Counted from the first letter of the stretch, positions 1 through 64,000 are shown. The stretch is DNA of 64,000 nt from Utricularia gibba (GCA_002189035.1 NEEC01000004.1:1116001-1180000); one strand, 5' to 3'. The notes: a model not told the origin generated them from the sequence alone. Made by a program: numbers and translations.

Positions 1-92
1 TGTAAGCTTTGTTTGTCTGGGAACCAAGTCTAGCTTCGACTCCTTCTGCTTATTGTTTACATCTACTTGACATTGCAGCTACTCCGAAAGTC

Positions 93-1142
93 ATGGTTGG
101 AGACCGCCCCAAAGATTTCCATTTTCAGAAAGAAGAGATTGAGTTGTTCACGAACCTGGACGATGTCACCTGCCCCATCTGCTTGAACTTTCCTCACAAT
201 GCTGTCCTCCTGAAATGCACTTCCTATGCAAAGGGATGTCGGTTTTTCGTTTGCAATACAAGCCATTTGCATTCCAACTGTCTGGTACGCTTCATACAAG
301 AAAATGGGATGCCACATGCCTCTCAAGCCCTGAGCTCCACAGAGAATTTGAACTTTCCGGCCTCAGGATCTCAGATCAGGCCGGTGTGCCCGCTCTGCCG
401 AGGACTCGTTTGCGAGTTTGTTGTATCGGATTGGGTGCGCATGCTATTGGATGGCAAGATAAGATGCTGCGAAGAGGAGAAGTGTATATTCAGCGGCACT
501 TACACAGAGCTTCAAAAGCACTCGCAAGTTGAACATCCTCACGCTTGCCCTTCAAAAGTTGATCCAGCAAGGCAGCTTGATTGGGAAAACTTGCAGCAGT
601 CGTCGGCGGCAATCGATGTTTTGAGCACTATCCGATCATCGTTTCCGAATAGCGTGGTTTTTGGAGACTATGTTATAGAATACGGGGGAGAGAGCTCTGT
701 GGATGACTTTCCCAGAGATCATGGAAACTGGTGGAATTGCTGCGTACCTTGCCAGGTTTTTACCAGTTTCAGGAGACACAGAAACAGGAGAAGCTCAAGA
801 AACAGCAGCCAGTCACTCCCACCTTCCGGATCCGAGGAGACCGACGAGGATTTAGTCAATGCAGTGAGACTCGCTAGGCGGCGAGCCGAACAACGCAGGT
901 CAGGGGAAGGGGAAGCTGCATACCCGTCTGTTTCGTTCATTATAACTTTACCTCTTCCAATGAATTATCTGCCTGCAATTTCAGTCACCGGAGGCGCCGC
1001 CCCCGCCTCCGTTCCAGCTAGGCGAAAGATGAGATCAAATGCCCCGGAACAAAAAGGGCTGGCAGTGGCGGTGGGAAACCATAGAACCCCAAGGCCCTGG
1101 TTCAGTGGTTGTTGTGCTTCTCAACATTCATCAGCCTGCTAG
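93..1142 (+). CDS. DUF1644-family Cys/His-rich zinc-finger-like protein, intronless
   Basis: ATG at 93 in the 9..1142 ORF. Contains CPICLNFPHNAVLLKCTSY..GCR.FVCNTSHLHSNCL, CPLCRG, C.EEKC.FSGTY.EL.KH...EHPHACPS.VDP.RQ.DW..LQQ and FGDYVIE, which match plant DUF1644 proteins. The C-terminal ~60 aa are not recognisable, so the true 3' end is uncertain. Confidence 0.75.
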   Translation: MVGDRPKDFHFQKEEIELFTNLDDVTCPICLNFPHNAVLLKCTSYAKGCRFFVCNTSHLHSNCLVRFIQENGMPHASQALSSTENLNFPASGSQIRPVCPLCRGLVCEFVVSDWVRMLLDGKIRCCEEEKCIFSGTYTELQKHSQVEHPHACPSKVDPARQLDWENLQQSSAAIDVLSTIRSSFPNSVVFGDYVIEYGGESSVDDFPRDHGNWWNCCVPCQVFTSFRRHRNRRSSRNSSQSLPPSGSEETDEDLVNAVRLARRRAEQRRSGEGEAAYPSVSFIITLPLPMNYLPAISVTGGAAPASVPARRKMRSNAPEQKGLAVAVGNHRTPRPWFSGCCASQHSSAC

Positions 1143-1855
1143 TTATCTTGTTCATAGTTCTTTCTTGCAGAACCATTTGCTCTATTTGTTCCTCCAACCA
1201 ACTTCTAAATGATTTGCTTATAACAAACAAAATTGTATATATTGCATAGGCTGCTTTTCTTGAAAACAAGGAGATTCCAAAAATCACAATTTCAGGTAAT
1301 AATTTTAGGTTGTTATATCAAACCAACAAAAATGTTATTCATTAATTTAAATTTATCAAATGATCAATTTATTAAATTTTTTTATTTAAATTAAATGAAT
1401 AAAAATTTATCTCGTTTATAAATATGTAAATAAGTAAGTATATATTTATTTATATTTAAAATTAATTAAATATATATAATATATTTTACTAATTTAAATT
1501 TAAACACAAAAATATTATATATATATATATATGTATGGTTTGTTTTCTTATTATTCTGAAAATTCAATGAAGAAAACTGCAAAGACTAAATCGTGACTTA
1601 TTTTTTATTTTCATAAATAAAATATAATAATCAACAACAAAAGCAATCGAGGCTGTACAGACGGAGATGCCAAGGGCTATCCAAGACAAGAGAGAAGAAG
1701 ACAGAAAGACTTCGGCCCTTCTGCGGCTTGCACTTCAATGAATCTTGTACGGAAAACATTTTGAAAAAATAGCAAATCCACTGGAGAAAAGCAAATTGCA
1801 ACAGCTCCTCCGTCTATTATCATATTACACAATTAGCCCACGACCGCCCAAGTTC

Positions 1856-2986
1856 TCAAGAAGACTCAAATACGACGAGGTGAGGTGGCACCGCCGCGGC
1901 GCCATCATCGGAGATCTCCTGCATCGCCGGTTGTGTGTGGTGGTGCTCGCCTTCGTACGTCACGATCAGCATATTCGGATCGTCCATAGCCCGCTCCACG
2001 TGTTTCCTCGCTGGACACCCTCTCACGGTGCTGCACTTGTAGTATCCCCTGGAATGAGATCACGATAAGAGTTACGGCTGAGAAATCGAACCCGGAGCTA
2101 GACGAATCGAAGAGTTTACAGCAATTTTACCGTGGGTATGGGGATCCTTTGATGGGTTTCTGTCCGTACTTTCTCCACGAGTATTCATCCGGTGGGATGT
2201 CGGCGATTTTTGGGCTGATTGCCGGAACTCTGATACTCCGTTTCACCCTCGATTTTCTGTTCCACAAAAGGAAATCTCAAATCAGCGATCTGCTTGCGGA
2301 TTGGGATAAACAGAAAGTCAAAGGAGAAATTGACGGGACACTGACCTCTTTTTGCAGTGACATTTTGAGGCGTTGGAATTTTTACCGGAGATATCATCCG
2401 AGAATTCGTGCTCACGACATCTCTTATAGCCGGAGCCGTTGCCGTTTCCGGAGAGAGGAGATTTCCCGACGGGTGTTAGAAATGCGGTGTCCTTCCCATT
2501 AGAAACGCTCCCTTCGCCGGTAATAGATGAAACGAACGTCGATGAGGAGTTACCAGACGTAGAAACAGCCGTCGACAAAGTAAACAACTCTTTGGCCGTC
2601 CCCACATCTTTCCTAAACAAAGCCCCAGCCCCCGGTTTCGTAAAATCGAGAGTCAACGGCTGCGCGGCCGATAGAGAAAATAAACCCATCGGAGCAGTAG
2701 GAGGAGGCTGAGGAACAGGATTATGCACCATCGCAGCCGCCGACACCGCCGCCCGGTGTTGAACCGGCCCGCGGCGGAACCGCGCGTGACCGGCCCGGTC
2801 AAGAATCGAGATCACTTTCTTGAACTTCGAAACCGTAAAATCCGTAACCTCTCTGCAATCCACATGCCGATTCTGTTGAGAAACCGTCGTAATCAGATGC
2901 TCCATCGATTTCAATCCTGCCGTCGCCGCCTCCTGAATCGCCATCTGCTCACTCCGATTCGCGTAGCCCAGCAACTCCACCGCCAT
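1856..2986 (-). CDS. WRKY11: Group IId WRKY transcription factor (WRKY11/17-like), 3 exons: 2986-2346, 2256-2131, 2048-1856
   Basis: N-terminus MAVELL...[15 protein letters not shown], calmodulin-binding C-motif [23 protein letters not shown] and HCKKR. Spliced exons give [37 protein letters not shown]...YEGEH.H. GT-AG junctions are in frame. Confidence 0.93.
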
Positions 2987-3099
2987 ATCTTCCAACTCCG
3001 AATCTCTCTCTTTCTCCTCCTATTTGAAACTCATCTCAGTCCAAGGATCCCAATGGCGATTCGTGTGTGAACTTGAGGAAGAAGAAGCGAGAAAAGGGG

Positions 3100-3170
3100 G
3101 AATTTTATTTATGGAGACGCGGTTATGGCTGACCGGACGGGCAGGTGACCGGGAACACGAGTCAATGTTG
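3100..3170 (-). promoter_or_regulatory. Stress-type cis-elements upstream of WRKY: CAMTA-type CCGCGT and a W-box
   Basis: ACGCGG at 3117-3122 (CCGCGT on the minus strand) and AGTCAA at 3160-3165 (W-box TTGACT), 130-180 bp upstream of the ATG. Short motif matches only. Confidence 0.35.
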
Positions 3171-6100
3171 AGGTCTAAATCCAACGGCTGAGATCTCACG
3201 ATTAATATAGTTGTTGAAAAGGACAACTTACGGGCTCCGTGTTTCTGCTTCATAAGACGGGAGTCTTCGCCAAGGTGTTGGGGCCTAGTTGACATTTTCA
3301 AGAAATAGGGATGGCGCTCCTAATAATTTAGCCGGAAATGGTAAAGGGGGGGGGGGGTCTTTTAGTAATACATAGTTTCTTGGGGGTGGAATTGTGATTT
3401 CGAGTAAGTGTACAGTGATTGAAGCGACCTCATTGAAAATTTGAGTGGACTCGAGGTATTTGCAGAAATTCAGTTCCCAACTTTTTAATTTATGTGCAAT
3501 ATAAAAAAAGATAATTAGCTTAGAAATCATTTTATTTTTTCAAAAAAACTCTATATATTTTTTGTCCATACAAACTAAAACACAAAACCTCTCTTTATTT
3601 CCAAAATTAATCATTCTCATAATATCCAAGAATTTTTTTTAAAAAAATAAAAATAAAATACAATAAATATATTTGCCAATTATGAGTTATTCTCTATTAT
3701 TTCATTTTATTCATATGTAGTTCTTATTCTTCTTTATTTTATTTCATTTATTGCTCACATAGATTGGTACGATGAAGGTTGAGACTCTAAAAATACACTT
3801 ATGCTAATCTTCAAAGGATACTCATGTGACAAGTAGATATAAATGTTGCTATATCTATCTTTTCATTTGGCTTATCATTAATTTAAGTATCTTTCATTTC
3901 TTATTTTACTCACTTGAATTCTAATTGTTTTAATTTAATAGTTTTTAACAGATAGATTTTTGTTTTAAATTAGCATGCATGTGTACCCCGAGGGCTGACT
4001 GGAAAAACGTGACAGGTCACATGGGAAATGGTTGACCATCATTGTCTCACGTCCCCGCCCTTTTAATTATCTGTAGACCGTAATCTACTCATAATCGTTA
4101 GATCGGTCCAACCGGGGAATGGACGGCCAGGATTGGCTTATGAAAGACTTCGGTACAAACCCACTCTTGCACGTTATCACGGCTGCTGGGTCTCCTCCCT
4201 CCATTGTATATTTTCATTCTTTTTTCGAAAAAAAATATTGTTTGAAAATTAATTTAATTGAATATATATAATTTCTCAAAAATATTATGCGTATTTTTTT
4301 AAAAAGAAATCATTCATAATTAATAATAATAATTATTATTAAGTAATTAATCACTACACACGTCTCAAATGATCTCATCGACATTAGATCATTAATTGCC
4401 GATTGTTTTTGGAGACCCTTTGGAAAATTGCACATTATTTTTTCATAATTCCACTACTCATTTTCAATTCATTTGACAAATTAATTACATCAGAGTTGAA
4501 TAATAAAAAATAAAAGAAAATGGGAAGGCATGCATTATCACCATATTTAGTCAATTATCGTGAAATCACAAAGTCTGTGGAGTTTAATTGTCCAACATTT
4601 ACTTTTTTTAACAAAATAAATTAATTCTGCACCCAAAAGTCAACAAAAAGAAAAGAAAAAATAATTAGATTAACTATTGCAAATTGTAGTTCTTAAGTTT
4701 TGGTAGAGGGTGTCATTATTGAAAAATTTATCTAATTAGAGTGGGGGCCATGGACAGTAATTTAAGATTAATTGCATGTTAGACCACATAATTATGGATT
4801 CTCGAAAGAAAGCCCCGTGGCGAAAAGGTAAATGCCACTTTAAGTCAACACACATCATTTTTAGTAATGCATTGTGTCCTAGGGGTTTTATGGAGGCGAG
4901 ATATCAAATTTCATGGTATAAGTAAATAAATAATTAGTTAAAGGTTAATGATTCCTCAACTATGTTATTTGAGAATGTTTCAAGTGGAAGTAACTAAATA
5001 TAAATTATCATTAAACAAAATTTAGATATTATAAAACGAATAATATTATTATAATCAAATAAAATATAAGTTATTAGAATTGTTATATTCAAATAGATTT
5101 AATGTTTCAAGGGGACTAATAATGTTTATGATCGTGTTAATTGTCAAGTAATAAATTACTCCCATGTGGATTAAGGAACGAGGGTAAAAATGACATTAAA
5201 AAATCTTTATTTCACACATGAAAATAAAAAATATTATATTTGATTAATTTTTTTACACACATATAAGAAGGTGTCGAAATTTTTAAATTATCCAGAAAAA
5301 AACTCACTCTATGGCAATTAGCATGTACGTACGTGTTTCATCTGGGCCATGAAGAGAAGAGAAGAGAAGAGAGGCGAATTCCTAAACTGCAGGCTGCGGC
5401 CCAACCGTTCAGCCATGGGGCGGGATCAGCTCGAGTTTGGCGGGGCTTCCGAATTTGCTTTTCTGTCACGGTAGGATCGGAAATGTTTGCAGTTTTGCTC
5501 ACTTGGACGTATTTCTTCAGCGTGATTTCATATGACGATGCTATGGAGTTCTAAAGTTTTTTAGGTTGCGTTCATGCCATGCTTATTTCAACGGCGAGGC
5601 AATTCTGGGAGACGGCGGAGTCGTAAGTTTTCATTGATGATGCAAAATAGTGATCAATTGTATTTCCTGGTTCTTTTTACCTCAAGGCATGAATGAGCGT
5701 TGGCTGGATCGTAATGAAGTAGGCGACGTTACGTGTGTGAAACAGGTAGTGTTCAGCGTGCTGTTCTGTCATTTAGGCTTACTCTGTTATGAATTCTCTG
5801 GGTTTGCAAGGTAGAACACCTGCGTTTCCAAGATGGGCAAAATAGTTCTATGTTGAAGCCATTAGAGTCGAATAAAAGCTTCTTTATCTGCAGTCTGTAA
5901 AACGAGGTATGGAAGGCTTGATGCTTGCGGGTCTTTCAGTTTACATTCTTTGTGCTTCCAATGTGTGTAGGGTGCATTGGGTAACTTGATTTGTATGTGA
6001 TTCGGTGTACTTCAACTATGGGGCAGTAGCAATCTCAGGTTACTCCATGAACGAATTTAGGTATCGGCTTATAGAATCATTGCCATTCTTTTCATTTAGT

Positions 6101-6348
6101 CTCCATGAATGAATCCTCTGGTTTCTGTTAGTCTCCAGTGGCATCAATAGAAAAATATGACAGACAACATTGTAAGAAGACTTTTCAAGGACGCATACTT
6201 GAGCTGCATTCTTGGTTGGCATTATCTGCTACAGCTACATGCAGTGTTGCAAGGTAAAAGAATAGACCCGACTCTAGTAAAAGAAGTGTGTTGAAGCTTT
6301 TATCTATCAAACTAGAGCTAAACTGGGTGTTTTCTTTCATCTTCTGCT

Positions 6349-7317
6349 TCAGCTTCGAAAGGCCTTTTCAGGAATGGAAGATGGCATCCCCTTCAGTGCA
6401 ATCACCAATGTCCTGTCCATGTCTGACCAGGTAAGGTCCCTTGGGCTATTGAACAAGCAGCTATGCAATGTCATTACACATTCCTTCAAATCAAGTGCGC
6501 CATAGCCAGTGTAATACTCGAGAGTTGCTGTCCAGGGCCTGACCAATGGCATTAGCATGTATTTGGCCAAGAAAACACAAGCTGCAGCTACCATGGATGG
6601 CCAATAGCGGAGTATTTCGAATACAGTCAGCGAGACCTCGGCAATATATGTTGCAGTTGGGTATATCCCTTCCAGAATGCACATTCCTCCATACTCCGCA
6701 GCATGAATGTATCTCATCAAGAACGTCCATGTCGTCGGCGCTGAGAAACTGTAGTTTATAGAGACGCAAACCTCCATTTCCATGGCAATAACCTCCCTCG
6801 CAGACGCATCAAAGTAGGTTCTCTTCAGAAAGTAGTCAATGATACCATTCTGTGAACGAGCATATTCAGACTTGAAGGCCAAGATCAAGCAAGTAAGCCC
6901 CGCCAGGTATAGTTTCTTGTCACCAACATTTTCATTCACAAGTAGATACTTATCCAAATTCGCCACTGTCAAATGAATGACTTCTCCAGGTGCCTTGCAG
7001 GAAGCTGCCACACGAAGAAGCCAACCAATGCAAGTGCTGCGCCTTGCTGCATTATCATCTGATTCCGGCCACACCCTTCGCTCCATTTCCCCACGATTCC
7101 GGAAGGATTTGTCGATGAAATCATCTGCCCCCTCAAGCTCCTCTGTGTGGACATGGTCGATATCGATCACCACTGCCCCAAAGATATCTTTGAAAAGAAA
7201 AGCCGGTGAACCAGGGTCTTCCTTCCTCTCCAGAAACGAATCCCTCCGCTCCGAATGACGACGAGTACTCAGCATGGTCGGAGGGAACACGAACAAACTC
7301 TCGCTGTTATCAGCCAT
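6349..7317 (-). CDS. Divergent A-type (CYCA3-like) cyclin, intronless, 322 aa; probable retrogene
   Basis: Single ORF with both cyclin folds: R..C.GWLLRVA....IHLTVANLDKYL, L.GLTCL.LA.K.E, ..MEMEV...NY.F..PT..TFL.R, YIAEVSL...PSMVAAACVFLAK...PWT.TLEYYTGY...DLKECV..LH. ATG at 7317; minus-strand TATATAAA at 7393-7400. Confidence 0.85.
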   Translation of the reverse strand: MADNSESLFVFPPTMLSTRRHSERRDSFLERKEDPGSPAFLFKDIFGAVVIDIDHVHTEELEGADDFIDKSFRNRGEMERRVWPESDDNAARRSTCIGWLLRVAASCKAPGEVIHLTVANLDKYLLVNENVGDKKLYLAGLTCLILAFKSEYARSQNGIIDYFLKRTYFDASAREVIAMEMEVCVSINYSFSAPTTWTFLMRYIHAAEYGGMCILEGIYPTATYIAEVSLTVFEILRYWPSMVAAACVFLAKYMLMPLVRPWTATLEYYTGYGALDLKECVMTLHSCLFNSPRDLTWSDMDRTLVIALKGMPSSIPEKAFRS

Positions 7318-7878
7318 TCTCAGGGACACCCTGAACCCGGGGAACTTCAAAGACGAAAGCTTGATGAGGCTGATGATGCTACTCGTGAATGGTTTATATA
7401 GAGACAACGCCAGGGAGATAGAAATTCGGATCTCTAGTCAAGAAAAGATTCAGGTATCCTTCTTTTTTATGGAAACGTTGATCTCCTGGCGGTTATTTAC
7501 GTTTTATGGAAAGCCCGCCAGATCTTTATCTTAGTTAAACCGAATAAATGAATCTCATGGTGTATCTATGGATATTGTCTTATCATTGATTTACTAATTA
7601 TGTAACTATTATATTAAATATGGCAAATACAATCTTGGAATGTGTAAGAAAAAAATGAAATAAAATTAAGAATTTTTAAAGTATACGTGGAGATCATTGA
7701 TTGGTGTAATATTTAGTAATATTATTTAGGGGACGAAATTAGTTGTCAACCACCCCCCCTTCTCGGGATTCAATCCTTGACTGGTTCGAGGTTTGGTCTC
7801 CCCCTGCTCCTGGTATTCTCCCAGTCGCCTTCGCCTTTGCTTCTTTGGTTCTATTTCCCCAACGGAGGGGTGCCGCTT

Positions 7879-8582
7879 ATGGACCTGCCGCAGCCGCAGA
7901 CCACGACGGAGCACATCGAAGACGAGTCTTCTTCTGCCGTTTCGGCGGCGGCATTACCACCTTCTACGGAGCCGCAGTCTCCGTCTACTGGTTTCATGGG
8001 GAGGCATCGATTGACTGCGGCCATCTCTCGCCTCAATCAGCAAATCCAGGAGCTTCAGGTTTTCCGTTTCCTTCCTCGATCTATTCTGCTTCCCGCTGGT
8101 GGATTTACGGATTTTGGTTTGATGTGAGGTGGAGTTCGATTTTGTAGTTTAATTTTGGCTTCGTTTTGACAAGTAGAAAGAGCTGGATGGGCTTGAGAGT
8201 ATTGATGGGGTTTCTGTGGTTTGTGAAGAGTAAGATCTCTGTTTCATGCACTTTGTAGTCGTAACCACAGTTCAAACGCAAGGTTTTCATTTCATAGAAA
8301 CGCAGGCTAATTTCAACTGTGGAATCAGTACCAGATGCATTGCTCCCTGTGTAAGTCATGTTCTTGAATTCACCTTCATACCTTAGGGGAATCAATGACT
8401 AGAAATACAGTTTAACCATCGATTCGATTTCGAACCAGCTTTTTGGAAGCATTGATATATATAGCGAAAGAGCTCACCGCTTTGATATGTTTGGTGTATG
8501 CAGAACCAAAGGGCCAAGTGGGGTTGGATGGGACAAGTGGTTCCAAGGAGCGCAGACCTCCAAGTGGATGCGATGGAGATGA
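7879..8582 (+). CDS. Heterotrimeric G-protein gamma subunit, type B (no CaaX), 4 exons: 7879-8058, 8177-8229, 8306-8350, 8504-8582
   Basis: Spliced product ...GFMGRHRLTAAISRLNQQIQELQ/KELDGLESIDGVSVVCEE/LISTVESVPDALLPV/TKGPSGVGWDKWFQGAQTSKWMRWR*. Plant G-gamma GGL domain with the usual four-exon layout; all junctions GT-AG and in frame. Confidence 0.9.
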
Positions 8583-10441
8583 AAAAAGCCCACCTCTTTG
8601 GACTTCTAAAGAGTTCGTTCATCTTTTTCTTGCACAAATTTCGTTCCCATATTCCTGAATTTGAAGTACACGGTGTGTTGTTCGGCATGAACCTTGGAAT
8701 ATTCTGTATCAGATAAGGAAATGACAAGTTGCAGTTTTGCATCCATCCACGCAAGCCTCTGGCTTTCCTCTACGCCCAAATCCTTCCCATTACACACTTT
8801 TCATCATCTGTAAGGTGTATCACCAGTGGCACCTTGAAATGCATCTTGCAGGTATCTAGAATCACAGAATCCGTGTTAAGGAACATATGTAGTTCTGCAA
8901 GTGCAGTTACTTGGTAAACATGACTGGCACAAGATAGCCCAGATGCAAGGCTTCAGTAGATGTACCCTCTCTGGTGTAAAGGTAAAACCTTCCACCCCTC
9001 TCGCACGCAGTCAAGAATGTAGTTGAAGTCCCGGTGGGAGAAGAGGCACGGCGGAGGAGCGCCTCATCGAGACGCCGGCATCCAGACTTGCCTATGAGCT
9101 TGCTGTAGGCAATGGTATACCTTTTTTCAGTCGCCACTTCCCATGGCGTCGCGATTTCAGGACATCCCTCAAATGAGAGGGAAGCGGAGGAACGAATCTA
9201 ACCATGGACTCGATGTGCAAAGAGGAAAAGTCTAGGGCCTCTTTCGAATTACCATAAATTATTTTTTTTTAATAATTTTTATTTGGAATATATAAAATAC
9301 GTATACTTTTTTTGAGATATTTTAACAAATATTTACCGAAATTTATGTTACGAAAATAAGCAATACAACGTAAGATTCAGAAAACAGTGGTACGAACGCT
9401 GTCGGACGAACAGGGTGTCTGGCTTGCTCCCACGTGTCCTCTCGAGGCAGAGCCGCGTAGCCCCTACAATAGACCAGAGTAGACTAGCCAGTAGCCCCCT
9501 TGGCTCTGGAGTCTGGACCTCTTCTTCTCTTCCGCTGTAATCTTTCTTTTTTTGCTTTTTCTACTGTTCAGTGTAATGGTGTACTGCTGCGTATGCAAAT
9601 AATGCAACTGCATAAATACACGATTACTGGAGAGGAAAGAGAAAATGGGAAACAGGGGACCTCAAATTTTTTGGTTGCTTTACTTTTTTACACATCAAGG
9701 CTCGATTTCGCTGTCCCTTCTTCTCTTTCTTTCTTAAGCTCAAATACAAATTGCACGGATCGAATCACCGCTACCCTCAGGTGCATTTTTGTTTTTCTGG
9801 GTTTTTTCACTCATCTGAGTTCTTGAGGTTTCGTCAGGCTGCATTTTATTTGGATGCTGATTTGATTTGGGAATGTAGATGTTGGGGAATAGTGTTGTAT
9901 TCTTTGTTTAAAGAAAGATTTTAGTGTTTTTCTGGGTAAGGCAGGAGAGTGAGCGGCCTCTTTCGGTTAGGAATGCGCCAATAAGGCTGTTGTCAGCTTC
10001 ACTTTTCTTTTTCTGAACTTTCGTCGTTTATTTCCTTTCAAGAACAATTTTTTTATTGCTGTTGTCTAATTTTTACCAGCGGTTTTGATGTGGCGTCCTC
10101 CTCTTGTTGCCTGCCGTCTCTTGGGAAATTGGTCTTTTCATATGTTTGATTACTTATTTTGTCTTTGCACATGCTTCTGTTATTTCTTTATCACTACCAT
10201 ATATTTAGCTTGTCTGGAGTGCAGGGATTTTTTATAAAATATTTATTTGTCACATGGCAAGTTGGTGCTAAATTTTCTTCCAGTTTTCCTGGAATACATT
10301 TGATTTACTGACTATTGGTTGGTTACTAAATATTGGGAGCTAACTCTCTGCATCTTCTCCAGGAATCCTGTTTTCCCACGTACCATGAGATGAAGTAGGA
10401 GATTCGGAGTCTGATGATTCGTGTCTCGTTTATATTGCTTA

Positions 10442-13400
10442 ATGTATTTCGCTACAGTGAACAGCTCCAGATTGGACATTCATCGGCAGTTTTTGTGTAT
10501 TCTGTACATATTCCTTCTTTATGGACTAGCTAAAGAAATTGAAGCTCTCAGTCCTGATGGTATGCTTGCTAAGCCTTTGTTTCAGTCATGCTTCAAATTT
10601 CTGTCTATGTTCCTGTTGGGCGGCAGATTTTCTATGCGTTATCTACTTTACATGGACACAGCTAAGTCGAAATATTTGCCTTTCAAGTTCTTATGGAGCT
10701 GTTTATCTTTCAGGACAAGCTCTTGTCAACTTCAGGACAGCAATAGTTAACTCTGATGGCATCCTGCATCAATGGAGACCTGAGGATGAGAGTCCCTGTG
10801 GATGGAAAGGAATAAAATGTGATCTCAAAACGAAGAGAGTGACAGCCTTGTAAGCTCTTCTGTAAATTGAGTTTCTTAAGCAGAAATTTAAATGTATCTT
10901 TTGGTTTATCTGGTGCTAAAGTTGGATGGTACACGGTTATTTACATATATATAAGAACTTTTGCTTCAATATCACTGGAATTTACCATTTTTCTTGAAAA
11001 TAACTGTGTCCACTATGCAGGAGCCTTGCTAACCATAAACTGATTGGGCCTATATCGCCAGATCTTGGGAAATTGGAGAGCCTACGGTTCCTGTATGCAT
11101 CCTTTTCAAACTCCTCCAAATCCTTCTGTAGCCCCATCAAGAATTTTTTTTTTGTTTTTTTGTTTTTATAGAGCTCTTAATGGCAACAATTTTTATGGGG
11201 CTATACCTCCAGATTTTGGGAACTGTTCTCAGCTGCAATCCCTGTAAGTAGATATATGGCATTTGCATGATGTTCTGCTTTCAAATGATGGTGGCAGTTC
11301 TATTTTGTGTCTGAAGCAGTTTTGTAGGTATTGAACATTTGAAGATTCAATTTGTTTGTAGGAATTTCATCTGAACTTTTCATGAAATCCTTCTGAATTT
11401 TTTTATTAGTTAGTATACGTGATGTCATATCTATTGGAAACTACATTTTAAAGCGTCCATTGAATCCATTGTATGACATACATGTTCAGTTACTGGAATC
11501 TTGCATGTTGTCAATAGACATATAGGTGTAGGTTTCAATGCTTTTCTCTCTTCTTTTTAGTAATAGCCATTCTTTTTAAAGATTGTTGCAGGGTAATTAC
11601 TTAAGTGGTTGGATCCCAAGTGAGTTGGGAAATCTTTCTCAGCTTGAGAATCTGTAAGTTAATTTAGGAACTTCAAATTATGGATTTTTGTTAGATTTAA
11701 ACCTTGGTGTGAAAAATTACACGAAAAATTATCACAGCTTATGCTTTCTCTGTTTGTGTCTCTCTGTTGGCAGTTTTATTGTATTTTTTGCCATCTTTAT
11801 TTTGCTTATGAAGCATACATGATGATCATGACATTACGGATTTCATTCATTATCATCATAGTAGGCTTCATGAGTTTACTTCTTTTTGTTAAGTGAAACT
11901 CTTCCCAATTCCATGAATTAGAACCTTTTGTTGTAAAGCACGATTCAAAATTTGTCTCTTCTGTGTTATCTTACTGTATTTGTAACTCACATTGTTATGT
12001 TGGACACGCTACTTTTTAGTGACCTTTCAAGCAACTCTCTTAGTGGAAATATTCCTGCATCACTTGGGAACTTGAAGAAGCTATCCATGTTGTAAGTGTG
12101 ACGTATATGCCTCTTATGGATTAGTACTATTCCTTCTTCCTTTTTTTCTTTTTTCCTGTTTTGATATCTTCCCTATGTTTTTACTTTTTAGTAACGTATC
12201 GACCAACTTTTTGGTTGGTCCGATACCTTCTGGAGGTGTTCTTGATGGCTTCAGAAATGACTCGTAAGTGTGATACATTGGTTATTTTTCTTCATGCCGT
12301 TACCATCCTGGTTTCACATGCTTAGCCGGTGTGGAAATTCTTAACTCGTCCTTGTTATAAACGCCCCATTTCATGATTTTACTGCTGTTTTTTGACTAAT
12401 TTGAAGCTTCTTTTTGTACCAATATTCCAACATGTGTTTGAGAAAGGTTGCAATTCCTTCATAAAATCCGTTTTTGCTGTTTTTGTTTTCCTTTCTTTTT
12501 TATCACACAGGACTAGCGTCAAACTCTCTTAAAAAATAGTACTCATTTGTCCTATTTTTGGCACAAATGTTTGCACTTCAACTGTCTTCCATTCTCATTT
12601 AATTTGCTTTGAACAGCTTTGTTGGTAACCGTGAGTTGTGTGGCAAGCAAATCCAAGCATGCAGGAATAATGTCAATGGAACTTCTGCACTTGAGGCGAC
12701 TGATTCAGGTAGGGTATTTGACGTATGTGCAATCAGATACGTAATCTCTTTGGAAGGCCTGGTAAATTGCAGGAGTCTTTTGCAGGCCAGTCCCAGGGCA
12801 AGAAAAAATATTCAGAGAAGCTTCTTATAAGTGCATTGGCCACGGTTGGTGCATTGCTTCTTGTGGCACTCATGTGCTTCTGGGTTGTTACCTTTATAAG
12901 AGGCTTGGTAAAAACGACCATAAAGGCATCGGAGTGGATATTACTGGAGGTGGAGTTATGAAAACTTCTAAAGCAATTTAATTCCTATCTTTTTATTCCC
13001 ATTATGATCATGAGACACCTCATTCCTATATGTTCATTGTATGCAGGAGCCTCTGTTGTTATGTTTCATGGAGATATACCCTACTCTTCAAAAGATATCA
13101 TTAAAAAATTAGAGCATTTGAATGAAGATCATGTGATTGGTGTGGGAGGCTTTGGAACAGTGTACAAGCTAGCAATGGATGATGGTAACGTGTTTGCCTT
13201 GAAAAGAATTATGAAGGTGAATGATGGATTTGATCGTTTTTTCGAAAGGGAGCTTGAAATTCTTGGTAGCATCAAGCACAAATACCTTGTGAACCTTCGA
13301 GGATATTGCAATTCCCCAACATCCAAATTATTGATATATGACTTCTTGCCGGGTGGAAGCCTAGATGAAGCCCTTCATGGTCAGTAACTTTCAACTAAAT

Positions 13401-14416
13401 AGTTTGCAATGTTTAGGCCATATCTATATCGTTTTACCATAAAAATCTCTTTTTTTTTATGTTCATGCTTCTTTTTTTGTGGGTGTTTTCTTCAGAGAGA
13501 GGTGAGCAGCTAGACTGGGATGCTCGCTTAAACATCATCATGGGTGCTGCCAAAGGGCTCGCTTATCTGCATCATGATTGCTCTCCTCGAATTATTCATC
13601 GTGACATTAAGTCAAGTAATATTTTGCTTGATGGTAATTTTGATGCTCGAGTCTCGGACTTCGGTTTGGCTAAATTGTTGGAAGATGAAGAGTCCCATAT
13701 CACTACTATAGTAGCTGGCACATTTGGGTATCTAGCTCCAGGTAGAGACTAAGATTTCTTTTGATTCTTAGCAGCAGCGTATACATTGCTAGAAGATGCA
13801 CTTGCGTTCCCTTAGCATGCCATGCATGTTTAATCCATCTTGTATTTTAAATTTGCATCATTTTAGGAAAAAAAAGAGTGGAGATTGTGAGCATGTCTTC
13901 TGGTGGAGTTTTTTTCTTAATGTAAATTTGTTGTATTTTCGTTCTGAACTGTCGAAATCTCCACATCACAGAGTATATGCAGAGTGGAAGAGCTACAGAA
14001 AAGAGTGATGTTTACAGTTTTGGTGTTTTGGTTCTTGAAATTGTGAGTGGAAAGCGGCCTATTGATCCATCATTCATAGAGAAGGGCCTCAATATTGTCG
14101 GATGGGTATGTCTTTTCCTCCCTCCCTACTGAAGTTTCGTGACATCAACCTGCTGTGAGGTCTCCCTGCATCTGATTGGTATGCTTTCATCATGCAGCTT
14201 AACATTCTAGTTTCTGAAAATAGACCACGAGAAATATTGGACCCGCATTGTGAAGGAGTTCAGACAGAGAGCCTTGACGCCCTTCTTTCAGTAGCCATCA
14301 AGTGTGTTTCTTCAGCACCAGAGGATCGTCCCACCATGCACAGGGTCATCCAGATTCTGGAATCTGAAGTCATGACTCCCTGTCCCAGTGATTTTTACGA
14401 TTCGAGTCCCGAGTGA
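10442..14416 (+). CDS. FEI1: FEI1/FEI2-type LRR receptor-like Ser/Thr kinase; apparent 1-nt deletion at 12882-12884
   Basis: Signal peptide ending [30 protein letters not shown], short single-LRR exons, [23 protein letters not shown], kinase [51 protein letters not shown] and the FEI C-terminus [13 protein letters not shown]. Start codon approximate. Confidence 0.9.
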
Positions 14417-14929
14417 TTGCTGTCTTGCCTTCTGACATTTGCTGACTTCTGATATACCATGTTGTTCAACTAGCACTTGGCAGAGACACTGGTCTCCCGG
14501 TCCGGTTTCTCCTGTATCTATTTGTTCATTCTTCCTGCAGACCGAGTTCTCCATTGGCGATGGATACTGCTGCTGTCACGCACCCCAACTGCTCTAGGTC
14601 AGTTTTCTGTAAGCTACAAATACTTGTTCTATTCATGGAACTTCTCCACTCTTGAGCAACTGGTACCCTTCTTTTCACTTTTTTTGGTAGCTTTTCTAAA
14701 TGAAATGTACGTGAAATGGACACAGAACGTTTATTTACTCCTCACCTCTCCAGATATGGCATCATTTCAGCTTTCCTGCTTTGTTCTTTCCTGGTATGAA
14801 GTGGATAACCCATATGGTTGATGATTGTCTTTAAGCAGAGACTTGTAAGCATGTTGGCTCCTCAAGTAATTATAGAGAAAAGCAAGTAGCTTGCCAGTGT
14901 AGAAGTTAGAATCAGTAGTAAACAGACGA

Positions 14930-16922
14930 TCAGTTTTGGTAGTTTGGGGACTGAGCTTCTGTGTATGGAACTTCGTCTGTCTTTTCTACATACGCTGAAG
15001 GGAACCATCCTCCTCTTCCATTGCATTCACCTTCAGACCATCCATGGGACGACACCTTCAAAGTTCATCAAAGAATTCCAACTGAGATAAGGATCTCTTT
15101 TTATGGTATAGATCTAGGGAGTGCTTGGAGTTTATATCATCAAACCTGTCGAACTATGACCAAGTCGTCGACTTCAAGATTCAGCTCGCCTTCCTCCAGA
15201 GCATGAAATGAGTGCTTGGCCTGAAGGAAAACCGTCAACAATGCAGTCGATAAGGGCAGCTTAAATACAGAAGTTCGAATCAAAGTTGAGTATCAGCTCA
15301 GGGTCTCAGCAGTAACCAACCTTGGCAACAAAGTAGGTGTTGCCCAGATCTTCATCCCTGTCGCTGCATCCATCTGAAGCAGGGGGCTGGACACTCTCCT
15401 TTTTAAGCGGAACTTCTGAATGCAATGGGATATCCTCGTTGAATGTCATCTACGAGTGAGCATTGGAAAGAAGACAGAAAACCATTGCTTTATTCAACGA
15501 AATTTGCAAACTTGTTGGCAAACAACAGATGGAGCATGACAGACCTCTGAGTGAAGCTTCTCTAATGTAGCAACTACGCTGCGATGATAGGTTCGTTCAG
15601 CGCCAACCTGCGATCAAGTATAAAATGGAGTCAAGAGCAATGATGTCAGAAAACGAGGGTAGATGATCAAACAATTCCCACCATGATACAAAGCTTTTCA
15701 AGTGTCAGCTCCTGTTGGCGATCCTCAATAGACATCATAGCGGCTGTAGCCTCTCTTCCCAGTCCCACCATGGAGCCCTTGAGCTCTGTCAACTTCTTTT
15801 CAGCACCTTTTCGTTTTAGGATGCTCTCTGCGCACGTGTCTCTCGGTCTTGTTTGCCGTCTTAGCACTTCAGCAGCCTGGTGGGAGCTTTAAAGCATGCG
15901 AGTTTAACAGCTAAAGTCGCCCCCCAACAAGTATTGTGAGCATGGAAGAAGTTCAACCTGAATCTCGAATTCATGGCGTGTTCTGTTATAGCAGCGAGTC
16001 AAACGCCGTGCATCTTCTAATGGCGACCCATTTACCATGGCAAGAAGTGGCTCGCAGACCTACATTCAGGGACATTCTGTTCTCTTTTGATTTGCTCTTC
16101 AAGAAAAACCAGAAAGATATACACGATTCACCTGAAAACCGAGAGTTGCAAGCATTTGCTCTCGATGATCTTCCATGGATGCATGTGATGTACCAAAATC
16201 TGAGACGAACTTGGCAAGGGGAAAAGAAGAGTCTTGATTTTCTATCCCATACTTGCAGCAAGCTTCAGCCAGTTTTCGAGCTGGAACAGGCAAAGGGCAC
16301 TCAAGCTTTTCCCACATTATCCTTGCACAGGAAATCAATGGAGTCCAGGAAAATGAATACCTATTTCCATTTGCTTGCGGCTCAGGGCAACGAATCCTTC
16401 CACACCACGCACAATATCTCTCTGGAAATGCTGTGCAAACAAAAGCTCCATAATGTGACTGCTGAAGTTATGTGAAAGGCACTTCATTAGACACAGATGC
16501 CACTCACAGTAGTAGCAAGGTAAATGAAATTGCAGCCATTGATCTACCTTTGCCGCCTTTGTAGATTGGTATAGATCCTGCAATTGCTCATGAAGTCGAA
16601 GATCAGCATCGTCGATCATCACACCATTGTAACCCAATTGCCCCAGATGCCCAAGTACCCTCTGCAAAAGGAAAAAAAAAAAGAAAAAGAAAGATGAACC
16701 ATCGTTCATTCTTCCAGTAATGGATAACCAGAAAACAAAAAGTGCATAGGATCTCTCTTGGCAACTCAACATTTGATGTTGCGCACAGATGTGAATCAAA
16801 TCTGGAATACGAATAGACTCAAAAGAAAAACGAAAAAAATACCCAAACAATGAGACCTCTACCTTTTGCTGCCAAGCGACTTGCTCTCTCAACTTAGCTG
16901 CCTGCTTCTTTATACCATCCAT
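14930..16922 (-). CDS. SH3P1: BAR + SH3 domain protein SH3P1
   Basis: MDGIKKQAAKLREQVA.QQ, LYQSTKAAK/HFQRDIVRGVEGF, VCEPL.AMV.GSPLEDAR, and SH3 exons AKHSFHALEEGELNLEVDDLVIVRQ / VSSHGWSEGECNGRGGWFPSAYVEK. Exons traced in frame to the TGA at 14930-14932. Confidence 0.92.
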
Positions 16923-18434
16923 GGCCTTCGAATGAAATGGGTAACCCAGAAATCTTCGATCTGCAACAAGCTTCCTTTAGAAGAAGAAACAAGGGGCGGC
17001 AGGAGGAATCTGAAAGGAAAATGTGTAGCAGGTAACGATTAAACAGCTTTTTGACGCGACTAGAAAAGGCTTGTGGGGAGAGTGGACTGAGAATGACACG
17101 CGAAATTCTCTACGGGGCTACAACTACAGCAACAGCCACGAGATTTAGGTGGGGGAGCAAATCAAGTTCTGAAAATCCGAAATTGACTTCTCTAAAAATT
17201 TCCCCCCTTCTGTCTTCAATTCATTGCTCAAGAGTCAAATTCCGCCATGGAAATGTAATGGAGGTTTGTTTGGCACTGGCACTGGCACACTGGCACTTCT
17301 CTCTCTCTTTTTTCTATTTTAGTAAGAAATTGGATTTTAAATATTACACATATTTTAAAAGTATCCGCCATTTAAATCCAATTATGCAATATATTAAAAA
17401 TCAGTTAACTAGACGATTTTCAGTAATAAAAAATTCAATTTTTTCGAGGAATACGTAATTTCATTATTTAAATCCCAACCTTTGGACCCACATTTTGGGA
17501 CTACTACAATCCACATGGGCCTAGCTACAAATTGCCAATGGGCCTGGATACAATTACTTTCCATTAATCACATTTTTTACAATTTCTCATAAAAATTTCT
17601 ATTTTTTTTACAAATGAAATAATTACAAAATAAGTAAAACTATAGAAAGAAATTTTTAAAATTGGACTCCTACCTCTTTGGGTCCATAATGAATAATTTT
17701 TAAAAAAATAATTAAAAAATTAGGCAATCGTCTTCTTATGACAAATTCTTCATGTTCCGCTCTTGCATCTAATTTGTTTGTAATAATGGTTCTCATTAAT
17801 AAAATCTCATGCATTAGGAGTAGTGCATAAAGAATTTTTTAGGAGGGATGGTTCAATTATTTCTATAAAATTTTGATCACAATAATAATTCAAATACATT
17901 TTGACGGTATTATTAAATATTTTAAAGATAATTCTTAAAAATTGTCTAAACTTTTTTTATCCCATATTTATTTGTCAAAAAATTATTAATTATTTAAATT
18001 TAAATTTTTTTATTGGGTCATGAGGTATTTTAAAAAATTCATATCCTAATATACAAAACAGAAATGAAAGAGGATCAAATTTGTAAATGATCGTTTTTGT
18101 CATATTGGGTTGGTGTGATCATTAAATTAAACTAAAGCTCAAGGGTGTGCACATTTTATGATAATTTTTTAAAAAGTGTGGAATGTAAAATTCACAAAAT
18201 CAGGGGTAGATCTATAAATTCCTATATCTGCATGGACAAAATGGGAATTACTGATTACATACATTTTCTTGATTATTATGCTAGTCTGTCTATTTTTAGA
18301 AAACACTTTGATGAGGATTCCAGGGCCCACGTTTGCCTGGGCAAGATGACAACAAACGGAATGATTTCCATATTTGGAATCTGAGGTTGTTCCTTTTGTC
18401 TCCCAAAGTGCCCAAGTATTTGATTTCAAACTCT

Positions 18435-20220
18435 TCACTTTTTGGGCAAAATTGTGATTGGAAGACCACCGTAAGGCAGAGGGAATGGCCCGTACTGGAT
18501 TCCATCTTCAGGACACACCATCTCCCAACTGCAATATCCATTCGTGTATTAAACCAGAAAAAATATATATAAAAATGTCTCCATTTTCAGTGCACTTGCA
18601 CCAACCTGTACTTTGTAGTTAGATGGTGCAACAAGACTAGGATTTCCAGTTTGGCTAACTCGTTGCCCGGACAGCAGTGGGCCCCAGCGCCAAATGGCAT
18701 GAAAGTATTGGGTTTCGAGGGGGCCTCAAACCTCGTAGGATCGAACTTGCCAGGGTCTGTGAAGTGCTCTGGGTTGTGGTGGATGTGTCGGAAGAGAGGC
18801 AGAACTTTCCATCCTTTGGGAATGAGATATCCTGTTGGAATTTTAGATCAAAGGGGTGTGCGTGGTTTTCAGGTATCTGGATTTCTCAGTCACAGAGTGA
18901 AACTCACCGTCGAGCTCAATGTCTTGTACTGCTTCTCTGAAGGTGAAGGATAAGATGGATGCAAGTCTGAGTGTTTCTTGAATAACTCTTGCTGTGATTG
19001 GCATGTTCTTTGTATCTTCCCATGTTAGTGCTCTGTCTTCTCCCAGTCTTTGCTTTTCCTCCACGATGGCCTCTTGCTCCTCCTGCAGTTTTCATTAGAC
19101 TTAGAAGGGTGCTTCACGAGGAAAAGAATCTGATCTCTGAGATAGATTTTTACCGTTACTTGCAGAAGAACTCCCTGGTTTTCTGCAAGGAACTTGAGGA
19201 TCCATGTCAGGACACTGGCAGTTGTGTCGCGGGCTGCGAAGATGACGCCGATTACGTTGTCGACGATCTGCTCGTCGGATAGTCTTTCGGCTTCTACCAT
19301 GAATGATCCTAGCAGATCTTCATGATTCTGCTTTGTTTCTCTTCTGAGGAACAAGATTTCTGCTACAGTTTCGGCTAACTTTTTCCTAGCTTTCAGGGCG
19401 TTGTAAAAGAGGGTTCCTGGAAGATTGATTGGCATCGAATTGTATCCTTTTTCAAGTATGTGGTAACACCTTTTGAGATCCTCTCCGTAGACGGCTTCCT
19501 CCTTCCCAAGGATCGAAAGCAATGCGACGTTGAAGGCGTACTGCAAAATAACAATCACTTGAAAACAGGGAACGAGCAGTCTGGTTTTCAGGGCTGGCTA
19601 TAACGTCTGTTGGTGATTGAGACAAACAAGTTTTGTAAGCATCCCGTACCGTTTTCATTTCTTGGTAGGTGATGACCATCTTCCCTTGGCAGGATTCAAG
19701 GCAGTTAACGGCCAAGGATTCGACCTCGGAGACGATACCCCTGATCGACTCCGGCATGAATGCTCGGAGGACTAGACGGCGGAGCTTAGCATGGTTATCC
19801 CCTTGCTGAAAGAAAATAGCTTGCCTCCCCAGCATTCTCTCCTTGCTCGCCGGAAAAGTCGGTTTGAAGAGATCCGCCTTCGAAACGAGCACAAGTTTCA
19901 CAGCTTCAGGGCTGGAAACGATCACACATGGACACCCCAGGATTCGGGACTTAAAGATGGAGCCATATCTGCATCATTCACAATTCAAACTCAAAACCAG
20001 GAAACACAGTCAATCAATCAACTCCAAAAGAAGCTCACTTTTTGACTTTTTCGTCGAAGTAAGTATTAGGATTCTGAGAGTAAAGCTGCAGAGTTTCTCC
20101 GATGTACGGCCAGCCCATACTTCCGGGAGGAAGTGGGTACTTAGAGCGGCGACGCCGGAGCAATGCTACGGCTGCGAGCCCCACAAGAGGAGAGAGCAGC
20201 AGGAGAACCCAGTGCCCCAT
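18435..20220 (-). CDS. CYP707A: ABA 8'-hydroxylase, cytochrome P450 CYP707A (6 exons)
   Basis: LPPGSMGWPYIGETLQLYSQNPN, FKPTFPASKERMLG.QAIFF.QG, IGVIFAARDTTAS.LTW, ETLR, YLIPKGWKVLPLFR.IHH, heme motif FMPFGAGAHCCPGNELAKLE and last exon GIQYGPFPLP..GLPI. Confidence 0.95.
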
Positions 20221-22859
20221 GGAAGAAGATGTTCAGATGCAGAGGGCAGAGGAAAGCTCGAAGGTGTATTTATAGATGCCAATTTGTGCACTAAACCGGA
20301 GCTCCATGGGATGGGGCCCGCCGTAGTCCCTTTGTTAAAATCATTACATAACCCCCATTAGATTCATAATCATCATTATTATGCTTCAAATATTTTCTTT
20401 TATTGCGGTATTTGTTTACCGTACCGATAATAAATGATTTTATAATAATGAAAAACTAAAATAAAATAAAAAACAATTCAAATTCTTCGAAAAATTCGAT
20501 TTGTATTAAAAAAATAATACTAAGTATATGTTCTCTTTTCATAATTTGTCGAATTGATTTTATATAATTTTTGAAAATTTCAATTTTTAATCATTTTATA
20601 GTAAAATTAGAAATTAAGATTATATGATTAACATTGAATATATGTTTTTGTACTTAAATAAGAGATTAATTAAAAAAATTATAGTATTCATTTTTTATGT
20701 ATTCTAAAGATATATTTATACCATAATATTAAATTATATAATAATTTAATTTATTAAAATTATAATGTATGTTATATTTTATTAAATTTTATATTATCTT
20801 ATAAAATAATTTTACAATCTCAAACTGATTTTATTTACATAATTTAAATCACAACTTCAAATTAGATTACAAACCCTAAACATAGAAAGAAGACAGAAAA
20901 TGGATTTTGTCTAAGAATGGAACAAAAACTATTCTCCATAAAGTGTTACTTTTCAGAGCACAACGGGATGCCCCATTCCACTTCTGTACTACACCTTCAA
21001 ACACACAATTGGACGTGTACTACCGCTATTCGATTTCTTTTACTTTTTAGAATAATTTTTTTAAAAAAAATTATAATGTTGGATCCAATGAAAACAGGAT
21101 CCGATTCATTCACATAATATCGGAATTAAAAAATAGTTTTTTTAATGGTGTGATATTCTCCTATTTATATATTAAATACTAATGTCTTTTATAATAACAT
21201 AATATGTCATTTTTTAAAATGACTCAACGTAACCCTCTCTTGTAAGGGGTCGATCGTGGGTGATTATGTAATTTAATTGAGTTCATGATAAAATGGAAGG
21301 AGGCATAATTAATATAATATGTTGTGGGGGAAAAAATTAAATCCAATGACGTAGGAAAAAGAAATGAGGTAAGCAAGTTGGAAAACGGCGTCGTCTTATC
21401 TTGTCTGGAGTATGTTATTTTAATGAGGTGACATGCTTATCCGCAATAATACCATAAAGTTAGTCTTTAGACTTTTTCGGGGGAGGCCCTCCCTCAATCA
21501 CCCATCAAAATCCAAATGCCTCTCAACTTGTTGCATGAGTGTGTAGTGAAAACTAAACCCAAAGTTTTTGAAAGTCACCTTGTTCGAATTGTGAACGACT
21601 CGAATACGAAACATCGTTGTGATTGTGTAAATTGCAAAACATAGAAGTTAAATTCAAGATTTGATCATGTTGAGAGATGGAGGCGACAGGGAAGCATAGA
21701 AGTTAGTGGGATGGCCTGTGTATTTGTCGTCTTAACAGGAATCATGGTTAACTCAAGAAGCTCCATATGGAAAAGCTTACTGTATCTGGAGGGTGTGGCG
21801 CCATCGCCATCGCCATCTTCGTTTTGTCTTCATCGGATCAATTTCCCAGAGGTGACGACATCATGCAATGAAAGCATAAAGTTGAGTTTGAACCTTTTTC
21901 TGAAAGTGGCCGACATCGCGGCGGGGCGGTCCATCCTCTCTAAACCGTCGCACTGTTGCTTTCGCTTCACCAGTTTGGGAGTCAGACCTGAGTTGCAACC
22001 CATTTTGTGAGCAAAATTAGGAGATCAAATCAATGAATACCTTACTCTAAAGCATCTAGTGTTTGTTTGGTTGGATATACACTTGCAAAGGTTCCCTTTA
22101 TAGGTGCTAAATACGAACCCAAACAGACAAAGTCACTTAATAAAAAGATTACGTAGTTGAACAGTGACACTGAATAAGCAAGTAGGAATAGATTCAACAA
22201 AAACGTTGTGAATAAGCAATAAATTTCCCGTATTATTGCATTTCTATGAAAAGGACAAAATAAGTGTGGACTTTTGCAGATGAAGACGAGAGTGTTTGGT
22301 CAGTGGGCACTCTCGGGTCTCCATTCATTGAACCTTGTACATAGCCGCCGTACTCCCGCCCGGAAATCAATGGTTTCCGAATCCTCATCGGTCGGCCCAC
22401 CAGCATCAACTCAGTCTTCAGGGCCGACAGGGGGCCTAGCGCTTGGTTGGTGCAGATGTGCTGTGGTTTGCACCCACGGCGGAGAAGAGAAGGGATTTCG
22501 TGATAAATTGGATATATTACCAAGACAAAGAACTCAATGTCGACATACACGAAATCCCGAAAGAATTTGGAAACTGAACAAGGTATATAGTATAAGAAAC
22601 CCGCTGCTGTATTTGCAAGCCAGCAATCTAACAAAAAACTAGAAGAATAATGATCGTGCCAGCATACATCCCTCAAGTACCAACTCATTGAATGAAAAAG
22701 GAGTGACACAAAAAACTGCTCACCGGGATCTCACCCCCTGCCTTGTAAGAAAGCACTGAGCTGGTGGTGGTGGGTCAAGGAAAGAAGATCGTCTCGCCCC
22801 ATTGATCTGACTGATGACTCCGGCTAATAAAAACTGTCATCCAGATAGTAGTAGCATGA

Positions 22860-25834
22860 TCAATCATCGAGATAGTAGTATGATCCAGCAGCCTTTTGCT
22901 CCCGGTCCTTGGTGGATTCCAGTTTGTTGATTCTGGGACGATAGTTTGTGGGGTCTCTTCTGAACGTGATGTCCAAATGCTACATGCATGGATACGAGGA
23001 TAAGAGATTCAGAAACAATAAAAAGGTGACAAGGAAACGGAATAGGAGGAATGCTTACGGATAGGAAGAGGTTCATTCCAGTCAGAAGGGACTGAGGGGA
23101 ATTGGCCACACAATCTAATGAGGGTATTCCCTCGTATACGATCACTCTGTCCGCAAGGTATGTTGCCATGATGAAGTCGTGCTCCACCACGAAGGCAGTC
23201 TTCTTGGCATGGAGTATAAATCTTTTTATGACCTTTGAGGCAACAATACGCTGCTCTGAGTCAAGATAGGCACTGGGCTCATCGATTAGATATATGTCGG
23301 CAGGCTACACGCGTAGTCAAGCAAACAAAATTATGGTGAGTCCACTAATTTTGATAGCAACATTGTGTGAATCGGATGCTAACCTTTCCAAGGCAGAGAG
23401 TAAGGGCAACTCTCTGCAATTCTCCACCAGAAAGGTTCACAACCTCCTGATCCATCAGTTGCTCGATTAAGAGAGGCCTCATCACATCAGAAACAAACTG
23501 CGGATGCATGTATGAATCACGGATTTTTTGATGCAGCAATGCTCTAACAGTGGATGGAAACTTGGGACTGATTTTCTGTGGTTTGTAGGAAACATTAAAT
23601 TCGGGTATTTCCACCTCAGATCCTTCCACTGAATCAGGTTTCAGCAGGCCAGCCTAGAATTCAAACAAATGGTAAGTTAACGAATTTATCAGATCATGAA
23701 CTCTCAACTGCATAAAGAGACACAGGAAACGCACCAGCATTCTTATAAAAGTTGTCTTTCCCGTCCCATTCTCACCAAGCATCACAACAATTTGTGAATC
23801 GGTGAATTCTCCCTCCATGACCTTGAGTTTGAAATTACCCTGAGTTTTGGACATGGTTGGATACTTATATCTAGCGTATGTCTCAACATCTTCAGCACTT
23901 TCTTGCACTGTTTCAGCAACCTGGAAAAGAATATTCCATCAATGGAAAACAAATGGGTCAATAATAAGCCATGACAGTGGTAAATTTACCTTGAAAGTGA
24001 GAGATTCATCACGGAACCTAAGATTCTCGGTGGGGACAAATCCAGCAAGAAATATATTAATTCCTTCTCTTACTGAAAAGGGAAGAGTCACCACACCATA
24101 CACACCAGGTTTCCCGTAGAGGCAGCAGATGAAATCAGATAAATAATCAAGGACGCTAAGATCGTGCTCAACAACGATTACATAACTGAAAAGGGATTGG
24201 ACAGCAAATATTCAAGTGAACAACAGAAAAAAACAGTACATGATAAATCAGCTGAATATTACAAGGAATACGAACCTATTAGGCCGAAGCAAAGATCTGA
24301 TAACCTGGGCGGCTTTAAGCCTCTGCTTCACATCAAGATAACTTGATGGTTCATCAAACATATAGATCTCCGCATTCTGTATAGCAACAACAGCTATAGC
24401 AAATCTCTGAAGTTCTCCTCCAGACAGATCACCAACATTTCGGTCCATAACCTGATTGAGCTCAAGATCATTCCCAAGTTCTCCCTTCATATTCTTTTCA
24501 TCCTTTTGTTCAAGAACTTGACCAACATTTCCTTGAACAGCCTTGGGGATGTGGTCAACATATTGTGGCTTTATGATAGCCTGTTTAATGTAAAACCACA
24601 CATGAACTTAAAAACAATGAATAGAGAAAATTGAAATATAAAACAGGTACCATGTACCATAAACAGTCCCGAAACCATGTTAATGCATGAAACCTAGACC
24701 CAGTTATAGACAATCAGAAGTAAACCCAACAGCCATGTTCCTTATAAGGCCAAAACCGTAACTGGGTTGGCCATAAACCCAATTTAAGCTGCTGTCTTTT
24801 CTAGATAAACTTCGTTCTAAAAACTCATTATAGCAAGTTACCTTCAAATTATCTTCCAAAATGCGAGTAAAGTAATTTTGCAACTCAGAGCCTCGAAAAT
24901 AGGTCAATATCTCCTGCCAGTCAGGAGGATTCTGCAAGAAATTTGTTGTCATGCATGAAAGATGAGTAATACGCTAGAGGTGAAGATACAAAAATCCCAT
25001 TACGCAGAAGTAAAGTTACATTAAAGCGGCCCAAGTTAGGTTTCAGTTTCCCAGCCAAAACTTTCAGGGCAGTTGATTTCCCAATACCGTTGGTCCCAAC
25101 CAATCCAAGAACTTGGCCAGGTCTTGGAACCGGTAATCTGTAGAAAAACATGTATGACGAAATTGAAGGAGAATCTGACGCCAGTTTTAATAAACACAAG
25201 TTAAATGCAACCTGTGCAATTTAAATGTGTTGGGACCATAACGATGAGTTGTGTCCTTCTCTAAATCTTTCGGTAAATTGATAATTTGAATTGCTTCAAA
25301 TGGGCATTTCTGAAATAATAAGCGAAAGTAAGAGGACCAGTGTGCCATCATATACGACAGAACATAAAGATTGTGTAACTTTCAGGTCAAGATAAGCTAA
25401 CCTTGACGCAAATACCACATCCAATGCACAATTCCTCGGATATGAAGGCAATTTTGTCTGCAGGGGTTACTTCAATGCAGAGTTTTCCTGACGGTGACAA
25501 ATTTAACTAGTTAATTAAGCTTCAGGACCTCACTGGTAATGCCACTATCTCCCCAAATAACCACCCCCAAGACAAACAGGCACCGTGAAGTTCAAATAGA
25601 TTCCAATACAAACTCCACTTGCACTTAGAAAATATAAACTTGCACACAAATCGAAAGTTTGCATTTTAGAGTCCATATATCCTCAAGCATTTAGCCCTGG
25701 AAACATGCGCCAAGAAATACATACGTACCAGTTTTGACAACAGGGCAACTCTTTTTGCACTCCTGACGACATTTTTTAGGTTTGCACTTGTCCGAACTCA
25801 CGATAGCAATACGCGTCAACCTCTGATCCGACAT
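22860..25834 (-). CDS. ABCE2: ABC transporter E family / RNase L inhibitor (ribosome recycling factor)
   Basis: [31 protein letters not shown] Fe-S domain, two Walker A motifs ([18 protein letters not shown]), LSGGELQRF / LSGGELQRV signatures, DEPS Walker B motifs and C-terminus GSYYYLDD* (stop at 22860-22862). Confidence 0.97.
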
Positions 25835-26308
25835 CCCTCTCAATTCAACCGATTTCTACCAAGTTTCAGAAAAATCAGGATCCTAGTCGCGAGGTGATAG
25901 ATCCTAATCCCAGCAAAGACCCACCTGAAGTTCTGGAGAAGGAGTGCCGAGATGAGCAAGTAGAGATCGAGCGGTCGGACAGACGCTAGGGTTGAATGCC
26001 GATGCCAAATATACGCCTTTTTTAGATAAAAAAATATAATCAAATAATTTTTAATACGTGCAGACATTTTTTCAATTAAAAGCCCACGAATAGATTCAAG
26101 GCCCAGACGCTACTGTAAGGATTGGGCCGTTATTGCTGGGCGTAACAACTGAATGATGGGCCACATGGGCCGCTACCAAAGTCGCTACTCCTTTGGTTCC
26201 TCGTATGCGAATTGCGAACCGTTGAAATAATGGGAGTCTCTCACACAGATCTCCGATCAGCTGGAAGAGGTTTGGGGATTTGGTGTGCAGGCTGTACATT
26301 GATTGGAG
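25835..26308. promoter_or_regulatory. Probable bidirectional promoter between ABCE and COG6 with site II (TGGGCY) elements
   Basis: Head-to-head ATGs 475 bp apart. TGGGCY/RGCCCA hexamers at 26081, 26100, 26123, 26157 and 26166; telobox-like TAGGGTT near 25987. Confidence 0.55.
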
Positions 26309-29300
26309 ATGGGGAGCGCCACCGCGTTGGCGCCGGGGCTATCGCGGAAGTTGAAGAAGGTATCGGAGACGCGCACAGACGCTGTCGATCTGCTAGCATC
26401 GCTCAATACGCTCTCGACATTCTACACGGAGAACACTGCACAGGCTCGCCGCAATCTGCGATCCACCATAGAGAAACGTGGTTTATCCGTGAATGAGGAG
26501 TTCCTCGCTGCATCTTCTTCTGCACAACAGGTGCACCGACTAAACAGTTTGGTTCGGTTCCCATTGGATTTTTGGTTCTAAAGTAATGGTGATGAATTTG
26601 ATTGGTTTTTAGGCGTTAGATCAGGTTGAGGAAGAGGTCAACGCTCTAGCAGCAAGCTGTGATATGTAAGAACTCTGCTCTCTTCTCTTTATCTCCGTCT
26701 TTGGTGTGCCTAGTTCTATGGATTTATTCAATCTAAGCATCAATTTTACTTTTTTATGATTGGTTTTCCTTGCATTGAATACAAATTATGATTGCTGGAC
26801 TACATCCTCGAAAATTCTTATTGTAGGATTGCAAAAGTTTTAGGCGAGTGTAACGCAAACACTGGTGATATTATTAGCACCACAGAGAGGCTCAAACAAG
26901 AGCTTGAAACTACCACGCAGAGGCAAGAAATAGTGTCATGCTTTCTACGTGACTATCAGCTCTCGAATGATGAGGTGCCGTGTGTCATGCCCTCGGCATT
27001 CAATTTGTTACTTATCATTTTTCCGTCGGCTCGCTTTCAAATATGTCGAGTTCAAAAACCCAAACCTTAACTGTCACTCTTCTTTTTTCTAGATAAAGGC
27101 TTTGCGGGAGGAAGATTTGAGTGAGAACTTTTTCAAGGCTCTTGCTCATGTTCATGACATCCATGCTAACTGCAAAGTACTCCTAAGGACACACCACCAG
27201 GTTCATCTTCATTGATTTGCAGAATTTGTTATTAGAGCAAACCATTTATCAACTATTTTTTTCTCTAGATAATTACAGAAAACTATTGAATTTTCATTCT
27301 TTATCAATATGATATGTTGAACAGCTGTCGCATAGCTCTTCTATTCAAACATTCTACTATTCATATGCTTAGCATTCAATAGGATGTCTTCCACTAAAGT
27401 ATGTGTGATTCATCAAAAAAGCTTTTTGCAGCGGGCTGGTTTGGACTTAATGGATATGATGGCAGTATACCAAGAAGGCGCATATGAGAGGCTTTGCAGG
27501 TGAGTCTCTAGTTTCAATAATGGATTAGTTTTGTGTGTGTCATAATTGTGGTAGACAGTTTTTGAATAATCTTGTATTCTAATTTTACAGTTTAATTAAA
27601 TGGTTTCAACATTTGGATTTTTTGCACCTGTGTTCTAGGTGGGTACAAGCTGAGTGTGCGAGACTTGGCGATCAGGATAATCCTGAAGTCAGTGAACTGT
27701 TAAAAACTGCTGTCCGATGCCTTATGGCAAGACCAGTTCTCTTCAAGTACTGTGCTGAAGAGGTAGTTCAGTTAAATTTTTGCTCATTATCTAAATTCTC
27801 TTATACTGGTTTTTCTAATCTTCAGGTGGCGAATATGAGACACAATACTCTCTTTAGAAGATTTATTGGAGCCCTGACCCGTGGAGGTCCAGGTGGGCTG
27901 CCCAGGCCGATTGAGGTTCATGCTCACGACCCATTAAGATATGCTGGTGACATGCTGGGATGGCTACATCAGGTTTTTTTTTTTAATTTCAATTTTCATT
28001 TCTCGCCAGAGATTTGTCTTTGTTTCCAGGTTATGGTGACATTGTAATGTTTTGACCCCTGATCCTGTGTTGAAGGCGTTGGCATCAGAAAGAGAACTGG
28101 TTCTTGCGTTGCTTTATCCTGATGCTAACGCTGAAACTGGAGCTATTGCCACAAGATTTTCCCGGATCCCAGAGCATGATGATATAAAAGCCGATCCAGA
28201 GTTAAAATTTGTTCTAGGTCGGATCTTTGAAGGAGTTTGCCGGCCATTTAAAATACGGGTGGAGCAAGTTTTACAGTCACAACCTAATTTTATCGTCTCA
28301 TATAAACTTACTAATACTCTGGAGTTCTACAGCCACACTGTGAGTTAATCAGCCCATGCATTAAGAATTGGAAGTGTTTCTTATTCCTTTTGGTTGATTT
28401 GGTTGAGCCATTTCAGTTTCATACTGACAGATATCTGATCTTCTTGGAAGCGAGACAGCTCTGTGGAACACACTTTTAGGCCTCAAGGATGCTGCTCAAA
28501 AAACTTTTTTTGATATGTTGAGAACCCGTGGGGAGAAGCTTTTACGATATCCTCCTTTAGTTGCTGCTGATCTTTCTCCACCTCCAGCATTAAAGGAAGG
28601 TGTATCCATGCTCCTGGAGCTGATTGAGACATACGACACTATGATGGTCTCCGTCTCCGCAAGGAAGCCAGCATTTGAACCCGTCATATCTGCTCTGCTC
28701 GATCCTATTATTCAGGTTCACTTTCTGATCGCACATATCCACTGCCTTTTACTACTATTTGATTCTGTAGAGATATTTTTACTGATATTGCATTTTTCAT
28801 GAAGAAGTTGGTTGAATTTCGACTTATTTCTGTGATTGGATTTGGAGTCTTATTTTGCATCTGTCCTAATTGTTTTGCTAGATGTGTGAACAAGCAGCTG
28901 AGGCGCACAAGTCAAAGGGAGTTGTGCAGCCATCCAGGAGAAACAGAACCACTTCAGATGCTGCTCAGCTCCGCAGGTCATCCATTGATGCTATTTTGGA
29001 TAACGGCACTGCTCTTCCCTCCCAGGTACATATTCTGCCTCGAGGTATAATCATTGTACCGTTTCAGAACTTCTAAAGGGTAAAACTTTCATCACAGACA
29101 CGCGAAACACCCTCCAGGATATTTCTGATCAATTGCTTATGCGCCATCCGACAACCACTATTTGGTCACGAAGTTGCATCCAGGTACGTGGACAAGCTTG
29201 GCTCTATGATAGAGCACCACATCCATGGCCTGATCGAGTCAGAGCTTGAAGCTATACTGCAAAGATGTGGGTTGTCAAACAAGATGCCCCTTTTCCATGA

Positions 29301-29613
29301 TTCTCTCAAGGAACTCGAATCAGGCTCTTCGATCCCACTTGCCGAGAGAGATGATACCGCCCCAGCTGCCCTCTCGGAGTGTCTGAAGACGTTCTTTGGG
29401 CTGATACTGGGAAGCGGGAACACTCTTCCCGAATTCGAGCTGATGCAAGTCCCCAGCCTTCGGTCGGAAGCATGCCAGCGCCTGGCCAAGTCCATTGCGG
29501 ACTCGTATGAAGTCATCTACAAGGCAATAGTGGAGCCAGGGAACAGGTACCCAGACCCGAGATCACTTGCTAGACACCCTCCTAATCAGATTAGAACCAT
29601 TTTAGGGATCTGA
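26309..29613 (+). CDS. COG6: Conserved oligomeric Golgi complex subunit 6
   Basis: MGS.TALAPGLSRKLKKV.E.RTD..DLL.SL.TLS.FY.ENT..ARRNLRSTIEKRGL, ALTRGGPGGLPRPIEVHAHDPLRY.GDMLGWLHQALASEREL, FEGVCRPFK.RVEQVLQSQP and C-terminus LARHPPNQIRTILGI*. Confidence 0.95.
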
Positions 29614-30227
29614 AATACAACTTTGAAGGCACACCACCCTCATTTCATCTTCTTCCTTCCAGAAGCATACTTGTTCTACAAATCATGTATCCATCATTCA
29701 TTCGAGCTTGAAGATCATCCAATGCTTTGCTTTATGAGGAAGTACATGTGCATGTCAAGTAGAGTTCTGACCGGTTATGAATAGAATGGTTTTTTCGAAC
29801 CGTGGGTTCATAAATCATCAACTTCAATTCTAGTTTTGATTCGAAATTGGATATTTAAACATTGAACTTGAATCGGAATCGAATTGTATGGTTTTGATTC
29901 AAAATCAGATTCGAAAATGTTGAATCAAATTGAAATCAGAATTGTATAGTTTTTTTAGAAATTACTTCCTAGGTTTCTACCTATAAAACACATTGTTGAT
30001 TTTAGAGTGTTTTTTAAATTATTATAATGATTGTTAATTATGTATAAAACCTATACTGAAAATAAAGAATATTTATTAAGTACCAATATAAACTATTGAA
30101 GGTATGTAAGAAAAATATTATTTTTTTAAATATTTTTTCAAACTTTCATAATTACATGTGAACTCTAATGGCAAGCCACCTGCCCGTGGTTTCACATTGA
30201 AAGAAAGTGTTTCATCACGAGGATTAA

Positions 30228-31928
30228 TTAGAACTTCTGAATATCACATTCAGGAACAAAGATGCCGTGAAAGCCGTAGGGGACACGGCTGGGAAGCCCC
30301 ACGACGCCGACTACATCAAGTTCCGGTGACTTGGCATCCATCACCAAGAATCTTGATTCACCGCTTGTTTCGTCATGGACGTAAACCACGAGGTATCCAT
30401 CGTCTTCCCCAGTGATAGTCTTCGGGTTTTCGGGTGAGCGGGGCACGAAAATGGCCTCCCCGGCGAAGCAAGACTGCCCGAAATGTCGCCTGCCGACCAC
30501 GCAATCACTAGACAGCGAGATGTCCAGCTTCACTATGCCGGAGAATTTCGGCATCGGATCTCCGATTGCCGCGTAGGCATACCTTATTCGAAAATTTCGG
30601 CATCGGATCATTGTCCATTTTGTGTTGAAAAGGGATGGGGTTCGTCGTTCATACCTGTTCTTTTGTCCGACGAATGCGTCGTTAATAACTGCAAATTCGA
30701 GGTTCATGGGGGAGAGCCGGCGACGAACCACAGTACCTTGCCGGAGATCTATCGTCACCATCTCCATGGAAGATTTTGGATCCAAATCCTCGAGCGCGTT
30801 CTCAATAGAGAGAATGTTGGGGCCAACCATTACTACAGTATCGCCGTCATCCTCGTCCCAAGCATTTGCTGTGTGGATAAGATTTAACCCCGCCGCCTCA
30901 AACCACCGCATCTCCGATTCATTCGCCGCGTATCTTGGTATAATTCCAATTCGGGAAACTTTCCCGGCGTTCGCAGTCACTATTGCATCGCCGTTCACGA
31001 TCCCGACGGGGTTGATTAGGAATTGGTTCTCGTTGAAAATCGCGTATCTTTCAGTGATCGCGAAGTCGTGTAGGAAACAGGGATCTTTAAAAGAGAAAAT
31101 TGGTACGTCGGGCTGTTTTTCTCCAAGGGGGTTTATTCTGAAGAACGTCACAAATGGCGGAATCGGGCTGTATCTGAAACAGAACGTCTCCCCTGTTTTG
31201 GGGTCAGTTTTCGGGTGCGCCGTGAAGTTCGCAGAGAGTTTGCCGGCGAAATCGTGGCGGCCGAGAGTGTCTATCTCGCCGTTGGATTGGATTTCAATGG
31301 CGTAGGGGAGATCGGATTCGCCTAACGCGTAGGGCTTCCCCCCGATAAGTGCCAAACTCGTATTCGCCACTCCGATACCGTTTTCAGGATTATACTCCCC
31401 GGCGATCATCCTGGCCAAGGTGACTGCCCCACGGGCAGCCAATGAAGAGAGACTGGTGATGCCAGAAAATACACTGTGAAAAACAGAGTGTCCCTTCTCC
31501 TTTTCCACTTGATACTTGTAAGTTCTCACAAAGCGGCTACAGAATCTAGCATTTCCACCGGAGATGGTGATCGCGTGAAGCATTCCGTCGCCGTCGAACA
31601 CATGGTACGGGCCTCGGGGAAGGAACTGTGGATTGGGGCCGTTGCGTATATACGTGCCATCGAGCGAGGAGGGCAGGGTCCCTTCTATCACGAAGCATTC
31701 GGTAGGCGGAAGCTCATCCACCGGAGCAAAGTTCCCGGCAAGAACGTGTTTAGGGTCCAAGCAGCGCTTCCGGGGTGGATCAATGAAGGTGTCAATGAAA
31801 TGATCCGCCGCCCTGAAAATTGACCCCAGGAGAGAAGGCGGATGCGGTGGCTTGCGGCGGAGGTTTGCATGCTGAGCGTTGGTCAGAAAACAGTGTTGTG
31901 AAGCGGCGGCTAATGCAAAAAAAGGCAT
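30228..31928 (-). CDS. CCD4: CCD4-like carotenoid cleavage dioxygenase, copy 1 (542 aa; intron 30583-30654)
   Basis: IDPP..DP..VLAGNFAPVDELPPT.C, YIRNGPNPQ.LPRGPYH.FDGDGM, GESDLPY, and all four Fe-ligand His motifs (TAHPK, FLHDF, IH..NAW, YGFHG). ATG at 31928; the ORF-track start at 32021 is a GTG. Confidence 0.93.
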   Translation of the reverse strand: MPFFALAAASQHCFLTNAQHANLRRKPPHPPSLLGSIFRAADHFIDTFIDPPRKRCLDPKHVLAGNFAPVDELPPTECFVIEGTLPSSLDGTYIRNGPNPQFLPRGPYHVFDGDGMLHAITISGGNARFCSRFVRTYKYQVEKEKGHSVFHSVFSGITSLSSLAARGAVTLARMIAGEYNPENGIGVANTSLALIGGKPYALGESDLPYAIEIQSNGEIDTLGRHDFAGKLSANFTAHPKTDPKTGETFCFRYSPIPPFVTFFRINPLGEKQPDVPIFSFKDPCFLHDFAITERYAIFNENQFLINPVGIVNGDAIVTANAGKVSRIGIIPRYAANESEMRWFEAAGLNLIHTANAWDEDDGDTVVMVGPNILSIENALEDLDPKSSMEMVTIDLRQGTVVRRRLSPMNLEFAVINDAFVGQKNRYERRTPSLFNTKWTMIRCRNFRIRYAYAAIGDPMPKFSGIVKLDISLSSDCVVGRRHFGQSCFAGEAIFVPRSPENPKTITGEDDGYLVVYVHDETSGESRFLVMDAKSPELDVVGVVGLPSRVPYGFHGIFVPECDIQKF

Positions 31929-32886
31929 CCCCGGAAAGTGTAGCAGAAGGAAGCTCCGGTGACACAAGGCACCACCATCTCCTGGCTCCCTTCCTCTATT
32001 TGTAGGCGAGCTATTCAACACTACTCACCGCCTGATTCACCTGCAAATCCAGATCCAATCCATTCGAGACCTAAAGAAGAAACCCTGCAATTTTCTTTAT
32101 ATGTGGTCTTGAAAACAAAACCAGGTTTGGGAGTATGTGGTGTAAGGTTAGTTTATGTAACATATGTTTTTGTTTACTGAAAAGTAATATTTAACATCAT
32201 ATATTAATTATCAAGATGGTTTAGTCATTGATTTATAATGTAATATCAATTTTATGTTACAAATTGATTTAACTAATTCTATAATATAATAATATAAAAT
32301 CATTATTTGTCTATAAAATTATTATATATTATTAATAAATAAAAAGACATACACTTTCAATAATCCTACATATGTTAAATTGATTTATTATTTGCTTGAG
32401 AGGTTACTCTTGTTTATCCAAATGGTATAACTGATCCTTAAATTATTAATGTTTTTATTGCAAAATAAAAAAAATAAATCTCTAATGTTTAGAAATTGAG
32501 CAAAATTGATCCCAAATGTTTTATTAATTGACATTTTATTTTTTAAAATGACAAAATTAATCCTCATAATCAAACCCTAATTTTTCCCAAATTTAAACCA
32601 TCATACCAAACAACTCCTAACCTAACCTGCTCTTTGTAATGGATTGGAACACAGACCCCATCAAAACAAATCCAGACTTGAATGAAGAAAACCTACACTG
32701 TTCCTTTACACCTGATTTTCTTAGATTATCAATGAATGCCACGTGTTCAGACCATAATATCGGACGAGTGGGATTTTTTCATACAAAAAAATATCAGAAA
32801 AATAATGTATTCCTTGATTTAGATAAGGAGTCAGCTTGAATTGGCTTGCATTCCCCAACATCATTGCAGCAAAAAATATTTTAATA

Positions 32887-33065
32887 AGTCTTCCAGCGAA
32901 GCAAGGCGCCCAATAATCTGAGTTTGTTTTTTCAAGGGACATGGGCCTGGGCCCGGACAGGGCCCACAGCATTGTTCTAAGATACCAAGGCGCCCAATAA
33001 TAGAAGACCAGGTAAAGTTTTTTTTATTCATTGTCGGGGGTAAAAGAGTCTTCCAGCGAAGCAAG
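32887..33065. repeat. Interleaved short direct repeats
   Basis: AGTCTTCCAGCGAAGCAAG at 32887-32905 and 33047-33065; CAAGGCGCCCAATAAT at 32902-32917 and 32986-33001. Confidence 0.8.
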
Positions 33066-33896
33066 CTGACCAAAAGTGTCGGTGGCATATGAAATATCGT
33101 TGTATGTGAAATAATGTGTTGTTTATATATATAGTATAAATTGATATGCAATAATATGAATTAAATATTTTAATAATTTTTTTATTAAATTACCATTCAT
33201 ATAAAACACATTAATATTGTTTATTTTGACATAAATTAATTCTATCGTATTTAATAGTGCATAAATTAAATGTTATTATATCAAGTGGGTCTGTTTTGTA
33301 TCTATTAAAAATATGGTCATCCCATTTCATTGTGTGAAAAAGTAATTAATCTTAATTAAAAAATTGTGCGAGTATGAGAGGGAATAAGAGGTGTCCACAT
33401 TTGTAATTGATCCGTCATTATTATAAAATGATATAAAGTTACAATTTTAAATGTATGTAGATTAACAAACACTAAAAACATTATATTTTTAAGGTGGAAA
33501 TATTTGTTTTGGATAGTATTTGCTATTTTAGAAAGCAATATTTATTATTTTTCTTGATTACTATTTTTCAGTTTACTCCATGTTTCCAATTTTCTACTAC
33601 ATAGAGCATCTTTACTTATTTCTGGAAATGATAATATAGCATTCCCGAAAATGAGATAAATGATTTCAGAAATGAATAAAATTATTTTTCATTTTTTTAG
33701 AAAACGGAAATAAAGAAACTATGTTTATTTTCGTAAATGATTTAAAATGTAGTTTAAAATTTTTATTTTAATATTATGATTTTTGAAAATAAATACAAAT
33801 TAAAATTAAACTAAAATAAATTAAAAAATTGAAAATGAAATATGAGTATTTCCTGAAATTGATAAATATGCTATTATAAATGGCCGCACATGGGGA

Positions 33897-35706
33897 TTAT
33901 AATTTTTTGAGATCACGTTCAGGAACGAAGATGCCGTGAAAGCCGTAGGGGACCCGGTGGGGTAGTCGCACGGTGGCGACTATATCAAGCTCGGGTGACG
34001 CTGCATCCATCACCACGAATCTCGACTCTCCGCTTTTTTCGTCATGCACATACACTACAAGATGCCCGTCGTCCTCCGCCGCATTCGGATTTTCGGGGCA
34101 TCGGGGGACGAAAATAGGCTCGCCGGAGAAGCGACCCGGCCCGAAATCGCGGCTAACAGCTACACAGTCACGGCCACCATCCTCCTTCATCAGTGAGAGG
34201 TCGAGTTTCACCACGCCGGACATTCTCGGGAACGGATCTCCGATGGCCGCGTACACATACCTTCGTTATTCACACACACTTCTCAATTAAAAAATAAAAA
34301 TAAAAAAACACTATCGGTTAGCCTACTGACGAACAAGTTGGAGAATTATTACAAAAAATAATATTATTAGAACAAAAAAAAGCAATTGGACACAAAAAAT
34401 CGATTACGTACCGATTTTGCCGACCGACAAACGCCGGGTTGATCACCATGAACTCTATGTTCATGACGGACACTAGACAGCGAGCCACCGTGCCCCGCCG
34501 GAGATCGATTTTCACCATCACAGTCGCAGTTTGCAGGAGTTCCATGTCTTCAAGGGCGTGCTCGATACCTAATATATTAGGGGCCAAAATGACAACAACA
34601 TTACCGCCATCCTCTTCCCAGGCATTCGTGAAGTGAATGAAGTTCAGCCTCGGGGTCTCGAACCACCGCATCTCTGATTCGTCTGTCGCGTATCTGGGAA
34701 TAATTCCGATGCGAGGAACTTTTGAGGTTTTCGCCGCCACCATAGCGCCGCCGTTCACGATCCCGATAGGGTTCACTACGATTTGGTTCTCGTTGAAAAT
34801 TGCGTATTTTTTGGTGATCGCGAAGTCGTGTAAAAAGCAGGGGTCTTTGAAGGAGAAGATTGGAACATCCGGCTGCTTTTCCCCGTCGGGGTTGATTCTG
34901 AAAAAGGTTGAAAATGGCTGAATTTGACCGTACCGGAAGGAAAATGTTTCTCCAGTGACCGGGTCGGTTTTCGGGTGCGCTGTCATGCTCCCGGAGAGCT
35001 TCCCGTCGAAATCGTGGCGTCCGAGAGTGTGTATCTCGCCGTCAGATGCGATTTTAATGGCGTAAGGAAGATCCGATTCGCCTAAGGCAAACAACTTTCC
35101 GGCGACCATTGCCAAACTAGTATTGGCCAAGCCGATGCCGCGACCCAGATCATGTTCCCCGGAGATAATCCGTGCCACGCAGAGAGCTCCACGAGCCGCC
35201 AGTCCTGGTAAACTAGTGAAGCCGGAGAACAAACTATGAAAAACAGAGTGCCCCTTTTCTTTCTCCACCTGATATTTGTAAGTTTTCACAAAACGGCTAC
35301 AGAAAATGGCTTTCCCACCAGAAATCGTGATCGCGTGTAGCATACCGTCCCCGTCGAACAGATGGTACGGGCCGCGGGGAAGATAGTGTGGATTTGGGCC
35401 GTTTCGGATATACGCGCCATCGAGGGAGCTGGGCAAAGCGCCGTAGATGACCGAGCATTCTGTCGGCTGGATCTCGCCCACCGGAGAAAAGTTCCCGGCA
35501 AGGATGCGCTTGGGGTCTCTGATGGGATTCCGGGGAGGATCAATGAAGGTGTCGATTAAATGATCCGCCACCGTGAAAAGTACTGCTGCCAGAGACGGCG
35601 ACGCCGCCCCTGGTTTTAGCTGTGTCGGGGTGGTTTGCCGATGGGTTTGAGGAGAGAGAGCCCTGTAAGGTGGGAGAGATTTAGAAGATAACGCTAAAAA
35701 AGCCAT
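33897..35706 (-). CDS. CCD4: CCD4-like dioxygenase, copy 2 (552 aa; intron 34261-34411)
   Basis: Same motifs and four His ligands; phase-2 GT-AG intron at NR/YVY restores the frame. ATG of MAFLAL at 35706. Confidence 0.93.
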
Positions 35707-35759
35707 GGCCGGAAGTGCAGAAACCTCCGGTGGATACAGACCCCTTTTCCATCTCATAT

Positions 35760-36655
35760 ATATATAAAGAAGTAAATAAGTATCTGCAAACAGAGGCGAA
35801 CTAAAAAAATAATTGATATTTTTATGAAAGTAAATTTATTGCGGGCCACCTATGTTGTCCATTTATAAAATTATTCATCCTTATTTTCTATTTTACATAC
35901 CGCAACCAATTTTTTATATATGTGATTATCAATTTTATCAGACACTTAATAAAGATGATTAATTTTGGAATATATCATAGAGCATTGCGGGATCTTCTTC
36001 TTGTATTTTCAATTGTTTTCATGTTGTTAAATTTGAAGATTTATGCCTTGGTGCACAGAAACGTGCGTATTAGATTATTATATAAAAATGAAGATTCAAA
36101 AAAGGAAACAAGTAAGGCCATCCTTTCAAAAAAAATAATTATATAATTGATTTTAATACAATTTAATATTATAATATATATTTTTAAAGTTAAAAATAAG
36201 AATTTGATTTTTATGTGTAAATCCATATTTAGTGATAATTTTATAAAACTAAATTTGTAAATTATATGTTGTTATTATTATAATTTAAATAGATTTACAT
36301 TAAAATTACAATTTAAAATTAAAATATTTCGATGGCTTAAAATCATATTCAATATAGTCATTGAAAACAATAATTGTAAATGTAAATTCAATTTTAAAAT
36401 CACCTCATATAAAAAAAAAATTATCGTTTCATGTTTCTGATAAAATTAGAATGATTGTTTTAAAAAATACTTATCATACAATAGAATATGATATATATTA
36501 GAATTAATTCTACGAAAATATAATTAATTTTTAAATATCCCTAAAATGCCTAAATAGGCAAGCACCGGCTGGGCCGTTAAATTTCGTGTAACCACGCCGC
36601 CTCGGAGACAGGAAAAGTCGGTTCCGACTTCCGAGTAAAGTAATAGGGGGGTGAG
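35760..36655. repeat. Upstream region of CCD4 copy 2, duplicated as the upstream region of copy 3 (~42080-42965)
   Basis: Collinear near-identical blocks, e.g. TTTATGCCTTGGTGCACAGAAACGTGCGTATTAGATTATTA and CGCCGCCTCGGAGACAGGAAAAGTC in both copies. Confidence 0.9.
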
Positions 36656-37277
36656 ATGAATCTGCAAACTGTAACAATAAATAGATTTGCAAAATAACTG
36701 ATTTTGGTTTTAAATTGGCAAAGTAACTAATTTTTTTAAAAAAACATTTGCAATATAACCAACATTCTTAATATATTGATTTTATATTACTTTTCGAAAT
36801 ACTTAATTATAAATATCATTTATAATCTTTAAATGAATTTAAATAATAAATAATAAATAATAAATTTGTATAAAAAAAGTTAGAAATTTACCAAAAAATT
36901 AAGATTAATTCAAAAATACAAAAATAAATATCATCTTAAATAATTGATTAATTTACAATACTTATTTTCAAAATACTTCCAAATATACATTTTCTTATTT
37001 TATCTTTTCAATTTTATTAAAATTACAATTAAAATTTTGTTTCAAACATAATGAAAAAAATATAGTTATACTTAATCTAAGTAAGATATTCAATATTTCT
37101 TACATAAAACATCAAATTGTATATTTAACACTTCAATATATACTTATAAATATATCTTAAAAAATTATATTCTAAATTTGTGAATTCTAATTAAGCATTT
37201 AACATAGTTATTTGTTAAAAAACATATAAGTTTGATATTCCTATATTATATTTTTATTAAATATAAATAATTATTAT

Positions 37278-37763
37278 TGATGGTGACTAAACCAGAGTGA
37301 GGTAATCGGACACTGAAAAGTTGATGAAAGGTGTTCTGACAGACTGGTACAAGTCTACAAATCGCTAAGTGTCAAAATTATTAGCGACAGTCGTTTTGGA
37401 CAGTATGAAAAATAACCGAATTACAGCAACGACCTAGTAGTTGGCGGTTATTTGAGAGCAAGGCCATAGTCCGAACATCAGACATAGAAAGCAATCGATG
37501 TCTATAAAGTTCAGAATTCGGACAAACAAACCTTGTCTATAAATATAGGAAACTCCAAACAAGAAAGAGTTGAACTCAATGCCCTTCACAACCTGTATTT
37601 TCATTCTCCGACGGTTTCCACGTTAAAATCTCTAACTTCCTTATTTCTGTTAATCGCATCGTACTCCACACAATGCGTGAACGTAAATCGGGTACGACGC
37701 ATACGGACGTACCCACAACCCGATAATCGGCTCTTGCCTTAATATCGATTTTTAACCATAACA
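37278..37763 (+). mobile_element. Solo LTR of an LTR retrotransposon (486 bp)
   Basis: Begins TG (37278), ends CA (37763), flanked by identical ATTAT (37273-37277 and 37764-37768). Internal CTATAAATAT TATA box near 37537. GC-balanced island in very AT-rich flanks. The TSD is AT-rich, so a chance match is possible. Confidence 0.7.
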
Positions 37764-38959
37764 ATTATAAAAAGGGATTTAATTAAATTTCTATAAAATA
37801 CCCTATAAACTCATGACATATATTTCATTTTTTTATTAAATATGATGAAATGGATGATCTTTATTTATATTCTATAAAACATATTTAAAAATCATATAAG
37901 TAATCACAAAAAATAATGTAATTTCATATGCATGTAGTTTATATACAATTATTAAAATTTTATAATTATTAAAATCTAAATAATGACATCCTTAATATGG
38001 GGACAATCATGTGGAACAATCACATGTGACATGATTTGATAATACATGTATATTTTGTTAAGGAGAGGAGCACATGGGGAGTTTGTTCATTTATTAATAA
38101 ATCTGTTTTATTCTAAATGATAACTTTCATATCAATAGAATTTATTATGAGTTATTATTCATTAAGTAGAATATATTTTAGGAATCATATTTTTGGTTTG
38201 AAATTAATTTGATGAAATCAGATTTACTGTAAAGAGTAAGTGCAAATATATTTTCCTAAAACTTAAATCATAATATACTAATTAATTTTTTAATTGTAAT
38301 ATAATAATATAATACAATTTTAAAATCAAAGAAAAACAATGAATTTTTTGTCATTGGTTGAAAAAAAAACATATCCTCATGGCACTCGATGGTTTTCGCA
38401 CAATACTATCAACTGTAACTATAGGTTGCAAGCAAAAAAAAATTTATAACGCAATTGTAGATTCTTTTAGAAAACAACTAATAGCATTTATTGATTGCAC
38501 TTGATGTTAAACACCTAATACCATAGAGTGCATCAAAAAATTAAAAAAATTTGAGATATTCTCATTTCACTCTATAAATAAAATAGATATTTCTTATTCT
38601 TAAGTACAATGTTGCGACAATATGTTTATAGTAGTGATAAAATTATTTTATGGCGTAAATATTCTTCGGGATCCATTTGAGTGTATTTCATACAATATGG
38701 ATCATATTCGAGTTATCAACGTTAATCGTTAAATTACATATAAAAAGTTACTTAAATGTATAAAAGAGCAGTTTGATATAAATGCATATAATCTCCTAGT
38801 TACAATAAAATTCTATGATGAACTATCAAACGAGATGAAATGTTTGCATATTTCGAATTCTAATATTTTAAGATATATATTAAACCCAAGCATATATATT
38901 AAGATATATGAAAATAATATATAAATAACTATATATCAAATAATATAATTTTATTAAAC

Positions 38960-40185
38960 ATATTATAAACTAATTTTATACCCTCTTATCAAAGACCTAG
39001 AGGTTTTCTCTTTTATTACTTCTCTGTTCTTCTTTTAGGTGCATTTTAACATATTTCATTTTCTTTGTTTAATAAGCCCTAGAAATTCATTGATTTTTTT
39101 CGCAGAATCGACAGGTATAAACAAAGTGAACAAACTCGAATGAAATTCCTTCTCTTGTTGACTCCGTCAAATCTTCATCAACAGTTTTTCTATTTTCCTT
39201 TTTTTACTATCATTTTTTTGCTACTAAATGCCAGCCGTACGGCGTACATTTGAATATTATTTCAGTGGGACACATCAGACAAGCTAAATTTCCTCCGACT
39301 AAAACCAGAAATATTTAATATTAAATATCATATTGTGTTAAATATCATATTTGGATCTTTCGGGCCATGAAAAAAATCAACTTGAAATACCATTGAAGAT
39401 GCAAATTGGGAACAATAATTTATTTGCAAATGGGGAATTTAATACTTTGGTATATAATCTAGCAATGACTTCAAACAATAAAAGCCTAATTAATCCTTGA
39501 AATATAAAACCCTTTACCTCATCAATAAAAAAAATTCAAATCCTAACACTCTTAGTAAAAGTATCAAGTTTTAACGATGAAAAAATGTTGATCAATTTCG
39601 TGGAACTTGAACCCAAACTATTGCTTCGAACTCATATATGATCAATATTTTCGAAATAAAACTCTTTTCAGTAAGTATGACAACACTCAGAACATTGTGA
39701 TCAAAATGGATATTCTATCTTTATATAATATTCTTTGTTTTGAATATTTAACTTTTAAAGTTTTATGTTCTTACTTTTTGAAAAAAAAATGAATCGTATA
39801 AGATTATGAAATTTTTTTTATCAAGTATAAGATACTGTTATTAAGACTCTCGTCTAACAAATCTAATTTATTAGTTTCGAAAAATTGTTTTGGTTTAGAA
39901 TTATGCCCCCTATATGTTATGATTCATTATGTGCATCATTTTTCCCAATCAAATACCCATCCAAATAATGGTTTGTTGTTTGATTGATCATGGCTCCCAA
40001 GCATAGAGACAAACTTAAAAGTAGAAAATATTAGTTTTCGATAATATTTGCTATTTTAGAAAATGTTATTTCTTATTTTACTTTTTTGCTATTTGCCAGT
40101 TTCCTGATATTTCCAATAATCTACTATTCATGCATTTTTCACTATTTACAAATTAAGTAACGTCATCATATCTTAAACCGGTGGA
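38960..40185. repeat. Downstream region of CCD4 copy 3, duplicated as the downstream region of copy 4 (~43185-44398)
   Basis: Collinear near-identity over ~1.2 kb, e.g. GATTCATTATGTGCATCATTTT...GATCATGGCTCCCAAGCATAGAGACAAACTTAAAAGTAGAAAATATTAG in both. The 3' flank of copy 2 is unrelated. Confidence 0.9.
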
Positions 40186-42004
40186 TTATAATTTTTTGAG
40201 ATCACGTTCAGGGACGAAGATGCCGTGAAAGCCGTAGGGGACCCGCTGGGGTAGTCGCACGGTGGCGACTATATCAAGCTCCGGTGACGCTGCATCCATC
40301 ACTAAGAATCTCGACTCTCCGCTTTTTTCGTCATGCACATACACGACAAGATGTCCATCGTCCTCCGCCGCGTTCGGATTTTCCGGGCATCGGGGGACGA
40401 AAATAGGCTCGCCGGAGAAGCAATCCGGCCCGAAATCGCGGCTAGCAGCTACGCAATCACAGCCACCATCCTCGTTCATCAGTGAGAGGTCGAGTTTCAC
40501 CACGCCGGACATTCTCGGCATCGGATCTCCGATGGCCGCGTACACATACCTTCATTATTCACAGACACTAGTCAATTAAGAAACACTATCGGAATTCGAA
40601 TATTTAGAGGAGGAGAGGCCCCACGGACGAACAAGTTGGGAGAATTATTACAAAAAATAATATTATTAGAAAAAAAAAAAGCAATTGGACACAAAAATCT
40701 ATTACGTACCGATTTTGCCGACCGACAAACGCCGGGTTGATCACCGTGAACTCTAGGTTCATGGCGGACACCGGACAGCGAGCCACAGTGCCCCGCCGGA
40801 GATCGATTTTCACCTTCTCTGTCGCAGTTTGCAGGAGTTCCATGTCTTCAAGGGCGTGCTGGATACCTAACATATTAGGAGCCAATATGACAACAACATT
40901 ACCGCCATCCTCTTCCCAGGCATTCGTGAAGTGAATCAAGTTCAGCCCTGGCGTCTCGAACCACCGCATCTCCGAGTCGTCTGTCGCGTATCTCGGAATA
41001 ATTCCGATGCGGGGAACCTTCGAGGTGCTTGCCGCCACCATAGCGCTGCCGTTCACGAACCCCATCGGGTTAATTACGATTTGGTTCTCGTTGAAAATCG
41101 CGTATTTTTTAGTGATCGCGAAGTCGTGTAAAAAGCCGGGGTCTTTGAAGGAGAAGATTGGAACATCCGGCTGTTTTTCCCCCTCGGAATTGATTCTGAA
41201 AAACGTTAAGAATGGCTGAATTGGACCGTACCGGAAGGAAAATGTTTCTCCAGTGACCGGGTCGGTTTTCGGGTGCGCCGTCATGCTCCCGGAGAGCTCC
41301 CCGTCGAAATCGTAGCGTCCGAGAGTGTGTATCTCGCCGTCAGATGCGATTTTAATGGCGTAAGGAAGATCCGATTCGCCTAAGGAAAACAACTTTCCGG
41401 CGACCATTGCCAAACTAGTGTTGGCCAAGCCGAAGCCGCTATCCAGATCATATTCCCCGGCGATAATCCGTGCCGCGCTGAGAGCTCCACGCGCCGCCAC
41501 TCCTGGTAAACTAGTGAAGCCGGAGAACAAACTATGAAAAACAGAGTGCCCCTTTTCTTTCTCCACCTGATATTTGTAAGTTTTCACAAAACGGCTACAG
41601 AAAATGGCTTTCCCACCAGAAATCGTGATCGCGTGAAGCATACCGTCCCCGTCGAACAGATGGTACGGCCCGCGGGGAAGATAGTGTGGATTTGGGCCGT
41701 TTCGGATATACGCGCCGTCGAGGGAGCTGGGCAAAGCGCCGTAGATGACCGAGCATTCTGTCGGCTGGATCTCACCCACCGGAGCAAAGTTCCCGGCAAG
41801 GATGCGCTTGGGGTCTCTGGTGGGCTTCCGGGGAGGATCAATGAAGGTGTCGATTAAATGATCCGCCACCGTGAAAAGTGTCCCCGCCAGAGACGGCGAC
41901 GCCGCCCCTGGTTTTAGTTGTGTGGGGCTGGCTTGCTTATGGGTTTGTGGAGAGAGAGCATTGTAAGGTGGGATAGTTTTAGAAGATAACGCTAAAAAAG
42001 CCAT
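40186..42004 (-). CDS. CCD4: CCD4-like dioxygenase, copy 3 (552 aa; intron 40550-40709)
   Basis: Four His ligands present; intron at the same position; spliced length 1659 nt, in frame. Confidence 0.93.
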
Positions 42005-44398
42005 GGCCGGAAGTGCAGAAACCTCCCGTGGACACAAACCCCTTTTCCATCTCAGATATTTATAAAGTAAATAATTCAAAGAAGAGGCGAATTAAAAAAT
42101 CATTGATATTGTTCTGAAAGTAAATTTATTACGTGTCATCTATGTTGTCTAATCATCATTATTTTCTATTTTACATACCACGGCCAATTTTTTATATGAT
42201 TGATGATCATTTTTACTACACACTCAAGAGAGATGGTTAATTTTATAACATATCATGTCTGTTTAGAGCATTGGGGGATCTTATTCTTGTCTTTTCAATT
42301 GTTTTCATGTTGTTAAATTTGGAAATTTATGCCTTGGTGCACAGAAACGTGCGTATTAGATTATTATACTAAAATGAAGATTCAAAAAGGGAAACAAGTA
42401 ACGCCATCCTTTCAAAAAAAAATCATTCTATAATTGATTTTAATACAATATAATATTATGATATAATGAAAATTAATATATTTTTTAAAAAATAATAATT
42501 ATAAAAGTTAAAAATAAGAATTTGATTTTTATGTGTAAATCCATATTGAGTGATAATTTTATAAACCTAAATTTGTAAATTATTTGTTGTTATTATTATA
42601 TTTAAATAGATTTACGTTAAAATTACAGTTTAAAATTAAAATAATTCAATAGTTTAAAATTATATTCACTATAATCATTCCCAAAAAATAAATGTAATTG
42701 TAAATTCAATTTTAAAAATCACGTCTTATAAAAAAAAGTTATCATTTCATGTCTCTGATAAAATTAGAATGATTATTTTAAATAATACTTATATACAATA
42801 GAATATGATATATATTAGAATTAATTCTACAAAAATATAATTAACTTTTAAATATCACTAAAATGCCTAAATCGGCCAGCACCGGCCGGGGCCGCCTTGC
42901 CGTTGAAATTTCCGTGAAACAACGCCGCCTCGGAGACAGGAAAAGTCAGCAATAGGGGAGTGAGATTGTTCAAAAACAACAATCATTGGTATGCGTCTTG
43001 AAGTGACACCGAAGCGAAATAAAAGACTGTTTTTGGGTGTCGGGAAGGCAAATGCGCACTGGTTTTGGATTTGAAAGCTTTGTTTCATTAGCTGATTTAG
43101 ATTTTTATGTGTTCAGATTATTTAAATTTAGATAAATTCAAATATATAGATATAAAAATATTCATATCTTTCATTAAGTATACATATTATAAATTAATTT
43201 TATACCCTCTTATCAATGAGCCAGAGGTTTTTACTCTTTTATTACTTCTCTGTTCTTCTTTTATGTGCATTTTAACATATTTCATTTTCTTTGTTTAATA
43301 AGCCTTAGAAATTCATTGATTTTTTTCGCAGAATCGACGGGTATTAACAAAGTGAACAAACTCGAATGAAATTCCTTCTCTGGTTGACTCCGTCAACTCT
43401 TCATGAACAGTTTTTCTATTTTCCTTTTTTTTCTCTCATTTTTTTGCTACAAAATGCCAGCCGTACAATTGAATATTCTTTGAATAGGACACATCAGACC
43501 AGCTAAATTTCCTCCGACTAAAACCAGAAATATTCAATATTAAATATAATATTTGTGTTAAATATCATACTTGGATCTTTCGGGCCATGAAAAAAATCAA
43601 CTTGAAATATCATTGAAGATGCAAATTTGGAACAATAATTTATTTGTAAATGGGGAATTTAACACTTTGGTATATAATCTAGCAATGACTTCAAACAATA
43701 AAAAGCCTAATTAATCCTTGAAATATAAAACTCTTTAACTCATCAATAAAAAAAAATTTCAAATCCTAACACTCTTAGTAAAAGTATCAAGTTTAACGAT
43801 TAAAATTTTGATCAATTTTGTGGAACATGAACCCAAACTATTGGTTCTAACTCATCTATGATCAGTATTTTCAAAATCAAACTCTTTTAGTTACGTATGA
43901 CAACACTCATAACATTGTCATCAAAATGGATATTATATCTTTATACAATATTCTATGTTTTGAATATTTAACTTTTAAAGTTTTATGTTTTTACTTTTTG
44001 AAAAAAACGGATCGTATAAGATTATGAAATTTTTTTATCAAGTGTAAGATATCGTTATTAAGACTCTCGTCTTACAAATCTAATTTATTAGTTTCGAAAA
44101 GTTGGTTTGGTTTAGAATTATGCTTCCAATATGTTATGATTCATTATGTGCATCATTTTTCCCAATCAAATACGCATCCAAATAATGGTTTGTTGTTTGA
44201 TTGATCATGGCTCCCAAGCATAGAGACAAACTTAAAAGTAGAAAATATTAGTTTTCGATAATATTTGCTATTTTAGAAAATGTTATTTCTTATTTTTTTT
44301 TCTATTTTCCATTTTCCTGATATTTCCAATAATATACTAATCATGCGTGTTTCACTATTTACAAATTAAGTAACGTCATCACATCTTTAACCGGTGGA

Positions 44399-46330
44399 TT
44401 ATAATTTTTTGAGATCACGTTCAGGGACGAAGATGCCGTGAAAGCCGTAGGGGACACGGCGGGGTAGTCGCACGGCGGCGACTATATCAAGCTCCGGTGA
44501 CCCTGCATCCATCACCAAGAATCTAGACTCTCCGCTTTTTTCGTCGTGCACATAAGTGACAAGATGCCCCTCGTCCTCCGCCGCATTCGGGTTTCCCGGG
44601 GATCCGGGGACGAAAATAGGCTCGCCGGAGAAGCAACTCGGCCCGAAATAGCGGCTAGCGGCCACACAATCACGGCCACCCTCCTTCATCAGTGAGAGGT
44701 CGAGCTTCACCACCCCTGACATCCACGGCATCGGATCTCCGATGGCCGCGTACGCATACCTTCGTTATTCAAAAAAACATTTACAAATACCCTTCAAGCA
44801 AATCGTATATTTTTTTAATTTAATAATTTTTTAATAGAAATACGACATCAATAATGCCATAGTGAAAAAATCAACTCAAATTTCCTAGAAATAAAAATAT
44901 AAAAAAAGACTATCCTATTCCGGATATTTAGAGGTGAGGCCCTACAGATAAACAAGTTGGAGAATCATATGAACCATAGAATATAACATTATTACAAAAA
45001 AATAAGGAAGTGGACATAAGCAATCGAGTACGTACCAATTTTTCCGACCGACAAACGCCGGGTTGATCACCGTGAACTCTAGGTTCATGGCGGACAACGG
45101 ACGGCGAACAACCGTTCCCCGCCGGAGATCGATTTTCACCATCTCCATCGAAGTGTGCACGAGATCCATGTCTTCAAGGGCGTGCTCGATGGATAAAGTG
45201 TTGGGAGCCAATATGACGACAACGTTGCCGCCATCCTCTTCCCAGGCATTCGTGAAGTGAATGAAGTTCAGCCCCGGGGTCTCGAACCACCGCATCTCTG
45301 ATTCGTCGGTCGCGTATCTGGGAATAATTCCGATGCGGGGAATTTTTGAGGTTTTCGCCGCCACCATAGCGCCGCTGTTCACGATCTCGATAGGGTTCAT
45401 TACGATTTGGTTCTCGTTGAAAATTGCGTATTTTTTGGTGATCGCAAAGTCGTGTAAGAAGCAGGGGTCTTTGAAGGAGAAGATTGGAACATCCGGCTGT
45501 TTTTCCCCGTCGGGGTTGATTCTGAAAAAGGTTAAAAATGGCTGAATTGGACCGTACCGGAAGGAAAATGTTTCTCCAGTGACCGGGTCGGTTTTCGGGT
45601 GCGCTGTCATGCTCCCGGAGAGCTTCCCGTCGAAATCGTGGCGTCCGAGAGTGTGTATCTCGCCGTCGGATGCGATTTTAACGGCGTACGGAATATCGGA
45701 TTCGCCTAAAGCATAGAGCTTTCCGGAAACCATAGCCAAACTTGTATTTGCCAAGCCGAGGCCGCTACCCAGATCATATTCCCCGGCGATAATCCGTGCC
45801 GCGCTGAGAGCTCCACGCGCGGCCAGTCCTGGTAAACTAGTGAAGCCGGAAAATATACTCTGAATAACCGGGTGCCCCTTTTCTTTCTCCACTTGATATT
45901 TGTAAGTCTTCACAAAACGGCTACAGAACATGGCTTTCCCGCCGGAAATCGTGATGGCGTGAAGCATACCATCCCCGTCGAACAGATGGTACGGGCCGCG
46001 GGGCAGGTACTGTGGATTTGGGCCATTTCGGATGTACGCGCCGTCGAGGGAGCTGGGCAAAGCGCCGTGGATGACCGAGCATTCTGTCGGCTGGAGCTCG
46101 CCCACCGGAGCAAAGTTCCCGGCAAGGATGCGCTTGGGGTCTATGGTGCGCTTACGGGGAGGATCAATGAAGGTATTGATTAAATGGTCTGCCGCCGTGA
46201 AAAGTGTCCCCGCCAGAGACGGCGACGCCCCCCCTACTCTTAGTTTTCCGGGGATGGTTTCTTCATGGGTTTGTGCAGACAGGGCACTGTAAGGTGGGAG
46301 CGATTTAGAAGATAACAGTAACAAAGGCAT
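44399..46330 (-). CDS. CCD4: CCD4-like dioxygenase, copy 4 (551 aa; intron 44760-45035)
   Basis: Four His ligands present; spliced length 1656 nt, in frame. ATG of MPLLLL at 46330. Confidence 0.93.
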
Positions 46331-49082
46331 TGCCGGAAAATGCAGAAACCACCCGTGTGCCACAAATCCCTTTTCGATCTCATTTATTTATAAGGAGGAA
46401 TTAAATAAATATTTGCATCATGTAATTCGACCACAAGAAGGAAAATTAAAGAGGCTATTTAGACTTTAATGCCTAACTTTAGTTCCTTTCATAATTGTCA
46501 TTTGGTGAATGGTTTTTGTAAGTGACACGGAGTGTCACCAAATGATGAGACTAAAAGTTATATTGTAAGATGAAGAAAATATAAAAGATGGATTTAAGAC
46601 AAAAATTATGATATTTATAGACTGTTGGTATATCTAGGAATCTGTCTTGATCATATGTGAGTAAAAAAAAAAAATCAAATTCATTATAAAAAAATTTACA
46701 TTAATATGTGAGATAAAGTGAAGTTAGTTAGATATGATCTATTTATAAAATCTATTAAAATGAAATAATTAAATATATACAAAATTAGAAATTTATAGTA
46801 ATTATTTGAATTTAATTTTTTAATATAATTTATATTTATTATGTACTTAATTTATATATATATATTCATTTGATCAATAAAATCTCTAATTTAAATATGA
46901 TATTATAGAGTTTATCTCACATCATGGTTTTCAATGGTAAAGATTGATTTTATGTTGGTCTGAGTTTTGTTAAAAAAAAAGATGTATTAGACATAATTGA
47001 TAAAATTAAATCGATTTATGACTCAAATATTACCTACCATCACAAAAATAAAAACAAGTATTAATCGGATTAAATATCAATTTGACTTGAAGGTGAATAT
47101 TAGAGCAAACAATCTCATATTGAAAATTAAAATGTAATAATCAAATATATAAGAAATTACAGATTAATAATAATTGATTTGATCTATTTTTTTCTAAATG
47201 TGATTAATGTTTTATGTGTAATTAACTTATCACATATATTCATTCTATATACTGTTATTAATTTTAACATAGTATTAAAACCTCTGCCTTGCATTATGAT
47301 TTAGGTAGCTAAATGAGTTTCATATTGATTTGAGTTTCAATTAAAAATTAGATCTATCAATGATTTAATTACTATCTATTATCATAAAAAGAAATAAATT
47401 TTAAGTGAATCAAAGACTAATTCAATTTGATAACAAATATTAAAATAAATAATTTCACATCGAAAAATTAAAATAAAATAATTAAGTATTTAAGATATCA
47501 TATATATTAGTAGTAATCAATTTAACATATTTTTTAATATAATCAATATTTATTATGTAATTGATCTTTATGTGTATTAGTTTGATTTATTCAATACTTA
47601 ATTTCAAAAAAATCTTATCATGAGCCACATAAGATGTAGACGACCGACTTTAGGGCCAGTTCCAAAGCCATTGGAATTATTGTGTTTGGTAAGGCAGCTT
47701 ATTATTGATATATAACCATGTGGACATCATAAATTGTTAGAATGAAATTGCCCTTGTCATCATCATCATCATGGTCATGCCCCACCTAATGTTTTTGTTA
47801 TTATAATATGCACATAAAAACTCAAAAATATCATCTTCCATTCCTTCTGGAAAAAAAAAAGATTCTTCTGTTTACCCAAATGAAGTCGAATATTTATTCA
47901 TTTGTACTAATATTTCAACATCTGTAACAAACAAATGGATGATACCTTGACGACTTACCCTACTCTAATGTTGTACATAAAACACTTAATTTGTACGGTG
48001 CCGTTGTTTGCGGGGAAGATTCGCCGTGTCGCGGTAGGAAAAAGAAAACTTGCGCCCGCCACCCGTTCGTTCCATCATTAATTTCTGAACCAATTTCGAA
48101 AGCGAATTTATTGCCCAGGAAGGATCATTTGGCTAATCTTCGGATTTATATTGCATTAATTGCTAATTGGAGATTTATGCCCTGGTTACGCAACAACCGC
48201 TTCTAGAGGAAGGGATGAATCAGTCTGAAACCAATGCTGCCACGCATGAAGAGTACAATACGCATGCCTCCCTCGATGTCCAACTACCCTCATATCATTT
48301 ATTAATTAGTGTTTTTAAAAAAATTTGGAAATAATTTTATTATATAATATTATCAATTATAAAATTAATTCTATCGAAATTAATTTTGAAATTATAATAT
48401 TTGTAATCTTACCAATAAATAAAAGGTTGTTGTTGTGAATTCTTGCAAATTGACAATTTTTTTTATATTATTTACTACAATTACATGTAGACACTATCTT
48501 TTTCGTATTCTCTCTCTTCCTCAATGACTTCTTGATCGATATATAATTCATAGTCTGATATGTTGTTTTGTTCCAGTTAGTAGATTTAGATTTTGGCGTA
48601 ATTTACATGTCGTGATTGATTTACTGAAAGCTCATTCCAATTCACTTAGGTTGCTAATTTATTATTCTTACTAAATCCTCTGATTTTTCTCCAAAGTTAT
48701 ATGACTTGATTCCCTATATTGCCCTTTTTATTTTATCCACATTGCATACTTGTTTTCCGCGCCATTAATCCTAAACCTCATTTTTTTAACATAACCTTTT
48801 TCCCCATCAATATTATCTCAATGAATTGCCAAGTAAGAAAATTAAATACTATTTGCATAGGGAGCCACGCCGGTGAGTTTGGTCTAGACCTAGGTATGGG
48901 TCGGACTCATATGGGCAGAATCCGAATCATCGGGTCAAAAATTAACTGATTCGATGGGTCAAATTCATGCACGTTAAATCTTTGACCCAGCTCGTGAAAC
49001 ATTTCAGCAAACTTGATATGTTGTGAAGAGTTTGTGGAGTGAGGCTAAACGGGATATTGGGAGAAAATATGGTATGGTAAAC

Positions 49083-49426
49083 TAGGGCTGCAAGCTCGAG
49101 CCGAGCCGAGCTTTCCGGTAAATTTCGAGCTCGAGCTCGAGCTCGATTGTATATTTTTAGGCTCGAGCTCGAACTCAAGCTCGCTGAGCCCAAGAAAACT
49201 TGGCTCGAACTCGGGCTCGATTCAAGCCCAAAAATATGCATCGAGCCTAAAAATGCATTTCGAGCCCAAAAATATGCCTTCTCGAGCCCAAAAATTTGCC
49301 TCATCGAGCCTCGAGCCTTGGAATGCAAAGCTCGAGCTCGACTGTTGTTAAATCGAGCTGTAGTCGAGTTGAGCTTGAGCCGACTCGAAAAAGATCGCGA
49401 GCCGGCTCGACTTGTTTACACCCCTA
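49083..49426. mobile_element. Non-autonomous hAT-type DNA transposon (MITE), 344 bp
   Basis: Imperfect TIRs TAGGGCTGCAAG ... TTTACACCCCTA. Perfect 8-bp TSD TGGTAAAC (49075-49082 and 49427-49434), the TSD length typical of hAT. Interior packed with CTCGAG/GAGCTCGA/GAGCC subterminal motifs. Confidence 0.85.
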
Positions 49427-50424
49427 TGGTAAACCTTGTTTTTCAGCTTGTTTTACATATTACAGTTAGCCCAATATTTATAGGGAGGGATTGTGTCCGT
49501 CGTGAGTTACTGTACTTTGAACGCCACAGCGGCGGACGATAAAGGAGAAGTGAAGAATGCGGCTGATCCTGGTGCCCCTGCATTTGTTCTCTTCGGAATA
49601 ACGGGTTGACGGGTCGAACCCGTACCCGTCCACCTCTACGTACGGTACCCGTTTAGTGACGGGTTGATTCATTACGGGTCAATCTGTGGGTCGGACGGGT
49701 TGACCCGGACTCGTACCCAGCTCTAGTTTGCTCTGAACGAGTCAAGGAGGGGCCTTCAGCCAATGCCTCTTGATTCGTACATTACTGCGTTGCCCTTCGT
49801 TGGGTCGCCGGCGTTGACTCAGTGGAAGACCATGCTTGCTTACTGACATCTAGAAACGCGAATTTGAAGATTGTTGATCATGTTATTACATCCAAACACT
49901 AGGGAAAATTGGGTCGGGAAAGGCGGTTTCAAAGCACGCTGTCGGTATCGGACGTTGTACTGTACAGAAAGAGGTGGATTTTATAATTTATTTATGCTTT
50001 TGATAGAATTAAATTATGTAATGATTATTATTAAGTTCATTTTCTTAGAAGAAATAATTTTACATTAAGAAATTAAAATAAAATAGTAAAATATGTATAT
50101 TACATTGAATAATAAGTGGCTTGGTGTAATTAATATTTTCTATATACTTGGATTTTACACGTTTTTATTTAATCTACCATATTTTTAATTTCAACACACA
50201 TTTTACGTGAGTAGGAATAAAAAAATGAATACTCACGCTTTTGAAAATAATAGAGAATTAAAAGCTATTTTGCATAAACTCGGGATCTGAAAATATTAAA
50301 TCATGAAGACCATTTCAACGGGTTGTTCATGTCCCCAGCGGCATAGATAAATAGCTAGCCACTACGCGTCTCTTCCTCACTCTGCAACCATTTTTTCTTC
50401 GGCAGAACAAACACACACACACAC

Positions 50425-53400
50425 ATGAGAATGGCGGCCGGCTACCTGCTCATATGTTGGGTTCTAGTGTTGCTCGACTTGTGGCCGGAGAATGCGCTGG
50501 CGGCGGTGGTTCCAGTGGGAGTCGGGGTGGTGCTCGACATGAGTACAGAGGTTGGGAAGATGAGTTTGGGTTCCATGAACATAGCTTTGGCAGACTTCTA
50601 CGCTGAAAATCCACAATTTGTGACGAGGTTGGTTCTAACTACGAGGGACTCCGCCGGAGACGTGGTGGCTGCAGCCTCATCAGGTGAGTCTGCGCGTACC
50701 TCAACATTTTACCAAACTGAATACGATTTCTCTTCCCTTCTAGAACTTGGGATTCAGGTCAAAAAACTCTGCTTGGTGGGAGTTTCATAAGAAAGTGGAT
50801 TATTGTTAAGTTATTTACGATGATGGATTTAGAGTTAGACAAGGACCCTAAACTATAGAGTTAAGCCAATTCATATTTTTAATTGTTATTATAATTTTAT
50901 AGATGCCTACATTATTGATTTATAATTTATCATACACAGTTGTAGACTTGTTGGAAAATGTTCGAGTTACAGCAATTATCGGACCACTAAAATCGACTGA
51001 GGCTAACTTTGTGATACATATTGGTGGTAAAGCACAAGTGCCCATTGTATCATTTACCGCTACAAGTCCTTCACTCACATCCATTCGAAGCCCATACTTT
51101 TTTAGAACTGCTTTGAGCGACTCTTCACAAGTGGATGCTATAAGTGCCATAATTGAGGCTTTTAGTTGGAGAGAAGTTTCCTTGGTTTACGTTGATGATG
51201 AGTTTGGACAAGGAATGGTTCCCTTTTTGAGTGATGCTTTGGAACAAATAGATGTTCGCATTCCTTATAGAAGTGGGATTCCTTCATCCGCAACTGATGA
51301 TCAGATTGTTGCTGAGCTTAATAAGCTAATGACTATGCAAACCCGAGTTTTTATTGTTCACATGACAAAGGTTCTTGGTTCCCGCTTCTTCCTAAAAGTT
51401 CAGCAACTTGGAATGATGAGCGAAGAATATGTCTGGATTATAACTGACGCATTGGCAAATCCATTGAATACCTTGAATCCGGATGTCTTGGAGTCCATGG
51501 TGGGAGTCTTGGGAGTGAGACCGTATGTTGGAAAAACGACAAAGCTTGAGAAATTTCGTGCACATTACAAAAGACAATTTCGCCAGCATAATGGATCTAT
51601 GGAACTCACAGTTTTTGGCTTATGGGCGTATGACACTATAACTGCACTAGCCATGGCAACTGAACAAGTTTCAGCATCCATCAGAAATGAAACATTTTCA
51701 ATGCCAAATTTCTCAAGTAATGCCACTGACCTTAAAAAGTTGAGGGTGTCAAGTGCTGGATTCCATCTTATTAAAGCACTGTCAAACACAACATTTCAAG
51801 GCTTGGCAGGGAGATTTAGATTGATTAATCAACAACTTCAATCTCCTCCTTATGAGGTGGTTAACATAGTTGGTCCAGGAGCAAGGATAGTGGGATATTG
51901 GACCAAAGAAGGTGGTATTACTCAAGAACTCAAATCAACAGGTGAAGTCTCTACATCAAAGAGTAAATTCAAGTCCATTATATGGCCGGGAGATAAAATC
52001 TCTCCACCAAAAGGTTGGGTGTTACCCGTAAATGAAAAAAAACTTCGAATTTTGGTACCAGTAAAGCATGGATTTACCGAATTTGTGGATGTCTTAACAA
52101 AAATACAAGGATTTTCCATTGATGTTTTTGATGCAGTTATAAAAGCATTACCATATGGTATATCATATGAGTATATCCCCTTTTATTCAACAAACGAAAA
52201 CATTTCTCATACATATAATGACATGGTGTATCAAGTATATCTCAAGGTAATTGTGTTTTCATATACTTCTCAACGTTTTAGCTCTCTAAATTGACTGTGA
52301 TTGTTTGAATGATCAGAATTATGATGCTGCAGTGGGTGATATCACAATCATAGCAAATCGATCACGATTTGTTGACTTCTCACTTCCTTATTCAGAAGCT
52401 GGTATTTCTATGCTTGTTCCTTATATTAACAAGAACAACAACAAAGCATGGTTATTTCTAAAGCCACTCACATGGCAACTTTGGTTAACAAGCTTCTTCT
52501 CATTCATAGCCATTGCTATTGTGATATGGATTCTAGAACACAGAGAGATGAAAACTGACTTTAAGGGTACTCTTCATCACCAAGCAGGCATGCTATTGTG
52601 GTATTCATTTTCAACTATGGTCTTTTCTCAAAGTAAGTTATTAATACAAGTATAGATATGCACTTTTGAATATTTGAATTTTCTCTTGATTGTTTTTAAT
52701 GTATTTTTGCAGGGGAGAACATAAGAAACAACTTTGCAAGAATAATTATGATCTTATGGTTTTTTGTTATTCTTATTCTAACACAAAGCTACACAGCAAA
52801 TTTGGCATCACTTTTAACTGTGCAACAACTACAACCTTCTTTCACAGATATCAAAACACTTATCCAAACTCATGCTTATGTGGGCTATCAAAAAGGATCC
52901 TTTATGTTTGAATTTCTCTTGAACAACAATTTCAGCCCATCAAGATTGTTACCTTACCGCAGTATAGAGGAACTCAACGAATTGTTCATCAAGGGAAGTG
53001 GAAATGGAGGCATTGCAGCTGCTCTTGATGAAATTCCATTCTTAAAACTCTTCTTGTCCCATCATTGTTCAAAATACACTATAACCGGTCCTGTATACAA
53101 AACAGGCGGCTTCGGATTCGTAAGTAAAAAGACACAAAGTTTATTCCTTTCCTTTCTGCTATGGATGGTACTCATGTGTGCATTATGCTTGGTTGTAGGC
53201 GTTTCCAACCGGGTCTCCATTGGTGTCCGACATTTCGAAGGCGGTACTCAATGTTACTGAGAGTGACGGCATGTTTCTGATAGAAAAAAAATCATTTGGA
53301 GATTCAAGGGAATGTTCAAATGCCCCGTTATCTACCAACGATAGCCTTGGTCTGGAAAGCTTCTGGGCGCTTTTTGCGATCGTGGGCGCAATTGCAGCAT

Positions 53401-53591
53401 TCTTCGTTACTGTTTCCGTACTCACTTTTCTATATCAACAACGAGACTCACTCCACCCACAGGTTTCGTCAGTGTGGTGTAGAATAACAAAGTTGCTGCA
53501 GAAGTTCTTCGTCAAGAGCCATCAGCAAGTACCTACAGCACCTTCGCCATTGGGCAATGGCCAACCTAGTAGCACAAACAGCATTCATTAG
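50425..53591 (+). CDS. GLR2: Glutamate receptor-like channel, clade II, copy A (exons 50425-50683, 50940-52246, 52317-52632, 52713-53119, 53199-53591)
   Basis: Signal peptide + VGVVLD, LIVBP-like ATD (AIIGP, AQVPIVSFTATSP), S1 YDAAVGDITIIANRS..VDFSLPY, M1-M3 with WYSFSTMVF and SYTANLASLLTV, S2 DEIP and GGFGFAFP.GSPLVSD.S.A.LNVTE. Typical five-exon clade-II structure. Confidence 0.93.
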
Positions 53592-56357
53592 ATGTAATGG
53601 ACATTCAAAACGATGATGATTCAAATGTAGCGTTAAAACCTGCAGTAGATCGTGCTAATGGGTATACGAAAGTTGTACGCAATTGATATTAGGTAAAAAC
53701 TTTGATAGTAAAAATAAAAAAATAGATTTCTAGATTTAATGTGATTCATTCTAAAAAAGTAGTTATTCACATATCTAATTTTGAGAAAAATTCAATATTT
53801 ATCATATTAAATACAATAAATTTATTTTGGTAAATTATCGGATTTTAATTTTTTTTTTATCTTTTTTTTTCGAAAATTATATAGTACGATAAACACGAAT
53901 ATAAAACAATACTATCTTTTTTCTTTTTTTATTCTAACCTCAAAAATCGAAAAACTAACTCAAAACATCTAAAATGATATAAGATTGAATCTCATATCTG
54001 GAAGTAACCCACCCTTCAGCCGACGGTACCAATCATCCCTCACCAACCGCATTTTTTTATTTTTTTATTTTTTAATGTGGGCCCACATGGAGTGATCGTA
54101 ACTTGGACAAAACTCATTAGAGACACTCTACAAATGAAGATCAAGTTCATTCTGTTTACAAAATTTTTCATCGTTTTTATTTAAATTCAAATAAATTTAT
54201 CTTTTTTTTTTCTGATCTCGTCAACTAAACGCACATCAAAATTCAAATGTCTAAAACAGAGAAAAGTGCTCTTAATACACAACATGATATTTTTATTCGG
54301 TATTAAACACAGTGTTGGGGTTAGCACCAAAAAGCATATCTTATACGTGCAACATGAAGGACCACGAAAACTAGAGGTCCAAATAACTTTTGAAGTTGCT
54401 TACATTTTTGTTTTGAAAGGAATATCATAATTTTAGACAATTATATTCAATAAAAAAATTTATATTGAATATTTATTTCTTGATTTACTTTTCTGGTGAT
54501 CTCTTGACCGAATCTTCTCATGAGCCCGAGAAGATGGAGGCGACGTTAGGGCAATTTCCAACAGACTTCGGAATTATTGTGTTTGGTAAGGCAGATTATT
54601 ATTCATCATCTTTAACCTATGTGTATTAGAAAGAATTCTAATGAATCTTTTTGATATCACCATATTCGAATATTGCTTAAACATACTCAGTCTCATAGAA
54701 TACATGTTGATAAAATTTCTAACGATCACAATATAATCCATAGTTTCACTAATCATATGACCCATATATATATATTTTTTTTTTTGTAGAAACTAGACAT
54801 TACAAAAATGTTCACCATTATTGAAAATGGATTAAGTAAGACGATCATTAATACAAACTTAAAAAAGACTTTGGATCAATGCACTACCAGGGTCAATATT
54901 CTCCCAAAAATTAAGAAGAAAGTATTGTAAATAAATACATGTTCTTATGTTGCTAGGAAAAAAGCTCTAACTCATATTTTAAAAAAAAAAAAGAAAAAAT
55001 TTGTTGTGTGCTTCACACCCACTTCCTGATTCTGCAGGCTGGATGGGTATAGACTGCTTGGTGACATTTGTTGTCAAGGGGAGAGCCTGATATATTGATC
55101 GGATCAAAATACACTCATGTATAATCATATATCAAATACGGGTAAATACTTTAATGTATGTTGAAATCCATCTAAACCCACATATCAAACACGTTCTTAG
55201 TGTTTCGATTACCTTCTTTGTGGTTATATTAGTTTCACTGTTATTAAACTTTTTTTTTTTGTTTTTGAAAGCTATATTAACTTTATAATATCACTAGAAA
55301 ATAAATCATAGAAAATGGGATACAATGTTTAAATAATATGACCCTTATTTTGTTGTCTACAAAGCTCACTCTACTTTTAAGCATCTTTTTTACTCCTAGA
55401 ATTCTTGAGCAACACGTTTTTCTGTTTTTTTTCCCCTTTTTTTGACTTATTGAATGCCAACTACCCATTTGAATATTATTTCTATGGAAGTCATCACCAC
55501 CAATCAATTTCCTCTGAATAAAACAAAAGTTCCAAATTAAACATAAAAAAAATTATATTTGGAGTTCTTGTTCCATGGAAAGAATGAAGTCTAGATCGCA
55601 AACTTGACCACGCCTTCAAATTTGAACCAATATTCATTCTTTGTTGTTAAATCTAACAACCTCAAAGAAAAAATCGTAACCAATCCATTCAAATATGAAA
55701 CCCCTAATTTTGGGTTTGCGAGGTTGTTTTAAATTTAAGATATGGTTTAAGATAAAATATAATTTATAGATTTAAATTTGAAATGATGGTTCTAAGTAAG
55801 ATAAGGTATGCAAAATTTATTACTTTTTTATTGATACTTAAATTTTAAATTTGGTATATTAAGTTGCTTATTCGTAATTAAGTATTTTTTAAAAATATAT
55901 TACTTTTATTTGTATTTCATAAATAAATTTTTATTTTAAATACGAATACATCAAAATTTAGTAAATTTTCACCCTGGTAGTATTCCCGATCTGCTGACCC
56001 GGAATTGTGTATCATACATAGCTCTGAAGTCTGAACTAGTCAAGAAGTGGCCTTCAGCCAATGGGGTCTGTTGATTAGTAAATTATTGCATCACCCTTCT
56101 GTGGGTCCCCAAAGTTGACTAATATGAAGACCATGCTCGCCTCCTCACATCTAGAAACGCCCATTTGATGATTGTTGATCGTGTTATTACAGCCAACACT
56201 GGGGAATCGAATTCATGTTGCAGAAACTCTGGATCTGAAATATTCAACCCTCAAGACCATTTCAACTGGTTCTTCATGACCCCACCGGGATAGATAAATA
56301 GCTACTTCACATCTCTTCGTACACCCATTTTTTTCCAGAGAACAGACGCACAGACAC

Positions 56358-59300
56358 ATGAGAACGGCGGCCGGCTACCTGCTCTTGTGTTGGGTTCTAG
56401 TGTTACTCGACTTTTCGCCGGAGAATGTGCTGGCGGCGGTGGTTCTGGTGAGGGTCGGGGTGGTGCTCGACATGAGTACGGAGGTTGGGAAGATGAGTTT
56501 GGGTTCCATGAACATAGCTTTGGCAGACTTCTACGCCGAGAATCCACAATTTCAGACGAGGTTGGTTCTTACTACGAGGGACTCCGCCGGAGACGTTGTC
56601 GCTGCAGCCTCATCAGGTGTGTACCTCAACATTTAACCAAACTGAGCACGATTTCTCTTCCTTTCTGAAGCATGGGTTAATAAAGTGGATTACTGTTGCT
56701 TTCATTTAGTCAAGTCATTTATGATGATGGTTTTAGAGTTTAGACACGGAACCTAAACTATAGATTGAGACCATAGATCATTGGGGGTTATATACCATGC
56801 TAATTAATTGTTCTCAATGTATCATTAATTTTTAATTTATGATATACAGTTGTAGACTTATTGAAAAATATTCAAGTTAAGGCGATTATCGGACCACTAA
56901 AATCGACGGAGGCTAACTTCATGATACATCTTGGTGGTAAAGCACAAGTGCCGATTATATCATTTACTGCTACAAGTCCTTCACTCACATCCATTCGAAG
57001 CCCATACTTTTTTAGAACTGCTTTGAGCGACTCTTCCCAAGTAGATGCCATAAGCGCCATAATTGAGGCTTTTAGTTGGAGAGAAGTCTCCTTGGTTTAC
57101 GTTGATGATGAGTTTGGACAAGGAATGGTTCCCTTTTTGAGTGATGCTTTGGAACAAATAGATGTTCGCATTCCTTATAGAAGTGGGATTCCTTCATCCG
57201 CAACTGATGATCAGATTGCTGCTGAGCTTAATAAGCTAATGACTATGCAAACCCGAGTTTTTATTGTTCACATGACAAAGGTTCTTGGTTCCCGCTTCTT
57301 CCTAAAAGTTCAGCAACTTGGAATGATGAGCGAAGAATATGTCTGGATTATAACTGACGCATTGACAAATCCATTGAATACCTTGAATCCGGATGTCTTG
57401 GAGTCCATGGTGGGAGTCTTGGGAGTGAGACCGTATGTTGGAAAAACGACAAAGCTTGAGAAATTTCGTGCACGTTACAAAAGACAATTTCACCAGCATA
57501 ATGGATCTATGGAACTCACAGTTTTTGGCTTATGGGCGTATGACACTATAACTGCACTAGCCATGGCAACTGAACAAGTTTCAGCATCTATCAGAAATGA
57601 AACTCTCTTAATGCCAAATGTTTCAAGTAATGCCACTGACCTTAAAAAGTTGAGGGTGTCAAGTGCTGGATTCCATCTTATTAAAGCACTGTCAAATACA
57701 ACATTTCAAGGATTGGCTGGGAGCTTTAAATTGATTAATCAACAACTTCAGTCTCCGCCTTATGAGGTGGTTAACATAGTTGGTCCAGGAGCAAGAGTAG
57801 TAGGATATTGGACTAAAGAAGGTGGTATTACTCAAGAACTCAAATCAACAGGTGAAGTCTCTACATCAAAGGGTAAATTCAAGTCCATTATATGGCCGGG
57901 AGATAAAATCTCTCCACCAAAAGGTTGGGTGTTACCCGTAAATGAAAAAAAACTTCGAATTTTGGTACCAGAAAAACATGGATTTACCGAATTCGTCGAT
58001 GTTTCAACAAAAGTACAAGGGTTTTCTATTGATGTTTTTGATGCAGTTATAAGAGCACTACCATTTGGTGTATCATATGAGTACATCCCCTTTTCCACAA
58101 CAAATCCAAACACTTCTGACACATATAACGACATGGTATACCAAGTATATCTCAAGGTAATTGTGTTTTCATATTCTTCTCAAAAGTTCAGCTCTCTAAA
58201 TTGAATTTGACTGTTTGAATGATGAACAGAATTATGATGCTGCAGTGGGTGATATAACAATCATAGCAAATCGATCACGATTTGTTGACTTCTCACTTCC
58301 ATATACAGAATCTGGTGTTTCTATGCTTGTTCCTTACGTTAAGAAGAACAACAACAAAGCATGGTTATTTACAAAGCCACTTACATGGAAACTTTGGTTA
58401 ACTAGCTTCTGCTCATTCATAGTCATTGCTATTGTGATATGGATTCTAGAACACAGAGAAACGGATACCGACTTTAAGGGCACTGTTTGGCACCAAGGAG
58501 TCAGTGTATTGTGGTATTCATTCTCAACTATGTCATTTTGTCAAAGTAAGTTGTTAATACAAGTGTAGGTATGTGATTTTGAATATTTGAGTTTTCTCTT
58601 GATTGTTTTTAATGCATTTTTGCAGGGGAGAACATAAAAAACCCTTTTGCGAGAGTAGTTATGATCTTATGGTTCTTTCTTGTTCTTATTCTAATACAAA
58701 GTTACACAGCAAATTTGGCATCACTTTTAACTGTGCCACAACTACAACCTTCTATCCCAGATATGAAAACACTTGTCCAAACTCATGCTTATGTGGGTTA
58801 TCAAAAAGGATCATTTTTGTTGGAATTTCTCTTGAACAACAATTTCAGCCCATCAAGATTGATAACCTACACAAGCATGGAGGAGCTCAACGAGTTGTTC
58901 ATGAAGGGGAGTGGAAACGGAGGCATTGCTGCCGCTTTTGATGAAACTCCATACTTAAAACTCTTCTTGTCCCATCATTGTTCAAAATACACTTTAACCG
59001 GTCCTGTATACAAAACAGGAGGCTTTGGATTCGTAAGTAAAAAGACATAAAACTCATTACTTTCCTTTCTGCTCTGGATGTTACTTATGCGTGCATTATG
59101 CTTGGTTGTAGGTGTTTCCAACCGGGTCTCCATTGGTGTCCGACATTTCGAAGGCGGTACTCAATGTTACTGAGAGTGACGGCATGTTTCTGATAGAAAA
59201 AAAATCATTTGGGGATTCAAGGGAATGTTCAAATGCCGAACTATCTACCAATGATAGCCTTGGTCTGGAAAGCTTCTGGGCGCTATTTGCGATTGTGGGT

Positions 59301-59450
59301 GGATTCGCGGCATTCTTCATTATACTCATTTTCCTATATCAACAACGAGACTCATTCCGCCTGCAGGGTTCATCAGTGTGGCGTAGAATAAAAAAGTTGC
59401 TGCAGAGGTTCTTCGTCAAGAGCCAGCAGCAAGTAGCCCCAACTTCCTGA
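56358..59450 (+). CDS. GLR2: Glutamate receptor-like channel, clade II, copy B (exons 56358-56616, 56850-58156, 58230-58545, 58626-59032, 59112-59450)
   Basis: Same architecture and in-frame junctions as copy A; shorter C-terminal tail. Confidence 0.93.
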
Positions 59451-61089
59451 ATCTACTACATTACCAACACACGGCCAAACCAGGTAGCAGAAACAGCATT
59501 CAGTAGATGCAATGAACATTCTAAATGATAATGAAGGAAATCGTGCTAATGGGTGTAATGTTCACTTTGGCAATCCTACAATTGTATCCGTTTGGCCTAC
59601 AAAAGTTGTATCTTTGACAAAATTCATCATAGACACTCTAAACCCATATCCAGATCGGTTGGAATTAGGGAGGTGGAATTCGATTTGATCCATGAAGGAA
59701 GGAAAGTTGTCCTCGTATAAAAAAAATACAAGTTTTGAAATTTGAATTACATACTCAAAATTATGTCTTTTTTGTGGGTTTTTACAGTTGGCAAGTAAAC
59801 CACATCAAGCTCAATCAAATTCACGGTGTCGTGATATGATTCTCAAGAATAATACATGAACAGATAATCGAGGTTGCATGAACCAGAAAAATTGTTCAAC
59901 TTGAATAATTATAATATATTAAAATAAAAAATTTCAAAATAAAAAATGAAATAATTAAGTACGTAATATATGATACATAATTTGTAATCAGATGTATTTA
60001 ATTTTTTTAATATTATATGCATTTCTTATGTAATTGAAGTTTACGTCTATTCATTTGAATCCATTGAATATTTAATTCAATATACTATCAAGCTGTTTTA
60101 CTTACGGTACAATTTAGATATTCAAGATGAATTTCATATTGGTCTGAGTTTAGAATAAAAAAAAAAGAAGATATATTAATTAGACAATAATAATTAAATC
60201 AATGATCCAAATATTACCTATAATAAAAAAAGTTTAAATCGAATCAAATACCAATTCAATTTGGAGGTGGACATTACAATAAACAATCAAATATTAAAAA
60301 ATAAAAATTGAAATATTCAAATATAAAATATTATATATTATTAATTATTAATTATATCTCATTTTTTAATACAATATACTTTTATGTATTTGAACTCCAT
60401 ATACTCATTCAAACATTGAATTTTTAATTCTGCACAACACAAAACAAAAACATAGGTTGAAGAAGGGATTCCTTCCTTAATAGCACGCGAACACAGCCCC
60501 TTACAACACTTCAAATATACATACCTAAACGGTTACAAAAGGCATCATTGTTTTAGCAGAAACTGAAAGAATAACTCTTTACTGACAGCTGGCGCACAAC
60601 CGGCTATGAAACAGCACTATGCCCAACTGGTTAAAACAATATATAGGAAGCACCAAAAAATCATATCTTATATGCAACATGAAGGACCATGAAAGCTAAA
60701 GGTCCATGGATCAAACGTCACCTAACATGCTTATACCAAAACCATGGTTTTGAAGATGAGGAAATATTTAATGTTTTAAATGACCAAAAAAAAACCATGA
60801 ATTGCTTATACGAATAGTTTGCGGTTTGATCGATTCAATAATTTAATTCAATCAATATTATGAAAAATTCTAGTTCGATATAATAAAACTACGATTTAAT
60901 CGTGATTTTTTAAACGCTCCAAAATATGATTTAGTTACCAAGAAAAAACTCTACACCCTAATTTCCCTTCGGTTAAATCGCAAAAATGTAAACCACCAAA
61001 CATCCTTTTCTTTTCTTTTTTTTTTTTTGGTTTGCTGAATTGATGATCTGAATATTATATTTCTGTTGGGAAGCACCAATAAGGTTGCG

Positions 61090-61101
61090 TTGACTAGTCA
61101 A
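61090..61101. promoter_or_regulatory. Palindromic double W-box upstream of GLR copy C
   Basis: TTGACTAGTCAA is two inverted TTGACT W-boxes, ~370 bp upstream of the ATG. Confidence 0.5.
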
Positions 61102-61466
61102 AGGTACGACTTTACACCAAGTGATTCATGAATTATTTCGTTACTCCGAGGATTATTCTAACATTATGAACTAATATTCTCGTTTCACGCACTTGGGGCC
61201 AAATGATTAGGCTAAAGAATATGTTTTTTAGGATGGATTGGGTTGTCCGTAGGAGCAAATGTGTTCTTCAAAAAAGAAAAAAAAAAGACATCAATTCCGT
61301 ATTACACCGGATAGGTTCCGACACAAAGCTTTCTTGAAGTAGAACTTTGATGCGTTCGTGTGGTTACAAATATTCAACCGCCAAAGTCAACTAGAAGAGT
61401 TATTTCTATGGCGACGCCCTTGGAGAGAGGGAGAGTTGTTCATGTGCAATGCATTTCTTCTGCAAA

Positions 61467-64000
61467 ATGACACGGATGGAAATGGCTGTGGGTTATCACC
61501 ACCTCTTCTGGTGGGTTCTCCTGTTTCTCGGGATGTCCCAGGAGAATGCGTTGGCGGCGGTGGTTCCGGTGAGGATCGGGTGGTGCTTGACATGAGCACG
61601 GAGTTTGGGAAGATGAGTTTGGCCTCCATGAATATTGCTTTAGAAGATTTCTACGCCGAGAATCCACAATACCAAACGAGGTTGGTTCTTACCACCAGGG
61701 ACTCCGCCGGAGACGTCGTCCTTGCAGCTGCATCAGGTTAGTGCGTGTATCGATTTTCTTATCTTCTTATCAAACTTATTACAAATGGACTATTATTGCT
61801 GATTTCTCCGATTTACTTATGCTGATGGTGGGTTTAAGGGCTAAAGATCAGAAGCTTGAATATCATAAAACATTAGGGATTAAATCTTATCACTGCATGC
61901 TCCTCTGCTCACTAGGAATTCATTTCCATGGCTTGATTGAGTTTTATCTACCATGCACAGTTGTGGACCTGCTTAAAAATGCTCAAGTTGAAGCGATCAT
62001 CGGATCATTTACGTCGATGGAGGCATATTTTGTGATACATCTTGGTGGTAAGGCACAAGTGCCTGTCGTGACATTTACAGCTACAAGTCCTTCACTCACA
62101 TCAATTCGGAGTCCATACTTCTTTAGAACTGCTTTGAGTGACTCTTTGCAAGTAGGCGCCATAAGTGCCATAGTTCAAGATTTCCGTTGGAGAGAAGTCA
62201 CCTTGGTTTACGTTGATAATGAGTTTGGACAAGGAATCCTTCCTTTTTTGAGTGATGCTTTGGAACAAGTAGATGTCCGCATTCCTTACAGAAGTGGTAT
62301 TCCTTCATCTGCAACTGATGATCAAATTGTTGCTGAGCTTTATAAGCTAATGGCTATGCAAACCCGAGTTTTTGTTGTTCACATGACGAAGGCTCTTGGC
62401 TCTCGCTTCTTCTTGAAAGTTGAGCAACTTGGGATTATGAGCGAAGAATATGCATGGATTATAACTAATGCAATGGCGAATACACTAAATACACTGGATC
62501 CGATTATCTTGGAGTCCATGGTAGGAGTCTTGGGAGTGAGGCCTTATGTACCGAAAACAACGAAGCTTAAGAAATTTCAAACACATTACAGAATACAGTT
62601 GCAGCTCCATAATGGAACAACCAATCCTACAATTTTCGATCTATGGGCATATGACACTATAACTGCACTAGCCATGGCAGTTGAACAAGTTTCAGAAACT
62701 ATCAGAAATCAAACATTCTTAATGGCAGATGTCTCAAATGATGCCATTGACCTTGAAAAGTTGAGGGTATCAAATATTGGCCTAGATCTTATTCAAGCTC
62801 TATCAAACATAACATTTCAAGGACTGGCAGGGAGCTTTAAATTTATTGATCAACAACTTCAATCTCCACCACATGAAGTGATTAACATAGTTGGTTCAGG
62901 AGCTAGAGTGGTAGGATATTGGACTGAAGAAGATGGAATTGTTGGAAAACTCAAATCAACTGTTAAATCATTCGCATTAAAGGGTAAGTTCAAGCCCATC
63001 ATATGGCCAGGTGATAGAACTTCTCCACCTAAAGGATGGGTGTCACCAGTAAATGAAAAGAAACTTCGGATCTTGGTACCCGTAAAAAATGGTTTTTCTG
63101 AATTTGTCGAGGTTAGTTGGAATCCAAATAACTCAACAAATATACAAGGATTTTGCATTGATATTTTTGATGCAGTTATGGGAGCAATGCCATATGGTGT
63201 ACCATATGAGTACATCCCTTTTGCCAAATCAAACAAGAGCTCGGCTGGTACGTATACTGATATGATCCATCAGATACATCTGAAGGTAAATATATTTTTG
63301 TGATCTTCTGAAAGAATTTTGTTTGTTGAATTGATTGTGATTGTTTTTTTTTTCCTAAAAAATGAACAGAATTATGATGCTTTGATCGGAGATGTCACAA
63401 TAGTAGCAAATCGATCAGAATATGTTGATTTCTCACTTCCCTTTACAGAATCTGGTGTTTCCATGCTTGTTCCATACGTAAACAACAATAACAAAGCATG
63501 GTTATTTTTAAAACCTCTAACATGGCAATTGTGGTTGACAAGTTTTTGGTCATTTGTAACTATTGCTATCGTGATATGGATCCTAGAGCATGGAGAGGAA
63601 GGAACCGAGTTCAACGGTACCCTTCATCACCAAATAGGAATGATATTATGGTATTCTTTCTCAACAATGGTCTTCTCTCAAAGTAAGTTATTCAAAGATA
63701 AGTTGTTGATATGCACTTTCCAGAAACATCATTTTCTTACTTGTTTTGGATGAACTGTTGCAGGGGAGAATATAAAAAACAATTTTGCTAGGATTATTAT
63801 GATCCTATGGTTCTTCCTTGTTCTCATTTTAACACAAAGTTATACTGCTAGTTTGGTTTCATTTTTAACAGTCAATCAACTCCAACCTTCTATCACAGAT
63901 ATCGAAACACTTATCCAATCCAATGCTTACATTGGTTATCAAAAAGGGTCATTTGTATCAGAATTTCTCTTGAATAAAAGTATTAGCCAATCAAGATTGT
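61467..64000 (+). CDS. GLR2: Glutamate receptor-like channel, clade II, copy C; 1-nt frameshift at 61578-61580; runs off the window end
   Basis: Exon 1 is homologous to copies A/B but reads ATCGGGTGGTG where A/B read GTCGGGGTGGTG. Exons 61961-63286, 63370-63682 and 63762 onward are open and GLR-like (SYTASLVSFLTV). Confidence 0.85.

Follow-up and report, generated by a model that had tools for sequence, protein, structure and literature searches.

Four tandem CCD4 genes, probably an ordinary expansion in a fast-evolving lineage, form the CCD4 array of Utricularia gibba

Main finding

Utricularia gibba carries an array of four co-oriented two-exon CCD4 genes, termed c1 to c4, on the minus strand between positions 30228 and 46330 of the window (the whole stretch of 64 kb that was analysed). 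It is rather likely that they are the entire CCD4 complement of the plant, derived from an ancestral Lamiales CCD4 by tandem duplication in an ordinary fast-evolving expansion without indicated functional shift. The source was most likely the canonical, 9,10-cleaving member (CCD4.2 type) of the ancestral Lamiales locus. Copy c1, the oldest and most divergent, would have split off early (dS ~1.1), while c2, c3 and c4 would be recent products of unequal crossing-over between units of a few kb that included the flanks. The predicted product of each copy is a carotenoid cleavage dioxygenase with a non-haem iron, a seven-bladed propeller fold and a short presequence at its N-terminus. Judged from sequence, the enzymes would be active, reside in plastids and still cut cyclic carotenoids in the way typical of CCD4, thereby controlling carotenoid turnover.

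Organisation of the array

The four reading frames are all open. A single phase-2 intron with GT..AG borders interrupts each of them at one shared codon (N-R followed by Y-V/A-Y-A-A; Table 1). The gene models bear out the first-pass annotation of this DNA, which had proposed four co-oriented CCD4 genes that splice to full ORFs of 542-552 aa. Its assignment of an intron to c1 stands less firmly. The putative intron occupies the homologous splice position of c2-c4, but it is short and in frame, and the published AUGUSTUS model reads through it. It is also richer in GC than the introns of the other copies, and a 17-nt sequence from the start of exon 2 (GATCCGATGCCGAAATT) is repeated within it.

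Table 1. Coordinates of the CCD4 array and of its neighbours in the window.
Feature	Position	Strand	Size	Evidence or remark
ABCE/RLI-type ABC gene exons	25390..25869	minus		tblastn of Andrographis locus L004; second synteny anchor
COG6 gene	26306..29613	plus		immediate neighbour of c1; Pfam COG6_N and COG6_C on exons
c1 gene	31928..30655 + 30582..30228	minus	542 aa	
c1 exon 1	30655..31928	minus		Met to donor; Pfam RPE65 E 5e-85
c1 putative intron	30583..30654	minus	72 nt	in frame, 42% GC
c1 exon 2	30228..30582	minus		includes stop codon; RPE65 profile positions 365-469
c2 gene	35706..34412 + 34260..33897	minus	552 aa	
c2 exon 1	34412..35706	minus		gene model, Pfam RPE65
c2 intron	34261..34411	minus	151 nt	
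c2 exon 2	33897..34260	minus		includes stop codon; gene model, Pfam RPE65, RNA contig
c2 upstream flank	35707..36619	.		duplicates c3 upstream flank 42005-42947 (self-blastn)
c3 gene	42004..40710 + 40549..40186	minus	552 aa	
c3 exon 1	40710..42004	minus		gene model, Pfam RPE65
c3 intron	40550..40709	minus	160 nt	
c3 exon 2	40186..40549	minus		includes stop codon
c3 downstream flank	38892..40185	.		duplicates c4 downstream flank 43120-44398, 91% identity (self-blastn)
c4 gene	46330..45036 + 44759..44399	minus	551 aa	
c4 exon 1	45036..46330	minus		gene model, Pfam RPE65
c4 intron	44760..45035	minus	276 nt	
c4 exon 2	44399..44759	minus		includes stop codon

The upstream flanks of c2 and c3 are part of a 2.8-kb duplicated unit with 89.5% identity (self-blastn). 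A tblastn search of the 64-kb window found no additional CCD4 fragments or pseudogenes. The four proteins are verbatim entries in Supplementary Data 5 of Wang et al. 2019 (PMC6379432), a survey that predicts 14 CCDs in U. gibba with only these four being CCD4. The locus is devoid of a canonical-looking CCD4, as had been noticed earlier, and the published survey places none elsewhere in the genome either.

Family membership and catalytic centre

The Pfam profile RPE65 (PF03055) matches both exons of every copy, at profile positions 2-363 for exon 1 (E 1e-79 to 1e-85) and 365-469 for exon 2 (E 1e-26). The best 120 matches of the array proteins are all CCD4, while NCED and CCD1 representatives display 37-40% identity to the array and fall outside CCD4 in the tree. 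The intron before Y-V-Y-A-A has the same position and phase as in the canonical CCD4s of E. nasuta and S. indicum. The presequence, with few acidic residues and rich in S, T, A and P, has 46-52 residues versus 89-110 in canonical CCD4.

Maize VP14/NCED (PDB 3NPE) is homologous across all of exon 1 (E 7e-78) and aligns at the metal ligands and second-shell acids. It belongs to a different subfamily, features Val478, Phe411 and an EPWPK loop, and cuts 9-cis-epoxycarotenoids at the 11,12 bond. The alignment to VP14 confirms that the four Fe(II)-ligand histidines (equivalents of H298, H347, H412 and H590) and the three second-shell acids (E264, E477 and E530) are kept in c1-c4. The acid within NLEF, at the E477 position, is present but does not represent the usual CCD4 state, which is Asp in 50 of 50 canonical CCD4s and Glu in all four copies here. 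Intact reading frames and purifying selection make it probable that the enzymes are active, in line with the earlier proposal.

Divergence from the CCD4 consensus

Departure from the CCD4 consensus had led to the proposal that the array is neofunctionalised. At least one copy would have gained a new cleavage position or substrate after tandem duplication, and the array would make Utricularia-specific apocarotenoid pigments, volatiles or signals. Precedents are found in citrus CCD4b1, Gardenia CCD4a and the CCD4.1/4.3 enzymes of Buddleja and Verbascum. Tandem CCD4 duplicates repeatedly shift specificity, and in Buddleja even paralogues with ~95% identity cleave at different sites (PMC13538092). 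Such a shift in U. gibba is nevertheless unlikely in view of the divergence of a neighbouring gene, the ω values, the distribution of the changes and the state of the bond-selection positions.

The departures themselves are real. A set of 50 canonical CCD4s defines 310 columns with conservation of 90% or more, and 48-60 of these (15-19%) carry a non-consensus residue in a given copy, most of all in c2 (60); 30 columns are changed in all four copies. This is as far as in the divergent clade that contains 7,8-cleaving enzymes (54-96 of 310), which would favour a shift. Changes are present at positions invariant in the 50 canonical proteins (P157H/Q, R387D, D418E and F481I; c3 numbering) and the two residues following the third His also depart from the canonical state. 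Also in favour of a shift, the paralogues differ among themselves beside ligands (HTA versus HFT after the third His, NF versus SM before the first) and after a second-shell acid (EF-A/M/T), and c1 is distinguished from c2-c4 at residues flanking three ligands. Some of the strings first quoted as usual differ from the Lamiales consensus. The canonical CCD4 proteins of that order have FNEIQIG, not ADIQI, a site where only the changes of I to N and of G to V or L are new in the array, and MTSPSFLHDF before the second His. The departures were also said to sit next to the His ligands; they are not concentrated there, affecting 6 of the 46 conserved columns within 4 residues of a ligand versus 23 of 257 elsewhere (p 0.26), and the substitutions spread evenly along the protein.

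Substitution rate and selection

The unrelated DUF1644 gene in the neighbourhood is equally far from its own consensus. It departs at 18% of its conserved columns (23/127), its Genlisea orthologue at 12% and other species at no more than 4%. The tree of DUF1644, in which the window gene is sister to Genlisea, has a rate excess similar to or larger than that of CCD4, where the array tips lie 0.89-0.98 from the Lamiales ancestor and those of other species a median of 0.29. This rate control consists of one neighbouring gene together with the literature: substitution rates of Lentibulariaceae are reported to be among the highest of angiosperms in all three genome compartments (PMC5749785). The remodelling of the array is real but not specific to CCD4, as U. 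gibba genes evolve fast in general. The distance from the consensus would then reflect fast substitution in Lentibulariaceae under ordinary purifying selection.

The ratio of non-synonymous to synonymous change leads in the same direction. The E. nasuta and S. indicum CCD4s, taken as background, have dN 0.086, dS 0.97 and ω 0.09. Comparison of the U. gibba genes to either of them yields dN 0.23-0.27, dS of at least 2.1 and ω of at most 0.12, values at which dS to other Lamiales is saturated and ω of the stem branch only roughly bounded. While the array shows a roughly threefold increase of dN to canonical Lamiales CCD4, dS is raised at least as much, and ω of the long branch does not support neofunctionalisation. 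Within the array, c1 versus c2-c4 has dS ~1.05-1.13 and ω 0.18. Among c2-c4, ω rises to 0.30-0.42, which would favour a change of function, but the differences between these copies avoid conserved columns (12% versus 27%, p 4e-6). The recent copies are under relaxed constraint.

If the array is an ordinary expansion, its main value is as a caution for lineages that evolve fast, Lentibulariaceae among them: only beside neighbouring or genome-wide genes and synonymous divergence can departure from a consensus be read as functional change. Other findings of remodelled proteins in the U. gibba genome deserve the same comparison.

Bond-selection positions

The positions for CCD4 specificity were taken from PMC5133782. 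The array has L(V)/F, I, F, F and a DPMPK-like loop at the equivalents of VP14 L170/F171, F411, V478, F589 and loop 499-503, respectively. All bond-selection positions named in the literature have the canonical CCD4 state in 4/4 copies, against the proposed neofunctionalisation. The motifs NLEF and GFHG are found together with a DPMPK/DPFPR/DPMPR/DPMPW loop, GKL and GP-PPF are retained, and HLFDG is kept with the single replacement of Leu170 by Val in c1. In citrus CCD4b1 and Verbascum CCD4.1, in contrast, Leu occupies the V478 position and the 499-503 loop is altered. None of the marks of 7,8-cleavers is seen in the array, which has no Leu478, an unaltered loop, L or V (not Phe) at position 170 and no CCD4.1-type insertions. 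The four genes are the only CCD4s of U. gibba, and therefore at least one copy probably keeps the ancestral role. The literature searched contains no report of unusual Utricularia apocarotenoids.

Origin of the array

Canonical Lamiales CCD4s, of the CCD4.2 type found in Verbascum, Buddleja davidii and alternifolia, Sesamum and Erythranthe, are the best matches of the array (62-66% identity). They share with it the RPE65 fold, the four His, the three acids, the single phase-2 intron, Phe at the VP14-V478 position, a DPMPK-type loop and the lack of CCD4.1-type insertions. The array differs by a branch three to four times longer, the changed conserved columns, Glu for the second-shell Asp, a presequence ~40-50 residues shorter and four tandem copies instead of one. 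Constrained maximum likelihood (LG+F+G4) favours placement of the array inside this canonical clade, with a lead of 43 lnL over the CCD4.1/4.3 clade and of 30 lnL over a position outside both clades. With the PMSF mixture model, the lead over the CCD4.1/4.3 clade is ~37 lnL.

An origin from the divergent CCD4.1/4.3 lineage, the neighbour of the canonical gene at the ancestral locus, with later loss of the canonical gene in U. gibba, appears improbable. That clade includes the 7,8;7',8'-cleaving enzymes of Buddleja and Verbascum that yield crocetin dialdehyde. Its members resemble the array in being tandem duplicates from the same ancestral locus, at a comparable distance from the canonical consensus. 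The AU test rejects neither the CCD4.1/4.3 placement (p 0.12) nor the one outside both clades (p 0.26), and the position of the array is unstable in quick free tree searches. At a 70% threshold, diagnostic columns have 5-9 canonical versus 7-10 divergent states. About one third of the 30 shared departures match residues common in the divergent clade, including N158S, G310V, F354L and R461G, but the matching diagnostic states are conservative exchanges prone to homoplasy. Identity to a divergent-clade CCD4 of E. nasuta is only 54-58%, the clade's altered 499-503 loop is missing, the canonical GKL, GP-PPF and DPMPK motifs are retained, and the array is without both insertions of CCD4.1-type genes, which are carried by Andrographis XP_051137297 (P0244).

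The neighbourhood of this Andrographis gene, a divergent-clade CCD4, also speaks for a divergent origin. Its adjoining COG6 gene matches the COG6 gene of the window, and the ABCE-COG6-CCD4 adjacency is common to both species, an ABC_tran match at 24248-24601 supporting the ABCE/RLI-type gene in U. gibba. In E. nasuta and Buddleja, canonical and divergent CCD4 genes are adjacent (for Buddleja, PMC13538092), and gene orientations at the locus differ between Andrographis and U. gibba. Synteny is therefore uninformative as to a canonical or a divergent origin.

Buddleja alternifolia offers a further parallel, with 12 CCD4 paralogues in birth-and-death tandem clusters (PMC13538092). Both species have a lineage-specific Lamiales tandem expansion with young paralogue pairs. 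Buddleja retains canonical and divergent types plus pseudogenes, and activities were assayed there, whereas the four U. gibba copies, known from sequence, all belong to one lineage, and the window contains no pseudogene fragments.

RNA evidence and fate of the copies

RNA data support c3 and c4, and weakly c2. Runs X1-X4 contain 0.86-0.87 of the sampled words of 40186-42079 (c3), approximately the exonic share of this stretch, and run X10 contains 0.66 of the words of 44399-46363 (c4). A spliced c2-like contig in X10 skips 151 nt between 34257 and 34409, with 3 nt of ambiguity. No contig matching c1 was found among four small runs of assembled RNA contigs, a sample that cannot show absence. 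The different representation of the copies in different RNA samples could accompany a change of function. Under the preferred reading of an ordinary expansion, this and the relaxed constraint of c2-c4 would fit dosage or subfunctionalisation of expression.

Part of the array might instead be in the process of loss, c1 or c2 being redundant copies that decay after duplication. This is quite improbable. For c1, the missing RNA contig and the odd intron, with its GC content and duplicated piece of exon 2, would agree with decay. In c2, which combines the highest departure count with the weak RNA signal, unique changes hit positions invariant in canonical CCD4 (P261Q, G353R, E396V and P411L) and one that is 98% conserved (C475R; c3 numbering). 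The raised ω among the young copies is also in keeping with decay. Against it, the four frames are open with all ligands intact, ω of 0.18 over dS ~1.1 between c1 and the others denotes long-term purifying selection, the RNA contigs come from just four small runs, and the spliced c2-like contig exists.

A minimal-genome plant would have lost the divergent CCD4 types of other Lamiales and yet raised the copy number of the one lineage left to four, all expressed or expressible. The array provides a compact system to ask if CCD4 duplicates are retained for dosage, organ-specific expression or new chemistry. There is a slim probability that this sole lineage re-expanded after loss of the other types and that at least one copy, with a new cleavage position or substrate, makes a Utricularia-specific apocarotenoid while the others keep the housekeeping role. 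Yellow corolla or traps are example sites for such a product, and the clearest contrast would be between c1 and c2-c4.

Organization of the CCD4 array

The minus strand of the window carries four co-oriented CCD4 genes (c1 to c4, together the array) between positions 30228 and 46330, each with two exons, the first long and the second short. All exons match Pfam RPE65 (E 1e-79 to 1e-85 for exon 1), and the nearest solved structure is that of maize VP14 (3NPE, E 7e-78). The position and phase of the intron are identical to those in the canonical (CCD4.2-type Lamiales) CCD4 of E. nasuta and S. indicum, while the presequence of all copies is ~40-50 residues shorter than in canonical CCD4. The coordinates, lengths and residues reported for the four genes in the first-pass annotation were correct, as judged by gene models, RPE65 matches and ligands. 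It was also right to treat the genes as intact, and activity is probable: all four copies have open exons and conserve the four iron-ligand histidines and three second-shell acids. Some of its reference strings are not the Lamiales consensus, which reads for instance FNEIQIG and not ADIQI.

Self-comparison of the window reveals that c2, c3 and c4 were duplicated along with ~0.9-1.3 kb of flank, and tblastn found no additional CCD4 fragments within the window. Coding stretches have a GC content of 45-49% versus 24-29% in the spacers between CCD4 copies.

Features of the 64,000-nt window
Feature	Position	Strand	Remarks
DUF1644 gene	9-1142	+	open frame runs ~90 codons past the end point of orthologues
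Cytochrome P450 exon	19025-19558	-	Pfam p450, E 4e-10; upstream of the ABC/COG6 genes
ABCE/RLI and COG6	25390-29613		adjoin the array
c1	31928..30655 + 30582..30228	-	542 aa
c1 putative intron	30583-30654	-	72 nt, in frame
c2	35706..34412 + 34260..33897	-	552 aa
c3	42004..40710 + 40549..40186	-	552 aa
c4	46330..45036 + 44759..44399	-	551 aa
Degenerate direct repeats	46754-47618		in the AT-rich spacer 5' to c4; 65-74% identical, offset by ~370 and ~710 nt
Glutamate-receptor-like genes	50903-64000	+	at least three in tandem
ANF_receptor exons	50903-52294, 56861-58204, 61741-63303	+	glutamate-receptor-like series
Lig_chan exon	52748-53260	+	glutamate-receptor-like series

The putative intron of c1 is much richer in GC (42%) than those of c2-c4 (27-33%). 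It carries a 17-nt repeat of the exon 2 start (GATCCGATGCCGAAATT), the copies being 49 nt apart. The intron looks like what a deletion or duplication at this splice region left behind. The c1 protein of the AUGUSTUS set of Wang et al. 2019 (PMC6379432) is read through this segment. Partial decay of c1, or of c2 which bears more unique changes at invariant positions than any other copy, is improbable, the least probable of the alternatives considered here.

Divergence from the CCD4 consensus

Departure from consensus was scored at 310 columns, each at least 90% conserved among 50 canonical CCD4s. The array copies depart at 48-60 of these columns (15-19%), ordinary canonical CCD4s at no more than 4% (maximum ~10%), and members of the divergent Lamiales clade (CCD4.1/4.3) at 54-96 columns. 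Taken alone, these counts resemble the remodelling of CCD4 described in the first-pass annotation, but four tests argue otherwise: the departures are real, yet they are not special to CCD4.

The unrelated DUF1644 gene nearby, which is sister to Genlisea aurea in its tree, served as control. Among 136 conserved columns the U. gibba protein departs at 23 of the 127 covered (18%) and that of Genlisea at 12%, while all other species depart at 4% or less. The branch-length excess of U. gibba is similar in the CCD4 and DUF1644 trees. Substitution rates in Lentibulariaceae are reported to be very high (PMC5749785, PMC4358910), with which the DUF1644 result agrees. The conserved domain of this protein is as far from its own consensus as CCD4, and its nearest relative is G. 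aurea M569_02615.

Canonical CCD4s of E. nasuta and S. indicum differ by dN 0.086 and dS 0.97 (dN/dS, ω, 0.09). Comparison of U. gibba with either species yields dN 0.23-0.27, dS of at least 2.1 (saturated) and ω of at most 0.12. Since dS scales with dN on this long branch, a fast clock under normal constraint accounts for the divergence. Departures do not cluster by the ligand histidines either, affecting 6 of the 46 conserved columns at most four residues away versus 23 of 257 elsewhere (p 0.26); they had been noticed beside the ligands because that is where the annotation looked.

Origin of the array

The top database matches of the array are canonical Lamiales CCD4s, at merely 62-66% identity, and include no CCD4 from Genlisea or another close relative. 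Members of the divergent clade, which includes the Buddleja and Verbascum enzymes that cleave at 7,8;7',8' (PMC13538092), were added to the trees. Quick searches were inconsistent, placing the array inside canonical Lamiales beside two fast Lamiaceae paralogues, in a trichotomy, or as sister to all canonical CCD4s. Because of this instability, placement was judged by constrained maximum likelihood and the AU test. The best tree has the array inside canonical Lamiales CCD4 (lnL -35354.6, AU p 0.83) and is favoured over positions outside all canonical CCD4 (lnL -35385.2, p 0.26) or with the divergent clade (lnL -35397.7, p 0.12), although neither alternative is rejected.

Local motifs of the array have the canonical form, as do the position and phase of its single intron. 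Descent from the divergent clade would accord with the ABCE-COG6-CCD4 adjacency common to the window and the Andrographis divergent-clade locus (XP_051137297), and with "diagnostic" columns that are split between canonical and divergent states; its lower likelihood and the lack of both insertions typical of CCD4.1-type genes make it unlikely. A canonical origin of the array is the likely one on these comparisons.

In Andrographis paniculata (contig WJEG01000054.1, locus L004 1-6963) ABCE/RLI and COG6 also adjoin CCD4. With ABCE as reference, COG6 and CCD4 each point the other way from their counterparts in the window, a pattern suggestive of local inversions. E. nasuta, Buddleja and Paulownia each have canonical CCD4 next to divergent CCD4. 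A divergent-clade gene comes after the canonical one, tail to tail, in Erythranthe nasuta (L001 13968-16813) and Buddleja alternifolia (L007 18638-23538); the Paulownia locus packs three or more RPE65 genes into 20 kb. These clusters make it seem that a two-type CCD4 cluster was ancestral in core Lamiales and that U. gibba kept one type. Synteny was rejected as arbiter of subclade origin: as the two types are neighbours elsewhere and orientations differ, it identifies the same ancestral locus without telling which member gave the array. The loci of E. nasuta, S. indicum, Paulownia, Buddleja and the canonical Andrographis gene have no non-CCD neighbour in common with the window.

Putative function of the array

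VP14 structure and CCD4 modelling tie Leu170/Phe171, Phe411, Val478, Phe589 and loop 499-503 to bond selection (review PMC5133782). In the fourth of the tests on remodelling, c1-c4 all proved to be canonical at the equivalent positions, in contrast to citrus CCD4b1 and Verbascum CCD4.1, which feature Leu at 478 and altered loops. The Gardenia paper names no residues for 7,8 cleavage, and loop indels are the only pointer in the Buddleja paper (PMC13538092). CCD4 regiospecificity can shift with very few differences (PMC13538092), so one or more copies might have a new specificity; this is improbable, and nothing beyond lineage-wide fast evolution supports the earlier proposal of a neofunctionalised array.

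On balance, c1-c4 probably encode ordinary CCD4 dioxygenases that are active in plastids; dosage or organ-specific expression would explain why four copies were kept while the genome lost other CCD4 types. Supplementary Data 5 of Wang et al. 2019 Nat Commun (PMC6379432) contains their proteins verbatim, among U. gibba CCDs predicted with AUGUSTUS. The 14 CCDs of that set comprise seven NCED-like proteins, one CCD1, one CCD7, one CCD8 and four CCD4, all of the latter from the array, which within the limits of that survey is therefore the entire CCD4 complement of the species. The array is a lineage-specific tandem CCD4 expansion, a known type. Its sequences have been public since 2019, while the array and its divergence are without prior discussion; besides those supplementary sequences nothing was found in a search for literature on Utricularia apocarotenoid chemistry or CCD4. 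Its main value is as a methodological lesson for the U. gibba genome.

Selection and expression within the array

Gene c1 split early from c2-c4 (dS ~1.05-1.13, ω 0.18), which are young (dS 0.11-0.23, ω 0.30-0.42). Differences among c2-c4 avoid conserved columns (12% versus 27%, p 4e-6); these copies are therefore under purifying selection, though relaxed.

RNA data consist of assembled contigs from few small runs, where missing coverage does not equal absent expression. For the c3 stretch, the fraction of words present in runs X1-X4 is 0.86-0.87, which is its exonic share; for the c4 stretch, the fraction present in run X10 is 0.66. Over the c1-c2 stretch the contigs examined from these few small runs gave zero coverage of c1 and intergenic DNA; short contigs came from X10 only, all on c2, and in one contig precisely the 151 nt predicted as intron are missing.
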